Below, one piece after another: positions 1 through 64,000 of a stretch of 64,000 bases of DNA. The notes beneath the pieces were generated by a model. That model was given only the letters and a program-made list of their open reading frames with translations. It was not told where the DNA came from and did no database searches. The stretch spans positions 1,742 through 65,741 of the forward strand of contig JAKBYX010000012.1 in NCBI GenBank assembly GCA_021840255.1. The letters run 5' to 3'. Numbering within the stretch: position 1 is the first letter of the stretch; each line of letters begins with the position of its first letter. Source of the stretch: Nitrospirota bacterium. GTDB taxonomy: Bacteria; Nitrospirota; Thermodesulfovibrionia; Thermodesulfovibrionales; JdFR-88. Both the position numbers and the translations under genes were made by a program.

Positions 1-562
1 AAGCTTGTCAACGGCCAAAACCCCGAAGGAAAACCGCGCCAACCAAGGCGTCACAGGAACGCAGGCTTGAGGGAAAACGCAGGCGCAGTGCGGCTATACG
101 CTTGCGCATTCCTCCTGACAGTGAATAAACTTACCCTTGCAGTTGCATGATTCAGGTTCCCGCAAACCATGCAGGCTCACCAGACGCCCAGTCTCCGCTT
201 CTTCAAAATCCTCCGCTGCGAACCGTCCCCATTCATTGACAAACTTGGCGACCAGGCAGTTATATTGTTTTCGGTGTTGCCAGGAAATATTTCACATAAA
301 CTGTTTAGTGGACTATGTCATGGCGCTCGGATTATTATGAGGCCGGCAATAGGCTTCTCAAAGCTGAAGCCCGAAAGGAGTTTTTTAATTTGAATGGAAA
401 GCGAATATCCGAAGGTCAAGGGACCGGATTACAAAATATGCCGGCTTTTTCGTTGAACAATTGAACAGTCGGGCCAAAAAAACTATTTAAAATCGGGAAG
501 TTTGAATTTTAAGCTTGAACAGAAAAACACAAAAAACAAAAGTTGTGGGAAAATAAAAAACC

Positions 563-1303
563 TTGAAAAAGAAAAAAAGACTGGACATGCTTGTTCTGGA
601 GCGCGGGCTTGCGGAGACCAGGCAAAAGGCGGCCGCGCTTATTCTAAGCGGCATGGTCTATGTTGACGGCGTTCCCGCCACCAAGGCCGGGGAGGCGGTC
701 GATGAGGCGGCGTCGATAGAGGTCCGCGGCGGCCTGCAATATGCAAGCAGGGGAGCGCTTAAGCTGGAGGGCGCGGTAAAAGCCTTTGACGTGAGCTTCC
801 AGGGGAAGACCGTTATGGATGTGGGGGTCTCAACCGGGGGCTTTACGGACTACATGCTGCGGATGGGCGCAAGCAGGGTTTACGCGGTGGATGTGGGCTA
901 CGGGCAGCTCTATTACAAGCTGCGGGAAGACAACAGGGTTTTACTTTTTGAAAAAACCAATATAAGACACATGGACAGGAGCGCCATCCCGGAGGAGATA
1001 GACCTTGCAACGATAGATGTGTCTTTCATCTCGCTTAAGCTGGTGCTGCCCAGGGTGGTGGAGTTTTTAAAAAAGGGCGGCGAGATACTTGCGCTTGTAA
1101 AACCGCAGTTCGAGGTTGGCAAGGGTGAGGTGGAGAAAGGCGGGGTGGTGAGGGATGAGGCCAAAAGAAAAGCGGCCGTGCGATCCGTGATAACGGCTGC
1201 CGGGGCACTGGGGCTTTCCGTCATGGGACAGTATGAATGCGCTGTCCGCGGGCAGAAAAAAGGGAACATAGAATATTTTGTATATATGCGGAAGGTCTCA
1301 TAA
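563..1303 (+). CDS. tlyA: TlyA-family rRNA 2'-O-methyltransferase (S4-like + FtsJ-like SAM domain)
   Basis: 246-aa ORF with a TTG start at 563. It has an RLDxLVLERGL S4-type N-terminus, the SAM motif DVGVSTGGFTD and an LVKPQFE block typical of TlyA. Confidence 0.85.
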   Translation: MKKKKRLDMLVLERGLAETRQKAAALILSGMVYVDGVPATKAGEAVDEAASIEVRGGLQYASRGALKLEGAVKAFDVSFQGKTVMDVGVSTGGFTDYMLRMGASRVYAVDVGYGQLYYKLREDNRVLLFEKTNIRHMDRSAIPEEIDLATIDVSFISLKLVLPRVVEFLKKGGEILALVKPQFEVGKGEVEKGGVVRDEAKRKAAVRSVITAAGALGLSVMGQYECAVRGQKKGNIEYFVYMRKVS

Positions 1304-1305
1304 GA

Positions 1306-1998
1306 ATGGCTGAACAGGAAAATCCGGCATTTGACATCGAAAGGCTTTCGTCCGACGCCATGGAGGTGCTCCTTGACGAAGCCGAAGACGGGGAAATGTT
1401 CGAGGAGGCATTGCGCCTGAACGGAGACAACCCGGGGATATTAAAGCTCCTTTGCATCCACCCTGCCACTCCCCCCGCTGTAAGGGCCGAGGCCGCGCGG
1501 GCCCTTGGCATGTCCCCGGAAAAGGCCGCGCATTTGCCTGGAACAAAAAAATCTGATCAGGCGGAAGATGCCAAGCGGGAAAGCCTGGCCAAAAAGATCC
1601 GGGGCCTCAGCGCCGGTGAGAAGTTGCGGATATCGATGAAGGCGGGCAGGGAGGCTCGCACCGTGCTGCTTAAAGACTCAAACAAACAGGTGGTCCTGGG
1701 AGTCATCGCGAACCCGAAAATTACTATCTCCGAAGTGGAACTGGTGGCCCGTACGCGGTCCATGCCCGAGGAGGTCCTCAGGGAGATAGCAAAGAACAAG
1801 GAATGGGTAAAAAACTATTCGGTCATCTATGGTCTGGCGTCAAACGCGAAGACCCCTCCGGCTGTTACAGTGGGTTTTCTCCCGTGGATAAAATCAAAGG
1901 ATCTGCACCTTCTCCTCAAAAATAAGGACGTGCCGGATGCGGTGCGCACCGCGGCAAGACGGTTTGCTGAAATGAGGGCGAAAAAACAACAGTCCTGA
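1306..1998 (+). CDS. conserved hypothetical protein with helical repeats in the C-terminal half
   Basis: The ATG at 1306 lies 2 nt after the tlyA stop; the track ORF from 1237 would overlap tlyA. 230 aa with an acidic N-terminus and repeated short helices (VLGVIANPKITISEVE, VLREIAKNKEW, LASNAKTPPAV, LLKNKDVPDAV). No catalytic motif recognised. Confidence 0.6.
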   Translation: MAEQENPAFDIERLSSDAMEVLLDEAEDGEMFEEALRLNGDNPGILKLLCIHPATPPAVRAEAARALGMSPEKAAHLPGTKKSDQAEDAKRESLAKKIRGLSAGEKLRISMKAGREARTVLLKDSNKQVVLGVIANPKITISEVELVARTRSMPEEVLREIAKNKEWVKNYSVIYGLASNAKTPPAVTVGFLPWIKSKDLHLLLKNKDVPDAVRTAARRFAEMRAKKQQS

Positions 1999-2027
1999 TT
2001 GTGAAAACCCCTGAATTCTAAATATAA

Positions 2028-2056
2028 TTGACTTTCAAGGGGTCGTCTGATATGTT
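2028..2056 (+). promoter_or_regulatory. candidate sigma70-type promoter upstream of shc
   Basis: TTGACT (2028-2033), 17 nt spacer, TATGTT (2051-2056), about 36 nt upstream of the shc ATG. Confidence 0.35.
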
Positions 2057-2091
2057 ATGGCTAAGCCAGAAACGGCCACTTTCGTAAAAAA

Positions 2092-4083
2092 ATGAAAATA
2101 AAAAAACGCAGCACTCTTACAGACAATTCTGTACTTTTGCACTCCGGGTTCAAGGGGGAGCTGAAACCATTTCCCAAGGCGCCGGACCTGGCCATGGAAG
2201 TGGAAAGCGCAATAAAAAAGACGCAGTCTTTTTTCCTCGCGGACCAGCACGAAGACGGGTACTGGTGGTATGAGCTGGAAGCGAATGCCACCATCACCGC
2301 CGAATATCTAATGCTGCTGCATTTTTTAGGTTTAGAGGACCGCCGCAGGGACAAAATGATAGCCTCTTACCTCCTGGACAAGCAGAGGACGGACGGCACG
2401 TGGCCTATACATTGGGGCGGTCCGGGAGACCTCAACTGCACCATAGAAGCATATTTCGCCCTGAAGCTTGCCGGGTTGGGCGCCGATGCGCCGCCTCTCC
2501 GGAGGGCGAGGGAATTCATCCTGGCGCATGGAGGGGCAGCGGCTTCGAGGGTTTTTACCAGGATATTTCTGGCGCTGTTCGGACAGGTGGGCTGGCGGGA
2601 CCTGCCTTCGATGCCTGTGGAGATAATGCTTTTGCCCCCCAGGTTCCCCTTCAGCGTTTACAGCTTTTCAAGCTGGGCCCGCTCCACATTTGTGCCGCTT
2701 TCAATAATCCTGGAGATGAGGCCGGTGGTGGAACCGCCGGAGAGCGCCCGCATAGATGAGCTTTTCCTCAGGGGCGGCAAGGGCTACAGCCCCGGAAGGG
2801 ATCGCCTGCTTCACACAGCGATCAAAAAGTTCTTCTGCATGGTCGACAGGACCATGAAAGGCCTGGAGAGGTTCCCGCTCAGACCACTTAAATCAAGGGG
2901 GTTACGGGCTGCCGAAAAGTGGGTGCTCGAACACCAGGAGGAAACAGGAGACTGGGGCGGCATACAGCCTGCCATGGTGAATTCCATCCTGGCGCTTTCC
3001 GCCCTTGGGCACGGCGTGGAAAGCCCGCCTTTGCGGAAGGGGCTGGAGGCATTGAGCCGCTTTGCAATAGAGCAGGATGACGGGCTGGTGCTCCAGTCCT
3101 GCATCTCCCCGGTGTGGGACACCGCTCTTACGTCGATAGCGCTTGCCACATCAGGGGTCCCCAGGGAGCATCCGGCCCTGGTAAAGGGCTGCCAATGGCT
3201 GGAATCAAAGCAGATAGACAGGAAAGGCGACTGGAGCATAAAAAAGCCGGACCTTGAACCGGGCGGCTGGGCGTTCGAGTTTGAGAACAGCTGGTATCCC
3301 GACGTTGATGATACGGCGGTGGTCCTTATGTTCCTTGGCAACTATGCGCACAAGGAACATACAAAAAAGAAGATAGAAAAGGGCGTAGGATGGGTGCTCG
3401 GCATGCAGGGCAGCGACGGCGGCTGGGGGGCCTTCGATGCCGATAATGATCTTGAGGTCCTGAACCAGATACCTTTTGGCGACCTGGAGGCCATGACAGA
3501 CCCTTCCACCGCGGACGTTACGGGGAGGGTTCTGGAGATGCTTGGCATCAACGGGTTCAGCATCTCGGACCAAAGGGTGCAGCGGGCCATTGAGTTCATC
3601 CGCAAGACCCAGGAAGAGGACGGCTCGTTCTGGGGCAGGTGGGGCGTCAATTATATTTACGGCACATGGTCTGTCATCATGGGCCTTGCCTCCATCGGGG
3701 AAGACCTTTCAAAACCGTACGTGCGCAAGGCCGTCAGATGGCTGAAAAATTTCCAGAACCTGGATGGCGGATGGGGAGAGCGCTGCGAGTCCTACGGGGA
3801 TTGCAGGCTGAAAGGGCACGGCGCAAGCACACCCTCCCAAACGGCATGGGCCATACTGGCCCTGGTGGCGGCCGGCGAGGCCGGGTCCGTGGAAGCCGAA
3901 AGGGGCGTACGCTATCTTCTTGAAACGCAGAACGCGGACGGCACCTGGGACGAAGAAGAGTTCACGGGCACGGGTTTCCCCAAATATTTCATGATACGTT
4001 ATCATAATTACAGGAACTGCTTTCCGCTCATGGCCCTTGGCAGGTTTTTTGAGGCTAAAAAGAACAGGGCAAAAAAGGTATAG
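2092..4083 (+). CDS. shc: squalene-hopene cyclase
   Basis: 663 aa. Catalytic DxDDTA motif (WYPDVDDTAVV), several QW-type repeats (QGSDGGWGAF, QNLDGGWGE, QNADGTWDEEEF) and the N-terminal block DGYWWYELEANATITAEY. An alternative start at Met-35 (2194) is possible. Confidence 0.95.
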   Translation: MKIKKRSTLTDNSVLLHSGFKGELKPFPKAPDLAMEVESAIKKTQSFFLADQHEDGYWWYELEANATITAEYLMLLHFLGLEDRRRDKMIASYLLDKQRTDGTWPIHWGGPGDLNCTIEAYFALKLAGLGADAPPLRRAREFILAHGGAAASRVFTRIFLALFGQVGWRDLPSMPVEIMLLPPRFPFSVYSFSSWARSTFVPLSIILEMRPVVEPPESARIDELFLRGGKGYSPGRDRLLHTAIKKFFCMVDRTMKGLERFPLRPLKSRGLRAAEKWVLEHQEETGDWGGIQPAMVNSILALSALGHGVESPPLRKGLEALSRFAIEQDDGLVLQSCISPVWDTALTSIALATSGVPREHPALVKGCQWLESKQIDRKGDWSIKKPDLEPGGWAFEFENSWYPDVDDTAVVLMFLGNYAHKEHTKKKIEKGVGWVLGMQGSDGGWGAFDADNDLEVLNQIPFGDLEAMTDPSTADVTGRVLEMLGINGFSISDQRVQRAIEFIRKTQEEDGSFWGRWGVNYIYGTWSVIMGLASIGEDLSKPYVRKAVRWLKNFQNLDGGWGERCESYGDCRLKGHGASTPSQTAWAILALVAAGEAGSVEAERGVRYLLETQNADGTWDEEEFTGTGFPKYFMIRYHNYRNCFPLMALGRFFEAKKNRAKKV

Positions 4084-4108
4084 ACCGGGGGCCCGTTTTT
4101 CTCTTCGT

Positions 4109-4231
4109 ATGAAAGCGATGGTAATCTTTATTTTGATGAAAGTTTTGGCAATCTCAATATGAAGGCATCGGTAACAGTTTTATTTTTATTATGAAAGTAT
4201 CAATAATTTTATTATGAAAGTATTGGTAACC
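4109..4231 (+). repeat. five degenerate direct copies of the hpnA start (ATGAAAGTATTGGTAACC); the four upstream copies build three ATGA-chained mini-ORFs
   Basis: Units start at 4109, 4136, 4159, 4191 and 4214 (the real start). The upstream units match the real start at 13-15 of 18 nt by hand alignment. Mini-ORFs are 4109..4162 (17 aa), 4159..4194 (11 aa) and 4191..4217 (8 aa). Each stop overlaps the next ATG. Confidence 0.8.
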
Positions 4232-5254
4232 GGGGCCACCGGTTTTGTAGGGTTCCATGTGGCCGTGAAACTTGCAGGCAGGGGCGATGATGTCCGCGCG
4301 CTTGTCCGGGATGAAAAAGCCGCCCCAGAGCTTTCCAGGCTTGGGGTCGAGATGATAAAAGGCGATGTAAGGGATTTTGGTTCCGTTTCAGGGGCCGCGA
4401 GGGGCTGCGAGGAAATCTATCATCTTGCGGCTGACTACAGGCTGTGGGTGCCGGATCCCGCCCAAATGTATGGGACGAACGTGGCCGGCACGGTCAACGT
4501 GATGCGCGCTGCCATGGAGTCCGGGGCCGGAAGGATAGTCTATACCAGCACCGTGGGAGCGCTTGCCCCATCCAAAAAAAACGGGCCGCCCTCAACAGAA
4601 GACACCCCCGTAAGCCTCACGGACATGACCGGCCATTATAAGAGGTCCAAGTTCCTGGCTGAGCGGGAAGTGGAAAAGTTTTTTGCTCAAAAAGGTCTGC
4701 CTGTAGTGATCGTAAACCCGTCCACTCCCATAGGCGCCATGGACAGGAAACCTACCCCGACCGGGGCGATGATCGTTAGCTTCCTTAACGGGAAGGTGCC
4801 GGCATATCTGGACACCGGGCTTAATTTCGTGAACGTTGAGGACGTGGCGGAGGGGCATCTGCTGGCCGCGCGCTACGGTAAGCCCGGCGGAAAATACATC
4901 CTGGGCGGACATAACATGACGCTTAAGGATTTTTACCTGGAGCTCTCCGCGGTTTCGGGTATAAAGGCCCCCTCCGTAAAACTTCCTTACCTGCCCGTGC
5001 TTGCCGCCGCATACGTGAGCGAAGGTTTTTCACGGTTTTTCCTTTTTGGGAAAAAGCCCCCCGCCATACCCCTTACGGGGGTGAAGATGGCCGGGAAATA
5101 CATGTTTTATGATTCCGCCAAGGCGCAAAGAGAGCTCGGGATGCCGGTTACGCCGGTAAGAGAGGCGGTCCGGCAGGCTGCGGAATGGTTTGCCGCGAAT
5201 GGCTACGTGAGCTCAGGAAAGACAAGAAAGATAGGAGCAGCAATTTGCATATGA
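4214..5254 (+). CDS. hpnA: hopanoid-associated sugar epimerase / NAD-dependent SDR (HpnA)
   Basis: 346 aa. Rossmann motif VLVTGATGFVG, plus HLAADYRLWVPDP, GHYKRSKFLAE (YxxxK), VIVNPSTPIG and KPTPTG blocks that match the HpnA family. Sits directly after shc. Confidence 0.9.
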   Translation: MKVLVTGATGFVGFHVAVKLAGRGDDVRALVRDEKAAPELSRLGVEMIKGDVRDFGSVSGAARGCEEIYHLAADYRLWVPDPAQMYGTNVAGTVNVMRAAMESGAGRIVYTSTVGALAPSKKNGPPSTEDTPVSLTDMTGHYKRSKFLAEREVEKFFAQKGLPVVIVNPSTPIGAMDRKPTPTGAMIVSFLNGKVPAYLDTGLNFVNVEDVAEGHLLAARYGKPGGKYILGGHNMTLKDFYLELSAVSGIKAPSVKLPYLPVLAAAYVSEGFSRFFLFGKKPPAIPLTGVKMAGKYMFYDSAKAQRELGMPVTPVREAVRQAAEWFAANGYVSSGKTRKIGAAICI

Positions 5255-6045
5255 AAGACAGAAAGCTCGGAGACGAATGGTCCGGGTGGGACGGCGAACT
5301 GGACCAGCGGGATGTAAAAGTGGACGAGGCCCCGCGGACTTTCATCGTGTTGGCCGTAGTGATGATAATACTGTTTGTGGTCCTGTCCTTTATAGGGCTG
5401 TATATGATCCAGCCCAGGCTTGCACAGTTCAACCCGTCTGCACCGGGATTCGTGGAGACCCTGCTGATAGCTGCCGCTATTGCCTTTACCCTGGCCGGCA
5501 GCGTCTGGTGTTTTGCGCTTGCGAGGTGGAGAAAGCCGATCTTCCCCAGTAAATGGGTGGAGAAGTACGTGCTTTTCCTCCTGCCTAAAACCGTGTGGCT
5601 GGGCTCCAAGCTGGGCATCAGCAGGGACAGGGTGGGCAATTCGTTCATCAAGGCCCATAACAGCCTGATAAGGTCATATGCCGGGAAGTTCAGCCCCGAA
5701 AGGCCGCTTATACTTCTGCCCCGCTGCCTGAAGGCGGAAGTGAGGAAGGAGATACTCTCCATCGCGGGCGAAGGCCTGTTCAAGGTCGTCACCGCAGTGG
5801 GGGGGGAGGAGGCAAGGAGGGCAATAGAGGAATACAGGCCCACCTTCATTCTTGCCGTGGCCTGTGAGAGGGACCTTATGAGCGGCATGAAGGACGTGGC
5901 GGAGAAGGTGCCCGTGCTGGCTATCCCGAACGTGCGGCCGGAAGGGCCCTGCAAGAATACCAGCGTGCAGATGGACGAGTTCAGGGAAGCTGTAATATTC
6001 ATCAAGGAGGAGCTGAGGAAGATCTCAGAAAACAGCGGCCATTAA
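5251..6045 (+). CDS. DUF116-family membrane protein
   Basis: 264 aa from the ATG at 5251, which overlaps the hpnA stop as ATGA (the track ORF begins at 5185). Two or three N-terminal TM helices, then the LILLPRCL ... AVACERDL ... PEGPCKNT pattern characteristic of DUF116. Confidence 0.7.
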   Translation: MKDRKLGDEWSGWDGELDQRDVKVDEAPRTFIVLAVVMIILFVVLSFIGLYMIQPRLAQFNPSAPGFVETLLIAAAIAFTLAGSVWCFALARWRKPIFPSKWVEKYVLFLLPKTVWLGSKLGISRDRVGNSFIKAHNSLIRSYAGKFSPERPLILLPRCLKAEVRKEILSIAGEGLFKVVTAVGGEEARRAIEEYRPTFILAVACERDLMSGMKDVAEKVPVLAIPNVRPEGPCKNTSVQMDEFREAVIFIKEELRKISENSGH

Positions 6046-6049
6046 AATC

Positions 6050-7090
6050 GTGGAAAATAAAAAAAACAAAACAAAAAATAAAACGCGTTTTCAACCAGGG
6101 CTTTACAAGACCCTTACATGGCATTTCATAAAAAACACCCTTACGGGGAAAAAGCGGTTCCCTCTTGTGCTGATGCTTGAGCCGACCCACCGCTGCAACT
6201 TGGCTTGCATGGGATGCGACAGGATAAGAACGGCGGCGGAGGGCGACCTGCCTGTGTCCGCATGCCTGGAGGCCGCAAGGGAATGCGGGGCCCCGGTGGT
6301 CGCGATAACCGGCGGCGAGCCCATGATCTATAAGTACTTGCAGCCGCTTGTTAAAGGCCTGCTCAGTGAAGGCAAGTACATATACCTCTGCACAAACGGG
6401 GTGCTCGCGCAGGAATTCATAGAAAGTTTCACCCCACACCCCGCGCTTACCCTCAATTTCCATCTGGACGGACTGGACACCACGCATGACAAGATCACAG
6501 GTCTGCCCGGTTCCTTCAACAAGGCGGTGGAGTCCATACGGAAGGCAAAGGCAAAGGGGTTCAGGGTGAGCACGAATACCACCGTTTATAAGGCGTCCGA
6601 CCCCGGAGAGCTTGAGGGTCTTTTTGATCTCCTTTATTCTTCCAGTGTGGACGGGATGCTCATTTCCCCGGCCTTCGCCTATCAGAGTGTTGAGGACAAC
6701 ATATTTTTCAACCGTGGGGAGATAAACGAGAAATTCACCCGGATGTCGGGTTTCCTTAAAAAGTACCCGCTCATAAACACCCCCACATACATGGATTTCC
6801 TGTGCGGCAGGAGGCAGATGCGCTGCACCCCATGGGGCAATCCCACTTATAATCCGCTTGGGTGGAAGTCGCCGTGCTACCTGGTTACGGACAGTTATTT
6901 CCCCTCCTATGCCCGCATGATGAAGGAGACCAATTGGAGCCTCTATGAGGATGGGAAAGACCCCCGCTGCGCAAACTGCATGGTGCACGGGGGGTACGAG
7001 ACCACGGTCATGAGGATGGCCTTCACCAACCCGCTTGAAGGGCTGAGGCTGGCCTTCTGGAATTTCGGCTCCAACAACAAAAAACGCTGA
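6050..7090 (+). CDS. hpnH: adenosyl-hopene transferase, radical SAM (HpnH)
   Basis: 346 aa with a GTG start 4 nt after the DUF116 stop. Has the LMLEPTHRCNLACMGC CX3CX2C radical-SAM cluster motif and the ITGGEP block. Hopanoid gene context. Confidence 0.9.
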   Translation: MENKKNKTKNKTRFQPGLYKTLTWHFIKNTLTGKKRFPLVLMLEPTHRCNLACMGCDRIRTAAEGDLPVSACLEAARECGAPVVAITGGEPMIYKYLQPLVKGLLSEGKYIYLCTNGVLAQEFIESFTPHPALTLNFHLDGLDTTHDKITGLPGSFNKAVESIRKAKAKGFRVSTNTTVYKASDPGELEGLFDLLYSSSVDGMLISPAFAYQSVEDNIFFNRGEINEKFTRMSGFLKKYPLINTPTYMDFLCGRRQMRCTPWGNPTYNPLGWKSPCYLVTDSYFPSYARMMKETNWSLYEDGKDPRCANCMVHGGYETTVMRMAFTNPLEGLRLAFWNFGSNNKKR

Positions 7091-7099
7091 GAGCGCGTT

Positions 7100-8053
7100 T
7101 TGCCCGTGGGCCACTTCATTCACCTGCTTTTAGGCACCATCGCCTTAAGGCCCTATGTTTTCCTTTTCTTCCTGGCTTATCTTTTCGGCTGTTCGGCGCA
7201 GTTCGGTTATAAAAGGGCCCTGCTTTTTTCGGTCGCGGGGTATCTGATAGCGTGGGGCTCCGAGGTTTCCTCCATACACAACGGGTTTCCCTACGGTGCC
7301 TATTACTATATACAAAATACAGCCGGACGGGAGCTTTGGGTAAAAGGGGTTCCTCTCATGGATTCGGCAAGCTACGTCTTTCTGGCTTATGCCAGTTATT
7401 CGACCGCCCTCCTTGCGGTCTCGCCCCTTTTGCGCCGGCCGTCCAGCCGCCGTTTTTTTAAGTTTCCCTTTTTTGGGGATACATTTTTATTGGATACATG
7501 GGAAACAAGGGCGCTGGTTTCAACAAGGGTCCTTGCCGCGCTTCTTTTTGTCTGCCTGGATATCGTGATAGACCCGGTGGCGCTCCGCGGCGACAGGTGG
7601 TTTCTGGGTAAGATATACGGCTACAGAAGCGAGGGGGACTATTTTGGCATTCCGCTTTCGAATTTCATTGGATGGGCCATAGTGGGCTACCTGATGGTCT
7701 GGGCCTTTCAGTGGATAGACCGCCTGCTTGTGCGGTCTTTTCCTTTTGCTTTTGGCCGTGATCATTACGGGCGGGGGCTCCCGTGGAGGTTTGCTGTGGG
7801 CCCTGCGTTGTATGCCTCCGTGGTCCTTTTCAATATGTCAGTTACGTTTTACATAGGGGAAAGCAATATCGGCCTGGCGGACGCATTCATCATGCTCCCG
7901 CTTGCCGTGCTTTTTTTACTGATAACAAGGCTGCAGATCAGAAACTCGGATGAAACAGCCATCACACGGCACCTGGAGGATTTCCCGGATTCTTTCTCGC
8001 TCAAGGAAGGTGGGGGGAAAAAACTTCTCACAAAGACATTAAAAATTCCTTAA
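7100..8053 (+). CDS. DUF422 / 'carotenoid biosynthesis protein' family membrane protein (CruF-like)
   Basis: 317 aa with a TTG start. Polytopic membrane protein with the blocks GYLIAWGSEVSSIHNGFPYGAYYY, GVPLMDSASY and IDPVALRGDRWFLG...YFGIPLSNFIGW, which I recognise from the PF04240-type family. Confidence 0.7.
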   Translation: MPVGHFIHLLLGTIALRPYVFLFFLAYLFGCSAQFGYKRALLFSVAGYLIAWGSEVSSIHNGFPYGAYYYIQNTAGRELWVKGVPLMDSASYVFLAYASYSTALLAVSPLLRRPSSRRFFKFPFFGDTFLLDTWETRALVSTRVLAALLFVCLDIVIDPVALRGDRWFLGKIYGYRSEGDYFGIPLSNFIGWAIVGYLMVWAFQWIDRLLVRSFPFAFGRDHYGRGLPWRFAVGPALYASVVLFNMSVTFYIGESNIGLADAFIMLPLAVLFLLITRLQIRNSDETAITRHLEDFPDSFSLKEGGGKKLLTKTLKIP

Positions 8054-8819
8054 GGGCTGAGGCCAGGGCCCTTGCCGCTTTATCCGAACTTCTCCCGAAT
8101 TTTATGGCCCTGGGGATGAGGTGCGGATTGGAAGCAAAGCGCCCTGCCGCCAGGCGGATGCTTATTTGTCCTTTAGTGTCTGCGATATCCATCGGGGAAA
8201 TCCCTATCTCCTCATCGGCCCTGTCCGTTATCGAGCGCAAAGCTAAAAACTCCGCCCCGCTTTTCAAGGCGGCCCCGGCCACAGGGAAGGTCTCCATGTC
8301 GCAAACGGGATATTGAAGCCCCGCAGCCGGTGAATCTTTCAAGGCGGGCTTCTCAATCCATTCCGAAAGGGTTACGATGGAGCCCCGCTTTGCGCTTTTC
8401 CCTTTCGATACTACCGCAAAAAAGTCCTTGAAGCGCGGCCCGCAAAGCCCGATACTGTCTGGGGTTGTTGGGCTGCCGGGGGGCTTTGGATGAAGGAATG
8501 CCGTTTCCGGGCATATCAACTCTCCGTATTCGGCTCCCTCGTAAAGCGCTCCGGCAAAACCCGCAGATATAACGAGCGAGGGTCTGTGCACCAGAAGGGC
8601 GCTGGCTGTGCGGACTGTGGCGTTTGCCACCCCCATGCCTGTCAAAACGATGGCTGCCTCAGTCTTCCCGGATCTGGCCAGCCAGTCGCCCTCTCCACCT
8701 GAGCGTGCGCCCAGCTCCTTTACCAGATATTTTATCTCCTGTTTCAGCGCAGCCAGGATAAGTATTTTCAAAGCCGGATGCCTTTCATAAAAATAGTTGC
8801 CTGACGGCATTAAAACCAA
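8028..8819 (-). CDS. hpnG: hopanoid-associated phosphorylase (PNP/MTAN-like, HpnG)
   Basis: 263 aa from the TTG at 8819; the ATG at 8810 is an alternative. Nucleoside-phosphorylase-like blocks ILILAALKQE, TGMGVANA, ISAGFAGAL, CDMETFPVA and SITDRADE. The 3' end overlaps the DUF422 gene tail-to-tail by 26 nt. Confidence 0.8.
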   Translation of the reverse strand: MVLMPSGNYFYERHPALKILILAALKQEIKYLVKELGARSGGEGDWLARSGKTEAAIVLTGMGVANATVRTASALLVHRPSLVISAGFAGALYEGAEYGELICPETAFLHPKPPGSPTTPDSIGLCGPRFKDFFAVVSKGKSAKRGSIVTLSEWIEKPALKDSPAAGLQYPVCDMETFPVAGAALKSGAEFLALRSITDRADEEIGISPMDIADTKGQISIRLAAGRFASNPHLIPRAIKFGRSSDKAARALASALKEFLMSL

Positions 8820-8885
8820 TCTTATCCTAATTCTTCCCGGTATTTTTTGCTACAGATTCGCCTCTGAATAAAGTAATGTAAAAAC

Positions 8886-10088
8886 ATGCGCACGGTTTCG
8901 GAAGCACTTTATATAGCGTGTTTCATTCTAGCCGCCGGAGGCGGGCTTTATACCCTTTTTTCCATTTTTTGCGTCCTAATGGCCGGGGTAAACCATAAGT
9001 CCTCTGAATCGTCTCCTGAACGGGGTTTTCCCCCTGTCTCTATTTTAAAGCCCCTGCGGGGCGCTGACTACCGCCTCAAGGAGAACCTGGCCGGCTTCTG
9101 CCGCCAGGACTATCCGGATTACGAAGTCCTGCTTGGGTTAAGGAGCACGAAAGACGGCGCTTACGGCGCTGCCCTGGAAATAGAGCGGATGTTCCCGGAG
9201 AAGGTGCGGCTGGTAGTTGGACATGGGGACCTGGGGGCCAACCGGAAGGTCTCTAACCTTTACCGGCTTTCGCAAAGCGCAAAACATGATCTTGTTGCGG
9301 TAAGCGACAGTGATATGAAGGTGGATGGTGGCTACCTTAAAACGATCGTCTCCGAGTACATGGAAAATGAGAATACCGGCCTCGTAACATCCCTCTACAG
9401 GATAACGGAACCTGTTTCCGTGGGCGCGGCTTTTGAGTCCCTCAGCATAGCCCTGGATTTTATCCCGTCCGTGCTCGTGGCGAAGGTGGTTGAGCGCAAA
9501 ATATCTTTTGGTCTCGGGGCATCCATGCTTTTTTCAAGGGAAAGGTTTGAGGAGACGGGAGGGTTCAGGGCCATAGCGGATCACCTTGCAGATGATTACC
9601 AGGTGGGGCACAGGCTATACGGGAAGGGATATGAAGTGGTCCTTTCAAAGTACGTAATGGAGGATATGGAAGGCCCAATGCGGTTTTTGGACTACCTGCT
9701 GCACCAGTTGAGATGGGCAAGGACGTACAGGGCTTCAAGGCCCAAGGGCTATATAGGCTATGGGATAACCCATTTTTTTGCCTACTGCTTTTTTCTCTCT
9801 GTCTTTTGGCCGGGAGCACTGACCTTTTCGGCCCTTGCCCTTTCGTTTTTTCTGCGTGCCCTGGGCGGGTTTGCCGTAAACAGGCGGTTCATTGGCCGGA
9901 CGGGATGGGGCCGGTGGCTTTTTCTTCTGCCAGCGAAGGACATGCTGTCTTTTGGCATCTGGCTTTTGAGTTTTGCCGGCAGGCAGGTGGCATGGAGGGG
10001 GGACATTTACAGGGTCACCAGAACCGGGGAGTTGCGCAAAATGGATAGCGAGCGTAACCCGGAGGGCAAGCGAGGCGAATCCGGTTAA
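8886..10088 (+). CDS. hpnI: hopanoid-associated GT2 glycosyltransferase (HpnI, ceramide-glucosyltransferase-like)
   Basis: 400 aa. Blocks SILKPLRGAD, FCRQDYPDYEVLLG, GANRKVSNL, SDSDMKV, HLADDYQVG and HQLRWARTYR match the HpnI family as I recall it. Confidence 0.85.
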   Translation: MRTVSEALYIACFILAAGGGLYTLFSIFCVLMAGVNHKSSESSPERGFPPVSILKPLRGADYRLKENLAGFCRQDYPDYEVLLGLRSTKDGAYGAALEIERMFPEKVRLVVGHGDLGANRKVSNLYRLSQSAKHDLVAVSDSDMKVDGGYLKTIVSEYMENENTGLVTSLYRITEPVSVGAAFESLSIALDFIPSVLVAKVVERKISFGLGASMLFSRERFEETGGFRAIADHLADDYQVGHRLYGKGYEVVLSKYVMEDMEGPMRFLDYLLHQLRWARTYRASRPKGYIGYGITHFFAYCFFLSVFWPGALTFSALALSFFLRALGGFAVNRRFIGRTGWGRWLFLLPAKDMLSFGIWLLSFAGRQVAWRGDIYRVTRTGELRKMDSERNPEGKRGESG

Positions 10089-10133
10089 ATCGGAGTAATC
10101 CCTGCATTCGATGCCCGAAGGGCATAAAAATGG
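10064..10133 (+). repeat. single copy of a ~65-70-nt repeat family (see 54068..54208)
   Basis: GGGCAAGCGAGGCGAATCC...AATCCCTGCATTCGAT, then the ATGCCC-GAA-GGGCAT hairpin (10111-10125), then AAAAATGG. The first 25 nt encode the last 7 codons and the stop of hpnI. Confidence 0.7.
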
Positions 10134-10200
10134 ATAAAACAGAAAATTCTTGATGCTTCTTAATAGTCTGGTAATATTTTTTCAATAGGAATAATATATT

Positions 10201-11538
10201 ATGTTACAAATGACCTCGTTAGAGCATATCCTTGAGAGGATTGAGGCTAAAAAAGCCGATTACGAGGCCTACAATTTCACCTATGCGGAAAGCACAGCCT
10301 TCAAGACTTTTTTCGATCTTGCCCAGGAATATGATTATTTTGAGGATTTTTACAGCCTGTGCGTTGCGATACCCAAGGGCTTTTTCGGGCTGGAGGCCAG
10401 GCTTTACGTCATAGACCCCGCTGTGGGGGATTTTCCGATGGTCGCCTCAACCGGGGAGGAAAAACCCGGTCTGCGGCCGCCCTTTGCCCCGCCCCAGGAT
10501 GGGCATGCCTACTATAGCGACAGCCTTGTGCTGAGCATCAAGGGGAAAAAGATACTTTTGGACCAGCTCCCTTTCCAGGCAAGGGACAATGTGCTAGGCC
10601 TGCTTGAGATCCATCCGGCCTCCGGGCTGGACGCGCACAAAGAGCTTTTTTTTGAAAAATTCGCGAACCGCATCGGTTTTAACATACATAACCGTTTCAT
10701 AGTCGAGAAAAATATCGAGCACCTGAAGTTCATCCGCTCTCTCGTAAGCGACATAGAGCACAACATCATAGTCCCAAATATGGTTTACAAGCTATATCTG
10801 AGGAACCTGAAGGGGCTGATCTCAAAAAACCTGGATATTGAAAAGAGGTTTGCCGAATACGAGGGGGTTGGAAAAGATGAGGAACTTTCGGCCATGATCC
10901 AGGAGATGTCCGAGATCAACCACTATCTGACGGCTGAACTCGGCAACCTGGAGAAACATTATTCGAACATGAGCCTTTTCCTTGAGACCCTGCTCAGGAG
11001 GAGCCATTTTGACAAGGGGCGGCTCACGCTCCGCACAAAACCCTGCAGGATGAAAGAGGACGTGGTCCAGCCCCAGCTCGAAAGATACGCCTCCCAGTTC
11101 AGGGACATGGGGATAACCGTCGCTGACCGTTTCAGCGGCATACCGGAGGGAGACATCATAACCGTTGTGGATGTGGGTCTCATGGCCCAGGTGTATGCGA
11201 ACCTTTTTTCAAACGCCGTGAAGTACACGGAGGAGGTGACCGACGGTTCCGGCCAGAAAAAGAAATATATTTCCTACGGCAGGCAGATCATCAGGGACTA
11301 TTTTGGGCCAGGGATGGATGGCATCAAGTACAACGTCTTCAGCACCGGCCCACATATAAAGCCGGAGGACAGGGACAAGGTATACGAAGACGGTTTCCGC
11401 GGGGCAAACGCGAAAAGCAGGCCGGGCACCGGGCACGGCCTTGCCTTTATAAAAAATATTATAGAGCTGCACGGCGGCATGGCCGGCTATGAGGCCACGC
11501 CACTAGGCAACAATTTTTATTTCATACTTCACAAGTAG
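10201..11538 (+). CDS. cytoplasmic sensor histidine kinase (GAF-like N-terminus, atypical H-box)
   Basis: 445 aa with no TM segment. HATPase_c motifs are the N-box ANLFSNAVKYT and G-boxes DGFRG / GTGHGLAFIKNIIELHGG. The putative phospho-acceptor region is SLVSDIEHNIIVPN. No response regulator is adjacent. Confidence 0.75.
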   Translation: MLQMTSLEHILERIEAKKADYEAYNFTYAESTAFKTFFDLAQEYDYFEDFYSLCVAIPKGFFGLEARLYVIDPAVGDFPMVASTGEEKPGLRPPFAPPQDGHAYYSDSLVLSIKGKKILLDQLPFQARDNVLGLLEIHPASGLDAHKELFFEKFANRIGFNIHNRFIVEKNIEHLKFIRSLVSDIEHNIIVPNMVYKLYLRNLKGLISKNLDIEKRFAEYEGVGKDEELSAMIQEMSEINHYLTAELGNLEKHYSNMSLFLETLLRRSHFDKGRLTLRTKPCRMKEDVVQPQLERYASQFRDMGITVADRFSGIPEGDIITVVDVGLMAQVYANLFSNAVKYTEEVTDGSGQKKKYISYGRQIIRDYFGPGMDGIKYNVFSTGPHIKPEDRDKVYEDGFRGANAKSRPGTGHGLAFIKNIIELHGGMAGYEATPLGNNFYFILHK

Positions 11539-12455
11539 GCTTTTTCTTTTCCGGTTTCCTGCTGATAAGCCTTCCAGGACTCGAAATGAAGGCCGGCCTC
11601 ATCCGTAAAGCTCAAATGCAGATGGCGCCACCCGAGCAGGTTTTGGGCCTTGCGGCTTTCCATGTGCTGGTCCAGGGCAAGACAGTGGGCCATACCACCC
11701 ATCTTGCCTGCGGCCTCCTGGGTTGGAATGAACCGGATATCCCCGGTGTATGAGGTGGCGCAGGCCGCGGCCGTCGCCATATCATTGACGGTGAGGCTGT
11801 AAGGGGAACAGATATTAAAGACCTCCTGCCCCAGGCCGCTTTCGGCTGCCAGAAGATAGGCCCTCGAGAGGTCCTCCACGTGCACGGTGGCCCAGTGGTT
11901 CGATCCGTCGCCTACCGCAGTGAGGGAATGTTCATTATGAGCGCCGTTAAACCACATCCCGGTGAGCCCGCCCTGCTTGCCGTAAACGTTTCCGGGCCTG
12001 ATAACTATCCCTTTGATCCCCTGTGCCCCAAGCACTGTTTTCTCCAGGTCCGGCCTGTGAGAGACGATCTCAGGAGGCGAGAGAGGCATGGTCTCGTCCA
12101 CCACGGCGCAGCCAGTATGGCCGTGGACCCATACCCCGCTTGTGTATATGACCGTTTTTGGGCAGGCCCCCCGGTTGCCCAGCCCAAGCAGTGTCTGGAC
12201 GGTTTTTCTGTCCAGCGGCTCAAAATTCTTGTAATCGGCCGAGGCGTGGACCAAAATGCTGCAGTTTGCCGCGGCCTCCGAATATTCGTCTGGCGCCTCC
12301 ATGGAGCCAATTACCGGATGTATGCCGTTTTTTATGAGTTTATGCGCTTTTGCCTTGTTGTGCACAAGTCCCCATACGTCGTATCCCGCGCTCCTGAAAG
12401 CAAGCGCCACGTTAAACCCTATATAACCGGTGGAACCTGTGATAAATACCTTCAT
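11529..12455 (-). CDS. NAD(P)-dependent epimerase/dehydratase-family SDR
   Basis: 308 aa with a Rossmann VFITGSTGYIGFNV motif and a good AAGGAGG SD upstream. The 3' end overlaps the kinase gene by 10 nt (convergent). Confidence 0.75.
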   Translation of the reverse strand: MKVFITGSTGYIGFNVALAFRSAGYDVWGLVHNKAKAHKLIKNGIHPVIGSMEAPDEYSEAAANCSILVHASADYKNFEPLDRKTVQTLLGLGNRGACPKTVIYTSGVWVHGHTGCAVVDETMPLSPPEIVSHRPDLEKTVLGAQGIKGIVIRPGNVYGKQGGLTGMWFNGAHNEHSLTAVGDGSNHWATVHVEDLSRAYLLAAESGLGQEVFNICSPYSLTVNDMATAAACATSYTGDIRFIPTQEAAGKMGGMAHCLALDQHMESRKAQNLLGWRHLHLSFTDEAGLHFESWKAYQQETGKEKAYL

Positions 12456-12680
12456 CGACGGCCTCCTTTATTTCCAGAGAAAATTGTGCCAAATGGCAAG
12501 AATTCTATTTAGCTCCATTTTATTACCCCGCTTGGCACAGTCAAATAAATATTTGGAGCAGTCAGTAAAATGGTTTGACGCCGCAAAATAAGATATGCCG
12601 GACTTGGATTTAAGCTTAAAATTTGTAAAAAAGAGATATAATCTAGGATAAATTCATATCCGCCAAGGAGCGCAACCTAT

Positions 12681-15600
12681 ATGGGCAGAAGATATCCGGC
12701 TGTTTTTTTTATGGTGCTGTTCTTGTTTTTCATCATGGAAGGGTTTTTTATGATACAAAAGACGATGGCCCAGGGGGCGGAAGAAGGTTCTTACCCAAAG
12801 TACAGCCTTTCGGTTTCTTTTGACCTTGAAAAAAACCTCCTTAACGGAGATGCGAAGATAGACCTTTCCAAGCCGGCAAACGTCTTCACCGGAGACCTGA
12901 GGATATTGTCCATGTCCCTGAACGGAAAGCCTCTTGATGAGAAACCGGCCAAAGGCCAGGTCGAGGTCAAAGAGAAAGGCCTCCTGGAAATAAAATATCA
13001 AAAGGTCTCAAGCGGCAGTTATGGATCAAACCCCGAAAATCCAGGTGTGGTGTCCGGCAGCGTTATCAGCGATAAAGGCATATCTCTTACTGGTAACTGG
13101 TACCCTTCGCTTGAAGGCCTGGCCTTCTATGATCTCAGTGCCGTTGTGCCGCCGGATTTTTCGGCAATATCCGAGGCGGACGGCATTGCCTCTGTAAAGA
13201 CGCCCGGCGGCAAACAATATATTTTCAGCTTTCCCCATCCGCTTGGGGGAATTGACCTTGTGGCGGGCCCGTATGTTGCGACCAGGTCATCGATCGGCAG
13301 CGTGGACGTTTACACCTATTTTTTCCGGCAGGACCAGGGCCTGGCAAAACAGTACCTCGATTACACGAAGAAGTATCTGGCCATGTTTGACAAGCTTCTT
13401 GTCCCTTACCCGTACAAGAGGTTTTCTGTGGTCGAAAACCTGCTGCCGACGGGCCTGTCCATGCCCACCTTCACCCTGATGGGAGGAGAGGTGCTTCGCC
13501 TGCCGTTCATTGTCAAAACGTCCCTCGGGCACGAGATAGGGCATCAGTGGTGGGGCAACTACGTTTATGCGGACTTCAGCAAGGGCAACTGGCTTGAGGC
13601 GCTCAACAGCTGGATGACAGACTACCACTTCGCCAAGATGCAGGGGAAGGGCCTCGAATACAGGAAAAAGATGCTCGCCGATTACCAGAGCTATGTAAAC
13701 GCCGGGAACGATTTCCCGCTCAGAAAGTTCTCCGAGAGGACCGGGCCCGCCTCCGCGGCCATAGGCTACGGCAAAGGCATGATGCTCTTTCATATGCTCA
13801 AAGGCATCGTCGGCAGCCCGGTCTTTTATAAATCCTTGAAAGCGCTCATAGCGCAGTACAGATGGAAAAGGGCCTCCTGGGGAAACATACAGGGGGTATT
13901 TGAGCACCAGTCCGGCAAGGACCTTGGCTGGTTCTTCAGCCAGTGGCTGGACCGCACGGGGGTCCCCGCCTTTACCGTTGAAAACGAGCAGTCCCTCGTC
14001 CTGGACGGCATGCCGCAGGTCTCTTTTGAACTCTCGCAGGATGGGGAACCTTACAGGCTCACCCTTCCGGTAAAGGTGGTCATGGGGATAAAGGAGAAGA
14101 CAGAGCCCCTGCAGCTAAAAAGCGCAAGCCACACGTTCCGGGTGATCTCTGATGAGAAGACGGCGGATGAAAGGCCGTCCGGCCTTGTCATTGACCCAGG
14201 CTGCGATGTCATGCGCCGCCTCGCCCCGGATGAGTTTGCCCCTTCCATAGCCAGGCTTTTTGGCAGCCGGAAGCGCATAGTGGCTTACCTGGCCGGCGGC
14301 AAGGAGAAATATTCCACGCTCATTGATGTTCTTTCCGGGGAAGGCTTTGCCGTTAAAGAGGCAAAGGACCTGAAAGAAGACGAAATAGAAAACTCCTCCA
14401 TCCTGGCCCTTGGTTCTGACAACCCACTTTTAAAGAGGCTTTTTGGCCGTTTGGAAAACCCGGTGAAAGGCTTTGCAATTACCGTGAAAGAAAACCCTCT
14501 TGATCCCTCCAATGTCATTGCCGTGGCCAGGGCAGCTTCAAAAGCGGAGGTGGACCAGGCCGCCGATAAGATTTCCCATTACGGTCAGTACCAGACCCTG
14601 GTGTTCGAGGGAGGCAGGAACGTTGAAAAAAAGACGGCTGAAAGCGAGGACGGGATGATGTACAAATTATCAAGCCCGGTGCCGTCGATCCGGACTTCCG
14701 GGACACTTGAGCTGGACAATGTAATAAAGACTGCCAGTTCCTCACCTGTCATATTCGTGGGGGAGCGGCATGCCAACTATGAGGATCACGAGGTTGAACT
14801 GGACGTCATAATGGCCCTCCACAAGATGGGGAAAAAGTTCGCCATAGGCATGGAAATGTTTCAGATACCCTTTCAGAAGGCCATAGATGATTTCATCTCA
14901 AGGAAAATAGATGAAAGGGAGTTTTTGAAAAAGTCGGAGTACTTCACCAGGTGGGGTTTTGATTACAACTACTACAGGCAGGTGCTGGAGTACGCCAGGG
15001 CAAACGGCATCCCTGTTATTGCGCTCAATATACAAAAGGAGATCACGGAGAAGGTGGCAAAGGGCGGTCTTGATGCCCTTTCCCCCGAGGAGTTGAAGAA
15101 AATCCCCGCAACCATGGACATGTCCAACGTCAAATACAGGAAGGAACTTGAGGAGATCTACGCGATGCATCCTCAGGGTACCGGCTTTGACAACTTCTAC
15201 CAGGCGCAGATACTTTGGGATGAGTCCATGGCGCGCTCGGTGGCCGGATTCCTGAAGAAAAAGCCTGATTACCAGATGGTTGTGCTTGCGGGCGCGGGGC
15301 ACATCATGAACGGCTACGGCATACCGGACAGGTTCGCCAGGCGCACCGGAAAGAAATATGTTACGCTGGTGAACGGCTCTTTCTCTTTCGACCCCGACAT
15401 CGCCGATTACGTCCTTTTCCCCAAGCCCCAGGCCCCCCCAGTCTCCGGCAAGCTGGGAGTTATCATTGAAAATAAGAACAAGACGGTGAAAATAACCGGT
15501 TTCACTCCGGGCAGTCCGGCCCGGAAGGCCGGGCTGTTTACAGGAGACACGATCGTTTCCATTGATGACTGGAAGGTGGGATCGGTGGCGGATGCGCGGA

Positions 15601-15704
15601 TCGCCCTTTTCGACAAGCTCCCGGGACAGACAGTCTCCGTGACAGTGGTGAGGAAAAGGTTTTTATTCGGCGGCAAGACATTGACGGTAAAAGTGATCCT
15701 TTAG
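12681..15704 (+). CDS. secreted multidomain protein: M1 gluzincin peptidase + ChaN/Tiki-like domain + C-terminal PDZ
   Basis: 1007 aa with an AGGAG SD and a hydrophobic signal-like N-terminus. HEIGH (res 284-288) plus downstream E306 (WLEA) gives the gluzincin motif. Residues ~680-900 carry VIFVGERHANYEDH, FAIGMEMF, QILWDESMA and LAGAGH, typical of the ChaN (PF04187-like) family. Residues ~922-1007 are PDZ-like (GFTPGSPARKAGLFTGDTIVSID). Confidence 0.8.
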   Translation: MGRRYPAVFFMVLFLFFIMEGFFMIQKTMAQGAEEGSYPKYSLSVSFDLEKNLLNGDAKIDLSKPANVFTGDLRILSMSLNGKPLDEKPAKGQVEVKEKGLLEIKYQKVSSGSYGSNPENPGVVSGSVISDKGISLTGNWYPSLEGLAFYDLSAVVPPDFSAISEADGIASVKTPGGKQYIFSFPHPLGGIDLVAGPYVATRSSIGSVDVYTYFFRQDQGLAKQYLDYTKKYLAMFDKLLVPYPYKRFSVVENLLPTGLSMPTFTLMGGEVLRLPFIVKTSLGHEIGHQWWGNYVYADFSKGNWLEALNSWMTDYHFAKMQGKGLEYRKKMLADYQSYVNAGNDFPLRKFSERTGPASAAIGYGKGMMLFHMLKGIVGSPVFYKSLKALIAQYRWKRASWGNIQGVFEHQSGKDLGWFFSQWLDRTGVPAFTVENEQSLVLDGMPQVSFELSQDGEPYRLTLPVKVVMGIKEKTEPLQLKSASHTFRVISDEKTADERPSGLVIDPGCDVMRRLAPDEFAPSIARLFGSRKRIVAYLAGGKEKYSTLIDVLSGEGFAVKEAKDLKEDEIENSSILALGSDNPLLKRLFGRLENPVKGFAITVKENPLDPSNVIAVARAASKAEVDQAADKISHYGQYQTLVFEGGRNVEKKTAESEDGMMYKLSSPVPSIRTSGTLELDNVIKTASSSPVIFVGERHANYEDHEVELDVIMALHKMGKKFAIGMEMFQIPFQKAIDDFISRKIDEREFLKKSEYFTRWGFDYNYYRQVLEYARANGIPVIALNIQKEITEKVAKGGLDALSPEELKKIPATMDMSNVKYRKELEEIYAMHPQGTGFDNFYQAQILWDESMARSVAGFLKKKPDYQMVVLAGAGHIMNGYGIPDRFARRTGKKYVTLVNGSFSFDPDIADYVLFPKPQAPPVSGKLGVIIENKNKTVKITGFTPGSPARKAGLFTGDTIVSIDDWKVGSVADARIALFDKLPGQTVSVTVVRKRFLFGGKTLTVKVIL

Positions 15705-15732
15705 ACCGCTTTCAGAGTGAAGAGATTTTCGT

Positions 15733-15777
15733 GCCGGGAATCCTTCTTTGAATGACCCTTCAATAAGGATTCCCGGC
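15733..15777. terminator. long perfect hairpin between convergent genes (possible bidirectional terminator)
   Basis: GCCGGGAATCCTT (15733-15745) and AAGGATTCCCGGC (15765-15777) form a perfect 13-bp stem that extends through TTGAA/TTCAA in the loop. No clear U-run on either side. Confidence 0.4.
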
Positions 15778-15834
15778 AATGCAATAGCCGGCAATATAAA
15801 ACTGGCAGCGGGGCTTAATTAAAAACGGTCTTTT

Positions 15835-16284
15835 TTACTCCGTCCCGCTTTTTACAAGCAGGACCGAGCAGGGCAGTTTCCGTATGATCTCATCCTGGTT
15901 CCTTCCGAAAAGCATATGTTCGAGTTTCCCTTCGGAGTGGGCGGCCATGATCAAAACATCTATCTGGTGTTCTTTCACAGCCTTCAGTATCTCACGAGCG
16001 GGCTCTCCAGTTGCGACTATCTCGGTTATTTTTATCCCCTGCTGTTTTTCCCCGGCTATCATTGAGACAAGCTGCCTGTGCGTGTCTTCAAGGAGTTTTT
16101 TGTACTCCTCCGCCAGGTTAGGCACGGGTACATTCCATCCCTCCAGGCCAAACGGATTGTGAACGGCGTGCATTACATAGAGGTCTGCCCCCAACTTGCG
16201 CGCCAAAGATGCCCCGTAATGAAATACTTTCGGTGAGTCTCTCTCCATCCGGCTTATCAAGAGCATCCGCTTGATCTCTTTCAT
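15835..16284 (-). CDS. universal stress protein (UspA family)
   Basis: 149 aa with typical Usp blocks (DLYVMHAV, DVLIMAAHSEGKLEHMLFG, VLLVK) and a GGGAGGA SD. Confidence 0.8.
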   Translation of the reverse strand: MKEIKRMLLISRMERDSPKVFHYGASLARKLGADLYVMHAVHNPFGLEGWNVPVPNLAEEYKKLLEDTHRQLVSMIAGEKQQGIKITEIVATGEPAREILKAVKEHQIDVLIMAAHSEGKLEHMLFGRNQDEIIRKLPCSVLLVKSGTE

Positions 16285-16462
16285 TCTGTCCTCCCGGTTC
16301 TGAATTTTCTGTAAAAGAGATAACCTATTTTGATTTCAAAGTCCAGTTTTTTCTATTGTCAATTCTTTTTATTTTTTTAGCCTTGAAATATCAGTGCGGT
16401 TTGTTTGACTATAGAAGATATCCCGGACGCATAAAAAAATCAAAAAAGGAGTTTTTCCGCCG

Positions 16463-16891
16463 ATGAAAAAGGCCCAAAAAGGCGATACCGTAAAAGTGCA
16501 CTATACGGGGAAATTCAATGACGGGACCGTCTTTGATTCCTCAAAAGGGAGGGAGCCGCTCCAGTTCACGCTGGGAAGAGGGAGCCTCATCGCCGGCTTT
16601 GAGGAGGCGGTGTCGGGGATGGCTTCGGGAGAGGCGAAGACGGTCTCCATCCAGCCTGGCAATGGATACGGCCTGCGGAGGGAAGAGCTTGTTTTCAGGG
16701 TAAAAAAAGAGAATTTCCCTCCCGCCATTGACCCTGAACCAGGCGCGATGCTGCAAATGAGGCAGCCCGACGGCGGGCTTATGGAAGTGCGGATATCCCA
16801 GGTTGCAGAAGATTTTATAGTTCTTGATGCCAATCACCCACTGGCTGGCAAAGAGCTTGTCTTCGAGATCGAGGTGGTGGAGGTGTCCTGA
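16463..16891 (+). CDS. FKBP-type peptidyl-prolyl cis-trans isomerase (SlyD-like, no His-rich tail)
   Basis: 142 aa with the blocks VKVHYTGKFNDGTVFDSS, LIAGFEEAVSGM and HPLAGKELVFEIEVVEV, plus an AAGGAG SD. Confidence 0.85.
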   Translation: MKKAQKGDTVKVHYTGKFNDGTVFDSSKGREPLQFTLGRGSLIAGFEEAVSGMASGEAKTVSIQPGNGYGLRREELVFRVKKENFPPAIDPEPGAMLQMRQPDGGLMEVRISQVAEDFIVLDANHPLAGKELVFEIEVVEVS

Positions 16892-17109
16892 AAAAAGGCC
16901 CTGCCTGGCCGCCAGGCGCAAAAATCAATGTTTGAAAAGCAAATCAAATTAAATTAAAATTTTGCCGGGGAAATCGAAATAATGTTAATCTTTTAATAGA
17001 TGTTCGAAAGTTTTTCCGGTCCGCTGCTTAGATCATGTTTTGCCCTCTGCATTGATGCAGGTCATCGCCCCTACGGATATTCGAACATGGCCCAAAAGCA
17101 GGCATCCAA

Positions 17110-19155
17110 ATGATAAGGCGTGAAGACAGAAAGCCGTTGTTTTTAGAGTATGCTTACAGGGTGTTTTTCCAGGCCGCTGGAAGGCTCCTGCGGGCCGTCG
17201 CCGGGATCAGGGGATATGAAGACGATCTGAAGGCCGCAATAAGGCGGGCTGATGAGGAAAAGGCAAAGTTTGCCTCCATTGTAGCCGCCATCGGCGACGG
17301 CATCAGCATACAGGATACCTGCTTTAATATCCTTTACCAGAATCCGGTCCTGATCTCCAAGGTCAACGAGCATATCGGAGAGCGCTGCTATCAGGCATAC
17401 GAGCACAATTGCAAGGTATGCGGAGGCTGCCCCCTGGAGATGACTTTCAAGGATGGCGGAATCCACCGGGTAGAAAGAAAGGTCTTGACCGAAAGAGGTC
17501 CGAAATATCTTGAGATCACTGCTTCTCCGCTGAGAGATCCCACTGGCAGGACCATTGCGGGCATTGAAGTGGTAAGGGACGTTACGGACCGGTGGGAGTC
17601 GCATATGGCCTTGCAGGAGACGGCTGAGACCCTCAGGTCCCTGGTCGAGGCCTCGCCTCTTGCCGTAATAGCCGTCTCAATGGACGGCACCGTTACACTG
17701 TGGAACTCCGCGGCGGAGAGGATTTTCGGCTGGAGCAAAGAACAAGTCCTGGGGCTGCCTAATCCGATCATTCCCGAAGACAAAAAAACCGAGTTCGGTT
17801 CGATCCTGGAAAGGGTCGGAAACGGCGGGAGCATAACCGGCCAGAGGTTCAGGAGAATGAGAAAAGACGGCTCTCTGGTGGACATCAGCCTTTCTGCATC
17901 ACCCATGAGAGATGGTAACGGCAAAATTACGGGTACGATGGCCCTTCTGGAAGACATAACTGACCGGGTGAAGCTTGAAGACCAGATAGCGGCTGATGTT
18001 GCCGATAAAAGGAAAGCGGAAGAAAAGATCAAGACACAGTTGGACCGGTTAAAGGCGCTGCGCAACATAGATATGGCCATAACCGGCAGTTTCGACCTGC
18101 GGGTAACGCTCAACATCCTTTTGGATGAGGTCCAGGAGAAACTTGGCGTGGATGCCGCCGACGTGCTCCTTTACGACCCTCAGATGATGACACTGGAGCA
18201 CGCGGCAAGCAAGGGGTTTAGGACGGAGGCGATAAGGCGCCTTAAGCTCAATGCCGGCGAAACCTGCGCCGGTCATGTGGCCATTGAGCGGAAGAGTTTC
18301 ATATATCCGGACATATTCAAAATGAGGTGCGGCGGTTTTGCCGGGGGGGAGCTCACCAAGACGGGGCACGCGTTCCCCCAGACACATCTGGTTTTAAATG
18401 AAGGTTTTAAGGCCTATTTCGGCGTGCCTCTGATGGTAAAGGGCCGGGTAAAAGGAGTGCTGGAGATATTCCACCGTTCGACCTTTTCCCCTGACGACGG
18501 ATGGCTGGAATTCCTGGATTCAATGGCTGGGCAGGCCGCCATGGCCATTGACAACGCCCTTATGCTCGATGAACTGCAGAAGTCCAATGACGAATTGACG
18601 ATGGCCTATGACACCACCATTGAGGGATGGTCAAGGGCTCTGGACTACAGGGACGCGGAGACTGAAGGGCATTCGCAGAGGGTCACGGAAATGGCCGTAA
18701 GGATCGCCGGGGCCTTCGGGATAAAGGGCGCTGACCTCGTTCATATCCGCCGGGGCGCGCTGCTGCATGATATAGGGAAACTGGGGGTGCCCGACCATAT
18801 ACTGCACAAAAGAGGCGCACTTACAGCCGAAGAGTGGGAAATAATGAGAAAACATCCCGAGATCGCCTTCGAGCTGCTGTCCCCGATAAAATACCTTGAG
18901 CCCGCCATAGTCATACCTTATTATCATCATGAAAAATGGAACGGCTCAGGTTATCCGGTGGGGCTCAAAGGGAAGCAGATACCTTTGGCCGCCCGCATAT
19001 TCGCCGTGGTTGACGTCTGGGATGCCTTGTGCTCTGATCGCCCGTACAGAAAAGCCTGGACCGAAGAGAAGACAAAAAAACATATCGAGTCTCTTGCCGG
19101 GCAGGATTTTGACCCGGAAGTAGTGGAAATCTTTTTAAAGACGATAAACGCCTGA
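17110..19155 (+). CDS. PAS-PAS-GAF-HD-GYP signalling protein (probable c-di-GMP phosphodiesterase)
   Basis: 681 aa. Two PAS-like regions and a GAF-like region, then HD-GYP motifs HSQRV, LLHDIGKLGVPD, HHEKWNGSGYP and VVDVWDAL. Confidence 0.85.
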   Translation: MIRREDRKPLFLEYAYRVFFQAAGRLLRAVAGIRGYEDDLKAAIRRADEEKAKFASIVAAIGDGISIQDTCFNILYQNPVLISKVNEHIGERCYQAYEHNCKVCGGCPLEMTFKDGGIHRVERKVLTERGPKYLEITASPLRDPTGRTIAGIEVVRDVTDRWESHMALQETAETLRSLVEASPLAVIAVSMDGTVTLWNSAAERIFGWSKEQVLGLPNPIIPEDKKTEFGSILERVGNGGSITGQRFRRMRKDGSLVDISLSASPMRDGNGKITGTMALLEDITDRVKLEDQIAADVADKRKAEEKIKTQLDRLKALRNIDMAITGSFDLRVTLNILLDEVQEKLGVDAADVLLYDPQMMTLEHAASKGFRTEAIRRLKLNAGETCAGHVAIERKSFIYPDIFKMRCGGFAGGELTKTGHAFPQTHLVLNEGFKAYFGVPLMVKGRVKGVLEIFHRSTFSPDDGWLEFLDSMAGQAAMAIDNALMLDELQKSNDELTMAYDTTIEGWSRALDYRDAETEGHSQRVTEMAVRIAGAFGIKGADLVHIRRGALLHDIGKLGVPDHILHKRGALTAEEWEIMRKHPEIAFELLSPIKYLEPAIVIPYYHHEKWNGSGYPVGLKGKQIPLAARIFAVVDVWDALCSDRPYRKAWTEEKTKKHIESLAGQDFDPEVVEIFLKTINA

Positions 19156-19201
19156 ACACATCATGCGGCCTGCCGGCTGTTCCCTCTGATACCCCTGGGT
19201 G

Positions 19202-20998
19202 TCAATTCCCAGCCTGGGGGGGCCTCATGGCAAATGGGCGGACGGCCGTTAGAATAAAATACTTCTCTTCAGGGACCGGCGCTATAATGAATGGAAGCGG
19301 CCCTGACACCTTGTCGCCGTAAAACCCAGCTCCCGCAAACGGGTTCATTGTTGCAGCCCAGCCCGGCGAGTCGATCCGTGTTTCTCTGATGGAAGCGTAC
19401 CCTCTGAAAAGAAATAGAGGCAAAACATAACTGTTATTTGCCGGGCTGACGATCACATCCCCGGGGCGGATGGCCGTCCGCATGAAATCGGCCGGCTTGC
19501 CCCCAAATTCTTCCATGTAATACTGGAACCCCCAATGCCCCATGAACCACAAATTGCCCTGTCCCTGATAACTGCCGCCTATTGAAACGGCAGCGGAGCG
19601 CTGGGAGCCCGCCCAGTTGTAGTCCGTCAGGGCAGCCGTAAGCGCTATGATAAGAGAAGGTATCAGTGGGGCGATGACGAAGAAGCGTCCTTGGGGGATG
19701 AAACGGGCGGAGGATTTGCCCGGAGCAGAAGCGCGTTCGATCGCTCTCATGATGAGTATGCCCATTGGAGGAAAGATCAAAAGGACCGTGCGTGCGTTGA
19801 TCGTCCAATTGAGAAGGCATAGAAAAAGAAAAATTCCCACCACCCAGAGGAAAAGCAGCAGAGAGCCTGAGTCCCTGGCCTTCCAGAGGTCTGAAAAAGT
19901 GACCGCCATTGCGCTGGCCCCGCCGAGGGCAAAAAGGTAGAACTGCGTGATGAACAGCCAATGGAAAACAGGGTCATTTTGGAACCGGACTATCGCCCCT
20001 GGGAACGGCTCCAAAAAAGTCCCCGGCGGAACAAAAGTCAAAATGACCGCCATTATAAGTGCCCCCGTGATGAGGGCCTTTTTGCGCCAGATGGAAAAAG
20101 AGTAGAAAAGCACGGAAATCAGGCATCCGCCGATAAAGACCAGCCCTATTATAAAATTAAAAAAACTTTTCCCCGGATAGGAAACGGCATAGGAAGCCGC
20201 ATTCAGAAGAAGACCCCGGCCGTATAAGACATAGGTGATCCAGTCGTACCCTGCCAGCGCCGCCACAGGGATTAACAGAAACCATGCCCATCTGCCCTGT
20301 TTCCTGGCGAATGAGTAGCACAGAAGAAGAGGGACAAGGCTCATGCCGACATATTTGCTGAGGCTGCTGGCCGCAATGAACAGGGAAGCAAGGACAACAC
20401 TGGGAACCGATCTTTTGTCGAGACCCCGCATCCACAGGAACACCGCCCATACCCAGAACGCGGTCATCATCATGTCGCACATGACCGTCGTTGCGGATAT
20501 CATGAAAACGGGTGTCAGCACGCCGGCCAGGGCGGCGGTCAAAGGCCTTGAACAAAGCTCCCTGGCAAGATAGTAAGTCCCGATGGCAGCGGCAGCCGCA
20601 AAGACAAAAAAGGCCATATGCAGGGCGGCCTCCGACCAGCCGAACAATTTTGCAACAACGGCCATGTAATAGGAGGACAGGGGAGGATTTTCATAGAACC
20701 GGTAGACTGGCTCCAGGACCCCGCGCCAGTTGATGTTGAAGCCGAAAAAATCCATGGGGTTTGACTGGATATGACGGGCGATCCATATATAAAGCGGGTC
20801 GTCCACATTGAATGCCTTGCCCGCAAACGGGATAAGGCAGGCAAAAACGACCGCGCCCAAAAAGACCGCAGGCCATGCGGTCTTTTTTTTGTCTCTGCCG
20901 CCGCTCAATGCTCCGTGAGGCCCTTTGTTGAGGTAGTCGTCCATAAAAAACCGTTTTGATCTCACCCATTCAACAGAGATGACTAAAAAGATTAACAC
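19202..20998 (-). CDS. GT-C fold membrane glycosyltransferase (ArnT/PMT-like, GT39/GT83-type)
   Basis: 598 aa from the GTG at 20998; the ATG at 20944 is an alternative. More than 10 TM helices and a first-loop acidic motif (FNVDDPLY), as in ArnT/PMT-type enzymes. Confidence 0.7.
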   Translation of the reverse strand: MLIFLVISVEWVRSKRFFMDDYLNKGPHGALSGGRDKKKTAWPAVFLGAVVFACLIPFAGKAFNVDDPLYIWIARHIQSNPMDFFGFNINWRGVLEPVYRFYENPPLSSYYMAVVAKLFGWSEAALHMAFFVFAAAAAIGTYYLARELCSRPLTAALAGVLTPVFMISATTVMCDMMMTAFWVWAVFLWMRGLDKRSVPSVVLASLFIAASSLSKYVGMSLVPLLLCYSFARKQGRWAWFLLIPVAALAGYDWITYVLYGRGLLLNAASYAVSYPGKSFFNFIIGLVFIGGCLISVLFYSFSIWRKKALITGALIMAVILTFVPPGTFLEPFPGAIVRFQNDPVFHWLFITQFYLFALGGASAMAVTFSDLWKARDSGSLLLFLWVVGIFLFLCLLNWTINARTVLLIFPPMGILIMRAIERASAPGKSSARFIPQGRFFVIAPLIPSLIIALTAALTDYNWAGSQRSAAVSIGGSYQGQGNLWFMGHWGFQYYMEEFGGKPADFMRTAIRPGDVIVSPANNSYVLPLFLFRGYASIRETRIDSPGWAATMNPFAGAGFYGDKVSGPLPFIIAPVPEEKYFILTAVRPFAMRPPQAGN

Positions 20999-21107
20999 AA
21001 AAAATGCCGAAAGGCATAAAATCGTCTTGTGCTTTTTTCTTTTTGATGATAATTTTTTTATAACGAAGAATTGGAGGGAGGGCTTTTTCTTTTTTTTGGG
21101 AGGCCTG

Positions 21108-21500
21108 ATGAACGCGCGGACTGGTTACAGCCTTTGGCCTCTGGTTGTATACTTCTTCCTGGCGATAGCCACCGCGGGGGGTATGATGGGGCTTTCGTAT
21201 GTCCTTGGTCAGCGCCACCGTGAGCGCGAGACCGGGCAGCCCTACGAATCCGGGATAGTTGCCACGGGCACCGCCCGCATCCGCTTCGATGTGAAGTTCT
21301 ACCTGGTGGCGATGTTTTTTGTGGTATTCGATCTGGAAAGCCTGTTCATATTTGCCTGGGCGGTTTCGGTAAGGGAATCTGGATGGGCGGGCTATATCGA
21401 GGCGCTTATCTTCATAGGAGTGCTTGTGGCGGCCCTTGCCTATCTCTGGCGGCTGGGCGCGCTGGACTGGGCCTCCGGAAAAACAGCAAGGGAAAGGTGA
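21108..21500 (+). CDS. nuoA: NADH-quinone oxidoreductase subunit A
   Basis: 130 aa from the ATG at 21108 (GGGAGG SD; the track ORF begins at 20979). Three TM helices with PYESG and FDLE motifs. Confidence 0.9.
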
Positions 21501-21510
21501 GGGAACGGGA

Positions 21511-22146
21511 ATGCAGTGGAGCCTGACGCGTCCAAGCCACCCCGGTCTTAAGACCAGCGACGGCACGGCGGAAGAGGCTGTAAAGGGGATGGTAGCCCTT
21601 ACCACCCTGGAAGGCCTCCTGGCCTGGGGCAGGAAAAATTCCATCTGGCCTTTTAACTTTGGCCTCTCCTGTTGTTTCGTGGAGATGGCGACCAGCATTA
21701 CCAGCAAGTACGACATCGCCCGTTTTGGCGCCGAGGTGGTCCGGGGGACCCCCAGGGAGGCCGATCTCATGGTGGTGGCAGGCACCGTATTTATAAAAAT
21801 AGCGCCGGTGGTTAAGCGCCTTTATGAGCAGATGATGGTGCCGCGCTGGGTCATTTCGATGGGTTCCTGCGCTAATTCAGGCGGTATGTATGACATTTAC
21901 AGCGTTGTTCAGGGGGTGGATAAATTCCTCCCGGTCGATGTGTACGTCCCCGGGTGCCCGCCGCGCCCCGATGCTTTCATGGAGGGGCTTTTGCTCTTGC
22001 GGGACATGGTGGGCAGCGAAAAGCGGCCGTTAAGCTGGGTTATGGGCCCCCAAGGGGTAATAAAGCCTCCTCTGCCCTCGATGCGCGACCTTAAGCGGGA
22101 AAAAAGAAGACAGGCCACCGAACTGCCTACGCCTGATCATGTCTGA
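21511..22146 (+). CDS. nuoB: NADH-quinone oxidoreductase subunit B
   Basis: 211 aa from the ATG at 21511. Cluster-N2 cysteines lie in [17 protein letters not shown] and VPGCPP. Confidence 0.95.
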
Positions 22147-22206
22147 CGAATTCTTTCTCTTTCCGGGAAAATCAAATAAAGAAGTCCGTGCGGAGACCTT
22201 AGCAGA

Positions 22207-23955
22207 ATGAACGAGGCCAACGGTTCAGTGATAGACGAACTTAAGGAAAGATTCGGCGCGGCGGCTGTTACCGCCCAGGAGACAAAAGACGGCGTGCCCA
22301 CCGTCTGGGTGGAGAAAGCAAGGGCGCACGAGGTCCTCAGTTATCTGAAGGCCTCAAGCGGCAGGCGTTTCCGGATGCTCTATGACCTTACTGCCATTGA
22401 TGAGCGGGTGCGCAGCCATAGGGATGGGCAGCCGGAGAGCGATTTCACAGTGGTCTATCATCTGCTTTCATATGACCACAATGAGGACGTGCGCGTAAAG
22501 ACGGGTCTTGCGGAAGGGGCATCGATAAAGAGCATTACCGGTATCTGGCCTGCCGCCAACTGGTACGAGAGGGAGGTCTGGGACATGTTCGGCATCGGTT
22601 TTGACGGCCACCCTCATTTAAGGCGCATACTGATGCCGCCTACCTGGAAGGGGCACCCGCTCAGGAAGGACCACCCTGCGAGGGCCACGGAGATGGGCCC
22701 TTTCCATCTGCCCGAGGAAAAGAGCATGGAAGAGCAGGAGGCTATGAAGTTCCACCCCGAGGAATGGGGACTGTCGCCCCGCAGCGAAGACACGGACTAT
22801 ATGTTTTTGAACCTGGGGCCTCATCATCCCGGAACGCACGGACTTTTGCGCATCATACTTGCGCTGGACGGCGAGGAGATAGTGGATTCGGTCATCGACA
22901 TCGGTTTTCATCACAGGGGGGCCGAGAAGATGGGAGAGCGCCAGTCCTGGCATACGTTTATCCCATATACGGACAGGATAGATTACCTGGCGGGCGTGCT
23001 CAATAACCTGCCCTACGTACTTGCGGTCGAGAAGCTGGCGGGCATCGAGGTGCCGGACAGGGTAAAGGTGATAAGGATAATGCTGTCGGAGCTGTTTCGT
23101 ATAGAAAGCCACCTGGTGTGGTACGGCACCTTCGCGCAGGACCTTGGCGCCCTGTCGCCTGTCTTTTATACCTTTTATGACCGGGAAAGGATGTTTGAGA
23201 TAATCGAGGCCATCTGCGGGGGGCGGATGCACCCTGGCTGGTTCCGCATCGGCGGGGTCTCTCAGGATTTGCCAGAGGGATGGGACGGCCTCGTCCGGGG
23301 TTTTCTCGACTGGCTGCCCGCACGGCTGGCCGAATATGACAGCATAATCATGAAAAACAGCCTGTTCAAGGCACGCACCAAGGGTGTCGGGGCTTATACG
23401 CTTGATGAGGCCATCGAATGGGGGGTCACAGGCCCCAACCTGAGGGCTTGTGATTTTGAGTGGGACTGGAGGAAAAAGCGTCCCTACGGGGGCTATGACT
23501 GGTTCGATTTCGAAATACCCACCGCCCGCATAGGGGACTGTTACGGCCGTGCCCTTGTGCGCGTAGAGGAGATACGGCAGAGCATGAGAATAGTGGAGCA
23601 GTGCCTTAAGAACATGCCTGCGGGCGACTACAAATCCAGGCACCCGCTTGCGACCCCGCCGCTGAAAGCCCGCACGATGCAGGATATCGAGACCCTCATA
23701 GACCATTTTTTGGGCGTCTCCTGGGGCCCGGTCATACCCGCCGGCGAGGCTGCGGTGGGTGTTGAGGGGGCAAAAGGCAACAACAGCTACTACCTAGTAA
23801 GCGACGGGAGCACGGTATCCTACCGCACCCGCATCCGCACGCCGTCTTTCCCTCATATGCAGACGCTGCCTTTGCTTGTGAAGGGGCTTAACATCCCGGA
23901 CCTGATAGCGATACTTGGAAGCATAGATTTTATCCTTGCGGATGTGGACCGGTAA
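22207..23955 (+). CDS. nuoCD: fused NADH-quinone oxidoreductase subunits C and D
   Basis: One 582-aa ORF. A NuoC-like N-terminus ([14 protein letters not shown]) is joined to NuoD ([11 protein letters not shown] ... [12 protein letters not shown]). Confidence 0.95.
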
Positions 23956-23978
23956 GCGGAAAGGCACAATGTGAAAAA

Positions 23979-24446
23979 ATGTTGAGCGAAAAGGAACTGG
24001 CGGAGGTAGAGAAGGAACTGGCCCATTATGAAAAGAGGAAAGCCGGATGCATCGGCGCCCTTAAGGCTGTGCAGAAGCACCGGGGCTGGATATCGGATGA
24101 ATGCCTGAAAGACATTGCGCAGTATCTGGAAATGACGCCCGATGAGCTTGATAATGTGGCCACGTTCTACTCATCCATATACAGAAGGCCGGTAGGCAGG
24201 CATGTCATTTTTATATGCGACAGCGTGAGCTGCTACACGGTGGGTTACCGGGAACTGCTCAGGCATCTTTCGGAGCGCCTGCAGATAAAGCCCGGACAGA
24301 CGACCAGCGACGGCAGGTTCACCCTGCTTCCGGCGGCCTGCCTCGGGGTATGCGAAAAGGCCCCGGCGCTAATGATAGACGAGGACGTGCATGGCAACCT
24401 GGAGCCTCCTGAAAAGGTGGACGAGATACTGGAGAGATATAAATAG
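23979..24446 (+). CDS. nuoE: NADH-quinone oxidoreductase subunit E
   Basis: 155 aa with the 2Fe-2S cysteine pattern CDSVSC ... CLGVC. Confidence 0.9.
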   Translation: MLSEKELAEVEKELAHYEKRKAGCIGALKAVQKHRGWISDECLKDIAQYLEMTPDELDNVATFYSSIYRRPVGRHVIFICDSVSCYTVGYRELLRHLSERLQIKPGQTTSDGRFTLLPAACLGVCEKAPALMIDEDVHGNLEPPEKVDEILERYK

Positions 24447-24462
24447 GTTTTTATTTTTATTT

Positions 24463-25770
24463 ATGGATAACCGGACAGAAAAAAAACGGGAACAAAAACC
24501 TCTCACCGGCAGTTTCAGGGCGGACGGAAAACCTCTGGATATTTTTGAATATGAACAGGCAGGGGGGTACGAGGCGCTCCGGAAGGCGGTAAAGTCCATG
24601 ACACCCAGAGACGTCCAGGAAGAGGTGAAGTCCTCCAACCTGCGGGGGCGCGGAGGAGCAGGGTTCCCTACCGGGCAAAAATGGAGTTTTGTCCCAACGG
24701 GAGAAGGCGCACCAATACCCCGCTACATAGCCGCAAACGCCGATGAGATGGAGCCTGGCACCTTCAAGGACAGGATACTCATGGAAAACAGCCCGCATAT
24801 GCTCATAGAAGGCATGGCCCTGGCAGCCTACGCGACAGGTGCGGAGCACGCCTACATATTTTTACGGGGAGAATACGTGACAGCGGCCAGGGCGCTGGAG
24901 GGTGCGCTTGCCCAGGCCTACGAAAAAAATTACCTTGGTAAAAATGTCCTTGGCTCGGGTTTCAGCCTGGAGATGCATCTTCATTTGAGCGCCGGGCGGT
25001 ATATGTGCGGGGAGGAAACCGGGCTTCTAAATTCCCTTGAGGGCAAGCGGGCCATGCCGCGCGCCAAACCCCCATATCCGCAGGTGAGTGGCTTCATGGG
25101 TAAGCCCACCGTGGTGAACAACGTGGAGACGCTCTGCAACGTGCCCCATATCATCAGGAACGGGGCGGCATGGTTCAAAAGCCTCTCCCTGGGCCAGGAC
25201 GGCGGCACAAAGATATACGGCGCAAGCGGGAGGGTGAAGAGGCCCGGAGCCTGGGAGCTGCCGATGGGGACCACGATAAGGGAGATATTGGAAGTCCACG
25301 CGGGCGGGATGCGGGACGGATATAAATTCCGCGGGCTCATACCGGGCGGGGCCTCGACGGAGTTTCTGATAGAGGAGCATCTGGACCTTGCCATGGATTT
25401 TGATTCCCTTCAGCCCGCCGGAAGCCGCATGGGCACGGGGACCATGATCATTCTGGATGACAGGACCTGCCCTGTGGGCATGCAGATAAGCCTTCAGTCC
25501 TTTTTTGCCCGCGAGTCCTGCGGATGGTGCACACCCTGCCGTGAGGGGCTTCCATGGATAGTGCATACGTTAAACTCCATTGAAGACGGGAAAGGCGAAA
25601 TGGAGGATATGGACCTGCTTCTGGATCAGGCGCGGCTTCTAGCGCCGGGGCATACCTTCTGCGCCCTTGCGCCTGGTGCGGCGGAGCCCCTGATGTCCGG
25701 CGTCAAGTATTTCCGGGAAGATTTTGAGCGTCATATAAGGGAAAAGCGCTGCCCATGGCCCATGGAGTGA
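24463..25770 (+). CDS. nuoF: NADH-quinone oxidoreductase subunit F
   Basis: 435 aa from the ATG at 24463. Has the GRGGAGFPTGQKW FMN/NADH site and the ESCGWCTPCREG 4Fe-4S motif. Confidence 0.95.
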   Translation: MDNRTEKKREQKPLTGSFRADGKPLDIFEYEQAGGYEALRKAVKSMTPRDVQEEVKSSNLRGRGGAGFPTGQKWSFVPTGEGAPIPRYIAANADEMEPGTFKDRILMENSPHMLIEGMALAAYATGAEHAYIFLRGEYVTAARALEGALAQAYEKNYLGKNVLGSGFSLEMHLHLSAGRYMCGEETGLLNSLEGKRAMPRAKPPYPQVSGFMGKPTVVNNVETLCNVPHIIRNGAAWFKSLSLGQDGGTKIYGASGRVKRPGAWELPMGTTIREILEVHAGGMRDGYKFRGLIPGGASTEFLIEEHLDLAMDFDSLQPAGSRMGTGTMIILDDRTCPVGMQISLQSFFARESCGWCTPCREGLPWIVHTLNSIEDGKGEMEDMDLLLDQARLLAPGHTFCALAPGAAEPLMSGVKYFREDFERHIREKRCPWPME

Positions 25771-25792
25771 AAGTTAGGGAAGAGTGAAGACG

Positions 25793-28675
25793 ATGGCAAA
25801 ACCAGAAGAAAAAGAAAAACCGGAAGAAAACGGAGAGAAAATGGTCACCGTATATATAGACGGCAAGCCCTACCAGGTGAAGGCGGAGCGGAACATGCTT
25901 GACGTCTGCCTTTCCCTTGGCATGGACCTGCCTTATTTCTGCTGGCACCCGGCGATGCATTCCGTGGGGGCCTGCCGGCAGTGCGCGGTAAAGCAGTTCA
26001 GGGACGAAAACGACAAAAAAGGCAAGATAGTGATGGCCTGCATGACCCCTGCCGCCGAAGGTACCAGGATATCCCTGAAAGACCCCGAGGCCATGGAGTT
26101 CAGGGCAAGCGTGATCGAATGGCTTATGCTAAACCATCCGCATGACTGCCCGGTGTGCGACGAGGGCGGGGAGTGCCATCTGCAGGACATGACCGTGATG
26201 ACCGGGCACGCTTACCGAAGGACCCGTTTCAAAAAGCGCACTCACAAAAACCAGTATCTTGGCCCGTTGGTAAACCACGAGATGAACCGCTGCATCCAGT
26301 GTTACAGGTGTGTGCGTTTTTATAACGACTATGCGGGCGGCAGAGATTTGGGTGTTTTCGGCGCCCATGACAACGTCTATTTCGGGCGGCATGAAGACGG
26401 CGTTCTTGAAAGCGAGTTCAGCGGCAACCTCGTGGAGGTCTGTCCCACCGGGGTCTTCACGGACAGGGTGCTCAAGAAGCAGTACACGAGGAAATGGGAC
26501 CTGCAGACCGCGCCTTCCATCTGCGTTCACTGCTCCATGGGCTGCAACATAATACCGGGAGAGCGCTACGGCACTTTAAGGCGGATAAGGAACCGCTACA
26601 ACGGTGAAGTAAACGGCTATTTCATATGCGACAGAGGGCGGTACGGTTTTGAGTTTATAAACAGTCCGGAGCGCATTGGCGAGCCGTACCTATCGTCCGG
26701 AGATGTGCCGTCCGGAGATATTTTGCTTTTGTCCGGGAAGGAAGCAGGCGACGCAAAGATACTGAAGGGCAGGAAGATACTGAAAGAAGGGGAAGTTTTG
26801 CCCCACCTTAGGGCCGTTATCGGAGGGGCAAAAGGGATAATAGGCATCGGCTCCCCGCGGGCGTCGCTTGAGGCAAACTACCTGCTTGGAAGGCTGGTTG
26901 GCCCTGAGAATTTTCATCCCGGTTTTTCAGCCGCCGAATCCGTACTTGTGCGGCAGATGGTATCCATTCTTTCAGATGGGCCTGTCCGCACCCCTTCGCT
27001 TAAGGAAATGGCACACGCGGACGCCGTGTTAGTCCTTGGAGAAGACATCCCCAATACCGCTCCAATCTTAGGGCTTGCCCTGAGGCAGGCCGTACGGCAA
27101 AAGCCGATGGAGAGGGTCATCAGGGAGATGAAGATACCCCAATGGCATGATTACGCGATAAGGGATGCGATGCAGGAAGAAAGAGGACCGCTTTTTATGG
27201 CCACGGCGGCCGGCGGGAGGCTTGACGGCATCGCCGCCGGGGTGTTCCATGCCGCACCAGATGATATCGCGAGGCTCGGTTTCAGGGTGGCCCGGGCCTT
27301 GAGCCCGAACGCTCCGCCGATTGAGGGCTCTTTTACGGAAGATGCGCTTTCCTTCGCGGACCGCGCGGCAAAAGCGCTCAGGGAGGCCAAAAGGCCGCTG
27401 GTGGTTTCTGGAACGGGGGCAGGAAGCCTGGCCGTCCTGCAGGCGGCCGCAAACGTTGCGCGGGCCCTTTGGGAGGGCAACCGGAATGCGGCCCTGTCGC
27501 TTGTGGCGCCGGAGTGCAACAGCGTGGGGCTGGCGCTCATCGGCGGGCCCGGCATCAATAATATGGGCATCAAGGATGCGGTAAAAGCCGTGGCAGAAGG
27601 AAGGGCCGACACGGTAATAATACTGGAAAACGATGTTTTTGACCGGCTCGATCTTCCCGATGTCCAAGCGCTCCTGCGCGCCAGGCAGGTGGTCGTGCTG
27701 GATCATTTGCCCAATCACACGATAAGCAGCCTGCATGCAGGCTGTGTTGTGCTTCCCGCAGCTGCCTTTGCCCAAGGAAGCGGGACGCTGGTGAGCTCCG
27801 AGGGACGCGCCCAGCGGTTTTATAAGGTGTTTAACGCGCCCTCCGGCAGAACGGCCGAGAGCTGGAGATGGCTCAGGGACCTGCTTGTGGACCTGGGCAG
27901 GCCCGGCTCTGAATCCCTGTTTTCCCTGGACGAGGTCCTTTCGGCCATGGGGCGGGAGTTTCCCGCGGTAAGGGGCGCCGTCGAAGCGGCCCCTGCCGCG
28001 GATTACCGGATAGAGGGTATGAAGGTCCCCCGCCAGCCTCACCGCTACAGCGGCCGCACCGCGATCAGGGCGGACATAGATGTGCATGAGCCCAAACCTC
28101 ATGAAGACGCCGATACTCCTTTATCGTTTTCGATGGAGGGGTTTGAGGGCCAGCCCCCCGCTCCGCTTACCTCACGCTTCTGGGCCCCCGGCTGGAACTC
28201 CGTTCAGAGCGTTAACAAATTCCAGAGCGAGGTGGGAGGCCCTTTAAGGGGCGTAGACCCCGGCAGGCGGCTTATCGAGGTTACGGGGATGGGACGGGTC
28301 TCCTATTTTACGGATATCCCCGGACCTTTTACCCCCAGGGCGGATGAATTTTTAGTGGTGCCGCTCTATCACGTGTTCGGGTCTGAGAGGTTAAGCGCCA
28401 TGTCCCCGGGCATAGGGGAACTCGTGCCGCCGCCGCATGTCGTTCTGAACAAAACGGATGCGGAATCAATAAAAGCCCTGTCTGATATGAAGGAAGCAAG
28501 GATAGATTTCGGGTTTGCCTCGTTCCGTTTGCAGGTGAGGCCGGACCCGCTTATGCCGCGCGGAGTGGCCGGGCTTTTTCCCTACGGGTTCCCGGGGTTG
28601 CACGGTGTTGTGCTGCCTGCCTGGGGGAAGATAACGGCGCCGGAAAATGCCCGCAGGGAGAAGGAAGAGAAATGA
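25793..28675 (+). CDS. nuoG: NADH-quinone oxidoreductase subunit G (long form)
   Basis: 960 aa from the ATG at 25793; the GTG at 25784 is an alternative. N-terminal 2Fe-2S fold (CRQC), [28 protein letters not shown] and a molybdopterin-oxidoreductase-like C-terminal part. Confidence 0.95.
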
Positions 28676-29625
28676 ATGAAACGCTAAAATACCTGCTCAT
28701 AGTCTTTGGGGTGCTCGGAGTGATGATGAGCATCGCGGCAGGGCTCATATGGGTGGAAAGGAGGCTCCTGGGCCTTTGGCAGGACAGGTACGGTCCGAAC
28801 CGCGTTGGGCCCATGGGGGTCCTTCAGCCCCTTGCGGACGTTATAAAGATACTGGCCAAGGAAGATTGGGTACCCCCTTTTGCCGACAAGCCTGTGTTCA
28901 TGCTGGCCCCTGCCATCATAGTCATCACGGTTCTTTTGTCGTTTGCAGTGGTGCCGTTCACCCCTGGCATAGCTGTGGCGAACCTTAATATCGGGCTGCT
29001 CTATTTCCTTGCCATGTCGTCGCTCGGGGTCTACAGCGTGGCCCTTGGAGGGTGGTCTTCGGGCAACAAATATGCGCTTATCGGAGCGCTCAGGGCCTCG
29101 GCCCAGATGATAAGCTACGAGGTCTTCATGGGGCTTTCTATCATGGGTGTGGTGATGCTTTCTGGTTCTTTTAATCTGCACGAGATAGTTGAGGCCCAAA
29201 AAAGGCTTTGGTTCATAGTGCCCCAGTTCCTGGGTTTTGTAGTCTTCTTTATAGCCGGGGTAGCGGAAACCCACCGTCTGCCGTTTGACCTGCCCGAGGC
29301 TGAAAGCGAGCTTGTGGCCGGTTTCCATTCCGAATATTCAGGGATGAAGTTCGGGCTTTTTTTCGTGGGGGAGTATCTTGGTATCACGCTCATATCCATG
29401 CTCATAACAACTCTTTTTTTCGGGGGCTGGCTTGGCCCCGTGCTTCCCCCGGTGGTATGGTTTTTTATAAAGACATTTTTCTTCATAGGTTTTTTCATCC
29501 TTTTAAGGGCGGCTCTTCCCCGCCCCAGGTACGACCAGCTGATAAGGACAGGGTGGAAGCTCATGCTCCCGCTTGCGCTTTTGAACATAGTTGTGACAGG
29601 GGGGGTAATACTTGCAGCCCGGTAA
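28672..29625 (+). CDS. nuoH: NADH-quinone oxidoreductase subunit H
   Basis: 317 aa, polytopic, with [11 protein letters not shown] and [16 protein letters not shown] blocks. The start overlaps the nuoG stop as ATGA. Confidence 0.95.
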
Positions 29626-29691
29626 CAGGCCCTTTGAAACAGGCCTAAAAACATATAGGCCAACAGACAGGCCCATAAATAGGGATATGGG

Positions 29692-30207
29692 ATGATAAGC
29701 ATACTTAAGGCGCTGTGGACCGTATTTGTGCACCTCTTCAAGCGCAAGGTCACCGTGCTTTACCCTGAAGAAAAGCCTTATATACCGCCAAGGTGGCGGG
29801 GGAGGATAATACTTGCAAGAGACCCTGACGGCGGCGAGCGTTGCGTGGCTTGCCATCTGTGCGCCATCGCCTGCCCAGTGGACTGCATCTCTCTGCAGGC
29901 CACGGAAGATGAGTACGGAAGGCGTTACCCGGAGTTCTTCCGCATAAACTTTTCCCGGTGCATATTCTGCGGGTACTGCGAGGAGGCGTGCCCTACGTAC
30001 GCGATACAGCTTACAACGGATTTCGAGATGAGCGAATACAACCGGCGAAACCTGGTGTATGAGAAGGAGGACCTTCTTATAAGCGGGACGGGCAAGTATC
30101 CCGGCTACAACTTCTACAAGGTGGCAGGGCTTTCCATAAAGGGCAAGGACAAGGGCGAAGCGGAAAACGAGCTTCCTCCCGTGGACGTAAAGGGGCTGAT
30201 GCCGTAA
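29692..30207 (+). CDS. nuoI: NADH-quinone oxidoreductase subunit I
   Basis: 171 aa with two CxxCxxCxxxCP motifs ([24 protein letters not shown]). Confidence 0.95.
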
Positions 30208-30749
30208 TGGCCAACGTATTTTACATATCAGCCGCGGTAGCGCTGGTTTCGACCATGCTGGTGATCGTGCAGAGAAACGTGGTGCACGCCCTTTTATATC
30301 TGATACTGTCGCTGCTTTCGGTGGCGGTCATTTTTTTTGATATCGGGGCCCCGTTTGTGGCGGCGCTTGAGATCATCATATACGCGGGGGCCATCATGGT
30401 GCTTTTTGTTTTCGTGATAATGATGCTGAATCTCGGGGCGCAGTCCGCGGAAGAGGAGAGGCATTGGCAAACCTGGGGGATGTGGATAGGCCCCGCGGTA
30501 TTAGGGGCAGTGCTGCTGGCGGACCTGGTCTACATGCTGGCGCAGGGCCCTCCCCGCGGCTTCTTTGGCAATATGGGCCCCGTTGGGCCAAAACAGGTGG
30601 GTATCGCGCTGTTCGGGCCATATCTGATCGGTGTGGAGCTGGCCTCGCTGCTTCTGCTTGCCGGGCTCATCGGGGCATATCATTTGGGTAAACCGGCAAA
30701 GATGGCGGAAGCGGGCAAAAATCGTGCACGGGAAAGAGGAGGAGAATAA
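30207..30749 (+). CDS. nuoJ: NADH-quinone oxidoreductase subunit J
   Basis: 180 aa, hydrophobic, with a TAATG stop-start overlap with nuoI. Assigned by operon position. Confidence 0.9.
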   Translation: MANVFYISAAVALVSTMLVIVQRNVVHALLYLILSLLSVAVIFFDIGAPFVAALEIIIYAGAIMVLFVFVIMMLNLGAQSAEEERHWQTWGMWIGPAVLGAVLLADLVYMLAQGPPRGFFGNMGPVGPKQVGIALFGPYLIGVELASLLLLAGLIGAYHLGKPAKMAEAGKNRARERGGE

Positions 30750-30752
30750 GGC

Positions 30753-31127
30753 ATGACACCATTGCCGGCGGGACATCCCCCGCTGCATTCCGCTGTGGCC
30801 CAGCTTTATTCCGCGGCAGTTTACGGGGTGCCGGTGGCTCACGGGCTGATGCTGGCATGGGTGCTTTTCATAGTAGGGCTCATAGGCGTGCTGGTGCGCA
30901 GGAACCTGATATTCATCCTCATGTCCGTGGAGATAATGCTCAACGCCGCGGGGCTTGCCTTCATTATCGCGGGGAGCCGTTGGGGCCAGCCGGATGGGCA
31001 GGTGATGTTCATATTCATTCTGGCCATGGCGGCAGCGGAGGTGTCGGTGGGGCTTGCGCTTGTGCTGCTTTTTAACCGGCGGTTCAGGACGCTGGATACG
31101 GATGCTGCAAATAGGATGAAAGGCTAG
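30753..31127 (+). CDS. nuoK: NADH-quinone oxidoreductase subunit K (with ~25-aa N-terminal extension)
   Basis: 124 aa from the ATG at 30753, which has a strong AGGAGGAG SD. The canonical NuoK core starts near the GTG at 30828 ([26 protein letters not shown]). Confidence 0.85.
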
Positions 31128-31148
31128 GCGGGAAGGTAAAAAAATAAA

Positions 31149-33053
31149 ATGCTTCAGCTTCTATGGCTCATACCTGTTTTGCCGTTTGCGGGTTTTTTGA
31201 TACTGGCGCTTTTTGGCGGGCGGATGCGCAAGTCCGCTGTGGCGGCCGTTGGCGTTGGCTCGGTCGGGCTTGCGGCCCTGGTTTCATTAGTAGTGGCCGC
31301 CGGTTTCCTGTTGTCCGCGCAAAACCCTTCTGCCCGGGTCTACACGCAGTACATCTGGACGTGGATAAATATCGGCGCGTTCAAACCGGGCATCTTTTTG
31401 TATCTCGATGCACTTTCCCTGGTGATGGTGCTTGTAGTGACGGTGGTGGGTTTTTTCATACACCTTTATTCGGCCCAGTTTATGGAAGAGAGCGAGGGCT
31501 ACGGCCGGTTTTTTGCCTACATGAATCTTTTTGTAGGCTCGATGCTGATCCTGGTGCTTTCGGGCAACCTGCTGTTGTTGTACCTTGGATGGGAGGGCGT
31601 GGGCCTCTGCAGTTACCTCCTGATAGGTTTCTGGTACAAGGAGCCGGAAAACGGGTCAGCCGCGATCAAGGCGTTCGTGGTGACGCGCGTTGGCGACACC
31701 GCCCTTGCGATAGGCCTTTTTTTGATCTTTTTGAATTTGGGCTCGCTGGACATACAAACGCTGATGGGAACGGCCGCGCTTAAATGGCGGATCGGGGGAG
31801 AGCTTCCCACGCTGGCGGCCGCGCTCATTCTTGGGGGAGCGGTGGGCAAATCCGCTCAGTTGCCGCTTCAGACCTGGCTGCCGGACGCAATGGCGGGCCC
31901 CACGCCCGTCAGCGCTCTGATACATGCCGCCACGATGGTAACGGCCGGCGTGTATCTTATAGCCAGGACCCATGTGCTTTTCAGCATGGCCCCGAGGGTG
32001 GAGCTTGCCGTTGGCATTATCGGAGCGGCAACGCTTCTTATCTCCTCAATGAGCGCGCTTGTCCAGCACGATATAAAGAGGGTGCTGGCATATTCCACCA
32101 TCAGCCAGATAGGGTACATGTTCCTGGCCCTTGGAGTGGGGGCATGGTCCGCTGCGATCTTCCACCTTGTGACGCACGCCTTTTTCAAAGCGCTTTTGTT
32201 CCTTGGGGCCGGAGCGGTCATAGCGGGATTTGGCGGGGAACATGACATGTTCAAGATGGGGGGAGTCAGGAAGCAGTCGCCTTTTGTCTTCTGGACATTT
32301 TTGGCCGGGGCCTGTTCTCTGTCGGCCCTTCCCCTTGTGACGGCGGGCTTTTACAGCAAGGGCATGATCCTGTTTGGCGCATGGCAGTCCAGGCAGGCGG
32401 GGTTTTGGCTCTGGGCGGCCGGACTGACCGGGGCATTTTTGACCTCGATATATACGTTCAGGATGGTGTTCATCACTTTTTTTGGCGAGGCCAGAACGGC
32501 CATGGCTAAAAAGCCGGACATCCGCGAAGCCGTACCGCTTGTAGTGCTTGCTTTCCTGGCGGTCGTGGGCGGTTTTATCGGCTTGCCCCGTTTTCTTGGG
32601 ATAAGGTCTTTATCGATCACCGGTTTCCTCTCCGCCGTCCTGCCGTCTTCCGCTCAAATGGAGGGGCAAAAAGAAACGGAACTGCTCCTGGAGACGGTCG
32701 CTTCCATTATTTCCCTTGCCGGTATATACGTGGCCTACTTTTTCTGGCTTTCCGCCCCCGAATATTCGCGCGAAATAGCGCAAAGCCGGGCCGGAAAGAC
32801 CATCAGGAGGTTTTTGTTTTCCGGATGGGGATTTGACTGGCTCTACGGGAAACTCTTTGTGGCCCCGTACAAATGGGTGGCAAGGGTCAGCAGGAATGAT
32901 GTCATAGACGTGGCCTACTCGTTCATAGCCGGGGTGAACAGGTTTTTCCATTACGGGCTGAGCATGACGCAGACGGGCAGGGTACGGTTTTATGCCGCGG
33001 CCATTGCTCTGGGGGCCGCTGTCACCATAACCATAGCGGTGCTCGCCAGATGA
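31149..33053 (+). CDS. nuoL: NADH-quinone oxidoreductase subunit L
   Basis: 634 aa antiporter-like subunit (WEGVGLCSYLLIGFW, SAQLPLQTWLPDAMAGPTPVSALIHAATMVTAG). Confidence 0.95.
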   Translation: MLQLLWLIPVLPFAGFLILALFGGRMRKSAVAAVGVGSVGLAALVSLVVAAGFLLSAQNPSARVYTQYIWTWINIGAFKPGIFLYLDALSLVMVLVVTVVGFFIHLYSAQFMEESEGYGRFFAYMNLFVGSMLILVLSGNLLLLYLGWEGVGLCSYLLIGFWYKEPENGSAAIKAFVVTRVGDTALAIGLFLIFLNLGSLDIQTLMGTAALKWRIGGELPTLAAALILGGAVGKSAQLPLQTWLPDAMAGPTPVSALIHAATMVTAGVYLIARTHVLFSMAPRVELAVGIIGAATLLISSMSALVQHDIKRVLAYSTISQIGYMFLALGVGAWSAAIFHLVTHAFFKALLFLGAGAVIAGFGGEHDMFKMGGVRKQSPFVFWTFLAGACSLSALPLVTAGFYSKGMILFGAWQSRQAGFWLWAAGLTGAFLTSIYTFRMVFITFFGEARTAMAKKPDIREAVPLVVLAFLAVVGGFIGLPRFLGIRSLSITGFLSAVLPSSAQMEGQKETELLLETVASIISLAGIYVAYFFWLSAPEYSREIAQSRAGKTIRRFLFSGWGFDWLYGKLFVAPYKWVARVSRNDVIDVAYSFIAGVNRFFHYGLSMTQTGRVRFYAAAIALGAAVTITIAVLAR

Positions 33054-34636
33054 TACTTGCATGGCTCATAATAACGCCTTTTGCGGGTGGCGTCCTTGCC
33101 TGGACGCTTGCAAGGGGGCGGGGTCTTCTGGGAGGGCTCGCCTCAAGATGGGTATCCATGATCGCGCTTGCCATTGATCTGCTGCTGGTAGTGCGCCTCT
33201 GGGCAAATTATTACGGCGCGCTGGGGACGGGCGCGTTTTCCCTTTCCGGGATATCATTGCCTTACGGCAAATGGTTAAAGGAGCTTGCCGTGCCGTGGAT
33301 ACCACAGGCGGGCATATCAATTCATCTTGCGATGGACGGCCTCAGCCTTCTTCTTGTTACCCTTACGGTGGTCCTTGGAATGGTTTCGGTTGCCGCCTCC
33401 TGGAGCGAAATAAAGGACCGGGTTGGTTTTTTTCACTTTAATCTCCTCTGGACGCTCTCCGGTATATTAGGGGTCTTTCTTGCGCTGGACCTTTTTCTTT
33501 TCTATTTCTTCTGGGAGATGATGCTTGTGCCCATGTACTTTCTCATAGCCGTGTGGGGACATGAAAGAAGACTGTACGCCTCGGTGAAATTTTTCATCTT
33601 CACCCAGGTAAGCGGCCTTTTCATGCTGCTGTCCATCCTGGGGCTTTTCTTTGTCCACGGCGCGCAGACAGGGGTTTACACATTCGATTACCTGGGTCTC
33701 CTTGGCACAAGGCTGGCCCCTGACACGGCCTTCTGGCTGATGCTTGGTTTTTTTATTGCCTTTGCCGTGAAGCTTCCGGCCGTGCCTGTCCACAGCTGGT
33801 TGCCGGACGCGCACACGGAGGCGCCGACTGCGGGCAGCGTCATCCTTGCGGGGCTTCTTCTTAAGACCGGGGCTTACGGGCTTCTGCGTTTCGCGGTGCC
33901 TCTATTTCCACAGGCATCGGTGAGTTTTGCGCCCGCCGCCATGGCGCTTGGCGTCATAAGCATCCTTTACGGAGCTGTTTTGGCTTACGGGCAGACGGAT
34001 TTCAAAAGGCTGGTGGCCGACACGAGCATAAGCCATATGGGCTTTGTGCTTTTGGGCATTTACGCCTGGAACGGCATCGCGCTCCAGGGCACGGTGATGC
34101 AGATGCTCTGCCACGGCATAAGCACCGGCATGCTCTTTGTCCTCGCGGGGTCGATACAGGAGCGTATACATACCCGTGACATGCGCAGGATGGGGCGGTT
34201 TTGGGAAAAGGTCCCGGTCATGGGCGGGGTCGGGATGCTCTTTGCGCTTGCCTCGCTGGGCCTTCCGGGGCTGGGGAACTTCGTAGGGGAGTTCCTTGTC
34301 CTTTTGGGGGCGTTCAGGGCCAGCCCGGTTATGGCTGTAATTGCCTCGCTAGGGCTTGTTGTCTCCACCGTATATGCGCTCTGGATGGTGCAGCAGGTCT
34401 TCCACGGACAGCCCCGTGAGGAACATGCCCTGTTGCCGGACTTATACCCCAGGGAAAAGGGCATAGCGGCGGCGATGATAATCCTTATCGTATGGCTTGG
34501 CCTCTATCCCCAACCAGTAATAAACGCGGCAAGGCCCGCGCTTGAGAACCTACAGAAGGTCAGGGCCGCCGTTTTAAGGCAGACGCAGGCGGAAGGCAAT
34601 AATCCGGAAAGAGAGGGCTCAAATGGGCTACGCTGA
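33050..34636 (+). CDS. nuoM: NADH-quinone oxidoreductase subunit M
   Basis: 528 aa antiporter-like subunit (FYFFWEMMLVPMYFLI, HSWLPDAHTEAPTAGSVILAG). ATGA overlap with nuoL. Confidence 0.95.
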   Translation: MILAWLIITPFAGGVLAWTLARGRGLLGGLASRWVSMIALAIDLLLVVRLWANYYGALGTGAFSLSGISLPYGKWLKELAVPWIPQAGISIHLAMDGLSLLLVTLTVVLGMVSVAASWSEIKDRVGFFHFNLLWTLSGILGVFLALDLFLFYFFWEMMLVPMYFLIAVWGHERRLYASVKFFIFTQVSGLFMLLSILGLFFVHGAQTGVYTFDYLGLLGTRLAPDTAFWLMLGFFIAFAVKLPAVPVHSWLPDAHTEAPTAGSVILAGLLLKTGAYGLLRFAVPLFPQASVSFAPAAMALGVISILYGAVLAYGQTDFKRLVADTSISHMGFVLLGIYAWNGIALQGTVMQMLCHGISTGMLFVLAGSIQERIHTRDMRRMGRFWEKVPVMGGVGMLFALASLGLPGLGNFVGEFLVLLGAFRASPVMAVIASLGLVVSTVYALWMVQQVFHGQPREEHALLPDLYPREKGIAAAMIILIVWLGLYPQPVINAARPALENLQKVRAAVLRQTQAEGNNPEREGSNGLR

Positions 34637-36134
34637 CCTGTTGGCGTCGCTGCCGCTGGTTCTTGCCGCGGCATCTTCGGTGGCCGTCATGCTGATCATT
34701 GCCTTTTACAGGAACCATGGGCTTGCCGCCCTGGCAACTCTCGCGGGGCTTGCGGTCTCCTTTGCCTCAATTGTTGTGGCCGCCCCTTACGCCCCGAGAA
34801 ACGTCACGGGCCTTCTGGTGATCGACGGCTATGCGCTTTTTTTCATCGGGTTGATATTTGCAGGCACCTTTGCCGCGGCGATGCTGGCCCACGGTTACCT
34901 GGAGAAAACACTCCGGGGGGAACGGGAGGAGTTTTACCTGCTCCTGCTGCTTGCGGCAACCGGGGCGGCTGTTCTTGCGGCAAGCGCGCATTTTGCCTCT
35001 TTTTTCCTTGGCCTTGAGACCCTTAGCGTATCGCTGTACGCCCTTATTTCTTATCCCAAAGGCAGTGAAAGAGCGGTGGAAGCCGGGGTGAAATACCTGG
35101 TGCTGGCCGCGGTGTCCTCGGCGTTTCTGCTGTTTGGCATGGCGCTGGTATATGCCAGGATGGGGACAATGCAATTCTCGGGCATTGCGTCAATGGCCCT
35201 GGGGACATATATGGGGGACCCGGTTTTTCTTGGCGCGCTTGCGCTTATTGCGGCCGGGGTGGGATTCAAGCTCGCGGTGGCCCCGTTCCACATGTGGACG
35301 CCGGATGTGTACGAGGGCGCGCCTCCTCCGGTCGCAGCCTTTGTGGCCACGGTCTCCAAGGGGGCCATGTTCGCGCTTTTTCTCAGGTATTTCGCCAGGG
35401 TGGACATACACCAGAGCCGCTCGCTCGTGCTGGCCGTTGCCGTCATATCCATTGGCTCCATGTTCATAGGAAACCTGCTGGCCCTGCTGCAAAATAACGT
35501 AAAGCGCGTTCTCGCATACTCATCCATTGCCCATCTGGGTTACCTGCTTGTGGCCTTTCTAGCGGCCGGGGCGCTCAGAGTTACGGCATCCGAGTACTAC
35601 CTGGTCTCCTATTTCATCACCATGCTTGGCGCGTTCGGGGTGGTTACCGTGTTGGCCGGAAAAGAGGCGGGGGAGATGGAAGACATCAGGGACTACAGGG
35701 GGCTTTTCGCCAGCCATCCTGTTATTGCCGTGGTTTTTTCGGCGATGCTGTTTTCCTTGGCGGGCATACCGCTTACCGCCGGGTTCATCGGAAAATTCTA
35801 TGTGATAGCCGCGGGGGCGGGCTCCGCTCTCTGGACGCTGCTTATCGCCCTTGCCATAAACAGCGCGATAGGGCTCTTTTACTATGTGAGGATCATCGTG
35901 AGCATGTATTCAAATGTAGAGGCGGGGTATCCAGGTGAAGAGGCGGCGCATACGGGAAGCGGAGAGCATGCCGTTTTTGGCGCCGGACAAATGGGCGGGG
36001 CACCTCCGGTGATAGCCATCCCCATTGGCGGCGGGCTTGCCCTGGCGGGGCTCACCCTTGGGCTGGTGTGGTTCGGGGTCTATCCGCCTACGCTTCTTTC
36101 CATAATCCAGAAAACCATATCCAGTTTGATGTGA
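34623..36134 (+). CDS. nuoN: NADH-quinone oxidoreductase subunit N
   Basis: 503 aa antiporter-like subunit (FHMWTPDVYEGAPPPVAAFVA). Overlaps nuoM by 14 nt. The C-terminus is about 70 aa longer than I expect for NuoN. Confidence 0.9.
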   Translation: MGYADLLASLPLVLAAASSVAVMLIIAFYRNHGLAALATLAGLAVSFASIVVAAPYAPRNVTGLLVIDGYALFFIGLIFAGTFAAAMLAHGYLEKTLRGEREEFYLLLLLAATGAAVLAASAHFASFFLGLETLSVSLYALISYPKGSERAVEAGVKYLVLAAVSSAFLLFGMALVYARMGTMQFSGIASMALGTYMGDPVFLGALALIAAGVGFKLAVAPFHMWTPDVYEGAPPPVAAFVATVSKGAMFALFLRYFARVDIHQSRSLVLAVAVISIGSMFIGNLLALLQNNVKRVLAYSSIAHLGYLLVAFLAAGALRVTASEYYLVSYFITMLGAFGVVTVLAGKEAGEMEDIRDYRGLFASHPVIAVVFSAMLFSLAGIPLTAGFIGKFYVIAAGAGSALWTLLIALAINSAIGLFYYVRIIVSMYSNVEAGYPGEEAAHTGSGEHAVFGAGQMGGAPPVIAIPIGGGLALAGLTLGLVWFGVYPPTLLSIIQKTISSLM

Positions 36135-36175
36135 GCGGCCTGATGTAAAAGGGGCTTGCGCATGGCGCAACGAAC

Positions 36176-36210
36176 AAAAAACCAACGCGGGGTTAACGCG
36201 AAGGTTTTTT
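36176..36210 (+). terminator. rho-independent terminator after nuoN
   Basis: AAAAAACC-AA-CGCG-gggttaa-CGCG-AA-GGTTTTTT: a hairpin flanked by an A-run and a T-run, 42 nt after the nuoN stop. Confidence 0.6.
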
Positions 36211-36287
36211 CAAACAGGGCAGGCAAATACGTTTGATTTTACAAGGGGAGGTCTCATTTTTTTCTTTTTTTGGTTTTTTTGGTTTTC

Positions 36288-36316
36288 TTGACTATTGGCC
36301 CTGAATGTGCCATAGT
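36288..36316 (+). promoter_or_regulatory. candidate promoter of cspA with long 5' leader
   Basis: TTGACT (36288-36293), 17 nt spacer, CATAGT (36311-36316), preceded by T-rich tracts. This leaves a ~115-nt leader, as is usual for cold-shock genes. Confidence 0.3.
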
Positions 36317-36434
36317 GATAATTGGAGTTAATGGAGTCAATTATTACATTTAGAGTTAGCAAAGTCTTTAGTTGCGTTCCCTCTATTGCAGCCTCCTTGA
36401 AACTTCCAAAAACACCTGAAAGGAGGCACACCAG

Positions 36435-36635
36435 ATGACAAACGGCACTGTAAAGTGGTTCAACGAATCCAAAGGGTACGGCTTCATAACAGCTGAAGAC
36501 GGCACCGATGTGTTCGCCCATTATTCCGACGTTCAGAGCAATGGCTTTAAAACACTTGCTGAAGGCGACGCGGTGAGTTTCGAGATCACCGAGGGCAACA
36601 AGGGTCCCAAGGCCTCGAACATCGTAAAACTGTAA
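36435..36635 (+). CDS. cspA: cold-shock protein (CspA family)
   Basis: 66 aa with the RNP motifs KGYGFI and VFAHYS and an AAAGGAGG SD. Confidence 0.95.
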
Positions 36636-36772
36636 CAGGGTAAAAATGTAACAGGCGGGAAGCGGTCTTGAAAAAGGACCTGATTTCCGGCAAAGGCAAT
36701 GGAAGGGACGGTCAGAATAAACGCCGTCTCTCCCATTTCCGCCTTCGCAGGCAGCGCCTCCCGCTGTTATTT

Positions 36773-36797
36773 CGCGCTTCCTGGTAAGCGCGTTTTT
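36773..36797 (+). terminator. rho-independent terminator downstream of cspA
   Basis: CGCGCTT-cctggt-AAGCGCG is a 7-bp stem followed by TTTTT. Confidence 0.65.
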
Positions 36798-36861
36798 AAA
36801 AACAAAAAATAAAAAACAAAAAACAAAAAAAATTAAACGGCCGCACTGAAAGGAAAATGAA

Positions 36862-37185
36862 ATGGCGTCAAAAAAGATCTATGTTGGGAACCTCCCTTAT
36901 TCTGCTACCGAGGATGACTTGCGGGAAATGTTTTCTGGTGCGGGAAATGTGCAGTCGGTCAGGATAATCAATGATGAGTCCGGGAGATCCAAGGGGTTTG
37001 GCTTTGTAGAAATGGAAACAAGCGAGGAAGCGGAAAAGGCGATAGCCTCATTCAACGGCAAGATGATCGGGGACAGAGCTTTGACCGTCAACGAGGCGCG
37101 GCCGCAGACGGCTAGGCCCGGCGGGGACAGATCTGGGCGTGGAAGGTCCTTTGGCAAAGACAAAGGGCCTGGCAGATGGAGGTAA
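36862..37185 (+). CDS. RRM-type RNA-binding protein with Gly/Arg-rich tail
   Basis: 107 aa with RNP2 (IYVGNL), RNP1 (KGFGFVEM) and a C-terminal GGDRSGRGRSFG tail. Confidence 0.9.
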   Translation: MASKKIYVGNLPYSATEDDLREMFSGAGNVQSVRIINDESGRSKGFGFVEMETSEEAEKAIASFNGKMIGDRALTVNEARPQTARPGGDRSGRGRSFGKDKGPGRWR

Positions 37186-37388
37186 GAGTAGCCGGCGATC
37201 TTGAAAAAGCCCTGAAATTACTGAAAAGGAAAATTCAGAAAGACGGGGTATTAAAAGACCTCAAGAAAAAGCGCTATTACGAAAAACCCTCAGTGAAGAT
37301 GAAAACCAAGCAGAGGGAGGCGCGCAGAAAACGGGCCAAGTCCGGGAAATTCACTAAAAAGCCCGTGGCAATGGCGGACAGGAGTTGA
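37176..37388 (+). CDS. rpsU: 30S ribosomal protein S21
   Basis: 70 aa, very basic, with LKRKIQKDGVLKDLKKKRYYEKPS and REARRKR blocks typical of bS21. The start overlaps the RRM gene by 10 nt. Confidence 0.85.
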   Translation: MEVRVAGDLEKALKLLKRKIQKDGVLKDLKKKRYYEKPSVKMKTKQREARRKRAKSGKFTKKPVAMADRS

Positions 37389-37392
37389 TCAG

Positions 37393-37599
37393 TTGGCAAA
37401 ACGCGCAGGGATGTATAAGTCTGAGAAAAGAAAAAAAGAGATGATCAAGCAGAAAAAGCAGGAACAAAAGAGGCAAAAGCGGCTCGAAAAGGGATCGCGC
37501 CCGGAAGGACAGCCCGAGGAACAGCTTGAGGGACAGGAACCAGGAGGGGAGGCCGAAAACAGCGGGGACTCCACCGGAATGAATGACCCACAGGTTTGA
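37393..37599 (+). CDS. small hypothetical protein with Lys/Arg-rich N-half and acidic C-half
   Basis: 68 aa from the TTG at 37393, or 62 aa from the ATG at 37411. It starts 4 nt after the rpsU stop. No family recognised, and the low-complexity composition makes the call uncertain. Confidence 0.4.
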   Translation: MAKRAGMYKSEKRKKEMIKQKKQEQKRQKRLEKGSRPEGQPEEQLEGQEPGGEAENSGDSTGMNDPQV

Positions 37600-37860
37600 A
37601 GGCTGCATATTCTGAGGACGGGATATTCATTCCGATGATGCCTGAATAGGGCGCTCCCGAAAATAAAAAACCTCCCCCCCCCCCGAGTGTGCAGGAGCAG
37701 CCGGAACCGGCAGGGTGCTGAAAAATTGAAGTCCGGCAAGCAGCAACTGCCGGCTAAAAAGACTAAAAACCTGCCGGCTGTCATCCCTGCCGCTCCTATT
37801 CCCTTAGGTTCATTTTTTTTTGCCCTGCGGCCCCGCAAAACAAAAACCCCCCAAACGTCC

Positions 37861-37866
37861 TATAAT
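37861..37866 (+). promoter_or_regulatory. perfect TATAAT -10 box upstream of the 1512-aa gene
   Basis: TATAAT lies 51 nt upstream of the ATG at 37917. No good -35 element was found, and the region is A-rich. Confidence 0.3.
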
Positions 37867-37916
37867 AAAAAAACAGGCGGCTTATTCTTCCTTAACGGGG
37901 TGAGGGAAAAATTCGA

Positions 37917-40900
37917 ATGGCCGGACAGGCTGGAAAAAACATGATATGCAGTCTGGATTATCTTGTGGGCACCCTGGCCACGGCTTACAAGGGCGTGATC
38001 ACCTCACTGGTGGTGAAGGATTTCTGCATCTGCCAGGAGGATGGGTCCGCTATCCTTAAAGGCGTCATCCTTTCCATGCCGCCCGGCGGCTATCAGGCCT
38101 CCCTGATAAGAGAAGGGGGGGAGCTTGCCCGCTCCCCCATAACGGAAAATGGCGGCTTTGAGATGCGGGCCGGTGAAGGGCCCGTCATGGAGGCCAAAGA
38201 CCTGCAGATCGACATCCTTCAAAACGGCAGGCATATCGGTACCTTCCTGCTCAAAAGAGAAAAATCCGGTGTTTTTTATACCCCGGCAGCCGAGCTTTCC
38301 CAGGAGGTTAAGGATGTGGATTTCAAGCTCCTCACCCTTCCGCTCAGGGAGAAGCCGGGGCTTCAGCGCAAGGCCGAAGATGTGATATATAAAATCCTTT
38401 CCGCAAAAAAGGACTGGCGTAAATTTTCAGATGAGCTTCATGGATTTGCGACAGACCTCTTCTGGGGAGAAAGGGAGGTCTTTTACCTGGGCTTTGGTAT
38501 CCTGGTAAAATTTTCTTCCCTTGCGCTTGAAAAAACAGGGCTAGGCCAGACGGCGGGAAAACCAGCCCAAAACTTCCTCGATCTGGTAGGGCTTCCACTT
38601 TCAAGGGAGACCTCTGCGGACAAGCTGCGCAATCCTGCGCTTCAATGGTTGAACGCCTTGGCTCTGGGAGAGGCCCGCACGGACCTTTCCGGCAGGGCGG
38701 GGCAGGCTGTAAAGGTATTCTCCATGATAAATGAAAAGGTGCCGGAAGCGGACATCAGGCCCGCTTTTTCAGCGCTTCTTTCCTCCCTGCGCCGCAGGGT
38801 TGAAGATGCCCCGGTCTTTTCTGAAAACGCCCTGGAGGACATAAAAGGATTCATTCCGCCCGGGGCTTTCGGGGTAATTGAAAAGCGGGGCAGCAGAGGG
38901 CGTGATGGCTTCCTCGCCTTGATGGAAGAAGCCCGCGGCCTGGCTGAGAAAGGCCGGGTTGAAGAATCCCTGCTGAAAATGGACGGGGCGAAGGCGGATC
39001 TCGAATTATTCCTTGACGGTGGGGAGCTTATAAGGAGTTTTTTTGATATAACCAGGAGACATCTTTCCGTGGAAAGCGCCCCCGCGTTCACGGAGGCATT
39101 GTTTGAACTCCTGGATTTCCAGGCGAAGGCCGCAGACGGGGGTAAAGTCAACAAAGACCTCATATCAGGCGCGGCCGAATTCATGCAAAGGCTCATAGCG
39201 GCGGGCCGGGCCGGCCTATGCGCGGACCTTCTTATAAGGGCGGGGAAATCCGGCAAGGAAAGAGGCTTTGAAAATGAAATGGTCCTCAACAAGGATATTG
39301 CCGCCCTCATCCTGGGCTCCGGCGATAACGGGCTTGTCTCTCTTTACCGCGAACTTTTAAAGGGGATACTGGTGCCGTCACCGGGGATACGCGGCTATTC
39401 CCAGGATACCTGGGCGGAAATTGCAAATCCTCTCCATCTGGATATCCTTTCGCGTTTTCTGGACGTCCTTTCCGTTTCGGGCGAAGGCCTGGAGGACGTA
39501 AAGGCGCACCTCATTTGCAATCTCCATTTAAGCGGGGTTTTCATCCCCGACGACAGGCTTTTCCAGCGGCGCGTCTCCGGCTACCTCAATTCTTCGGCCA
39601 TGCGCGGGGGAAAAAAATTCCTGCTTAACTATATGCTTTTAAAAAAGCTCCCTGTTTATTTCAGCGAGATAGGGGCGGCAAGCCGGATAAGGGACTATAC
39701 AACCCAGGTGGACTCCTGGGGGAATGACTCGGTGCTCTATTTTTTGAGAAAACAGGTCCACGTTAACGCAAGCAATCTTAATATACGCCTGACGGAAGGG
39801 ATCATAAAGGCATGGGCAGACAACGACCCGGGCCTTCTTGAGTCGCTTGTGCCCGCTGGCGTCTTCCGGAATTTCAATAAGGCTCTGCTCCAGGTCTATC
39901 ACCTGGCGATAAGACCTTTTTTTGAGGCACTGGGTGTTCTTGATGGGGCAAGGGAAGACGGAGACAAGAATAAAAAGATCCTGTTTGGCAAACTCCTTGA
40001 GATCCACGAGGAGCTTCTGAAAGGGGAGATAGAAAAGATAAAAGCCCCCGAAGAGATACGCTCAAAGGTCTTTTTGCTTTGCCGGATATACCAGGAGATA
40101 GTGAAAAAATATTCCCTGCCTTATAGCGGCCCTTTCGGAGGGGGTCCTTCCGTTGAAGGGCAGGGTCTGTATTCCGCGATAGGGGAATGCCTGCAAAAAA
40201 TGAGGGCGCTTAAAGAAACGGTTCTCTCGCCGGCAAAGACAGAAGCAACAGAGAACCTGTATTTCAAAAGGCATATAGCTTTTGGCATCCCTTCGGTGCT
40301 TGGCACGTATCATGAGCAGAAATTCGATGCCCTGGGGGATTTTTTAAGGATAGGGGAAAGGGCGCGAGTGTTGATGGAGGCGGCCGTCACGGAAGTTTCT
40401 TCGGGCGGGAAAAGACAAAAAGCACGGAAGGGCAGCGAAAAGAGGGAAGGGCCGGAAGAGATCGCCTGCTGGACAGCTGCTCTTGGGCAGATAAACAGCG
40501 TCCTCGCGCTTCAAGGCATCCGGAATTTCCAGATCGAAGAGCTTTCAGGGATATTCAGGACAAACAGACTTTTTGTCAGTCAGACCCTGGATATGCTCCG
40601 GATGTGGCAGAAGGAGTTGAAATGGGCGGTGGAATCCTTCGGCAGGGATTTCCTTGCCCCGCTGGGCAATGTCATTAAGGCTTTCCCTCAGGATGATCTA
40701 CCCGATTATCTTGCAAACCTGGACCCCGATGATGTGAATTTCGTGGACAAGGCGGCGGATATCATCATCAGGGACATGATGGCGGGCCTTCCGGGCTTTA
40801 CCGAGACCGACAGGCTTATAGACGCCCTGGCGGGCAGGTTGTCGTCGCATCTTGAGAGCGAGGGAGATTCTGCCTTCAATCTCAATGTGCCTGAGGAAGC

Positions 40901-42455
40901 GCCGGATTTCTTTGAGTTGGACGGGCTTGGAGATGACGACGCGATGAGGCTTTCCCCGTTTCTTGGCGGCAAGGCCAAAAATCTCGTTTATCTTAAAAAC
41001 GGGGGGTTTGACGTGCCGCCGGGGGCTGTATTTTCTTCCAGGCACACGGAAGATTATATGGGCTATACGGAAAGCGAAGCTTTCACCGAGGCGCTTAAAA
41101 AGGCGGTCCGTAAAATAGAGGACAAAACGGGGAAGATCTTTGGCGGGGAGGAAAACCCGCTTTTCCTTTCGGTAAGAAGCGGCTCCTATATTTCGATGCC
41201 CGGCATCCTTACCTCCATCCTTTATTGCGGCATGAACTCCGTGGCAATAAAGGGTTTCATCAGGGAAACCGGCAACCCGTGGCTTGCCTGGGATTCATAC
41301 AGGAGGTTTCTTGAACACTATGGGAGGTCGGTGCTGGGGCTGGACCCAAAAATCTTCGATGACATAAAAGCGTCTTTTGCAAAAAACAGCGGCGCTTCAT
41401 TACCGGACAGGATGGGGTTGGAGGAGCTGGGCGAGGGGCAGGTAAGGGGCATTGCCCAGGCATACCTTGAGACGTTATCCCGCGCGGGCCATTCCGTCCC
41501 CGATGATGTTTATGAGCAGCTCAGGAATTCCGCAAAAGCGGTCTACGCGTCATGGCATGGTGAAAGGTCCTCCCAGTTTGCCAGGTTCACGGGCATGTCC
41601 CGCCGCTGGGGCACGTCAGTAACCCTTATGCAGATGATATACGGCAATCAGCCGGGGGCGGGGGCGTCAGTTTTTTTTACGAGGGACCCCGCCACCATGG
41701 AAAGGCGCATATACGGCGAGATAAGGGAGATAGCCACGGGTGACGACCTTGTGTACGGGGCCCGCACGAACAGGCCGGTCTCAAAAAAACAGAAAGAACT
41801 GTTCGGCGCAGAAGGTGGCGGGGAAAATATGAGCCTCGAAGAAAAAGACCCGGCGCTTTTCGGGATGCTTGAGGACCTGGCGCGGAGGATCGAGGATGCC
41901 ATGGGCGGGCTTCCCCAGGAAGTGGAGACCACGTACTGCAAAACTGACGGGCAGAGAAAGGTCTATGTACTCCAGGCAAGGCGCATGGAGTTTTTTGACT
42001 CCGGGTTTATCCCGCGTTTTGAGGAAATATGCATGATGGAACCCAGGGTGATAGGTAAGGGCATAGGGGTGCACGGGGGGGCGCTTAGCGGGGTTGCCTC
42101 ATTTTCCTTCTCCACTGAAGCCATAAGAGAGCTGGGCCGCAAAACCGGTTTGCCTGTTATTATCCTGCGCCATTCGGCCAGCACGAATGACGTTTCTCTC
42201 ATGGCGGACATAGGCGGCATAATAACGGCTGCCGGCGGCGCCACATCCCATGCCTCCGTCCTTGCCCAGAAGTTTGGCCTCACTGCGATCGTCGGCTGCA
42301 AGGACCTGAGTTTCGAGGCCTCCCGTGAAGGCACGCCCTACGCCCGCATAGGCAATTCCATTATTTCCGAGGGGGCCCCCATAAGCATCGACGGGGCCAC
42401 CGGGCTCATATTTTCCGGCACATGCCTGCACACCTCGAATAGCCGGCAGCGCTGA
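37917..42455 (+). CDS. large orphan protein: ~1000-aa unrecognised N-terminal region + PPDK-type ATP-grasp and phosphohistidine (PEP-utilizer mobile) domains, no PEP/pyruvate domain
   Basis: 1512 aa. From residue ~1012 it aligns by eye to the N-terminal two-thirds of pyruvate phosphate dikinase: FLGGKAKNL, NPLFLSVRSGSYISMPG, TGNPWLAWDSYRRF, WGTSVTLMQMIYGN, VFFTRDPATMERRIYGE, GDDLVYGARTNRP, VYVLQARR and GGATSHASVLAQKFGLTAIVGC (His-1445, nt 42249-42251). The ORF ends about 65 aa after that His. Confidence 0.85.
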   Translation: MAGQAGKNMICSLDYLVGTLATAYKGVITSLVVKDFCICQEDGSAILKGVILSMPPGGYQASLIREGGELARSPITENGGFEMRAGEGPVMEAKDLQIDILQNGRHIGTFLLKREKSGVFYTPAAELSQEVKDVDFKLLTLPLREKPGLQRKAEDVIYKILSAKKDWRKFSDELHGFATDLFWGEREVFYLGFGILVKFSSLALEKTGLGQTAGKPAQNFLDLVGLPLSRETSADKLRNPALQWLNALALGEARTDLSGRAGQAVKVFSMINEKVPEADIRPAFSALLSSLRRRVEDAPVFSENALEDIKGFIPPGAFGVIEKRGSRGRDGFLALMEEARGLAEKGRVEESLLKMDGAKADLELFLDGGELIRSFFDITRRHLSVESAPAFTEALFELLDFQAKAADGGKVNKDLISGAAEFMQRLIAAGRAGLCADLLIRAGKSGKERGFENEMVLNKDIAALILGSGDNGLVSLYRELLKGILVPSPGIRGYSQDTWAEIANPLHLDILSRFLDVLSVSGEGLEDVKAHLICNLHLSGVFIPDDRLFQRRVSGYLNSSAMRGGKKFLLNYMLLKKLPVYFSEIGAASRIRDYTTQVDSWGNDSVLYFLRKQVHVNASNLNIRLTEGIIKAWADNDPGLLESLVPAGVFRNFNKALLQVYHLAIRPFFEALGVLDGAREDGDKNKKILFGKLLEIHEELLKGEIEKIKAPEEIRSKVFLLCRIYQEIVKKYSLPYSGPFGGGPSVEGQGLYSAIGECLQKMRALKETVLSPAKTEATENLYFKRHIAFGIPSVLGTYHEQKFDALGDFLRIGERARVLMEAAVTEVSSGGKRQKARKGSEKREGPEEIACWTAALGQINSVLALQGIRNFQIEELSGIFRTNRLFVSQTLDMLRMWQKELKWAVESFGRDFLAPLGNVIKAFPQDDLPDYLANLDPDDVNFVDKAADIIIRDMMAGLPGFTETDRLIDALAGRLSSHLESEGDSAFNLNVPEEAPDFFELDGLGDDDAMRLSPFLGGKAKNLVYLKNGGFDVPPGAVFSSRHTEDYMGYTESEAFTEALKKAVRKIEDKTGKIFGGEENPLFLSVRSGSYISMPGILTSILYCGMNSVAIKGFIRETGNPWLAWDSYRRFLEHYGRSVLGLDPKIFDDIKASFAKNSGASLPDRMGLEELGEGQVRGIAQAYLETLSRAGHSVPDDVYEQLRNSAKAVYASWHGERSSQFARFTGMSRRWGTSVTLMQMIYGNQPGAGASVFFTRDPATMERRIYGEIREIATGDDLVYGARTNRPVSKKQKELFGAEGGGENMSLEEKDPALFGMLEDLARRIEDAMGGLPQEVETTYCKTDGQRKVYVLQARRMEFFDSGFIPRFEEICMMEPRVIGKGIGVHGGALSGVASFSFSTEAIRELGRKTGLPVIILRHSASTNDVSLMADIGGIITAAGGATSHASVLAQKFGLTAIVGCKDLSFEASREGTPYARIGNSIISEGAPISIDGATGLIFSGTCLHTSNSRQR

Positions 42456-42622
42456 ACCGCTTTTCCCCTGCCTGAGGACGTAAAAAACACCGTTGGGGGC
42501 GCCGTATGGACTTTCCGCCAGCGGATTTAGTATCATCGATGATGGTTTTTGTTTGATTACCGCAGTGGGAGGCCCGGCCTGAAGCCTTAAAAAGGGCTTT
42601 AGATGATAAGGAGCCGGTTTGT

Positions 42623-43384
42623 TTGATTTTTTTGGCGAAAATTGATTCGCAAAGGATGAGGACCCGGTTGCCAAGCGCCCTGTTATGCGCCTGCCTGGCG
42701 GCTCTGCTGGTATTGTCCTCTGGGGGTAACGCTCATGCCAGGGTTTTGGTCATCAACACCTTCGATATTTATCCATACTCCACCCCTCACGGCACCGGTT
42801 CTCTGGACCTGGTGATCAAGGAGGCTTTCAGGCGCATAGGACAAAAGGTGAAGATAGTATGGCTGCCGTCCGCAAGGGCCCTCATCAATGCCGACTCGGG
42901 CATCGATGACGGAGACTTTGCCCGCATGGCCGGCATTGAAAAAAAATTCCATAATCTGGTCCGGGTACCGGGGAAGCTCTGCAAGTTCGAGTTTGCCCCT
43001 TTTGCGAAATCCCCTGCCATAAAGATAAGCGGTTGGAAGAGCCTGAACGGATATAACGTCGGAATACCCCGGGGGGCCCAGATACTTGAGAAAAAAACTT
43101 CGGGCCTGCGTTCGCTCACGGAGGTGAACGACCAGAACGCCCTCTTTAGCATGCTCCTGAACGGACGTTTTGATGTGATAATTTACGAAAGCGTGCAAGG
43201 CAGGGGGCTTATAAAGGAATGCGGTTTGCCCGGCGTCCGGCAGGTGGGCCCCGTCCTTTGGAAATGCTGGGCGTATTTGTATATGAACCGCCGCTATTCC
43301 GCTTTGGTCCCGCGTCTGGCTCATGCCATCAGTCAGATGAAAAGAGATGGCACTTTCAACCGTATAATGGGCTCATCAAGGTGA
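42623..43384 (+). CDS. periplasmic solute-binding protein (family 3 / amino-acid-binding-like), no transporter partner
   Basis: 253 aa from the TTG at 42623 (AGGAG SD 10 nt upstream); the ATG at 42656 is an alternative. Signal peptide ...LVLSSGGNAHA. The overall pattern resembles SBP_bac_3 proteins that accompany sensor kinases. Confidence 0.65.
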   Translation: MIFLAKIDSQRMRTRLPSALLCACLAALLVLSSGGNAHARVLVINTFDIYPYSTPHGTGSLDLVIKEAFRRIGQKVKIVWLPSARALINADSGIDDGDFARMAGIEKKFHNLVRVPGKLCKFEFAPFAKSPAIKISGWKSLNGYNVGIPRGAQILEKKTSGLRSLTEVNDQNALFSMLLNGRFDVIIYESVQGRGLIKECGLPGVRQVGPVLWKCWAYLYMNRRYSALVPRLAHAISQMKRDGTFNRIMGSSR

Positions 43385-43397
43385 CGCGAAGGCGATA

Positions 43398-45581
43398 ATG
43401 ATCAGAAGGAATTCTCAAAAAGGCATCGGGCATTATCTGTGCAAACGGGTCCTTTTCTTCAGCCTTTTCCTGGTGGCATTCTTCACCCTGTTCCAGGCCG
43501 GGCTGGATTACCGCAACCGTATGGCCACCATCCCCAAAACCATCGGCAGGATCAACGTGGAGCAACTTGAGGAATCCCTATGGGAAGTAGACAGCCAGGC
43601 CCTGCAACTGCAGGCCGAGGGGATAGTCCATTTCCCCTATATAAGTTACGCCTCGATCTCGGACCAGAACAGCGTTATGGCCAGGGCCGGGGAAAAGAAA
43701 GACAAAGGGGTCCTGACCAGGACGATACCTCTTACACGCATGTACAACGGAAGGGAAGTTGCGATCGGCAGCCTTTATCTGCAGGCGGACACAGGGGAGG
43801 TCTTTCATGATGTCCTTAATGATATCGCGCTTATATTCATATTCCAGTCCGCGATGGTGTCTATTGTGGCTCTGCTCATCTTCGGACTCTTCGAGCTGAC
43901 TGTGACCCGCCATCTTTCCTCGGCCGCCGGATATTTCCGCGCCTTTGACGCGGGTGTCAATTTGCCTCTGAAACTGGAAAAGACAGGGCGCAGGGACGAA
44001 CTGGATACCCTGGTGGACGCCTTCAATGATATGCGCCAGAAACTCGATTCCGCGTACCGGAAGCAGCTGAGCGCGGAAAAGAAGTTCCGGGACCTGCTGG
44101 AGACCGTCAGGCTTGCCGCGGTCATGCTGGACCGAAACGGCAATATCACCTTCTGCAACGATTATTTACTAAACCTCACCGGATGGAGCAGGGAAGAGGC
44201 CATTGGCAACAGCTGGGTTGACATGTTCGTGCCGGATGAGGCCAGGGAACGGGTCAAAACCGTTTTTAAGACCGTTCTGGGTTCCGAAGGGCCCACGCAT
44301 TATGAAAACCCCATAATAACGCGCGAAGGAAAAATAAGGCATATCGTATGGGACAATTCCGTTTTAAGGGACCATAACGGGGATGTCCTGGGTACCGCAA
44401 GCATAGGCAGCGACTTTACGGAGCACAGGAGACTGGAAGACCAGTTGCGCCAGGCGCAGAAGATGGAAGCGGTGGGCCAACTGGCTGGAGGCGTTGCCCA
44501 TGATTTCAACAATATACTTTCAGCGATCGTGGGTTATGCGCATCTTACCCTGATGAAGATGGGCGAAGACAGCCCGCTGAAAGACAATCTGGAGCAGATA
44601 CTAAAGGCCTCGGAGAGGGCTGCCACTCTCACGCAGAGCCTTCTTTCGTTCAGCAGAAAGCAGGCCATGAGCCCCAAGCCGGTTGACTTGAACGGGATCA
44701 TGAAAGGTCTCGATAAATTGCTGGCGAGGCTGATCAGGGAGGATATCGAGATCAGGATGAGGTGCCCCATGGAGGGTCTTGTGATCTTTGCCGACAAAGG
44801 ACAGATCGAGCAGATGATGATAAACCTGATCACTAACGCCAGGGACGCCATGCCCAAAGGCGGCCGCATTATGGTGGATACGGGCGAGCTGCTCATGGAC
44901 GAGAGCTTTATAGAGGCGCATGGGTTCGGCAAGGAGGGGAAATACGCCTTCATCTATGTTTCCGATACCGGCCATGGGATGGATGAGCAGACGAGGCGGA
45001 GGATGTTCGAGCCGTTCTTTACAACCAAGGAGCAGGGGAAAGGCACGGGCCTCGGGCTTTCACTGGTTTACGGGGTGATAAAACAGCACAGAGGCTATAT
45101 AGATATCTACAGTGAACCGGGAATGGGCGCGACATTCAAGATCTATCTGCCGCTGCTGGAGGGGCGCGCAGCGGAGGAAGAGCAGGGAAAGGTCCCGCCT
45201 GCGGCGATGGAAGAAGGTTCCGGGACGATACTCGTCGCCGAGGACGACCCGCAGATAAGGCGGCTCAACGCCACCGTGCTGCGTGAAAATGGTTACACCG
45301 TTGTCGAAGCGGTCGACGGAGAGGACGCCGTACGCAAATTCTCCGAATACCCAGGCGGCGTTCAGCTATTGGTCACGGACTGCATCATGCCCAGGAAGAA
45401 CGGAAAAGAGGCGTACGATGAGATCCGCAGGAAGGACCCCTCCATAAAGGCCATTTTTCTAAGCGGCTACGCCGAGGACGTCATCAGCAAGGAAGGTCTG
45501 CTGGTGGAGGGTATAAACTTCATCGTCAAGCCGGTTACGCCCTCCATTCTGTTAAAGAAAGTAAAGGAACTGCTCTCTTAG
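43398..45581 (+). CDS. hybrid sensor histidine kinase (2 TM periplasmic sensor-HAMP-PAS-HisKA-HATPase-REC)
   Basis: 727 aa. H-box [18 protein letters not shown]-box [10 protein letters not shown]-boxes DTGHGMD / GTGLGLS, and a C-terminal receiver (ILVAEDDP ... [13 protein letters not shown] ... LSGY). Confidence 0.9.
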
Positions 45582-45615
45582 AATAAAAGAGAAAAAACCT
45601 GCCGTTAAGCGCTTC

Positions 45616-45664
45616 TTAATTAAATCTTTACACCCTCGCCCCCTTTTTTTGCACCTATTTTACA
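45616..45664 (+). promoter_or_regulatory. two candidate KdpE-type operator boxes (AT-rich hexamer direct repeats with 11-bp period)
   Basis: TTAATT-N5-TTTACA (45616-45632, followed by CCCTCGCCCCC) and TTTGCA-N5-TTTACA (45648-45664). They resemble the E. coli kdp operator TTTATA-N5-TTTACA-CCCCGCCC as I recall it. They lie 90-140 nt upstream of the first kdp ORF. Confidence 0.4.
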
Positions 45665-45697
45665 CAGGCTGCTGATAGGATTTAATCAGCAGCCTGT
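45664..45697. promoter_or_regulatory. perfect 13-bp inverted repeat in the kdp control region
   Basis: ACAGGCTGCTGAT (45664-45676), loop aggattta, ATCAGCAGCCTGT (45685-45697). No U-run follows. It abuts the second KdpE-like box. Confidence 0.5.
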
Positions 45698-45755
45698 ATC
45701 CCGCTGCCCACTATTTGATAAGCGGGGTATTCTCACCGGAAAGGGGAAGACTTCT

Positions 45756-45836
45756 ATGGACCTGGAATTTGTTTTGCTGATGGCCGGACTGTTCGGCGTC
45801 TCATGGCTTCTGATCGAACTTTTTGAAAGGATATAG
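45756..45836 (+). CDS. 26-aa hydrophobic mini-ORF upstream of kdpF
   Basis: Encodes MDLEFVLLMAGLFGVSWLLIELFERI, a single TM-like helix. AAGGGGA SD about 8 nt upstream. Ends 15 nt before kdpF. Not in the ORF track because it is too short. Confidence 0.45.
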   Translation: MDLEFVLLMAGLFGVSWLLIELFERI

Positions 45837-45851
45837 GGGAGAGTGTAAAAA

Positions 45852-45944
45852 ATGCATATTTTCTACTGGATAGGCGGCATTGTGACGGCGGGCCTTTTGG
45901 TCTACCTGGTGGCCGCGTTACTGAAACCGGAGATATTTTCATGA
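45852..45944 (+). CDS. kdpF: K+-transporting ATPase subunit F
   Basis: 30 aa, MHIFYWIGGIVTAGLLVYLVAALLKPEIFS, with the KdpF-like signature (LxxYLxxALLxPExF). GGGAGAG SD. The stop overlaps the kdpA ATG. Confidence 0.8.
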   Translation: MHIFYWIGGIVTAGLLVYLVAALLKPEIFS

Positions 45945-47737
45945 GCGGAAACGACGTGCTGCAGATCGTGATCTATTTTACCGTCCTGGTTTTGCTTGCA
46001 AAACCGCTTGGCATATTCATGGCCAGGGTCTATGAGGGCCAGCCGGTTTTTCTAGGCCGCGTTCTGGGCCCTTTCGAACGTCTTTTTTACCGCCTCTGCG
46101 GCATCCAGCCGGAAGAGGAGATGGGCTGGAAGCAATACGCGCTGGCGGTGCTCCTGTTCAGCCTGTCCGGGATGTTTGCCGTTTATGCGCTTCAGCGCTT
46201 CCAAGGGGCGCTCTTTTTGAACCCGCAGAAATTTCCGGCCGTGACGCCGGGCCTTTCTTTCAACACAGCCGTAAGCTTCGCTACCAATACCAACTGGCAG
46301 AACTATGGCGGGGAGTCCACCCTGAGCTATCTAACGCAGATGGCCGGGCTCGCGGTGCAAAACTTCGTATCGGCCGCAGCCGGCATGGCAGTGCTCGTGG
46401 CCCTTATCCGCGGGTTCAAGAGACATGCCGCAAATACCATAGGCAACTTCTGGGTGGACATGACACGGGGCGTTTTGTATATCCTCCTGCCACTGTCCGT
46501 TCTCTATTCATTTCTCCTGGTTTCCCAGGGTGTTGTGCAGAGCTTTGACAAATACAAGACAGTCGCTTTGACCCAGGCGGTAACTTATGAAACCCCGAAG
46601 CTCGATGCCCTGGGCAACCCTGTGAAAGACGCAAAGGGCAATCCCGTTATGATGGAGTCTGAAGTGAGGCAGCAGCAGATACCCCTTGGCCCGGCTGCAT
46701 CCCAGGTCGCCATAAAGCAACTGGGCACGAATGGGGGAGGATTTTTCAATACAAATTCGGCCCATCCGCTTGAAGACCCCACGCCTTTTTCAAATTTCCT
46801 TGAGTGCCTGGCGATACTGCTGATACCGGCCGCGCTCTGTCTGACCTTCGGGGAGATGGTGGGCGACAGAAGGCAGGGCTGGGCCTTGCTTATTACCATG
46901 ATGCTGGTGCTTGCGCCCCTTACGGTTCTTGGCACCTGGAGCGAGCAGGGCGGCAACCCGCATTTTGCCTCCATGGGGATAGACCAGGCGGCTGGCGCAC
47001 TTCAGCCCGGCGGCAATATGGAAGGTAAGGAGGTACGGAACGGCATAGTAAGTTCCACGGTCTGGGCCACCTGGACAACCGCGGCCTCGAACGGTTCGGT
47101 CAACTCCATGCACGATTCCTATACCCCCCTTGGCGGCATGATACCGCTGGTGCTCATACAGTTGGGAGAGGTAATTTTCGGGGGCGTTGGCTCCGGGCTT
47201 TACGGCATGCTCATATTCGCCATACTCACCGTGTTCATAGCGGGGCTCATGGTGGGGCGCACACCGGAATACCTGGGCAAGAAGATAGAGATATTCGAGA
47301 TGAAGATGGCCGCCTTTATGGTGCTCATCGTAAATGCGCTCATTAAAATTGGAACGGCCCTGGGCGTTTCTACGAAAGCCGGGCTGGCAGGCATCTCCAA
47401 CCCAGGCCCTCACGGTTTTTCCGAAGTGCTGTATGCCTTTTCCTCCTTCGCGGACAACAACGGGAGCGCCTTTGCGGGCCTTAATGGAAATTCGCTTTTC
47501 TACAACACTATTGGCGGGATGATCATGTTCATTGGACGGTTCTGGGTTATCATCCCGGTGCTGGCCATCGCGGGCTCTCTGGCCAAAAAGAAGCATGTCC
47601 CCGCGGGGTTGGGGACGCTTCCCACCCATACGCCCCTGTTCGTCGTGTTTCTCATAGGGGTCATAGTGGTAGTAGGCGCGCTTACGTTCATGCCCAGCCT
47701 TGCGCTTGGGCCGATCGCGGAAATGTTTACGCACTGA
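45941..47737 (+). CDS. kdpA: K+-transporting ATPase subunit A
   Basis: 598 aa, polytopic, with KdpA blocks (NTNWQNYGGE, LGTNGGGFFNTNSAHP, NNGSAFAGL). Confidence 0.95.
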   Translation: MSGNDVLQIVIYFTVLVLLAKPLGIFMARVYEGQPVFLGRVLGPFERLFYRLCGIQPEEEMGWKQYALAVLLFSLSGMFAVYALQRFQGALFLNPQKFPAVTPGLSFNTAVSFATNTNWQNYGGESTLSYLTQMAGLAVQNFVSAAAGMAVLVALIRGFKRHAANTIGNFWVDMTRGVLYILLPLSVLYSFLLVSQGVVQSFDKYKTVALTQAVTYETPKLDALGNPVKDAKGNPVMMESEVRQQQIPLGPAASQVAIKQLGTNGGGFFNTNSAHPLEDPTPFSNFLECLAILLIPAALCLTFGEMVGDRRQGWALLITMMLVLAPLTVLGTWSEQGGNPHFASMGIDQAAGALQPGGNMEGKEVRNGIVSSTVWATWTTAASNGSVNSMHDSYTPLGGMIPLVLIQLGEVIFGGVGSGLYGMLIFAILTVFIAGLMVGRTPEYLGKKIEIFEMKMAAFMVLIVNALIKIGTALGVSTKAGLAGISNPGPHGFSEVLYAFSSFADNNGSAFAGLNGNSLFYNTIGGMIMFIGRFWVIIPVLAIAGSLAKKKHVPAGLGTLPTHTPLFVVFLIGVIVVVGALTFMPSLALGPIAEMFTH

Positions 47738-47746
47738 TTTTAAGGC

Positions 47747-47774
47747 AAAAAATAAAAAATAAAAAATAAAAAAT
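47747..47774 (+). repeat. (AAAAAAT)x4 tandem heptamer in the kdpA-kdpB spacer
   Basis: Four exact AAAAAAT units followed by TTTT, within a 61-nt spacer. Confidence 0.9.
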
Positions 47775-47798
47775 TTTTAAAAACAGGATCGGGAGATC

Positions 47799-49904
47799 AT
47801 GGGCAGGAAAAAAGAAAGAAGCAAAAGTAAAAGTAAAAAATCCCTTTTTGAGTCAAGGATAATACGGCGGGCGCTCTGGGATTCGGTGAAAAAGCTTAAT
47901 CCCGTTTACCAGATAAAAAACCCTGTCATGTTCGTGGTGGAGGCGGGCAGCGTCCTTACCACCGCGCTTTTTCTTCACTCCGTCATCACCGGAAGGGGCG
48001 AGGCCTCCCCTGGTTTCATATTCCAGATAGCGGTCTGGTTATGGATAACGGTGCTCTTTGCCAACTTCGCGGAATCCATGGCGGAGGGGCGCGGCAAGGC
48101 CCAGGCCGACGCCCTCAGGAAGACCAGGCAGGAGGTCATGGCCAAGCGCATGACCAAGCCGCAGAGGGATACACCCAGGGATTCCAATGTCACGCAGGTC
48201 CCCTCGTCGCAGCTTAAGAAAGGGGACGTTGTCCTGGTGGAGGCGGGGGACATCATCCCGATGGACGGAGAGGTTGTAGAGGGAGTCGCTTCTGTGAACG
48301 AAAGCGCCATAACGGGCGAAAGCGCGCCCGTCATAAGAGAGTCCGGTGGGGACAGGAGCGCGGTCACAGGCGGGACGATGGTGCTTTCGGACTGGCTTGT
48401 CGTAAGGATCACCTCGAACCCCGGCGAGACGTTCCTGGACAGGATGATAAGCATGGTGGAGGGAGCGAAGCGCCAGAAGACACCAAACGAGATAGCCCTG
48501 GACATTCTGCTGGCCGGCCTCACCATTATTTTTCTGCTGGTGACCGCCACACTGCTTCCGTTTTCGATATTCAGCGTGAAGGCCGCTGGGCACGGCAGCC
48601 CCGTTACCATGACGGTGCTTGTGTCGCTTCTGGTTTGCCTGATACCTACCACGATAGGCGGTTTGCTTTCCGCCATAGGCATTGCCGGCATGGACAGGAT
48701 GATACAGGCAAACGTCATAGCAATGTCCGGCCGAGCCGTCGAAGCAGCGGGCGATGTGGACGTCCTTCTTCTGGACAAGACCGGCACAATAACCCTGGGA
48801 GACCGCCAGGCCACCATGTTCATCCCGGCCCCGGGCGTGGACGCCCATGTCCTTGCCGACGCCGCCCAGCTTTCATCGCTTGCCGACGAGACACCGGAGG
48901 GCAGGAGCATCGTTGTCCTGGCAAAGGAAAAATACAGTCTGAGGGAACGTGACATTCATGCCCTTGGCGCGCATTTCGTGGAGTTCAGCGCTCAAACCAG
49001 AATGAGCGGGGTGAACATGGACGGCAGGGAGATCCGCAAGGGCGCTTCCGACGCGGTGGAAAAATATATTCAGAAAGAGGGCGGGACTTTCCCGCAGGAA
49101 GTGCGCCATATAGTGGACGACATTGCCAGGCAGGGGGCCACGCCGCTTGTTGTGGCCGAAGGCAAAAAGGTGCTTGGCGTTATCCGTCTGAACGATATAG
49201 TAAAAGGCGGCATAAAGGAGCGGTTCGCCGAGATGAGGCAGATGGGCATAAAGACCATCATGATAACCGGCGACAACCCGCTTACCGCCGCGGCTGTGGC
49301 GGCGGAGGCCGGGGTGGACGACTTCTTGGCGCAGGCCACTCCGGAAACCAAGCTGAAACTCATACGTGAGCACCAGGCCGGCGGAAGGCTCGTGGCGATG
49401 ACCGGCGACGGCACCAATGACGCACCCGCGCTGGCCCAGGCGGATGTGGCGGTCGCCATGAACACGGGCACCCAGGCCGCAAAGGAAGCAGGCAACCTGG
49501 TGGACCTGGACTCCAATCCCACAAAGCTCATAGAGATCGTGGAGATCGGCAAACAGCTCCTTATGACCAGGGGAACTCTCACCACCTTCAGCATAGCCAA
49601 CGATGTGGCAAAGTATTTCGCCATCCTGCCGGCGGCGTTCATCTCCATCTACCCGGCCCTTGGAGCGCTCAACATAATGCACCTTGCCACCCCGCAGAGC
49701 GCCGTTTTGTCCGCGGTCATATTCAACGCGCTGATAATCATTTTTTTGATCCCGCTTGCGCTGCGCGGCGTTAAGTACAAACCCCTTGGCGCGCAGGTCG
49801 TCCTGCGCAATAACGCCCTTATATACGGCGTCGGTGGCCTCGCCGTCCCGTTCCTAGGCATCAAGCTCATAGACATGCTCATAACGGCGCTTCACATAGT
49901 CTGA
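47799..49904 (+). CDS. kdpB: K+-transporting P-type ATPase subunit B
   Basis: 701 aa with the DKTGTIT phosphorylation motif, TGDN and [17 protein letters not shown]. Confidence 0.95.
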
Positions 49905-49925
49905 AAGGAAGGGGAAAAACAAAAA

Positions 49926-50510
49926 ATGCTCATCAAAATGATAAAAAACGCCGTGATGTCTTTGGCCGTGCTTACGGTGCTTACCGGAATCATTTACCCG
50001 CTGGCGGTCACCGGGATATCACAGGCCGTTTTTCCGGAAAGGGCGAACGGCAGCATCATCATGAAAGACGGCAAACCGGTGGGCTCGGCCTTGGTGGGGC
50101 AGCAGTTCGACGGCCCCGGATATTTCTGGGGAAGGCCCTCGGCAACAACGCCTTATCCATACAACGGTGCGTTGTCGTCCGGGTCCAACCTGGGGCCCGA
50201 TAACCCGGCTTTGGTGCGGGAGGTGCAGGCGCGCGTGAATGCATTGCACGCGGCCGACCCTGGAAATAAAAAACCTATACCCGTGGACCTGGTAACCTCT
50301 TCCGGAAGCGGGCTGGACCCGGACATAAGCCCGGCCGCCGCCCTCTATCAGGCGGGAAGGGTGGCAAGGGCCAGGGGACTGGCAGAAGCGCAAGTCCGCG
50401 CGCTCATCCGGGCAAATACCACCGGGAGGTTCCTGGGGATATTCGGCGAGCCGGCCGTAAACGTGCTCAAACTGAATCTGGCGCTTGAAGGGTTAAAAAA
50501 CAAGAATTAA
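49926..50510 (+). CDS. kdpC: K+-transporting ATPase subunit C
   Basis: 194 aa with an N-terminal TM helix and the blocks [22 protein letters not shown] and [14 protein letters not shown]. Confidence 0.9.
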
Positions 50511-50577
50511 AAACAGGGAAAATTTAATAGAACAGGCCCTATAATGAAAGATGACGGTTTGAGAAGGGAAATATAGT

Positions 50578-53319
50578 ATGGAGGAGCGAAGGCCCAGTCC
50601 CGAGGAGATGCTGGAGCGGGTGCGCAGGGACGAAGAGCGCGGCCGGGAGGGACAATTAAAGATATTCTTCGGGTCCGCCCCCGGCGTCGGGAAGACCTAC
50701 GCCATGCTCGATGCCGCAAGGCAGAAACGCGCGCAGGGAGTGGACGTTGTTGCGGGCATTGCCGAGACCCACGGGCGTAAGGAGACGGAGGCGCTCCTTG
50801 AAGGGCTTGACATCCTGCCCCGCCGCGAACTCGAATACCGCGGCACGAAATTAAAGGAATTCGATCTGGATGCGGCCCTTGCCCGAAAGCCCTCCATCAT
50901 CCTTGTGGATGAGCTTGCCCATACCAATGCTCCCGGCTCCCGCCACAAAAAACGCTGGCAGGACATCTATGAGCTCCTTGGGGCCGGTATCAACGTATAT
51001 ACCACGCTCAACGTGCAGCACCTTGAGAGCCTGAACGACGTTGTCTCCCAGATCACGGGTGTTATCGTGCGCGAAACGGTGCCGGATTTTCTTCTGGACA
51101 GGGCCGATGATATCGAGCTCATAGACCTTCCTCCTGAGGATCTTTTGAGACGGCTTAGGGAGGGAAAGGTATACATACCTGAACTGGCGGCCAAGGCCAG
51201 GGAGAATTTTTTCCGCAAGGGAAACCTGCTTGCACTGAGGGAGCTTGCGCTGCGCCGTACAGCGGAAAGCGTCGATGAGCAGATGCGCAGCTACCGGCTT
51301 GGCAAGGGGGTCAAGGAAGTATGGCCCGCGGGGGAGAGGATTCTGGTGTGCGTGGGCCCCAACCCCCGTTCCATCCGTCTGATACGGGCCGCCAAGCGCA
51401 TGTCTGCGGGACTTCGGGGACAGCTGATCGCCGTCTATGTCGAGGCGCCGCATAAGGTGAAACCTTCCGAAAACGATCTGAGACAGCTTGCGGAACATAT
51501 GCGCCTGGCGGAAAGCCTGGGCGCGGAGACGGTTACCCTTTCCGGTCACAAGGCGAGCGATGAGATCCTCAATTACTCGCGGCAAATGAATGTGACAAAG
51601 ATAATTATCGGCAAACCCACCCATCCGCGCTGGAAAGACAAGGTTTTTGGCTCCATGCTGGATGAGATAGTGCGGGGCAGCGGGGAGATCGATATCTATG
51701 TCATTACCGGAGACATCGGCGAGCCGGTGGCAAGGCACATAGCAAAGCCCGCCGCCCGTACAGCGCCGGCCTGGAAGGATTGGGCCACGGGCCTCGCGGG
51801 AGTTGCCGTCACCTCCGGCATCTCCTTTGTGCTTTCCCCATATTTCACCCCAATAGATATCGCCATGGTTTATCTGCTTGGCATCGTAGTTGTCTCAAGC
51901 CGCACCAGCCAATGGCCGTCCATTGTGGCCACCTTTCTGAGCGTATCGGCTTTCGATTATCTTTTTGTCCCTCCCAGGTTTACGTTTGCGATAAACGACG
52001 TAAAATATTTTTTCACGTTCCTTGTCATGTTCGTGGTCGCCCTTGTCTTAAGCAGGATGACCTTGCGGATACGCAGGCAGGCGGACGCATCAAGGGCGAG
52101 GGAGCGGAGGACAGCCGCGCTTTACAGCCTGAGCCGCGAGCTGGTGCATGAACGCGGTATCGAGAGGACCTGCATAGTTGCCATAAAGCGCTTAAGCGAA
52201 CTTTTTTCAAGCCGTGTCGTTATCCTGGCGCCCGATGAGCGTGGCAAGCTGGTCCCGCCTGTCACCGGACCGGAGACTTTTGCCCTTGACCAGAATGAGA
52301 TGGGCGTGGCCCAATGGGCTTTCGACCACCGCAGCGAGGCTGGATTGGGCACGGATACGCTGTCCGGGGCGGAGGCCCTGTACATCCCGCTCACAACATC
52401 CTCCAGGGCCGTTGGCGTGCTTGGCGTCATGCCTTCGAGCGAGACCGGCCCGTTCGATCACGACCAGATACATGTGCTTGAAAGCTTTGCAAACCAGATA
52501 GCGATGGCCGTGGACAGGACGCTGCTGGCCCATGAGGCCCAGCAGGCGCTCTTGAGGGCGGAGGCCGAGGCCTTGAGAAGCACCCTTTTGAGTTCGGTCT
52601 CACACGACCTGCGCACGCCGCTTGCGGCCATCACCGGGGCGGCAACCGCGCTGATGGGAAAGGACATCGCCCTCTCCGCTCACGGCAGACAGGAGCTTGT
52701 GCGGACCATACAGGAGGAAGCGGAGCGTCTCAACCAGATCATAAAAAACGTCCTTGATATGACGCGGCTGGAGGCCAAGGCCATAACCCTGAAAAAAGAA
52801 TGGCAGTCCATCGAGGAAATAGTAGGGGTAGTGCTCAACCGGCTGTCCGAAAGGCTCAAGGGCCGCCAGGTAAACGTGAACGTGCCGGCGGACCTTCCGC
52901 TGGTCCCCTTCGATCCTCTCCTTATCGAACAGGCCCTGATGAACCTTATGGATAACGCAATAAAGTACACGCCCGAGGGTGCCCCCATTGACCTGCATGC
53001 AAGGATAGATGAAGACTCCCTGCTGTTTGAGCTTGCCGACTATGGCCCGGGGATCCCCTCTGGAGAGGAAGAAAAGATATTTGAAAAATTCGTGCACGGC
53101 GCGGGCGGTGGCATCGGGCTGGGGCTGGCCATCTGCAAGGCCATCATCCAGGCCCATGGAGGGCGCATCTGGGCTGAAAACCGCCACGGCGGAGGCGCCG
53201 TTTTCATGTTCACCCTGCCTGTTGGACAACAGCCCCCGATGCCTGAACCTGAACAGGTCCCTTTTGAGGGCGCTGGAGCGCCGGATCCCCCATTGGATGC
53301 CGGGGGGAGACAAAAGTAG
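50578..53319 (+). CDS. kdpD: osmosensitive K+ channel sensor histidine kinase KdpD
   Basis: 913 aa. KdpD N-terminal P-loop (GSAPGVGKTY), a Usp-like region, 4 TM helices, a GAF-like region, H-box SHDLRTPL, N-box LMNLMDNAIKYT and G-box GIGLGLAI. Confidence 0.95.
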   Translation: MEERRPSPEEMLERVRRDEERGREGQLKIFFGSAPGVGKTYAMLDAARQKRAQGVDVVAGIAETHGRKETEALLEGLDILPRRELEYRGTKLKEFDLDAALARKPSIILVDELAHTNAPGSRHKKRWQDIYELLGAGINVYTTLNVQHLESLNDVVSQITGVIVRETVPDFLLDRADDIELIDLPPEDLLRRLREGKVYIPELAAKARENFFRKGNLLALRELALRRTAESVDEQMRSYRLGKGVKEVWPAGERILVCVGPNPRSIRLIRAAKRMSAGLRGQLIAVYVEAPHKVKPSENDLRQLAEHMRLAESLGAETVTLSGHKASDEILNYSRQMNVTKIIIGKPTHPRWKDKVFGSMLDEIVRGSGEIDIYVITGDIGEPVARHIAKPAARTAPAWKDWATGLAGVAVTSGISFVLSPYFTPIDIAMVYLLGIVVVSSRTSQWPSIVATFLSVSAFDYLFVPPRFTFAINDVKYFFTFLVMFVVALVLSRMTLRIRRQADASRARERRTAALYSLSRELVHERGIERTCIVAIKRLSELFSSRVVILAPDERGKLVPPVTGPETFALDQNEMGVAQWAFDHRSEAGLGTDTLSGAEALYIPLTTSSRAVGVLGVMPSSETGPFDHDQIHVLESFANQIAMAVDRTLLAHEAQQALLRAEAEALRSTLLSSVSHDLRTPLAAITGAATALMGKDIALSAHGRQELVRTIQEEAERLNQIIKNVLDMTRLEAKAITLKKEWQSIEEIVGVVLNRLSERLKGRQVNVNVPADLPLVPFDPLLIEQALMNLMDNAIKYTPEGAPIDLHARIDEDSLLFELADYGPGIPSGEEEKIFEKFVHGAGGGIGLGLAICKAIIQAHGGRIWAENRHGGGAVFMFTLPVGQQPPMPEPEQVPFEGAGAPDPPLDAGGRQK

Positions 53320-53334
53320 AGATAAAGGTAAAAT

Positions 53335-54042
53335 ATGGCGGAGCATAAAGAGGCGATCCTCCTTATTGAAGATGAGCCTCAAATGAGGCGTTTTATCCGG
53401 CTGATCCTGCAAGGACAGGGATACAATGTAACGGAGTCGGGTACGGGGGAGGAAGGACTGATAGAGGCCGCTCTCCGCAATCCGGATGTCGTATTGCTCG
53501 ACCTGGGGCTTCCGGATATGGACGGCCTTGAGGTCACAAAAAGGCTGAGAGAATGGAGCGGCGTCCCTATCATAGTCATCTCCGCGAGGGAAAAGGAAAT
53601 GGACAAGATCACCGCTCTTGATGAAGGAGCGGACGATTATCTGATAAAACCCTTTGGGGCAGGCGAATTGCTGGCCAGGATAAGGGTGGCAATTCGGCAC
53701 AGGGCCATGCAGAGGTCCGGACGGAAGGAGCCCGTGCTGGAGGCCGGCAACCTTAAGATTGACTTCTCAAAACGGCAGGTGTTCATCGGCGGCCAGGAGG
53801 TCCATCTTACCCCCATTGAATACAAGCTCCTTTCCCTCCTTGCGGGAAACGCGGGGAAAGTCCTTACTCACAGCTATCTGCTGAAAGAGGTGTGGGGGGC
53901 CAATTATGCCCAGCAGACACAATACCTTAGGGTCTACATGACCCAGCTCAGGCACAAGCTGGAAGCCGATCCGGCCAGGCCCCGGTTCCTTATAAATGAG
54001 CCGGGCATAGGATACAGGTTCAAGGCCGGTATCGAGAAGTAA
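53335..54042 (+). CDS. kdpE: OmpR-family response regulator KdpE
   Basis: 235 aa with a receiver domain (LLIEDEP ... VLLDLGLPDMDG), a winged-helix domain (LTPIEYKLL ... GIGYRF) and kdpD adjacency. Confidence 0.9.
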   Translation: MAEHKEAILLIEDEPQMRRFIRLILQGQGYNVTESGTGEEGLIEAALRNPDVVLLDLGLPDMDGLEVTKRLREWSGVPIIVISAREKEMDKITALDEGADDYLIKPFGAGELLARIRVAIRHRAMQRSGRKEPVLEAGNLKIDFSKRQVFIGGQEVHLTPIEYKLLSLLAGNAGKVLTHSYLLKEVWGANYAQQTQYLRVYMTQLRHKLEADPARPRFLINEPGIGYRFKAGIEK

Positions 54043-54067
54043 AATAAATGCACCGTGAGCACACCCC

Positions 54068-54208
54068 GGGCAAGCGAGCGAATTCAAAAATGCCCAATTC
54101 CCTGCATTCGATTTCCGAAGGGAATAAAATGGGCAGCAAGTGGCCCAGCGAGCTAACTATGACAAATCAGAAATTCCTTACATTCGATTCCCACAGGGAA
54201 TAAAAATC
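54068..54208 (+). repeat. two tandem copies of a ~65-75-nt intergenic repeat with conserved hairpin
   Basis: Unit A is 54068-54133 and unit B is 54131-54208. The shared core is AATTCC(C/T)T(G/A)CATTCGAT + 6-bp hairpin + ATAAAA. The hairpins are ATTTCC-GAA-GGGAAT (54111-54125) and ATTCCC-ACA-GGGAAT (54187-54201). A third copy lies at 10064-10133. Confidence 0.75.
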
Positions 54209-54369
54209 CAGAACTGTTCGTCCTTCTGCTTCTCGCAGGGAATCCCCCGGATATCCGGCCAGAAATGCCCGAAAAATAAATGAAAAAATCCTTTTGCGGC
54301 TTGACAGGGAGGGGATGCGTGGTAAAATGTGCGGGAAGGGAAATTCTTTTAATCGCGAGGTGGCGGTCT

Positions 54370-54825
54370 TTGAAGCTGGCGATAGGCGCTGATCACGGCG
54401 GTTTTGCGCTTAAAAAAATAATGATGGAATTTATCGTGGGGCTGGGCCATGAGGTGATGGACTGCGGCGCATTCAGACTTGAGCCGGGTGACGATTACCC
54501 GGATTTCGCGGGAGCGGTGGCCAGGGCCATCCAGAAGGGGCAGGCCTCAAGGGGTATCCTCATTTGCGGCAGCGGGGTCGGGGCCGGGGTAGCGGCAAAC
54601 AAGTTCGAGGGCATAAGGGCCGCGGTCTGCCACGACGCCTTCTCGGCCCGGCAAGGGGTAGAGGACGATGATATGAACGTGCTTTGCCTGGGAGAGCGCA
54701 TCATCGGCGCGGGCGCGGCGCGGGAGGCCGTGAGGGTTTTTCTGACGGCCGGGTTTTCAGGAGCGGAGCGCCATCTGCGCAGACTGAATAAGGTGAAATC
54801 GATGGAGAGGGAATTTTTTAAATGA
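54370..54825 (+). CDS. rpiB: ribose-5-phosphate isomerase B
   Basis: 151 aa from the TTG at 54370 (GAGGTGG SD; the track ORF starts at 54280). Blocks KLAIGADHGG, ILICGSGVGAGVAANK and NVLCLGERIIG. Confidence 0.85.
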   Translation: MKLAIGADHGGFALKKIMMEFIVGLGHEVMDCGAFRLEPGDDYPDFAGAVARAIQKGQASRGILICGSGVGAGVAANKFEGIRAAVCHDAFSARQGVEDDDMNVLCLGERIIGAGAAREAVRVFLTAGFSGAERHLRRLNKVKSMEREFFK

Positions 54826-54865
54826 TCAAATACCGGGATTCAATAATGACCAGGAGTTTTAACTG

Positions 54866-56413
54866 ATGATAAAGGCTGGGCCGGAGATAGAAAGGGACCT
54901 CCTTAAAAAATGTGTTGTCGACCTGAAGGAGGTCAGGACAGAGCCTTTTACGATGTGCATATTCGGCGGCGCGGGGGATCTTAGCAGGAGAAAGCTCATG
55001 CCGGGCCTCCTTCATCTTTTTGGATCGGGTGAGCTTGCAAACGGTTTTTCGATCCTCTCTATCGGCATGCCGGAGATGACCGATAACCAGTACCGCTCAC
55101 AGATCGCAGACGGCATAAGGCAATTCGATGAGACACCTCCGGATGAGCAGAAACTGGAAGATTTCAGCAGCCATCTCTACTGCCTTCCCGCCCGTTTTGA
55201 AGAAGACCTGAAATACAAGGAACTCTGCCAGAGGGTCGAGGATATCTCCATACCAGACTCGCAGGGGCGCATAAACGTGATATTCTACATGGCAGTGCCT
55301 GCCGCCGCCGTGCCGGGCATTGTAGGCAAGCTCAAGAAATACAACCTTTGCAAAGGGCCCTTTAACGCGAAGATAATCGTGGAAAAGCCCTTCGGGCACG
55401 ACCGCCAGAGCGCAAGGGAGCTGAACCACATACTCATTGACGCCTTCGACGAGTGCCAGATATACCGCATTGACCATTACCTGAGCAAGGAGCCTGTGCA
55501 GAACATACTTTTTTTCAGGTTCTCCAATTTCATATTCGAGCAGATATGGAACAGGAATTACGTGGACAACGTGCAGATCACCGTTGCCGAAGATATAGGG
55601 ATAGAGCACAGGGGCGCCTTCTACGAACAGACGGGGGTTGTAAGGGACATCGTCCAGAACCATATGCTCCAGCTGCTGGGGCTCATAGCCATGGAGCCCC
55701 CGGTAGGGTTCAGCGCGGATTACGTGAGGGATGAAAAGACCAAGGTCTTTAATTCCATCCGCATCATGGACGCCTATCATGTGGACAGGTTCACGGTCAG
55801 GGGGCAGTACGGCCCAGGGCATGTAAACGGCCAGTCCGTGCCCGGTTACAGGCAGGAGAAAAACGTGGCGCCCATCTCGCTGCAGCCCACCTTTTTTGCG
55901 GCCAAATTCAATGTGGACAACCTGAGATGGGCGGGAGTGCCTTTCTATGTGCGCACCGGAAAGCGCATGGCCAAGCGCATAACGGAGATATGCATCCAGT
56001 TCAAGCAGCTTCCGCTCAGGATGTTCGGGAAGCCAAGCGATGCCCTTGAGCCCAATATACTCGTTTTCACCGTGCAGCCGGACGAGAAAATATCCCTCCG
56101 CTTTTGCGTGAAGTACCCCTACTCGGTGGACGAGTTGTACCTGGTGAACATGGTTTTCGACTACAGGGACATGTTCAAAATGAAGGTGCCGGACCCTTAC
56201 GAGCGCCTGCTTCTGGATTGCGTGAAAGGGGACCTTTCCCTGTTTGTAAGGCAGGACTCTGTTGAGGCCATGTGGGAGGTCGTGGACCCAATCATCTCAA
56301 GATGGGAAAACATTGCCCTAAAGGATTTCCCGAACTATGCCGCGGGGTCGTGGGGGCCGCTGGAGGCCCAGGCGCTTGTAGAGTCGGATGAGCGCCAATG
56401 GATCACCAGGTGA
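54866..56413 (+). CDS. zwf: glucose-6-phosphate 1-dehydrogenase
   Basis: 515 aa with IFGGAGDLSRRKL, EKPFGHD and the RIDHYLSKE active-site motif. AGGAG SD. Confidence 0.95.
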   Translation: MIKAGPEIERDLLKKCVVDLKEVRTEPFTMCIFGGAGDLSRRKLMPGLLHLFGSGELANGFSILSIGMPEMTDNQYRSQIADGIRQFDETPPDEQKLEDFSSHLYCLPARFEEDLKYKELCQRVEDISIPDSQGRINVIFYMAVPAAAVPGIVGKLKKYNLCKGPFNAKIIVEKPFGHDRQSARELNHILIDAFDECQIYRIDHYLSKEPVQNILFFRFSNFIFEQIWNRNYVDNVQITVAEDIGIEHRGAFYEQTGVVRDIVQNHMLQLLGLIAMEPPVGFSADYVRDEKTKVFNSIRIMDAYHVDRFTVRGQYGPGHVNGQSVPGYRQEKNVAPISLQPTFFAAKFNVDNLRWAGVPFYVRTGKRMAKRITEICIQFKQLPLRMFGKPSDALEPNILVFTVQPDEKISLRFCVKYPYSVDELYLVNMVFDYRDMFKMKVPDPYERLLLDCVKGDLSLFVRQDSVEAMWEVVDPIISRWENIALKDFPNYAAGSWGPLEAQALVESDERQWITR

Positions 56414-56494
56414 TCAGATACTGATTTGCCGTAAAAAGAAAAGGTTCGCCGCCCGATTTTATCCTTAATAAAAGAGAAAGAGGCCAGTTTTTTT

Positions 56495-57256
56495 ATGGGA
56501 CCCTTGATAAAAAAAGCCCGGGTATTGGTTTTTGATGACATATCCGCCCTGGAAGATTTTGCCCTGGGCAAATGGATGGCAATGGCCCGTGAGGCGGTAA
56601 ACCGCAAGGGCACATTTGCCGCCGCGCTTTCGGGAGGCGGCACCCCTGTGGGTCTTTACCGGAAGCTCGCCCGGGCAGTGGAGCCGTCACTTTGGCCAAA
56701 AACTCATATATTCATGGTGGACGAGAGGCTGGTGCCGCATGACAATGCGGACAGCAACTTCAGGATGATGGACGAGATGCTTTTCAGCAAGGCCCCGATC
56801 CCGAAAGGAAATATCCATCCTGTCCGCACGGACGGCCCACCGGAGCTTTGCGCGGAAAGATACGCCTCCGAGCTTTTTGCTTTCTTTCAGCCCCGGAAAG
56901 GGGACATGCCGGTGTTTGATCTCGTGCTCCTGGGGCTTGGAGAGGATGGGCATACGGCATCTTTGTTTCCGGGGGCGGATGCGCTAAAAGAAAAAGAACG
57001 CCTGACGGCGGCTGTCCCTGATGAAAAAAGACATGCCAGGGTGACGCTCACCTATCCGGTCTTAAACAGCGCCAGGAACGTTTTTTTTCTTGTGGCGGGG
57101 GAAAAGAAGGCGGAGGTCCTGGAGCGTGTGGTTGAAAGAGGAGACCCTGCCTTGCCCGCTTCCGCAATAAAACCGGAAAACGGGACCCTGCTTTTCCTGG
57201 CCGATTCCGGCGCCGCGGTCATGCTGCCGGTAAAAATGAAAAATTTGCAAAAATAA
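56495..57256 (+). CDS. pgl: 6-phosphogluconolactonase
   Basis: 253 aa with ALSGGGTP, DERLVP and LLGLGEDGHTASLFPG. Confidence 0.9.
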   Translation: MGPLIKKARVLVFDDISALEDFALGKWMAMAREAVNRKGTFAAALSGGGTPVGLYRKLARAVEPSLWPKTHIFMVDERLVPHDNADSNFRMMDEMLFSKAPIPKGNIHPVRTDGPPELCAERYASELFAFFQPRKGDMPVFDLVLLGLGEDGHTASLFPGADALKEKERLTAAVPDEKRHARVTLTYPVLNSARNVFFLVAGEKKAEVLERVVERGDPALPASAIKPENGTLLFLADSGAAVMLPVKMKNLQK

Positions 57257-57298
57257 AATAAAAAAACTTTCTTGCAAAGAAAGGCAGAGGTAAGATCG

Positions 57299-58204
57299 AT
57301 GCAGATAGGTATGATCGGGCTTGGAAAGATGGGCCAGAACATGGCCAGGCGGCTTCTCAAGGGGCGGCACAAGGTTGCGGTCTACGACAGGAGTCCTGAG
57401 AAGGTAAAAGAAACGGCTGCTTTTGGGGCAAAGGGCGCCTCAACACTCGAAGAGCTTGTTGGCCTTCTTACTCCCCCAAGAGCTGTCTGGATAATGGTGC
57501 CTGCGGGCAAACCCGTTGATGATACCATCCAGGCGCTGATGGGCCTGCTTAAAAAAGGCGACACCATAATAGACGGCGGGAACTCCCATTACAAAGACGA
57601 CCAGCGGCATGAAATGGAACTGAGGCCGCTTGGTTTGAACTATATGGATGCCGGAGTAAGCGGCGGCATCTGGGGGCTCAAGGAGGGCTATTGCCTGATG
57701 ATAGGAGGGGACAGAAAGCTCTTTCGCAGGCTGGAGCCCATCTTCAAGACCCTCGCACCCCCTGAAGGTTATCTGCACTGCGGCCGGGTTTCGGCGGGCC
57801 ACTTCGTGAAGATGGTGCATAACGGCATAGAGTATGGGATGATGCAGGCCTATGGCGAGGGTTTTGCCCTCATAAAGGCATCGGAATACGGGGAGGCCCT
57901 GGATTTTTCAAAATTGGCCCGCCTTTGGAACCGGGGCAGCGTAATAAGGTCATGGCTACTGGAGCTTGTGGAAGACGCCTTCAAAAAAGACAGGAACCTC
58001 TCCCTTATAGAAGGCTACGTGGAAGACTCCGGAGAAGGACGCTGGACCGTGGAAGCTGCGATAGAGGCGGGAGTGCCGATGCCTGTGATAGCCTCTTCGC
58101 TTTTTCAGCGGTTCGGGTCGAGGGGGCTGGGGACCTTCTCCAGCAAGCTTCAGGCTGCCTTGCGGCAGGAATTCGGCGGCCACGCGGTGAAGAAGAAAAG
58201 GTAA
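57299..58204 (+). CDS. gnd: 6-phosphogluconate dehydrogenase, short (YqeC/Gnd-like ~300 aa) form
   Basis: 301 aa from the ATG at 57299 (the track ORF starts at the TTG at 57272). Blocks MIGLGKMGQNMARRL, GGNSHYKD, GVSGG and VKMVHNGIEYG. Confidence 0.85.
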   Translation: MQIGMIGLGKMGQNMARRLLKGRHKVAVYDRSPEKVKETAAFGAKGASTLEELVGLLTPPRAVWIMVPAGKPVDDTIQALMGLLKKGDTIIDGGNSHYKDDQRHEMELRPLGLNYMDAGVSGGIWGLKEGYCLMIGGDRKLFRRLEPIFKTLAPPEGYLHCGRVSAGHFVKMVHNGIEYGMMQAYGEGFALIKASEYGEALDFSKLARLWNRGSVIRSWLLELVEDAFKKDRNLSLIEGYVEDSGEGRWTVEAAIEAGVPMPVIASSLFQRFGSRGLGTFSSKLQAALRQEFGGHAVKKKR

Positions 58205-58379
58205 GGTGTTTTTCTTGCTCTCCACCGGGATCCTTGATAGATGTTTGTCTCTGCTGTAAATGCGTCCGGGATGCAGGGCGGCATAGAAGGGGCATCTGCT
58301 GGTGCGTAAGCGCTCACATTAACCGGAAAGGGTAAACAAAAAATGACAATTTACAAAGAAATGTTACAGAGCGATCTTG

Positions 58380-60128
58380 TCAATTAGGATTGGCAGGCGT
58401 ATATAACGTGAGTCCGCCTATTACCCTTTTTTGCCAACCTCTGCTTTCGGCATATTCTATTAATGGCCTCTCCAGAAAAATATTTTCGAAGCCGGCGAGG
58501 ACAGCGCCGGCTGGCTTTTTCTGAAGAAGCGGCGGTAATGAATCCGGTCCGGTGCTGACAGCGATACGCCGCTGGTCATCTGAGAGAAAACGGCTATACC
58601 TGAAAATAAAAGGACCTGTTGACAATTCCGGATATATCCTTTCCCCTCCTTCAAGGGCGAATATAGGAGCGAGGGTAAGGATGGTTTCGTCAGGGCCCAC
58701 GATCTTCGAAATTTCTCTGGAAATGGCATAGACTTCGGTAGGGATCCAGTTTTCCTTTGAAAAAGCCAAAGCAATGTTTTCAAAAGTTTCTTTATTGTAA
58801 AGTGATTGCGCAGCACTCAGAATAAAAAGACCTGCGCTTATACATAAAATCATCTTTTTTATGGATTCCCTGTTGACCGCCGATATGCTTCCGTAAACAG
58901 CATATATAATCGCCATGAAAATAAACGGCACTGGCGCGGCAAAATACTGGACTTGTACCGGTGTAATAACGAAAGCAGCAATGAACAGTGAAGCTGCCAG
59001 CGATATGGATATGACAAGAGGTTTGTTCTTCCAGAAACGGCCTCTGCATATGCTTAGGGCCAGAATGAAGGAGAGCAGAAAAAGGATGAGGCTGGCCAGA
59101 TATGAAGGACTGGTTAAAACATTTACGGCCACAAGCAACTTTTCCTTAAAACTTATGGCTTCCTTCCAGCCTGGCATCCAATTTTGGCCCCCCGTAATGA
59201 TAAAGTACCGTATAGTGTCGAAGATAAAAGAACCGGGTGCCCTGAAAAAATAGTAAATTGGCAAGGCCGACGGCACTGCTGCACCTGCAAAAAAGGGCAG
59301 GAGCAATTTTTTAAACCTGTTCCCCTGAGAGACCGGGACAGGAGTAAAAAACGCCAGTACAATAAAAACTATGAGACCGGCAAAAGCAAAAGCCAACCGG
59401 GTAAAAACTGCAGCACCAGTAAGGAAACCAGCCAGGAACAGCCAGCGAGCCTTAAAGCTTTTCGAAAAATCTAAACCAGTCAATATCAGATACGCAAGAA
59501 TTATGCAGAGAATAGGGAAAGAATAGTTCCATGCGAATCCGCCGGCGCATTGTATCACAGGATTGAATGAATACAGTATAGCGGCAGAAACCCCCATCAC
59601 AAGGCCATAAATCCTTTGATGATGGAAAACACGGAGGAATGCCACCAGAACAAGAAACGCGGCGAGTATCGAACAGGTCACTGAAAAGACCCTTCCCGCC
59701 AAAAGGTAATTCGTTGTTTTGAAAATTGTGAAAAGGAAGGCATATATTACAGGAAGCAATGGCATTTGCAGATAGGCAAAATCCCTGTACATGACTTTCC
59801 CGGAAGCTATCAGGGCACCTGCGGAACAGTACACGTTCTCGTCATGATCAAACCCTTTCATTGCTGACCCAAACGAAAAAATGGCCAGTGTTGCCATGAA
59901 AATAACGGCTATTGCGTAAATTAAAACAATTCGCCCAGTTGTCTTTTTATGTTTGTATTGCTCCGGAGTATTATCAATAAAAAGTTTCATGGCGATATGT
60001 ATAAATGTTTCTATAAAACTAAAACCAATGAAATTATACCAGAAGCACTGGAGAAATTGGCATGATGGCTTGTCTGTTCCTGGAAAGGAAAGGGGGAAAT
60101 GTTTTTTCCCCCTCCCATGCTGACGCAT
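58380..60128 (-). CDS. GT-C fold membrane glycosyltransferase-like protein, low-GC
   Basis: 582 aa from the ATG at 60128, or 536 aa from the ATG at 59990. More than 10 TM helices and a first-loop acidic motif (FDHDENVY). Hand counts on four 60-nt lines give 32-52 % G+C, against about 47-65 % in gnd and tal. Confidence 0.65.
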   Translation of the reverse strand: MRQHGRGKKHFPLSFPGTDKPSCQFLQCFWYNFIGFSFIETFIHIAMKLFIDNTPEQYKHKKTTGRIVLIYAIAVIFMATLAIFSFGSAMKGFDHDENVYCSAGALIASGKVMYRDFAYLQMPLLPVIYAFLFTIFKTTNYLLAGRVFSVTCSILAAFLVLVAFLRVFHHQRIYGLVMGVSAAILYSFNPVIQCAGGFAWNYSFPILCIILAYLILTGLDFSKSFKARWLFLAGFLTGAAVFTRLAFAFAGLIVFIVLAFFTPVPVSQGNRFKKLLLPFFAGAAVPSALPIYYFFRAPGSFIFDTIRYFIITGGQNWMPGWKEAISFKEKLLVAVNVLTSPSYLASLILFLLSFILALSICRGRFWKNKPLVISISLAASLFIAAFVITPVQVQYFAAPVPFIFMAIIYAVYGSISAVNRESIKKMILCISAGLFILSAAQSLYNKETFENIALAFSKENWIPTEVYAISREISKIVGPDETILTLAPIFALEGGERIYPELSTGPFIFRYSRFLSDDQRRIAVSTGPDSLPPLLQKKPAGAVLAGFENIFLERPLIEYAESRGWQKRVIGGLTLYTPANPN

Positions 60129-60194
60129 ATATAGAGGAGGTTTTCACTTCATTTGGCGGCCCTGCGGCGGTCCTTGTGTTCAGTGGAAATTTTC

Positions 60195-61358
60195 TTATCT
60201 GCGCGCCAGCAATGCGTCTCTCTTGCCTGCCATCGCCTCAAGGACCGCCTTGAAAGAATCTGAAAATTTCTTGACCCCGTCGCGCTCAAGCTCGGCGGTG
60301 ATTTCGGCGATGTTCACACCCACGGTCTTCAGCTCATTTATAAGCTTTTCCGCTCCCGGCACGTCGTCCGTTATGCTCACTCTGGCCCTGCCGTGGTCCC
60401 TGAATGCCTTTATCGTCTCTTCCGGCATGGTATTGACGGAATCAGGAGCTATGAGTTCCTCTACATACTTTATATCGCTGTAATCGGGATTCTTGGTGCT
60501 TGTGCTGGCCCACAATATTCTCTGGATTCGCGCGCCTTTCCCGGCAAGCGGAATAAACCGGCTTTCTTTGTCCGAGAACGCCTTTTTATAGACCTGATAG
60601 GCGATCTTCGCGTTCGCGACGGCTGTTTTCCCCATGAGCGCCTTTATCGTTGTTCTTGTTTCATAGTCCGGGGCCTGCATGTAGCGCTCCGAAAGCAGCT
60701 TGTCTGCAAGCGTGTCCACCCTGCTTACAAAAAAGCTGGCAACCGAGGAAACGGCATTCAAGGGTGCCTTCCCGGATTTCCCCAGTTTTTCAAGCCCTGT
60801 GATATATGCGTTGATCACCTCTTCATAGCGCTCCACTGAAAAAAGAAGCGTGACGTTTACGTTTATCCCTTCGCTTATAAGCGTTTCTACGGCCGGAAGG
60901 CCCTGTTTTGTGGCGGGCACCTTGATGAAGATATTTTTTCTGCCCACTCTCCGGAAAAGCTCCCTTGCCTCTTCTATGGTGGCCCTGGCGTCGTAGGCCA
61001 GGTCCGGGGAAACCTCAATGCTCACATAGCCGTCAAGGCCGCCCGTGGCGTTATAGACCGGCAAAAGGAGGTCCGCGGCCTGGGCCACGTCCTTTATAGC
61101 GATGCCAAGGAAAAGCTCCTTGGGGTCCGATATGTTTTTCTCCAGCATCTCCTGGATCGAGCCGTCATAGTATGGACCGGACGAGACAGCCTTCTGGAAG
61201 ATGGTCGGGTTGGAAGTGACCCCGGTAAGTCCGTCTTCATCTATAAGCCGTTTGAGCTCCCCTTTTTTCAATATCTCCCTGCTTAAATAATCAAGCCACA
61301 CGCTCTGGCCGGCCTTTTTAAGCTCCAGCAGCGGGTTTTTCTCCGGTTTCGCGCTCAT
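60195..61358 (-). CDS. tal: transaldolase (long form)
   Basis: 387 aa with QSVWLDYLSR, GVTSNPTIF and the active-site Lys block IFIKVPAT. Confidence 0.9.
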   Translation of the reverse strand: MSAKPEKNPLLELKKAGQSVWLDYLSREILKKGELKRLIDEDGLTGVTSNPTIFQKAVSSGPYYDGSIQEMLEKNISDPKELFLGIAIKDVAQAADLLLPVYNATGGLDGYVSIEVSPDLAYDARATIEEARELFRRVGRKNIFIKVPATKQGLPAVETLISEGINVNVTLLFSVERYEEVINAYITGLEKLGKSGKAPLNAVSSVASFFVSRVDTLADKLLSERYMQAPDYETRTTIKALMGKTAVANAKIAYQVYKKAFSDKESRFIPLAGKGARIQRILWASTSTKNPDYSDIKYVEELIAPDSVNTMPEETIKAFRDHGRARVSITDDVPGAEKLINELKTVGVNIAEITAELERDGVKKFSDSFKAVLEAMAGKRDALLARR

Positions 61359-61386
61359 ATTGCCTCCTCGATTATAGAAAAAACTC

Positions 61387-63459
61387 TTACGCCCTTACTT
61401 TCCTGCCAAGCAGATTGCGGGCCTTTCCGGCGATGTTTTCCGCCGTGAACCCGAACTCCCGCAGGTTTGTCTCTCCGGGGGCCGAGGCCCCGAAACGGTC
61501 TATCCCTAGCACCAGTCCATGCCCATGATCCCTGGCCCCGACGTACTTGTACCAACCTCCGGACGCCGCCGCTTCAATAGCGATCCTACCGGTCACATCG
61601 GGAGGGAGTACTTCATTGCGGTAGCTTTCGGGCTGGCGGTCAAAAAATTCCTGGCACGGCATGCTTACCACGCGGGCCTTCACTCCTTCGCCTGCAAGGG
61701 TTTCGTATGCCGCAAGAGCCGGATGGATTTCCGAGCCTGTGGCTATCAGTATCACCTCCGGTTTTTCCGAGGCGGAACCCGCCAGTATATAGGCCCCTTT
61801 GTGCAGCCCGCTGGCCGGGGCGTATTTTTTTTTCTGCCTGTCTATTATGGGCAGCTTCTGCCTGGTGAGTATTATTGAGACCGGCCCGCCCTTATGTTCG
61901 AGGGCGGCGGCCCAGGCCTCCGATGTCTCGTTTGCGTCCGCAGGCCTTATCACGGTCATATTGGGCATCGACCGCAGGCCCTGCAGGTGCTCTACCGGCT
62001 GGTGCGTGGGACCGTCCTCGCCCAGGGCCACGGAATCATGGGTAAACACATAAATGACATGGAGCCTCATCAGGCAGGCAAGCCTTATTGACGGCCTCAT
62101 GTAATCGGAGAATATGAGGAACGTACTGGCGAAGGGCAGCAGCCCGCCATGCAGGGCAAGTCCGTTTGTGGCCGCCGCCATCGCGTGCTCCCGGACCCCA
62201 TAGGCGATGTTTGGCCCGCTGAATTCCCATTTGCCCACAGAGCCCTGTATTTTCTCCGTCCCCATATCGGGGGGCTCAAAGGTGCCGCGCTCAAGCAGAG
62301 GGGTACCGGTTGAGGGATTTAAGTCCCCGGAGCCTCCGATAAGCTGGGGTACGTAATCATAAATTGCGTTCATGATCTTGCCGCCGGCCGTGCGCGTGGC
62401 CATGGGTTTTTCAGACGCGCCGAACACAGGCAGTTTTTCCTTCCAGCCCGCTGCATATTTTCCGGCCCGCATCTGGTCCCATTTTGCCCTCAGGTCCGGA
62501 TAATTCCCCTTGTATGACTCCACCTTGCGGCCCCATTCCTCTTCCAGTTTTTGGCCCTTCTGTAGGGCTTCCCTGAATTTCGTAAGCGCCTCTCCCGGGA
62601 TGTGGAAGGCCGGCTCGGCCGGCCAGCCCAGGTTTTGTTTTGTGAGCCTTACTTCTTCTTCCCCAAGCGGTGAGCCGTGGGCCTGAAAGGTATCCTGCTT
62701 GTGCGGGCTGCCGTATGCCAAGTGGGTCCTCACCATGATGAGCGAAGGACGTTCCAGTTCCTCCCTGGCGGCGCTGATGGCGCCGCTAATCGCCTCCAGG
62801 TCGTTGCCGTCCTCCACCTTCTGCACATGCCAGCCGTACGCCTCAAACCTCTTTGCAACGTCCTCGGTGAAGGTGAGCTCCGTCGCGCCGGCCAGGCTTA
62901 TGTGGTTGTTATCGTAAAGATATATGAGCTTGCCCAGTTTGAAGTGCCCTGCAAGAGAGCCCGCCTCGCTCGATATGCCCTCCATGAGGTCCCCGTCGCT
63001 TGCGATGGCGTATGTGTAATGGTTGACGATATCGTGTCCAGGACGGTTGAAATTCGCGGCCAGGAATTTTTCAGCTATCGCCATGCCCAGGCCGTCCCCG
63101 AAACCCTGCCCAAGGGGGCCCGTGGTGCATTCCACTCCGCGCTTGGGGTCGTACTCCGGATGCCCCGGCGTATGGCTGCCCCATTGCCTGAAATTTTTGA
63201 GCTCTTCCAGGGGCATGTCATATCCTGTAAGATGGAGCAGGGCGTAGAGCAGGGCGGATCCGTGGCCTGCCGATAGGATGAAGCGGTCCCGGTCCGGCCA
63301 GGCGGGGTTTTTGGGGTTGAATCTGAGGAAGCGGGTCCAAAGCACATAAGCCATCGGGGCCGCCCCCATGGGCATGCCCGGATGGCCTGAATTGGCCTTC
63401 TGGACCATGTCCACCGCCAGCATCCGCAAGGTGTTTATACAAAGCTCATCAGTATTCAT
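61387..63459 (-). CDS. tkt: transketolase
   Basis: 690 aa from the ATG at 63459 (GGAGG SD). The track ORF extends to 63582 and would overlap the next gene. Blocks [11 protein letters not shown], the SDGDLMEG ThDP motif and [17 protein letters not shown]. Confidence 0.95.
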
Positions 63460-63524
63460 CTTTTTACTTTTTACCTCCAAATATTTCCGTCTGCGAATAA
63501 GGTGCGGGGGCAAGGTTTTTTTTG

Positions 63525-64000
63525 TTATTGCCGATTGTCCTTTTCTGTCGATCCTTTTGTCCCCATGAACTCCCTCATCCACAAGGGCTCCGTAATTTTA
63601 TTCACGTTTTCTCCGTATTCGGACATGCGATTGTGATAATCGGCGTCTGCCAGGGCATGCTGCGCGTTTTCGTCCATGGGTTTTGCATTGAATTTGTTCA
63701 CTATGCCCAGGGCGGACTGAAAGTGGTCCCTGATGATGCAAGGGACGATGAAATTTTTCACTTTTGCCGCGGGTTGGGCGTATCCGTAATCGTTTTGCCA
63801 CTTCCGGATGGAAGTGAAGTAGTCCGAAAAGAGCACGTCGTTCAGGTTTTTCCCCTCCTTGTAGAGGTCGTATATGTTCGACAGGTAATAAGGCATGAAG
63901 GCGCAGGGCGCTATGTTGCCGTTCCAGTCCACATAAAAGTATCCGCCCGGACGGCCCGCCGAAATGCAGCCAAGAGAATAGGGCCCGCCGTTCCAGAAAT
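63525..64000 (-). CDS. C-terminal part of a radical-SAM/SPASM-like protein (5' end beyond window)
   Basis: The frame stays open to the window edge (...[37 protein letters not shown]...). The GxxxPC pattern resembles SPASM/twitch auxiliary-cluster regions. The radical-SAM core itself is not visible. Confidence 0.45.

Follow-up and report, generated by a model that had tools for sequence, protein, structure and literature searches.

A staircase of mini-ORFs built from duplicated hpnA start sites may relay ribosomes across the shc-hpnA spacer of an uncultured Nitrospirota bacterium

How does a gene that lacks a recognizable ribosome-binding site obtain its ribosomes when it begins 130 nt downstream of its neighbor in an otherwise compact operon? 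The question arises at a hopanoid locus that we analyzed within a 64,000-nt stretch of Nitrospirota DNA, referred to below as the window. Profile searches identified the squalene-hopene cyclase gene shc at 2092..4083 (+ strand; TIGR01507, E = 9e-246) and the hopanoid-associated sugar epimerase/SDR gene hpnA at 4214..5254 (+ strand; TIGR03466, E = 1.6e-130). Residue 1 of HpnA aligns with position 1 of TIGR03466, and the ATG at 4214 is therefore the native hpnA start. Between the two genes lies a spacer of 130 nt (4084..4213) with 32% GC, flanked by genes of about 55-65% GC. From hpnA onward the genes lie close together, first with a 10-nt overlap and then with gaps of 4 and 9 nt (Table 1). A search within 25 nt of the hpnA ATG found no Shine-Dalgarno (SD) motif of the GGAGG type, in agreement with an earlier sequence-only reading of this DNA, which had seen none before hpnA or before any of the mini-ORFs in the spacer. 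Many other genes in the window are preceded by AGGAGG or GGAGG-type motifs, so the organism does use SDs; an obvious SD is also missing from further window genes, shc among them. To that earlier description we add a GGGGG run at 4087-4091, 17 nt 5' of the first spacer ATG, which, judging from the relatives considered below, is a relic of an ancestral SD-like element.

The spacer is filled by degraded copies of the gene's own beginning. A mismatch scan with the first 18 nt of hpnA, ATGAAAGTATTGGTAACC, recovered four degenerate copies matching at 13-15 of 18 nt, at exactly the positions where the sequence-only reading had placed them (4109, 4136, 4159 and 4191). The hpnA start is itself the functional, most downstream copy of this unit, and successive units are spaced at 27, 23, 32 and 23 nt. 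The most invariant positions are ATGAAAG, and the distal half of the unit decays. A repeat search detected the array as well, together with a higher-order 55-nt repeat (4128-4175 versus 4183-4230, 71% identical); Tandem Repeats Finder missed it, since the copies have diverged too far and lie at uneven intervals. Every unit starts with ATGA and the spacings are frame-compatible, so that each upstream open reading frame (uORF) stops on the next start codon. The result is a staircase of three ATGA-linked mini-ORFs, whose coordinates, translations and TGA/ATG overlaps all proved to be as first described; uORF1 contains further in-frame ATGs at 4118 and 4136.

Table 1. Features of the shc-hpnA junction and the downstream operon, in window coordinates
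Feature	Coordinates	Strand	Remarks
shc stop (TAG)	4081-4083	+	Upstream gene of the pair
Relic of the ancestral hpnA leader	4087..4108	+	GGGGG (SD-like), then pyrimidine-rich CCCGTTTTTCTCTTCGT; counterpart of outgroup ATGGGGGTTTTCTTCGT directly 5' of the hpnA ATG
Unit 1, ATGAAAGCGATGGTAATC with tail TTTATTTTG	4109..4135	+	14/18 match; at the ancestral hpnA start position
Unit 2, ATGAAAGTTTTGGCAATC with tail TCAAT	4136..4158	+	15/18 match; in frame within uORF1
Unit 3, ATGAAGGCATCGGTAACA with tail GTTTTATTTTTATT	4159..4190	+	14/18 match; orthologous unit in L002 and L053
Unit 4, ATGAAAGTATCAATAATT with tail TTATT	4191..4213	+	13/18 match; window/L030 lineage only; belongs to the 55-nt higher-order repeat
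uORF1, MKAMVIFILMKVLAISI (17 codons)	4109..4162	+	TGA (4160-4162) overlaps the ATG at 4159
uORF2, MKASVTVLFLL (11 codons)	4159..4194	+	TGA (4192-4194) overlaps the ATG at 4191
uORF3, MKVSIILL (8 codons)	4191..4217	+	TGA (4215-4217) overlaps the hpnA ATG at 4214
DUF116 gene	5245..6045		10-nt overlap with hpnA
hpnH	6050..7090		4-nt gap after the DUF116 gene
CruF/Caroten_synth-like gene	7100..		9-nt gap after hpnH
hpnI			Further downstream

Neither chance nor assembly accounts for these copies. At up to 3 mismatches the 18-mer is expected 0.02 times in 64 kb, and in 20,000 composition shuffles of the spacer a second match of at least 13/18 never arose, against the four observed, which bears out the suspicion that the spacer is not random. 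Among the 46 gene starts in the window, hpnA alone is preceded by copies of its start. A position-weight matrix of the unit scored the five copies at 19-23 bits and the next best site in the window at 15.5 bits; neither the matrix nor a mismatch search found dispersed copies elsewhere in the 64 kb, and with no other matrix site we rejected a dispersed operator or mobile repeat. The same array is present in the independent assembly L030 (98% amino acid identity), and the spacers of the relatives are identical across their NCBI, ENA and Logan assemblies. Since independent assemblies of one lineage carry identical spacers, the array is not an assembly artefact.

Relatives were collected through a scan of one genome per species (three close, all Nitrospirae MAGs), a protein search and contig look-ups; a scan of metagenome contigs gave no close relative, its best match being a fragment at 59% identity. 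The comparison set comprises the window and 12 related Nitrospirae lineages. Six lineages with 80-98% HpnA identity form the in-group (window/L030, L001, L002, L053, L042, which represents the L003 lineage, and L031), and seven at 63-70% amino acid identity form the outgroup (L033, L036, L038, L040, L041, L057 and L059). Upstream start copies number zero in the outgroups, one in L042, two in L031 and L001, two plus a decayed remnant in L002 and L053, and four in the window and L030. This progression supports slippage duplication as the origin of the array, the last of three possibilities raised by the sequence-only reading: the outgroups are free of copies, and the count rises through 0, 1, 2 and 4 across the relatives. 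The copies clearly derive from hpnA and not the reverse, since members of the HpnA family natively begin with M[KR]xLVTGATG. By this comparison the array arose through serial tandem duplication of the hpnA initiation region, which consists of a U-rich/pyrimidine-rich leader and about six codons (M-K-x-L-V-T; ATGAAAGYNYTGGTAAC).

The outgroups also indicate what the junction looked like before it grew. There, shc and hpnA are separated by 7-32 nt or overlap by 1 nt, and most outgroups bridge the two genes with a mini-ORF of 5-6 codons (shc-TAG followed at once by ATG...ATGA-hpnA). In L033, L038, L040 and L059 the shc TAG or TAA runs directly into ATGGGG(G)TTTTCTTCGT, behind which hpnA starts with ATGAGG, or with TTGAGA in L059; in L036 a gap of 15 nt precedes this ATGGGG(G)TTTTCTTCGT element. 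The shc frames of L041 and L057 extend across the element, stopping 7 nt before the hpnA ATG in L041 and overlapping hpnA by 1 nt (TGATG) in L057. In the window, unit 1 lies directly 3' of GGGGG..TTCTTCGT, homologous to the outgroup leader GGGGG..TTTTCTTCGT, and the GGGGGCCCGTTTTTCTCTTCGT in front of the ATG at 4109 corresponds to the outgroup hpnA leader. With a leader of outgroup type in front of it, unit 1 marks the ancestral start, and the later units were added downstream. The initiation region was duplicated several times in one clade of uncultured Nitrospirae, in which the most downstream copy is still the real hpnA start and the upstream copies have decayed to short uORFs.

The array is real and its origin is well explained; a role as a relay is a plausible further step. 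On balance we think that the mini-ORFs probably act as a termination-reinitiation relay of duplicated start sites that feeds ribosomes to hpnA, a function that the sequence-only reading had listed as its first possibility. Ribosomes would either have terminated on shc, 25 nt before the first uORF, or bind the unstructured A/U-rich RNA directly. From the first AUG (4109, or in frame at 4118 or 4136) they would translate to the stop at 4160-4162 on the ATG at 4159, and after reinitiating there would reach the next stop, at 4192-4194, which lies on the ATG at 4191. A second reinitiation at 4191 would carry them to the stop at 4215-4217 on the SD-less hpnA ATG at 4214, where a third reinitiation would follow. 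Such a relay would translate 105 of the 130 spacer nucleotides, and would keep hpnA translationally coupled and the spacer covered by ribosomes despite growth from about 17 nt to 130 nt. By analogy with a proposal for M. tuberculosis (10.1101/2022.06.01.494293), ribosome cover may also guard against Rho-dependent polarity. What the sequences show is the repeats, their origin by duplication, the frame relations and the retention of these in relatives; translation of the mini-ORFs, and a dependence of hpnA output upon them, we infer.

The main rival holds that the copies are neutral relics of slippage and that hpnA initiates by itself, through SD-independent loading of the S1 type on an A/U-rich leader free of structure. 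The staircase would then be the product of the ATGA within the unit together with selection against arrangements that block hpnA. We regard this joint account as possible, if somewhat doubtful. Coupling is indeed partly automatic, in one frame of three, because ATGA is built into the unit. When the five cores were kept and the tails varied in order and in length (within 2 nt in each direction), coupling of the last junction occurred in 42% of randomizations, loose chaining of the array in 8% and a perfect ATGA staircase in 2.7%. Once the units are taken as given, the perfect staircase becomes far less improbable, and the window alone is only weakly significant. Other features also fit neutral relics: the copies decay, three of them have lost their ATG, copy number varies between close lineages, the uORF peptides are not conserved, and hpnA shares its want of an obvious SD with shc and other window genes.

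The junctions of the relatives speak for retained coupling. Each of the six in-group lineages has a uORF whose end falls between -2 and +3 of the hpnA ATG. The last uORF joins hpnA by ATGA in the window and L030 (MKVSIILL), in L042 (MRTQVSFFP) and in L031 (MKAFVSVFYLRKAPVDFFI), by TAATG in L002 (MRTSADFFYIKALAVFI), by TGATG in L053 (MKLRRIFFHMKALAVFV) and by TAAgATG in L001 (MKVSADF); in L001, MKVSADF is itself preceded by MVIFI, whose TAA overlaps the MKVSADF ATG. Each ATG of the in-group spacers leads on to the hpnA ATG, at every step by a stop/start overlap or across a gap no longer than 4 nt, and none of the six lineages has an out-of-frame spacer ATG that runs into hpnA. Dinucleotide shuffles of each lineage's spacer gave a coupled uORF in 6-23% of cases and chained all ATGs in 6-13%. 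The complete lack of dead-end or hpnA-overlapping ATGs in six lineages, at a shuffle probability of 6-13% each, speaks against neutral relics, as does the ancestral junction, which is always coupled in the family, directly or through a bridging mini-ORF.

Further signs of constraint come from the way the spacers have changed. Between L002 and L053 two compensating 1-nt indels, 21 nt apart, leave a 17-codon uORF open. The last unit stands at -26 in four lineages, which share this spacing by descent and are not independent, and at -23 in the window, a change of exactly 3 nt. In the outgroups the mini-ORF MG(V)FF[VR] is one codon shorter in L040 and L059 (5 codons, not 6), with its NTGA end kept on the hpnA start. 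The compensating indels, the 3-nt change in spacing and the codon-length change of the outgroup mini-ORF point to constraint on the reading frame. Spacer units are also more conserved than fourfold-degenerate sites of hpnA (units 1-2 of the window and L001, 48/58 = 0.83 versus 0.62, p = 5e-4; L002 and L053 spacers, 57/64 = 0.89 versus 0.70, p = 3e-4), in a comparison that mixes AT-rich low-complexity DNA with GC3-rich codons. What is conserved is clearly not initiation at each copy, to judge from three upstream copies whose ATG has become ACG (L001), ATT (L002) or AGG (L031) with the rest of the unit conserved. Two of these three sit in frame inside a longer uORF, and in L001 an internal ATG takes over. 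Constraint may act on something other than initiation at each copy, because the three ATG-less copies keep their sequence.

As regards the favored relay, then, the comparison sustained one part of the original suggestion and left another in doubt. The coupled uORF in all six in-group lineages, the frame-keeping indels and the one-step relay or overlap of the outgroups all speak for reinitiation at hpnA. Delivery of ribosomes from shc is the least secure link, and a loose one, because the in-group spacers place the start of the first uORF 19-55 nt behind the shc stop (25 nt in the window). One study quoted in PMC12548453 reported that coupling persists at -4 to +25 nt and falls off gradually beyond; the gap of 19-55 nt falls within or beyond this range. 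More speculatively, the array could be the outcome of a 'start-site ratchet', in which hpnA gave up its SD and became reliant on reinitiation, each duplicated copy was selected as a further relay step, and the number of steps (1, 2 or 3) sets the share of ribosomes passing from shc to hpnA. We think this extension unlikely; if true, the Shc:HpnA ratio would be tuned and the growing spacer shielded from Rho or RNases, making the array an evolvable translational attenuator, encoded by copy number and derived from the gene's own start.

A different possibility, also raised at the outset, is that the 18-mers are binding sites for a regulator (iterons or operators on DNA, or sites on RNA) and the mini-ORFs incidental. 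The above-neutral conservation extends even to copies without an ATG, and five similar sites fall within 125 nt, as binding sites might. Regular phasing and further sites of a regulon would be expected of iterons or operators, and neither was found: the intervals are uneven (27, 23, 32 and 23 nt) and change from lineage to lineage, copy number is lineage-variable, and the 64 kb, in which the shc promoter region and further hpn genes lie, contain no other site. Conservation peaks at ATGAAAG and fades in the distal half, the upstream copies, on inspection of the sequence, lack the GGTNACC dyad found at the real start, and the outgroups have no copy at all. We therefore set aside the suggestion of iterons for a hopanoid-gene regulator as improbable.

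Still less probable are internal promoters in the A/T-rich units that would give hpnA a separate mRNA, possibly leaderless and starting at the A of its ATG. A -10-like AATAAT seen by inspection at 4202-4207 (-12 to -7 relative to the hpnA ATG), the low GC content of the spacer (32%) and, in the L002 spacer, one threshold match (ATGAGA-18-TATATT, 9/12; 0.3 expected) are what such promoters could offer. Against them, scans of the + strand found no sigma-70 promoter and no intrinsic terminator in the spacers of the window, L001, L031 and L053, an acceptable -35 element is absent, and relatives do not conserve the -10-like hexamer in front of their hpnA ATG; for this last reason a leaderless-promoter unit, assessed by eye, was rejected too. 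Promoter-like sites lie instead upstream of shc, at 1999-2056 (3 found versus 0.2 expected), a placement that fits a single transcription unit. Inspection by eye also eliminated CsrA-type GGA motifs and a sigma-54 promoter (TGGCAC-N5-TTGC), neither of which fits any unit. A structured regulatory RNA, in which a stem of ~4079-4094 with ~4233-4249 would loop out the array and bring the shc stop near the hpnA 5' coding region, is the least credible reading: the fold is strong (MFE -46.7 kcal/mol, z = -3.1; 0/200 shuffles fold as well) and is also predicted in L030, but it is not predicted in the other five in-group lineages, its 3' arm is conserved Rossmann-motif coding sequence, and Rfam gave chance-level matches (E > 1) in 3500-4800 and none at gathering score in the whole window.

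Genes are very commonly coupled in translation through overlaps of -4 and -1 nt, and the array is an unusual local variant of this ordinary bacterial mechanism. Direct coupling of the trpE-trpD or trpB-trpA type corresponds to the ancestral state of the family (the 1-nt overlap of L057, the 7 nt of L041 or the 5-6 codon bridge); the window differs in that its two genes stand 130 nt apart, and any coupling must pass through intermediate ORFs. Leader-peptide attenuators of the trpL, pheL or ermCL type likewise place short ORFs upstream of a biosynthetic gene. They differ from the array, which has no regulatory codon runs, no terminator/antiterminator hairpin, and no conserved structure or peptides; a leader-peptide transcription attenuator was rejected on these grounds, with no terminator on the + strand. 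Closer is the proposal that short uORFs deliver ribosomes to an SD-less downstream start, an arrangement used in bicistronic expression designs (PMC12548453). Across the M. tuberculosis genome, uORF-uORF and uORF-gene overlaps of the NUGA/URRUG form have been described, and more than half of the downstream ORFs in such overlaps lack an SD (10.1101/2022.06.01.494293). The array shares with these systems short, non-conserved ORFs within an operon, 4- or 1-nt stop/start overlaps (three ATGA junctions in the window) and a downstream start with no SD within 25 nt. It differs in having three uORFs in series, in that its uORFs are all paralogues of the start region of the downstream gene, and in that closely related lineages have different numbers of steps, with an increase along the phylogeny.

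Among natural systems the MIRU (mycobacterial interspersed repetitive unit) comes closest: a repeat unit of operon spacers with an ORF that is coupled, at -4 nt, to the gene that follows (Supply et al. 1997, as summarized in PMC12548453). According to the same summary, this coupling is thought to make insertion harmless to expression. Tandem units in an operon spacer, with an internal ORF coupled downstream at -4 nt, are equally what the window contains. MIRUs are dispersed, apparently mobile and present at many loci; the units here occupy one locus within 64 kb. MIRU units are about 46-101 bp long, and those described here 23-32 nt. Nor were the hpnA units inserted from elsewhere, as they derive from a native start that pre-exists in the outgroups. 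The array thus appears to work like a coupled-uORF or MIRU arrangement and departs from MIRUs in two defining respects, dispersal (within the 64-kb window) and foreign origin of the unit. We found nothing relevant in the literature on leaders of hpnA/shc operons; in the publications searched, the impression that no such leader had been described for hpn loci holds, with close analogues elsewhere in uORF delivery coupling and MIRUs.

For hopanoid chemistry the array brings nothing new; it concerns one locus in uncultured organisms known from MAGs, interpreted through comparative genomics. Its interest lies in how an operon may accommodate change within its spacers. If the relay operates as proposed, an operon could tolerate or even exploit spacer growth by reusing copies of a start site as stepping stones for ribosomes, and would provide an endogenous counterpart of the role proposed for MIRUs. 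The six in-group lineages, with 1-4 upstream units and junctions of the ATGA, TAATG, TGATG and TAAgATG forms, would then constitute a natural series of constructs for the efficiency of serial reinitiation.

Across outgroup Nitrospirae, whose loci carry no copies of the repeat array, we found that a mini-ORF of 5-6 codons is kept between shc and hpnA in five loci, encoding the peptides MGVFFV*, MGVFFR*, MGFFV* and MGFYS*. At four of these loci its ATG directly abuts the stop codon of shc (TAG|ATG), in L036 a gap of 15 nt separates the two codons, and the mini-ORF's own stop overlaps the hpnA start as NTGA. The GGGGG within this mini-ORF could equally serve an alternative role, as the Shine-Dalgarno sequence of hpnA. 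In two further outgroup loci, L041 and L057, the shc stop has been lost, and shc reads through the mini-ORF element as far as the hpnA start.

Within the in-group, structure prediction placed a GC-rich inverted repeat around the array, forming a long-range stem from which all of the repeats are looped out (MFE -46.7 kcal/mol, z = -3.1); this stem was present only in the window and its relative L030, and absent from the remaining in-group lineages. In another relative, L042, an A-rich insertion of ~12 nt (ATGAAAGCAAAAACAAAAAAACTTGTAACC) interrupts the hpnA start unit, giving the HpnA N-terminus MKAKTKKLVTG rather than MKxLVTG.

Elsewhere in the window, at least three approximate copies of an 18-mer lie near one another at a single other site, a microsatellite of four perfect AAAAAAT units that lies between kdpA and a kdpB-like gene, within their 61-nt spacer. 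Separately, ~700 nt hold no convincing gene: a single minus-strand ORF of 104 aa has a GC at third codon positions (GC3) of 0.39, versus ~0.65 elsewhere, and small tandem repeats are present. A long ORF of 583 aa has a GC3 of 0.45, far under the 0.6-0.7 of neighboring genes, and may be foreign or else no real gene.

Features and their coordinates (window positions unless a locus is named)
Feature	Position	Detail
sigma-70-like matches	1999-2056	
predicted stem, 5′ arm	~4079-4094	GACCGGGGGCCC; directly past shc stop
predicted stem, 3′ arm	~4233-4249	GGGGCCACCGGTTTTGT; hpnA codons 7-12
DUF116 protein gene	5245-6045	10-nt overlap with hpnA end
CruF/Caroten_synth (PF04240)-like membrane protein gene	7100-8053	immediately 3′ of hpnH
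region without convincing gene	36140-36860	
tandem repeat	36257	TTTTTTGCT x3.8
tandem repeat	36624	16-mer x2
tandem repeat	36798-36832	AAAAACA x4.7 plus A-rich run
kdpA	45941..47737	
microsatellite	47747-47774	
kdpB-like P-type ATPase gene	47799..49904	
low-GC3 long ORF	58380-60128 (-)	
hpnA start region with A-rich insertion	L042:2501-2540 (= L003:2987-3026)	
outgroup mini-ORF	L033:2484-2504	
outgroup mini-ORF	L038:2484-2504	
outgroup mini-ORF	L036:2484-2504	
outgroup mini-ORF	L040:523-540	
outgroup mini-ORF	L059:~670-690	

The shc start, too, lacks an obvious Shine-Dalgarno sequence (cgtaaaaaaATG). The DUF116 and CruF/Caroten_synth-like genes belong to the hopanoid operon, and both hold these places in the gene order of all related Nitrospirae loci retrieved. 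Inside the 93-nt gap 5′ of shc we identified three clustered sigma-70-like promoter matches, versus 0.2 expected, one of them TTGACT-17-TATGTT with a TG extension; this cluster is likely the promoter of a predicted shc-hpnA-DUF116-hpnH operon.

Follow-up and report, generated by a model that had tools for sequence, protein, structure and literature searches.

What does a dikinase do when the domain that should bind PEP or pyruvate is missing? The question is raised by a gene for a 1512-residue protein in the window, by which is meant the whole 64-kb stretch of DNA from a Nitrospirota bacterium that was analysed. The C-terminal part of the protein resembles the first two domains of pyruvate phosphate dikinase (PPDK), and it is preceded by about 1000 residues that do not. 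An earlier note, made from the sequence alone, regarded the protein as an orphan that transfers phosphate from ATP to an acceptor held by its N-terminal region. The features of the locus, in coordinates of the window, are as follows.

37917..42455, + strand: whole gene, 1512 aa, ATG start (ORF call)
37861..37866, + strand: TATAAT hexamer, possible -10 box, 51 nt 5' of the ATG (promoter scan, without a matching -35)
37938..38255, + strand: beta-rich N-terminal domain, aa 8-113 (AF2 secondary structure, conservation, profile coverage)
38325..39368, + strand: alpha-solenoid spacer, aa 137-484 (AF2, conservation, Foldseek, composition)
39369..40916, + strand: conserved helical core, aa 485-1000 (modelled as 455-1000), putative acceptor or second-site domain (alignment, AF2)
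40266..40316, + strand: KRHIAFGIPSVLGTYHE, K784-E800, top-conserved core motif, predicted beta-hairpin (alignment, AF2)
40947..41996, + strand: PPDK-type ATP-grasp nucleotide-binding domain, aa ~1011-1360 (TIGR01828, 1kbl alignment; K1019, R1087, E1335, E1337, Q1353, R1355)
42045..42419, + strand: phospho-histidine swivel (PEP-utilizers mobile) domain, aa ~1377-1501 (PF00391; alignment to the isolated PPDK central domain 2fm4)
42249..42251, + strand: codon of the catalytic His1445, in GGATSHASV (PDB alignment, motif)

The protein may start instead at Met9 (position 37941), since a homologue that is 99% identical to it (P0001) is only 1504 residues long. Upstream, the gene is separated by 317 nt from a small Lys/Glu-rich ORF that ends at 37599 and by 528 nt from rpsU, and a gap of 167 nt follows it. 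The gaps of 317 and 167 nt are as given in the earlier note, which took the gene to be its own unit; the TATAAT hexamer that had been part of that proposal is present, but the scan found no -35 element paired with it. Promoter and terminator scans of the flanks returned as many sites as expected from shuffled sequence, and neither a riboswitch nor a leader RNA turned up in an Rfam scan of the same flanks. The window holds neither a paralogue of the protein nor a canonical PPDK, and the full protein has no match to a defence system in PADLOC.

The diagnosis of a two-domain dikinase, consisting of an ATP-grasp domain and a Thr-Ser-His motif at His1445, was borne out by profile searches and sequence alignments. 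Positions 13-334 of the 865-position NCBIfam model for PPDK (TIGR01828) match residues ~1011-1355 (E = 4.6e-83), and the His region is the only other part of that model to be matched. A phmmer search of the PDB aligned residues ~1013-1502 with residues 15-508 of Clostridium symbiosum PPDK (1kbl; E = 2.9e-62). The sole Pfam match of the full protein is the PEP-utilizers mobile domain (PF00391; residues 1413-1496, E = 1.8e-15), which together with the invariant H1445 in GGATSH identifies the swivel domain with the catalytic Thr-Ser-His of PPDK. The signature motifs are all present, namely GGK (K1019), VRSG (R1087), the SMPG loop, PQEVE (E1335, E1337), LQARR (Q1353, R1355/1356) and GGATSH (T1443, S1444, H1445), and the residues in them are either unchanged throughout a set of 26 sequences or conserved to at least 90% in a set of 57. 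Loss of the ATP-grasp catalytic residues would have spoken against the diagnosis, but the alignments place K1019, R1087, E1337 (with E1335), Q1353 and R1355 at the positions of PPDK Lys22, Arg92, Glu323, Gln335 and Arg337. Judged by these conserved residues, the ATP-grasp and His swivel domains are an intact PPDK-type engine, and ATP- and Mg-dependent autophosphorylation on His1445 is predicted.

The C-terminal PEP/pyruvate TIM barrel is absent, as had been claimed, the ORF stopping 67 residues past His1445 and giving no match to PEP-utilizers_C. The whole-protein score against TIGR01828 is 279.6 bits, under the curated cut-off of 843.45, and the protein does not qualify as a PPDK. Nor does it qualify under the VadK-type model NF004531 (E = 5.1e-60; 203.6 bits against a cut-off of 456), the PEP synthase model TIGR01418 (40.3 bits against 739.75, with model positions 292-433 only) or the rifampicin phosphotransferase model NF041857 (22.5 bits against 999, with the His motif only).

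The description of the protein as an orphan does not hold. Nitrospirota contain more than 140 full-length homologues (43-99% identity, 99% query coverage), and a wider family of hundreds of members, with at least 484 metagenome loci, occurs in Desulfobacterota, Bacteroidota, Cloacimonadota, Acidobacteriota, Ignavibacteria and others. Core, ATP-grasp and His domains are common to all members, and the order core, PPDK_N, PEP-utilizers recurs in proteins of ~1350-1540 residues from other phyla. Some Nitrospirota also carry a member of the subfamily that is encoded in gap operons (P0349, P0416), so the window protein may be a paralogue whose role has diverged. The names PPDK and PEP synthase that databases give to members of the family reflect the shared engine and nothing more. 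No described member, and no PPi- or AMP-linked alternative to phosphoglycerate kinase (PGK), was found in the literature. As far as its sequences tell, the family is an undescribed one, found in anaerobic bacteria, that belongs to the dikinase-type swivel enzymes, and the architecture of solenoid, helical core, PPDK_N and PEP-utilizers is proposed as new.

The same homologues bear on whether the ORF is an artefact, produced by chimeric assembly, by a frameshift that fused two genes or by decay into a pseudogene. Split or fragmented homologues do exist in the databases (L167, L168) and come from error-prone assemblies. Set against these are unbroken ORFs of 1450-1550 residues with 99% query coverage in more than 100 independent assemblies, some with Mb-scale contigs, as well as strong conservation along the whole protein and confident AF2 models. 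Because the full-length architecture recurs in so many independent assemblies, the 1512-aa ORF is not a chimera or frameshift fusion, a risk that the earlier note had raised, and conservation effectively refutes an artefact of any of these kinds, leaving it a negligible probability. A natural split into two genes, one for a core protein and one for a separate short dikinase, was considered and rejected, the matches of ~900-1000 residues being fragments or frameshifts in error-prone assemblies.

The N-terminal ~1000 residues had been described as lacking any recognisable motif and as rich in Leu, Glu, Ala and Lys. They do lack a known family, but they are predicted to form three structured modules and contain long invariant motifs, and their compositional bias is modest, with a clear enrichment (in Leu and Ala) confined to the solenoid at residues 136-484. 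A match to a characterised family was sought in Pfam, NCBIfam, PDB sequences and with Foldseek, and none was found. No Pfam or NCBIfam family covered residues 1 to ~1000 of the full protein, and Pfam searches at E ≤ 10 with the N-terminal regions of seven members yielded none either, the isolated matches being at chance level (RsdA_SigD_bd, KIP1, and PEP-utilisers_N in one member at 0.038). Profile searches of PDB sequences with the N-terminus returned only de novo repeat proteins (E > 0.06), and Foldseek with a model of the whole 1010-residue N-terminal region returned only generic solenoid scaffolds (TM 0.1-0.16). The beta-rich domain is full of invariant residues within Nitrospirota (C11, D14, Y15, G18 and T19 through to G104, H106, G108 and K113); it is missing from the subfamily of the gap operons, hereafter the sister subfamily, and hemerythrin takes its place in some relatives (P0226, P0202). 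The solenoid is poorly conserved in sequence and has only generic HEAT/ARM-like fold matches. Both appear to be lineage-variable add-ons, probably for regulation or partner docking.

The helical core, by comparison across phyla, is the best-conserved segment outside the dikinase domains. At an overall identity of ~25%, 16 of its residues, most of them charged, are invariant in 72 sequences from several phyla: H507, D545, P579, R592, D599, R611, K612, H615, K731, Y732, K784, H786, S793, G796, R952 and D965. The family motifs DxxLFQR, FLRKQxH and KRHIAxGIPSxxGxYxE, followed by those of the ATP-grasp domain and TSH, are invariant or nearly so over these sequences and are all found in the window protein. 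AF2 models the core with a pLDDT of 91.9 and a pTM of 0.91; Foldseek with this high-confidence model gave no match in the PDB (best E = 0.26) or BFVD (best E = 0.047), and the core has no match in Pfam or among PDB sequences. The conservation, the 16 invariants and the confident fold without a known neighbour support the proposal that the N-terminal region supplies a putative acceptor site, and there is good reason to expect that the engine works with a second active site in the core. On the strength of the model, the core is a candidate new fold and may represent a new kind of acceptor module among His-swivel enzymes.

Gene neighbourhoods in the wider family point to GAPDH. In the sister subfamily, the family gene (X) lies between a canonical gap gene and a gap paralogue of 416-450 codons (gap2), with tight and often overlapping spacing, and pgk-tpi-secG often comes next (L099, L100, L103, L125, L129, L153, L154), so that PGK is encoded within the gap-X-gap2 operons themselves. 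When only intact genes with at least 1.1 kb of flank are counted, gap adjoins X in 12 of 13 loci of a Bacteroidota/Cloacimonadota set, in 30 of 42 of a Desulfobacterota-like metagenome set and in 3 of the 37 assessable loci of the window's own subfamily. Four Nitrospirota loci of the latter have gap directly downstream (L029, L031, L033, L066). The reverse search, starting from gap2, found X immediately upstream of all three diverse gap2 homologues. Gap2 retains the catalytic Cys and His and, as we read the alignment, both sets of phosphate-site residues, and can therefore be expected to form or consume an acyl phosphate. GlgA (GT5 glycogen/starch synthase) is encoded two genes upstream of X, in the order GlgA-gap-X, in 22 metagenome loci. 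The window gene does not share the gap-X-gap2 arrangement, as no gene for GAPDH, PGK, TPI or GlgA occurs anywhere in the 64 kb. Its own neighbours, RRM-rpsU upstream and a binding protein-hybrid kinase pair downstream, had been offered as a functional neighbourhood, but they amount to local synteny: the SBP-like gene and hybrid kinase recur only in relatives of at least 69% identity (L007, L008, L058), and the remaining homologues have unrelated neighbours. A functional tie to GAPDH is probable for the family as a whole; for the Nitrospirota subfamily of the window protein the same tie is nearly evenly poised, leaning slightly towards doubt.

It is possible, and we put it forward tentatively, that the protein is a dikinase-type phospho-His swivel phosphotransferase with a second site in the core, acting at the GAPDH node and possibly on 3-phosphoglycerate (3-PG) or 1,3-bisphosphoglycerate (1,3-BPG). 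By homology, the ATP-grasp domain (residues ~1011-1360) would bind Mg-ATP and (pyro)phosphorylate His1445, with release of AMP and Pi or PPi. The His domain would then swing to the second active site in the ~500-residue core (485-1000), the counterpart of which in PPDK is the PEP/pyruvate TIM barrel, and the invariant R592, R611, K612, H615, K731, K784, H786, R952, D545, D599 and D965 would be suited to a small polyanionic substrate and Mg2+. Gene context in the wider family suggests that the acceptor or donor would come from the GAPDH node of glycolysis/gluconeogenesis, where the most economical chemistry would be a reversible transfer between phospho-His and the carboxylate of 3-PG, interconverting 3-PG and 1,3-BPG. 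The outcome would be a bypass of PGK that is coupled to the interconversion of ATP and AMP (with PPi or Pi) and partnered by a dedicated GAPDH paralogue. Transfer from phospho-His to a carboxylate has a precedent in succinyl-CoA synthetase. The reaction of ATP, Pi and 3-PG to AMP, PPi and 1,3-BPG comes to about +4 kJ/mol from standard free energies and is therefore reversible, and the water-dikinase version comes to about -15 kJ/mol by our own calculation. That 3-PG/1,3-BPG specifically is the acceptor is doubtful, and at least as doubtful is the fuller proposal that the family is a 3-phosphoglycerate (phosphate or water) dikinase working through phospho-His on a domain of new fold, with a dedicated, probably NADP-preferring GAPDH paralogue.

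Against an enzyme of the GAPDH node stand the lack of gap genes in the window and their scarcity beside its own subfamily, and a replacement for PGK is unneeded on genomic grounds because pgk sits in the same operons. In addition, the protein carries ~480 extra N-terminal residues, made up of the solenoid and of variable domains that resemble sensors, and these would suit a scaffold or regulator better than a simple metabolic enzyme. Alternatively, then, the engine could do no more than autophosphorylate, and its phospho-state, gated by N-terminal sensor modules, could control whether a second protein is bound or receives the phosphate. GAPDH or a different enzyme of lower glycolysis would fill that role in the sister subfamily, and solenoid and core would form a docking platform. 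The precedent is VadK (Rv1127c) of M. tuberculosis, a PPDK without the third domain that was shown experimentally to autophosphorylate on its catalytic His422 and that tunes flux by binding the proteins encoded by its gene neighbours prpC and prpD (PMC13400623). VadK is the sole characterised PPDK of this kind and is regulatory, which by analogy argues against a catalytic reading. The match of the window protein to the VadK-type model is consistent with such an autokinase, as are the swapping of N-terminal modules among clades, which is typical of signalling proteins, the scaffold-like fold matches of the solenoid and the presence of PGK in the operons, which leaves no missing enzyme to fill. 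Yet the mostly charged core invariants, kept at so low an overall identity, are more like a catalytic pocket than a docking surface, and the tight gap-X-gap2 spacing resembles that of consecutive enzymes or subunits. Moreover, the NF004531 score is far under its cut-off and also under the PPDK score, and the protein is therefore not a VadK orthologue. A regulatory autokinase is the main alternative, albeit an unlikely one.

The database names could also be right by convergence if the core bound pyruvate or PEP in place of the TIM barrel. Operons of glycolysis/gluconeogenesis would be a compatible setting, and the invariant basic and acidic residues of the core could bind PEP and Mg2+, although the names themselves reflect the shared engine only. 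The defining PEP/pyruvate domain is absent, however, the reciprocal link is to GAPDH paralogues and not to genes for enolase, pyruvate kinase or pyruvate:ferredoxin oxidoreductase, and there is no ground to expect a universally conserved TIM-barrel site to be swapped, all of which makes a non-homologous PPDK or PEP synthase improbable. A polymer dikinase, in which the N-terminus would bind glycogen, another alpha-glucan or a different polymer for phosphorylation by the engine, is more improbable still. Plant glucan-water dikinase (GWD) couples the same engine to polymer-binding domains, and the GlgA-gap-X loci would fit. That link, however, is limited to one clade of close loci in which gap always lies between GlgA and X, and neither the Bacteroidota nor the Nitrospirota set shows it; Pfam and N-terminal scans detected no carbohydrate-binding module, and the core is all-helical, unlike the folds of such modules.

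The set of enzymes in lower glycolysis (GAPDH-PGK) is generally considered settled. A widespread and conserved protein of 1400-1500 residues encoded between gap and pgk in sulfate reducers, relatives of cable bacteria, syntrophs, Bacteroidales, Cloacimonadota and others would imply either a new reaction or a new layer of control at the GAPDH-PGK node of energy-limited anaerobes, which suggests that central carbon metabolism may contain a step or a point of control not yet described. The protein is systematically misnamed in annotation as PPDK or PEP synthase, and metabolic reconstructions of its carriers currently count it as such; given that it lacks the PEP/pyruvate domain, that assignment is almost certainly wrong. 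If a swivel phosphotransferase acting as a 3-PG dikinase is the true function, it would give energy-limited anaerobes a bypass of PGK analogous to the bypass of pyruvate kinase by PPDK or PEP synthase.

Compared with PPDK (EC 2.7.9.1; 1kbl), the window protein has the same ATP-grasp and His domains in the same order, with all ATP/Mg and TSH residues present, but lacks the C-terminal TIM barrel and carries ~1000 unrelated residues ahead of the engine. The modular logic of an ATP-grasp domain, a phospho-His carrier and a dedicated acceptor domain is shared with PEP synthase, rifampicin phosphotransferase (Rph), PigC/RedH/HapC and HpeHI-type kinases, and likewise with GWD and phenylphosphate synthase. 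These enzymes differ in that their matches are weak and limited to the His domain (E = 1e-12 to 0.1) and that the core bears no relation to the acceptor domains they use, and the domain order of Rph and GWD is another. Succinyl-CoA synthetase, which transfers phosphate from phospho-His to a carboxylate to give an acyl phosphate, and PGK, which carries out the 3-PG/1,3-BPG interconversion proposed here, are functional analogies from general knowledge only, no similarity to either having been detected by PDB-sequence profile search or Foldseek. VadK and its NF004531 class of Actinomycetes are, like the window protein, PPDK derivatives without the PEP/pyruvate domain, and the VadK gene lies near those of the metabolic enzymes on which VadK acts (PMC13400623). 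The taxa differ, as does the gene context, which is prp for VadK and gap for the present family. VadK, at ~490 residues (~490-534 in its class), consists of the engine only, whereas the window protein adds 1000 residues that include a putative active-site domain.

The gene under study is an uninterrupted reading frame:

37917-42455, forward strand: the window ORF, 1512 codons, encoding the dikinase-like protein

The sole Pfam match of the full protein is the PEP-utilizers mobile (phospho-His) domain (PF00391; residues 1413-1496, E 1.8e-15). Residues 1011-1355 match positions 13-334 of the 865 in the NCBIfam model for pyruvate phosphate dikinase (PPDK), TIGR01828 (E 4.6e-83), with a score of 279.6 bits that is far under the 843-bit cut-off because the remainder of the model is unmatched. 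In a comparison with PDB sequences, Clostridium symbiosum PPDK (residues 15-508) aligned to residues ~1013-1502 of the protein at E 2.9e-62. The nucleotide-site signatures are complete (GGK with K1019, VRSG with R1087, the SMPG loop, PQEVE with E1335 and E1337, LQARR with Q1353 and R1355), the carrier-domain signature GGATSH is present with the catalytic H1445 (codon 42249-42251), and in alignments these residues are invariant or at least 90% conserved across the family. A PPDK-type first half-reaction (ATP-grasp and carrier His) is thus, as shown by sequence homology, intact. The stop codon lies 67 residues past H1445, so the protein has no PEP/pyruvate TIM barrel. No model in Pfam, NCBIfam or PADLOC matches the first ~1000 residues. 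The earlier note had described a dikinase engine without its PEP/pyruvate domain behind ~1000 unrecognised residues, and had allowed that the N terminus might belong to a known family or that ATP-grasp residues might be absent; the description is correct, and neither misgiving was borne out. Of its interpretation, the engine and a putative acceptor site in the N-terminal region stand, while the label 'orphan' and the use of the neighbourhood as a functional clue do not.

At least 142 homologues were found among 5.8 billion proteins searched, and at least 484 metagenome loci encode members of the wider family. The best 120 of the at least 142 homologues are 1303-1546 residues long and 43-99% identical at 89-100% query coverage (nearly all 97-100%); those with names are nearly all from Nitrospirota (Nitrospiraceae as labelled, Thermodesulfovibrionales, Dissulfurispiraceae and Ca. 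Sulfobium). A scan of GTDB species gave 91 loci, every one from MAGs and some on Mb-scale contigs. These loci and the full-coverage homologues exclude the assembly chimera or frameshift fusion that the earlier note had considered, and leave an artefact with a negligible probability. A profile of the N-terminal 1005 residues matched 329 of 1.84 billion cluster representatives. Beyond the Nitrospirota group lies a second tier (E 1e-70 to 1e-40) of ~1350-1540-residue proteins from Syntrophobacteraceae, Ca. Delongbacteria, Tenuifilaceae/Bacteroidales and Myxococcota, which match the profile only from the solenoid or core on (positions ~130-450 to ~945) and likewise terminate in PPDK_N and PEP-utilizers domains. 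An additional profile search brings in Desulfobulbaceae, Ca. Electrothrix, Desulfobacterales, Thermodesulfobacteria, Acidobacteriota, Cloacimonadota, Firmicutes and others. The family is widespread and systematically mis-annotated, its members being named mostly 'pyruvate, phosphate dikinase' or 'phosphoenolpyruvate synthase' in the databases; no described member was found in the literature. Two loci, L167 (8001-12237) and L168, carry apparent split forms in which a 950-residue core protein overlaps a 466-residue PPDK_N and PEP-utilizers ORF. Both come from long contigs on which many genes are fragmented, and the splits are most likely frameshift errors and not natural two-component forms.

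An AlphaFold2 model of the N-terminal region built from 26 homologues (pLDDT 79, pTM 0.66) predicts three parts:

Residues 8-113: beta-rich domain
Residues 137-484: alpha-solenoid
Residues 499-985: mainly helical region

Conservation peaks at residues ~477-966 and, in Nitrospirota alone, in the beta-domain. The sister subfamily lacks the beta-domain. In two of its representatives, P0226 (residues 18-132) and P0202 (19-128), an N-terminal hemerythrin (PF01814) replaces it, which suggests O2/iron/NO-type sensing in those clades. Matches to the whole N-terminal model were limited to generic HEAT/ARM-like scaffolds. The core, re-modelled as residues 455-1000 from a multi-phylum alignment of 72 sequences, was predicted with high confidence (pLDDT 91.9, pTM 0.91). 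Sixteen of its positions are invariant in the 72 sequences, although the subfamilies are ~25% identical overall (H507, D545, P579, R592, D599, R611, K612, H615, K731, Y732, K784, H786, S793, G796, R952 and D965), and they fall in motifs including DDRLFQR, FLRKQVHVNAS and YFKRHIAFGIPSVLGTYHE, the last a predicted beta-hairpin. Foldseek found no relative of the core model in the PDB (best E 0.26, TM ~0.1), BFVD gave no match, and neither did a sequence profile against PDB chains. This putative acceptor domain thus appears structurally novel, novelty here meaning that Foldseek sees no counterpart among solved structures.

The window gene's own surroundings are uninformative as to function, since their arrangement recurs only in close relatives. 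Upstream are nuoL/M/N (31149-36134), cspA, an RRM protein gene and rpsU; a 68-residue Lys/Glu-rich ORF with a TTG start (37393-37599, forward strand), 5 nt past the rpsU stop, may be a real gene or a remnant, and the spacer ahead of the large gene holds a ~13-nt poly-C run (37670-37686). Downstream are two genes and then a complete kdpA-kdpB-kdpC-kdpD potassium-uptake cluster (45941-53319):

42623-43384, forward strand: 253-residue ORF, the 'binding protein' of the earlier note, with no Pfam match at E<=1e-3
43398-45581, forward strand: CHASE5-HAMP-PAS-HisKA-HATPase-REC hybrid histidine kinase, directly after it

A pair of this kind follows the family gene (X) in L007, L008 and L058 (at least 69% identity), and nuoLMN is found in a few more loci; other Nitrospirota homologues adjoin haem biosynthesis, purine, radical-SAM or helicase genes. 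On a 3.08-Mb Nitrospirota contig, an IS605 OrfB/TnpB (Cas12f-like) gene immediately upstream of the homologue (L001, 6335-7567) breaks the hem-gene/X/gap arrangement that L004 shows. No gap, pgk, tpi or glgA lies within the 64-kb window.

When the neighbours of 160 family loci were clustered, the single recurrent cross-phylum partner of X was GAPDH (Gp_dh_N and Gp_dh_C). In a set from Bacteroidota, Cloacimonadota and Aminicenantes, a canonical ~335-residue gap is directly upstream in 9 of 13 loci, often with a 4-nt overlap, a divergent gap2 (416-424 residues) is 2-30 nt downstream in 12 of 14, and one or the other adjoins X in 12 of 13. In a Desulfobacterota-like metagenome set, a GAPDH gene is upstream in 31 of 47 loci, downstream in 15 of 47 and on either side in 30 of 42. 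X is placed within one of central metabolism's most studied operons, as gap-X-gap2-pgk-tpi-secG (L099, L100, L103, L125, L129) or gap-X-pgk-tpi-secG (L153, L154). In the window's subfamily, gap is directly downstream in L029, L031, L033 and L066, but in only 3 of 37 assessable intact genes. Directly before the gap-X operon of one Desulfobacterota-like clade (L099, L109, L123, L125, L129, L138, L142, L144, L148, L153) is a nitrogen-PTS cluster, rpoN-(c18)-ptsN-rapZ-EIIA(Man)-GNAT, an adjacency that is of note because X bears a PTS Enzyme-I-type phospho-His domain and that may be mere synteny.

The gap2 product is a distinct GAPDH paralogue of 416-450 residues with several insertions, tightly paired with X and abundant in Bacteroidales, Cloacimonadota, Ignavibacteria and Acidobacteriota. 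Examples are:

L069, 8245-9495: gap2
L083, 9278-10522: gap2
L078, 5617-6882: gap2
L169-L172, 7001-8254: gap2

Starting from gap2 in Bacteroidales, Ignavibacteria and Acidobacteria, a ~1365-residue X was found 22-38 nt upstream in three of three cases. Near the split form in L167 is a 450-residue gap2-like gene on the opposite strand. The paralogue scores 296 bits against TIGR01534 (cut-off 367). Both catalytic residues are kept, Cys in SAASCTTT and His in TVHAAT, and, as we read the alignment, so are the Thr and Arg residues of what we take to be both phosphate sites. Gly-Arg replaces the presumably NAD-specifying Asp of canonical GAPDH, a hint that gap2 may use NADP.

The reading placed first, though held tentatively, is catalytic: the carrier His would hand a phosphoryl group to, or take it from, a second site in the new core domain, the sole conserved candidate, whose invariant Arg, Lys, His and Asp residues look like those of a pocket that binds a small polyanion and Mg2+. 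Gene context suggests that the reaction concerns the GAPDH node, where the most economical chemistry would be 3-PG <-> 1,3-BPG; succinyl-CoA synthetase is a precedent for transfer from phospho-His to a carboxylate. Standard free energies put ATP + Pi + 3-PG -> AMP + PPi + 1,3-BPG at about +4 kJ/mol, which would make it reversible, so that it could give ATP from AMP and PPi in glycolysis; for a water-dikinase version they give about -15 kJ/mol, which would drive gluconeogenesis irreversibly. The engine is far nearer PPDK than PEP synthase in NCBIfam (E 4.6e-83 versus 1e-12), which mildly favours the Pi/PPi version. A gluconeogenic bypass of PGK would suit a dedicated, possibly NADP-linked gap2, but the same operons encode PGK. 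The catalytic reading also has to contend with the window's subfamily, which has mostly lost the GAPDH linkage and may be paralogous, given that Nitrospirota also have proteins of the gap-operon type, and with the ~480 N-terminal residues, which look regulatory or scaffold-like. The function of this Nitrospirota protein is one that we infer.

The main rival, rather unlikely in itself, is that the family is an ATP-charged regulator of GAPDH. The recently characterised VadK of M. tuberculosis, a PPDK that lost its third domain, autophosphorylates His422, binds PrpC and PrpD, the products of neighbouring genes, and tunes methylcitrate-cycle flux (PMC13400623). The catalytic reading is ranked ahead of a VadK-like regulator because the charged core residues are deeply invariant. 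A convergent PEP synthase is improbable. GlgA two genes upstream of X in one clade would fit a glucan dikinase, which is very improbable.

In its mode of working the window protein resembles the His-swivel dikinases PPDK, PEPS, Rph, PigC, GWD and phenylphosphate synthase/HpeHI, yet it fails membership of every named family. Compared with PPDK it lacks the TIM barrel and scores below threshold; against VadK (NF004531) it is likewise sub-threshold and three times too long; with PEPS and Rph only its His motif matches. We regard it as the founding member, itself uncharacterised, of a new architecture among these enzymes, made up of a variable N-module, a solenoid, the new helical core, an ATP-grasp domain and a His domain.
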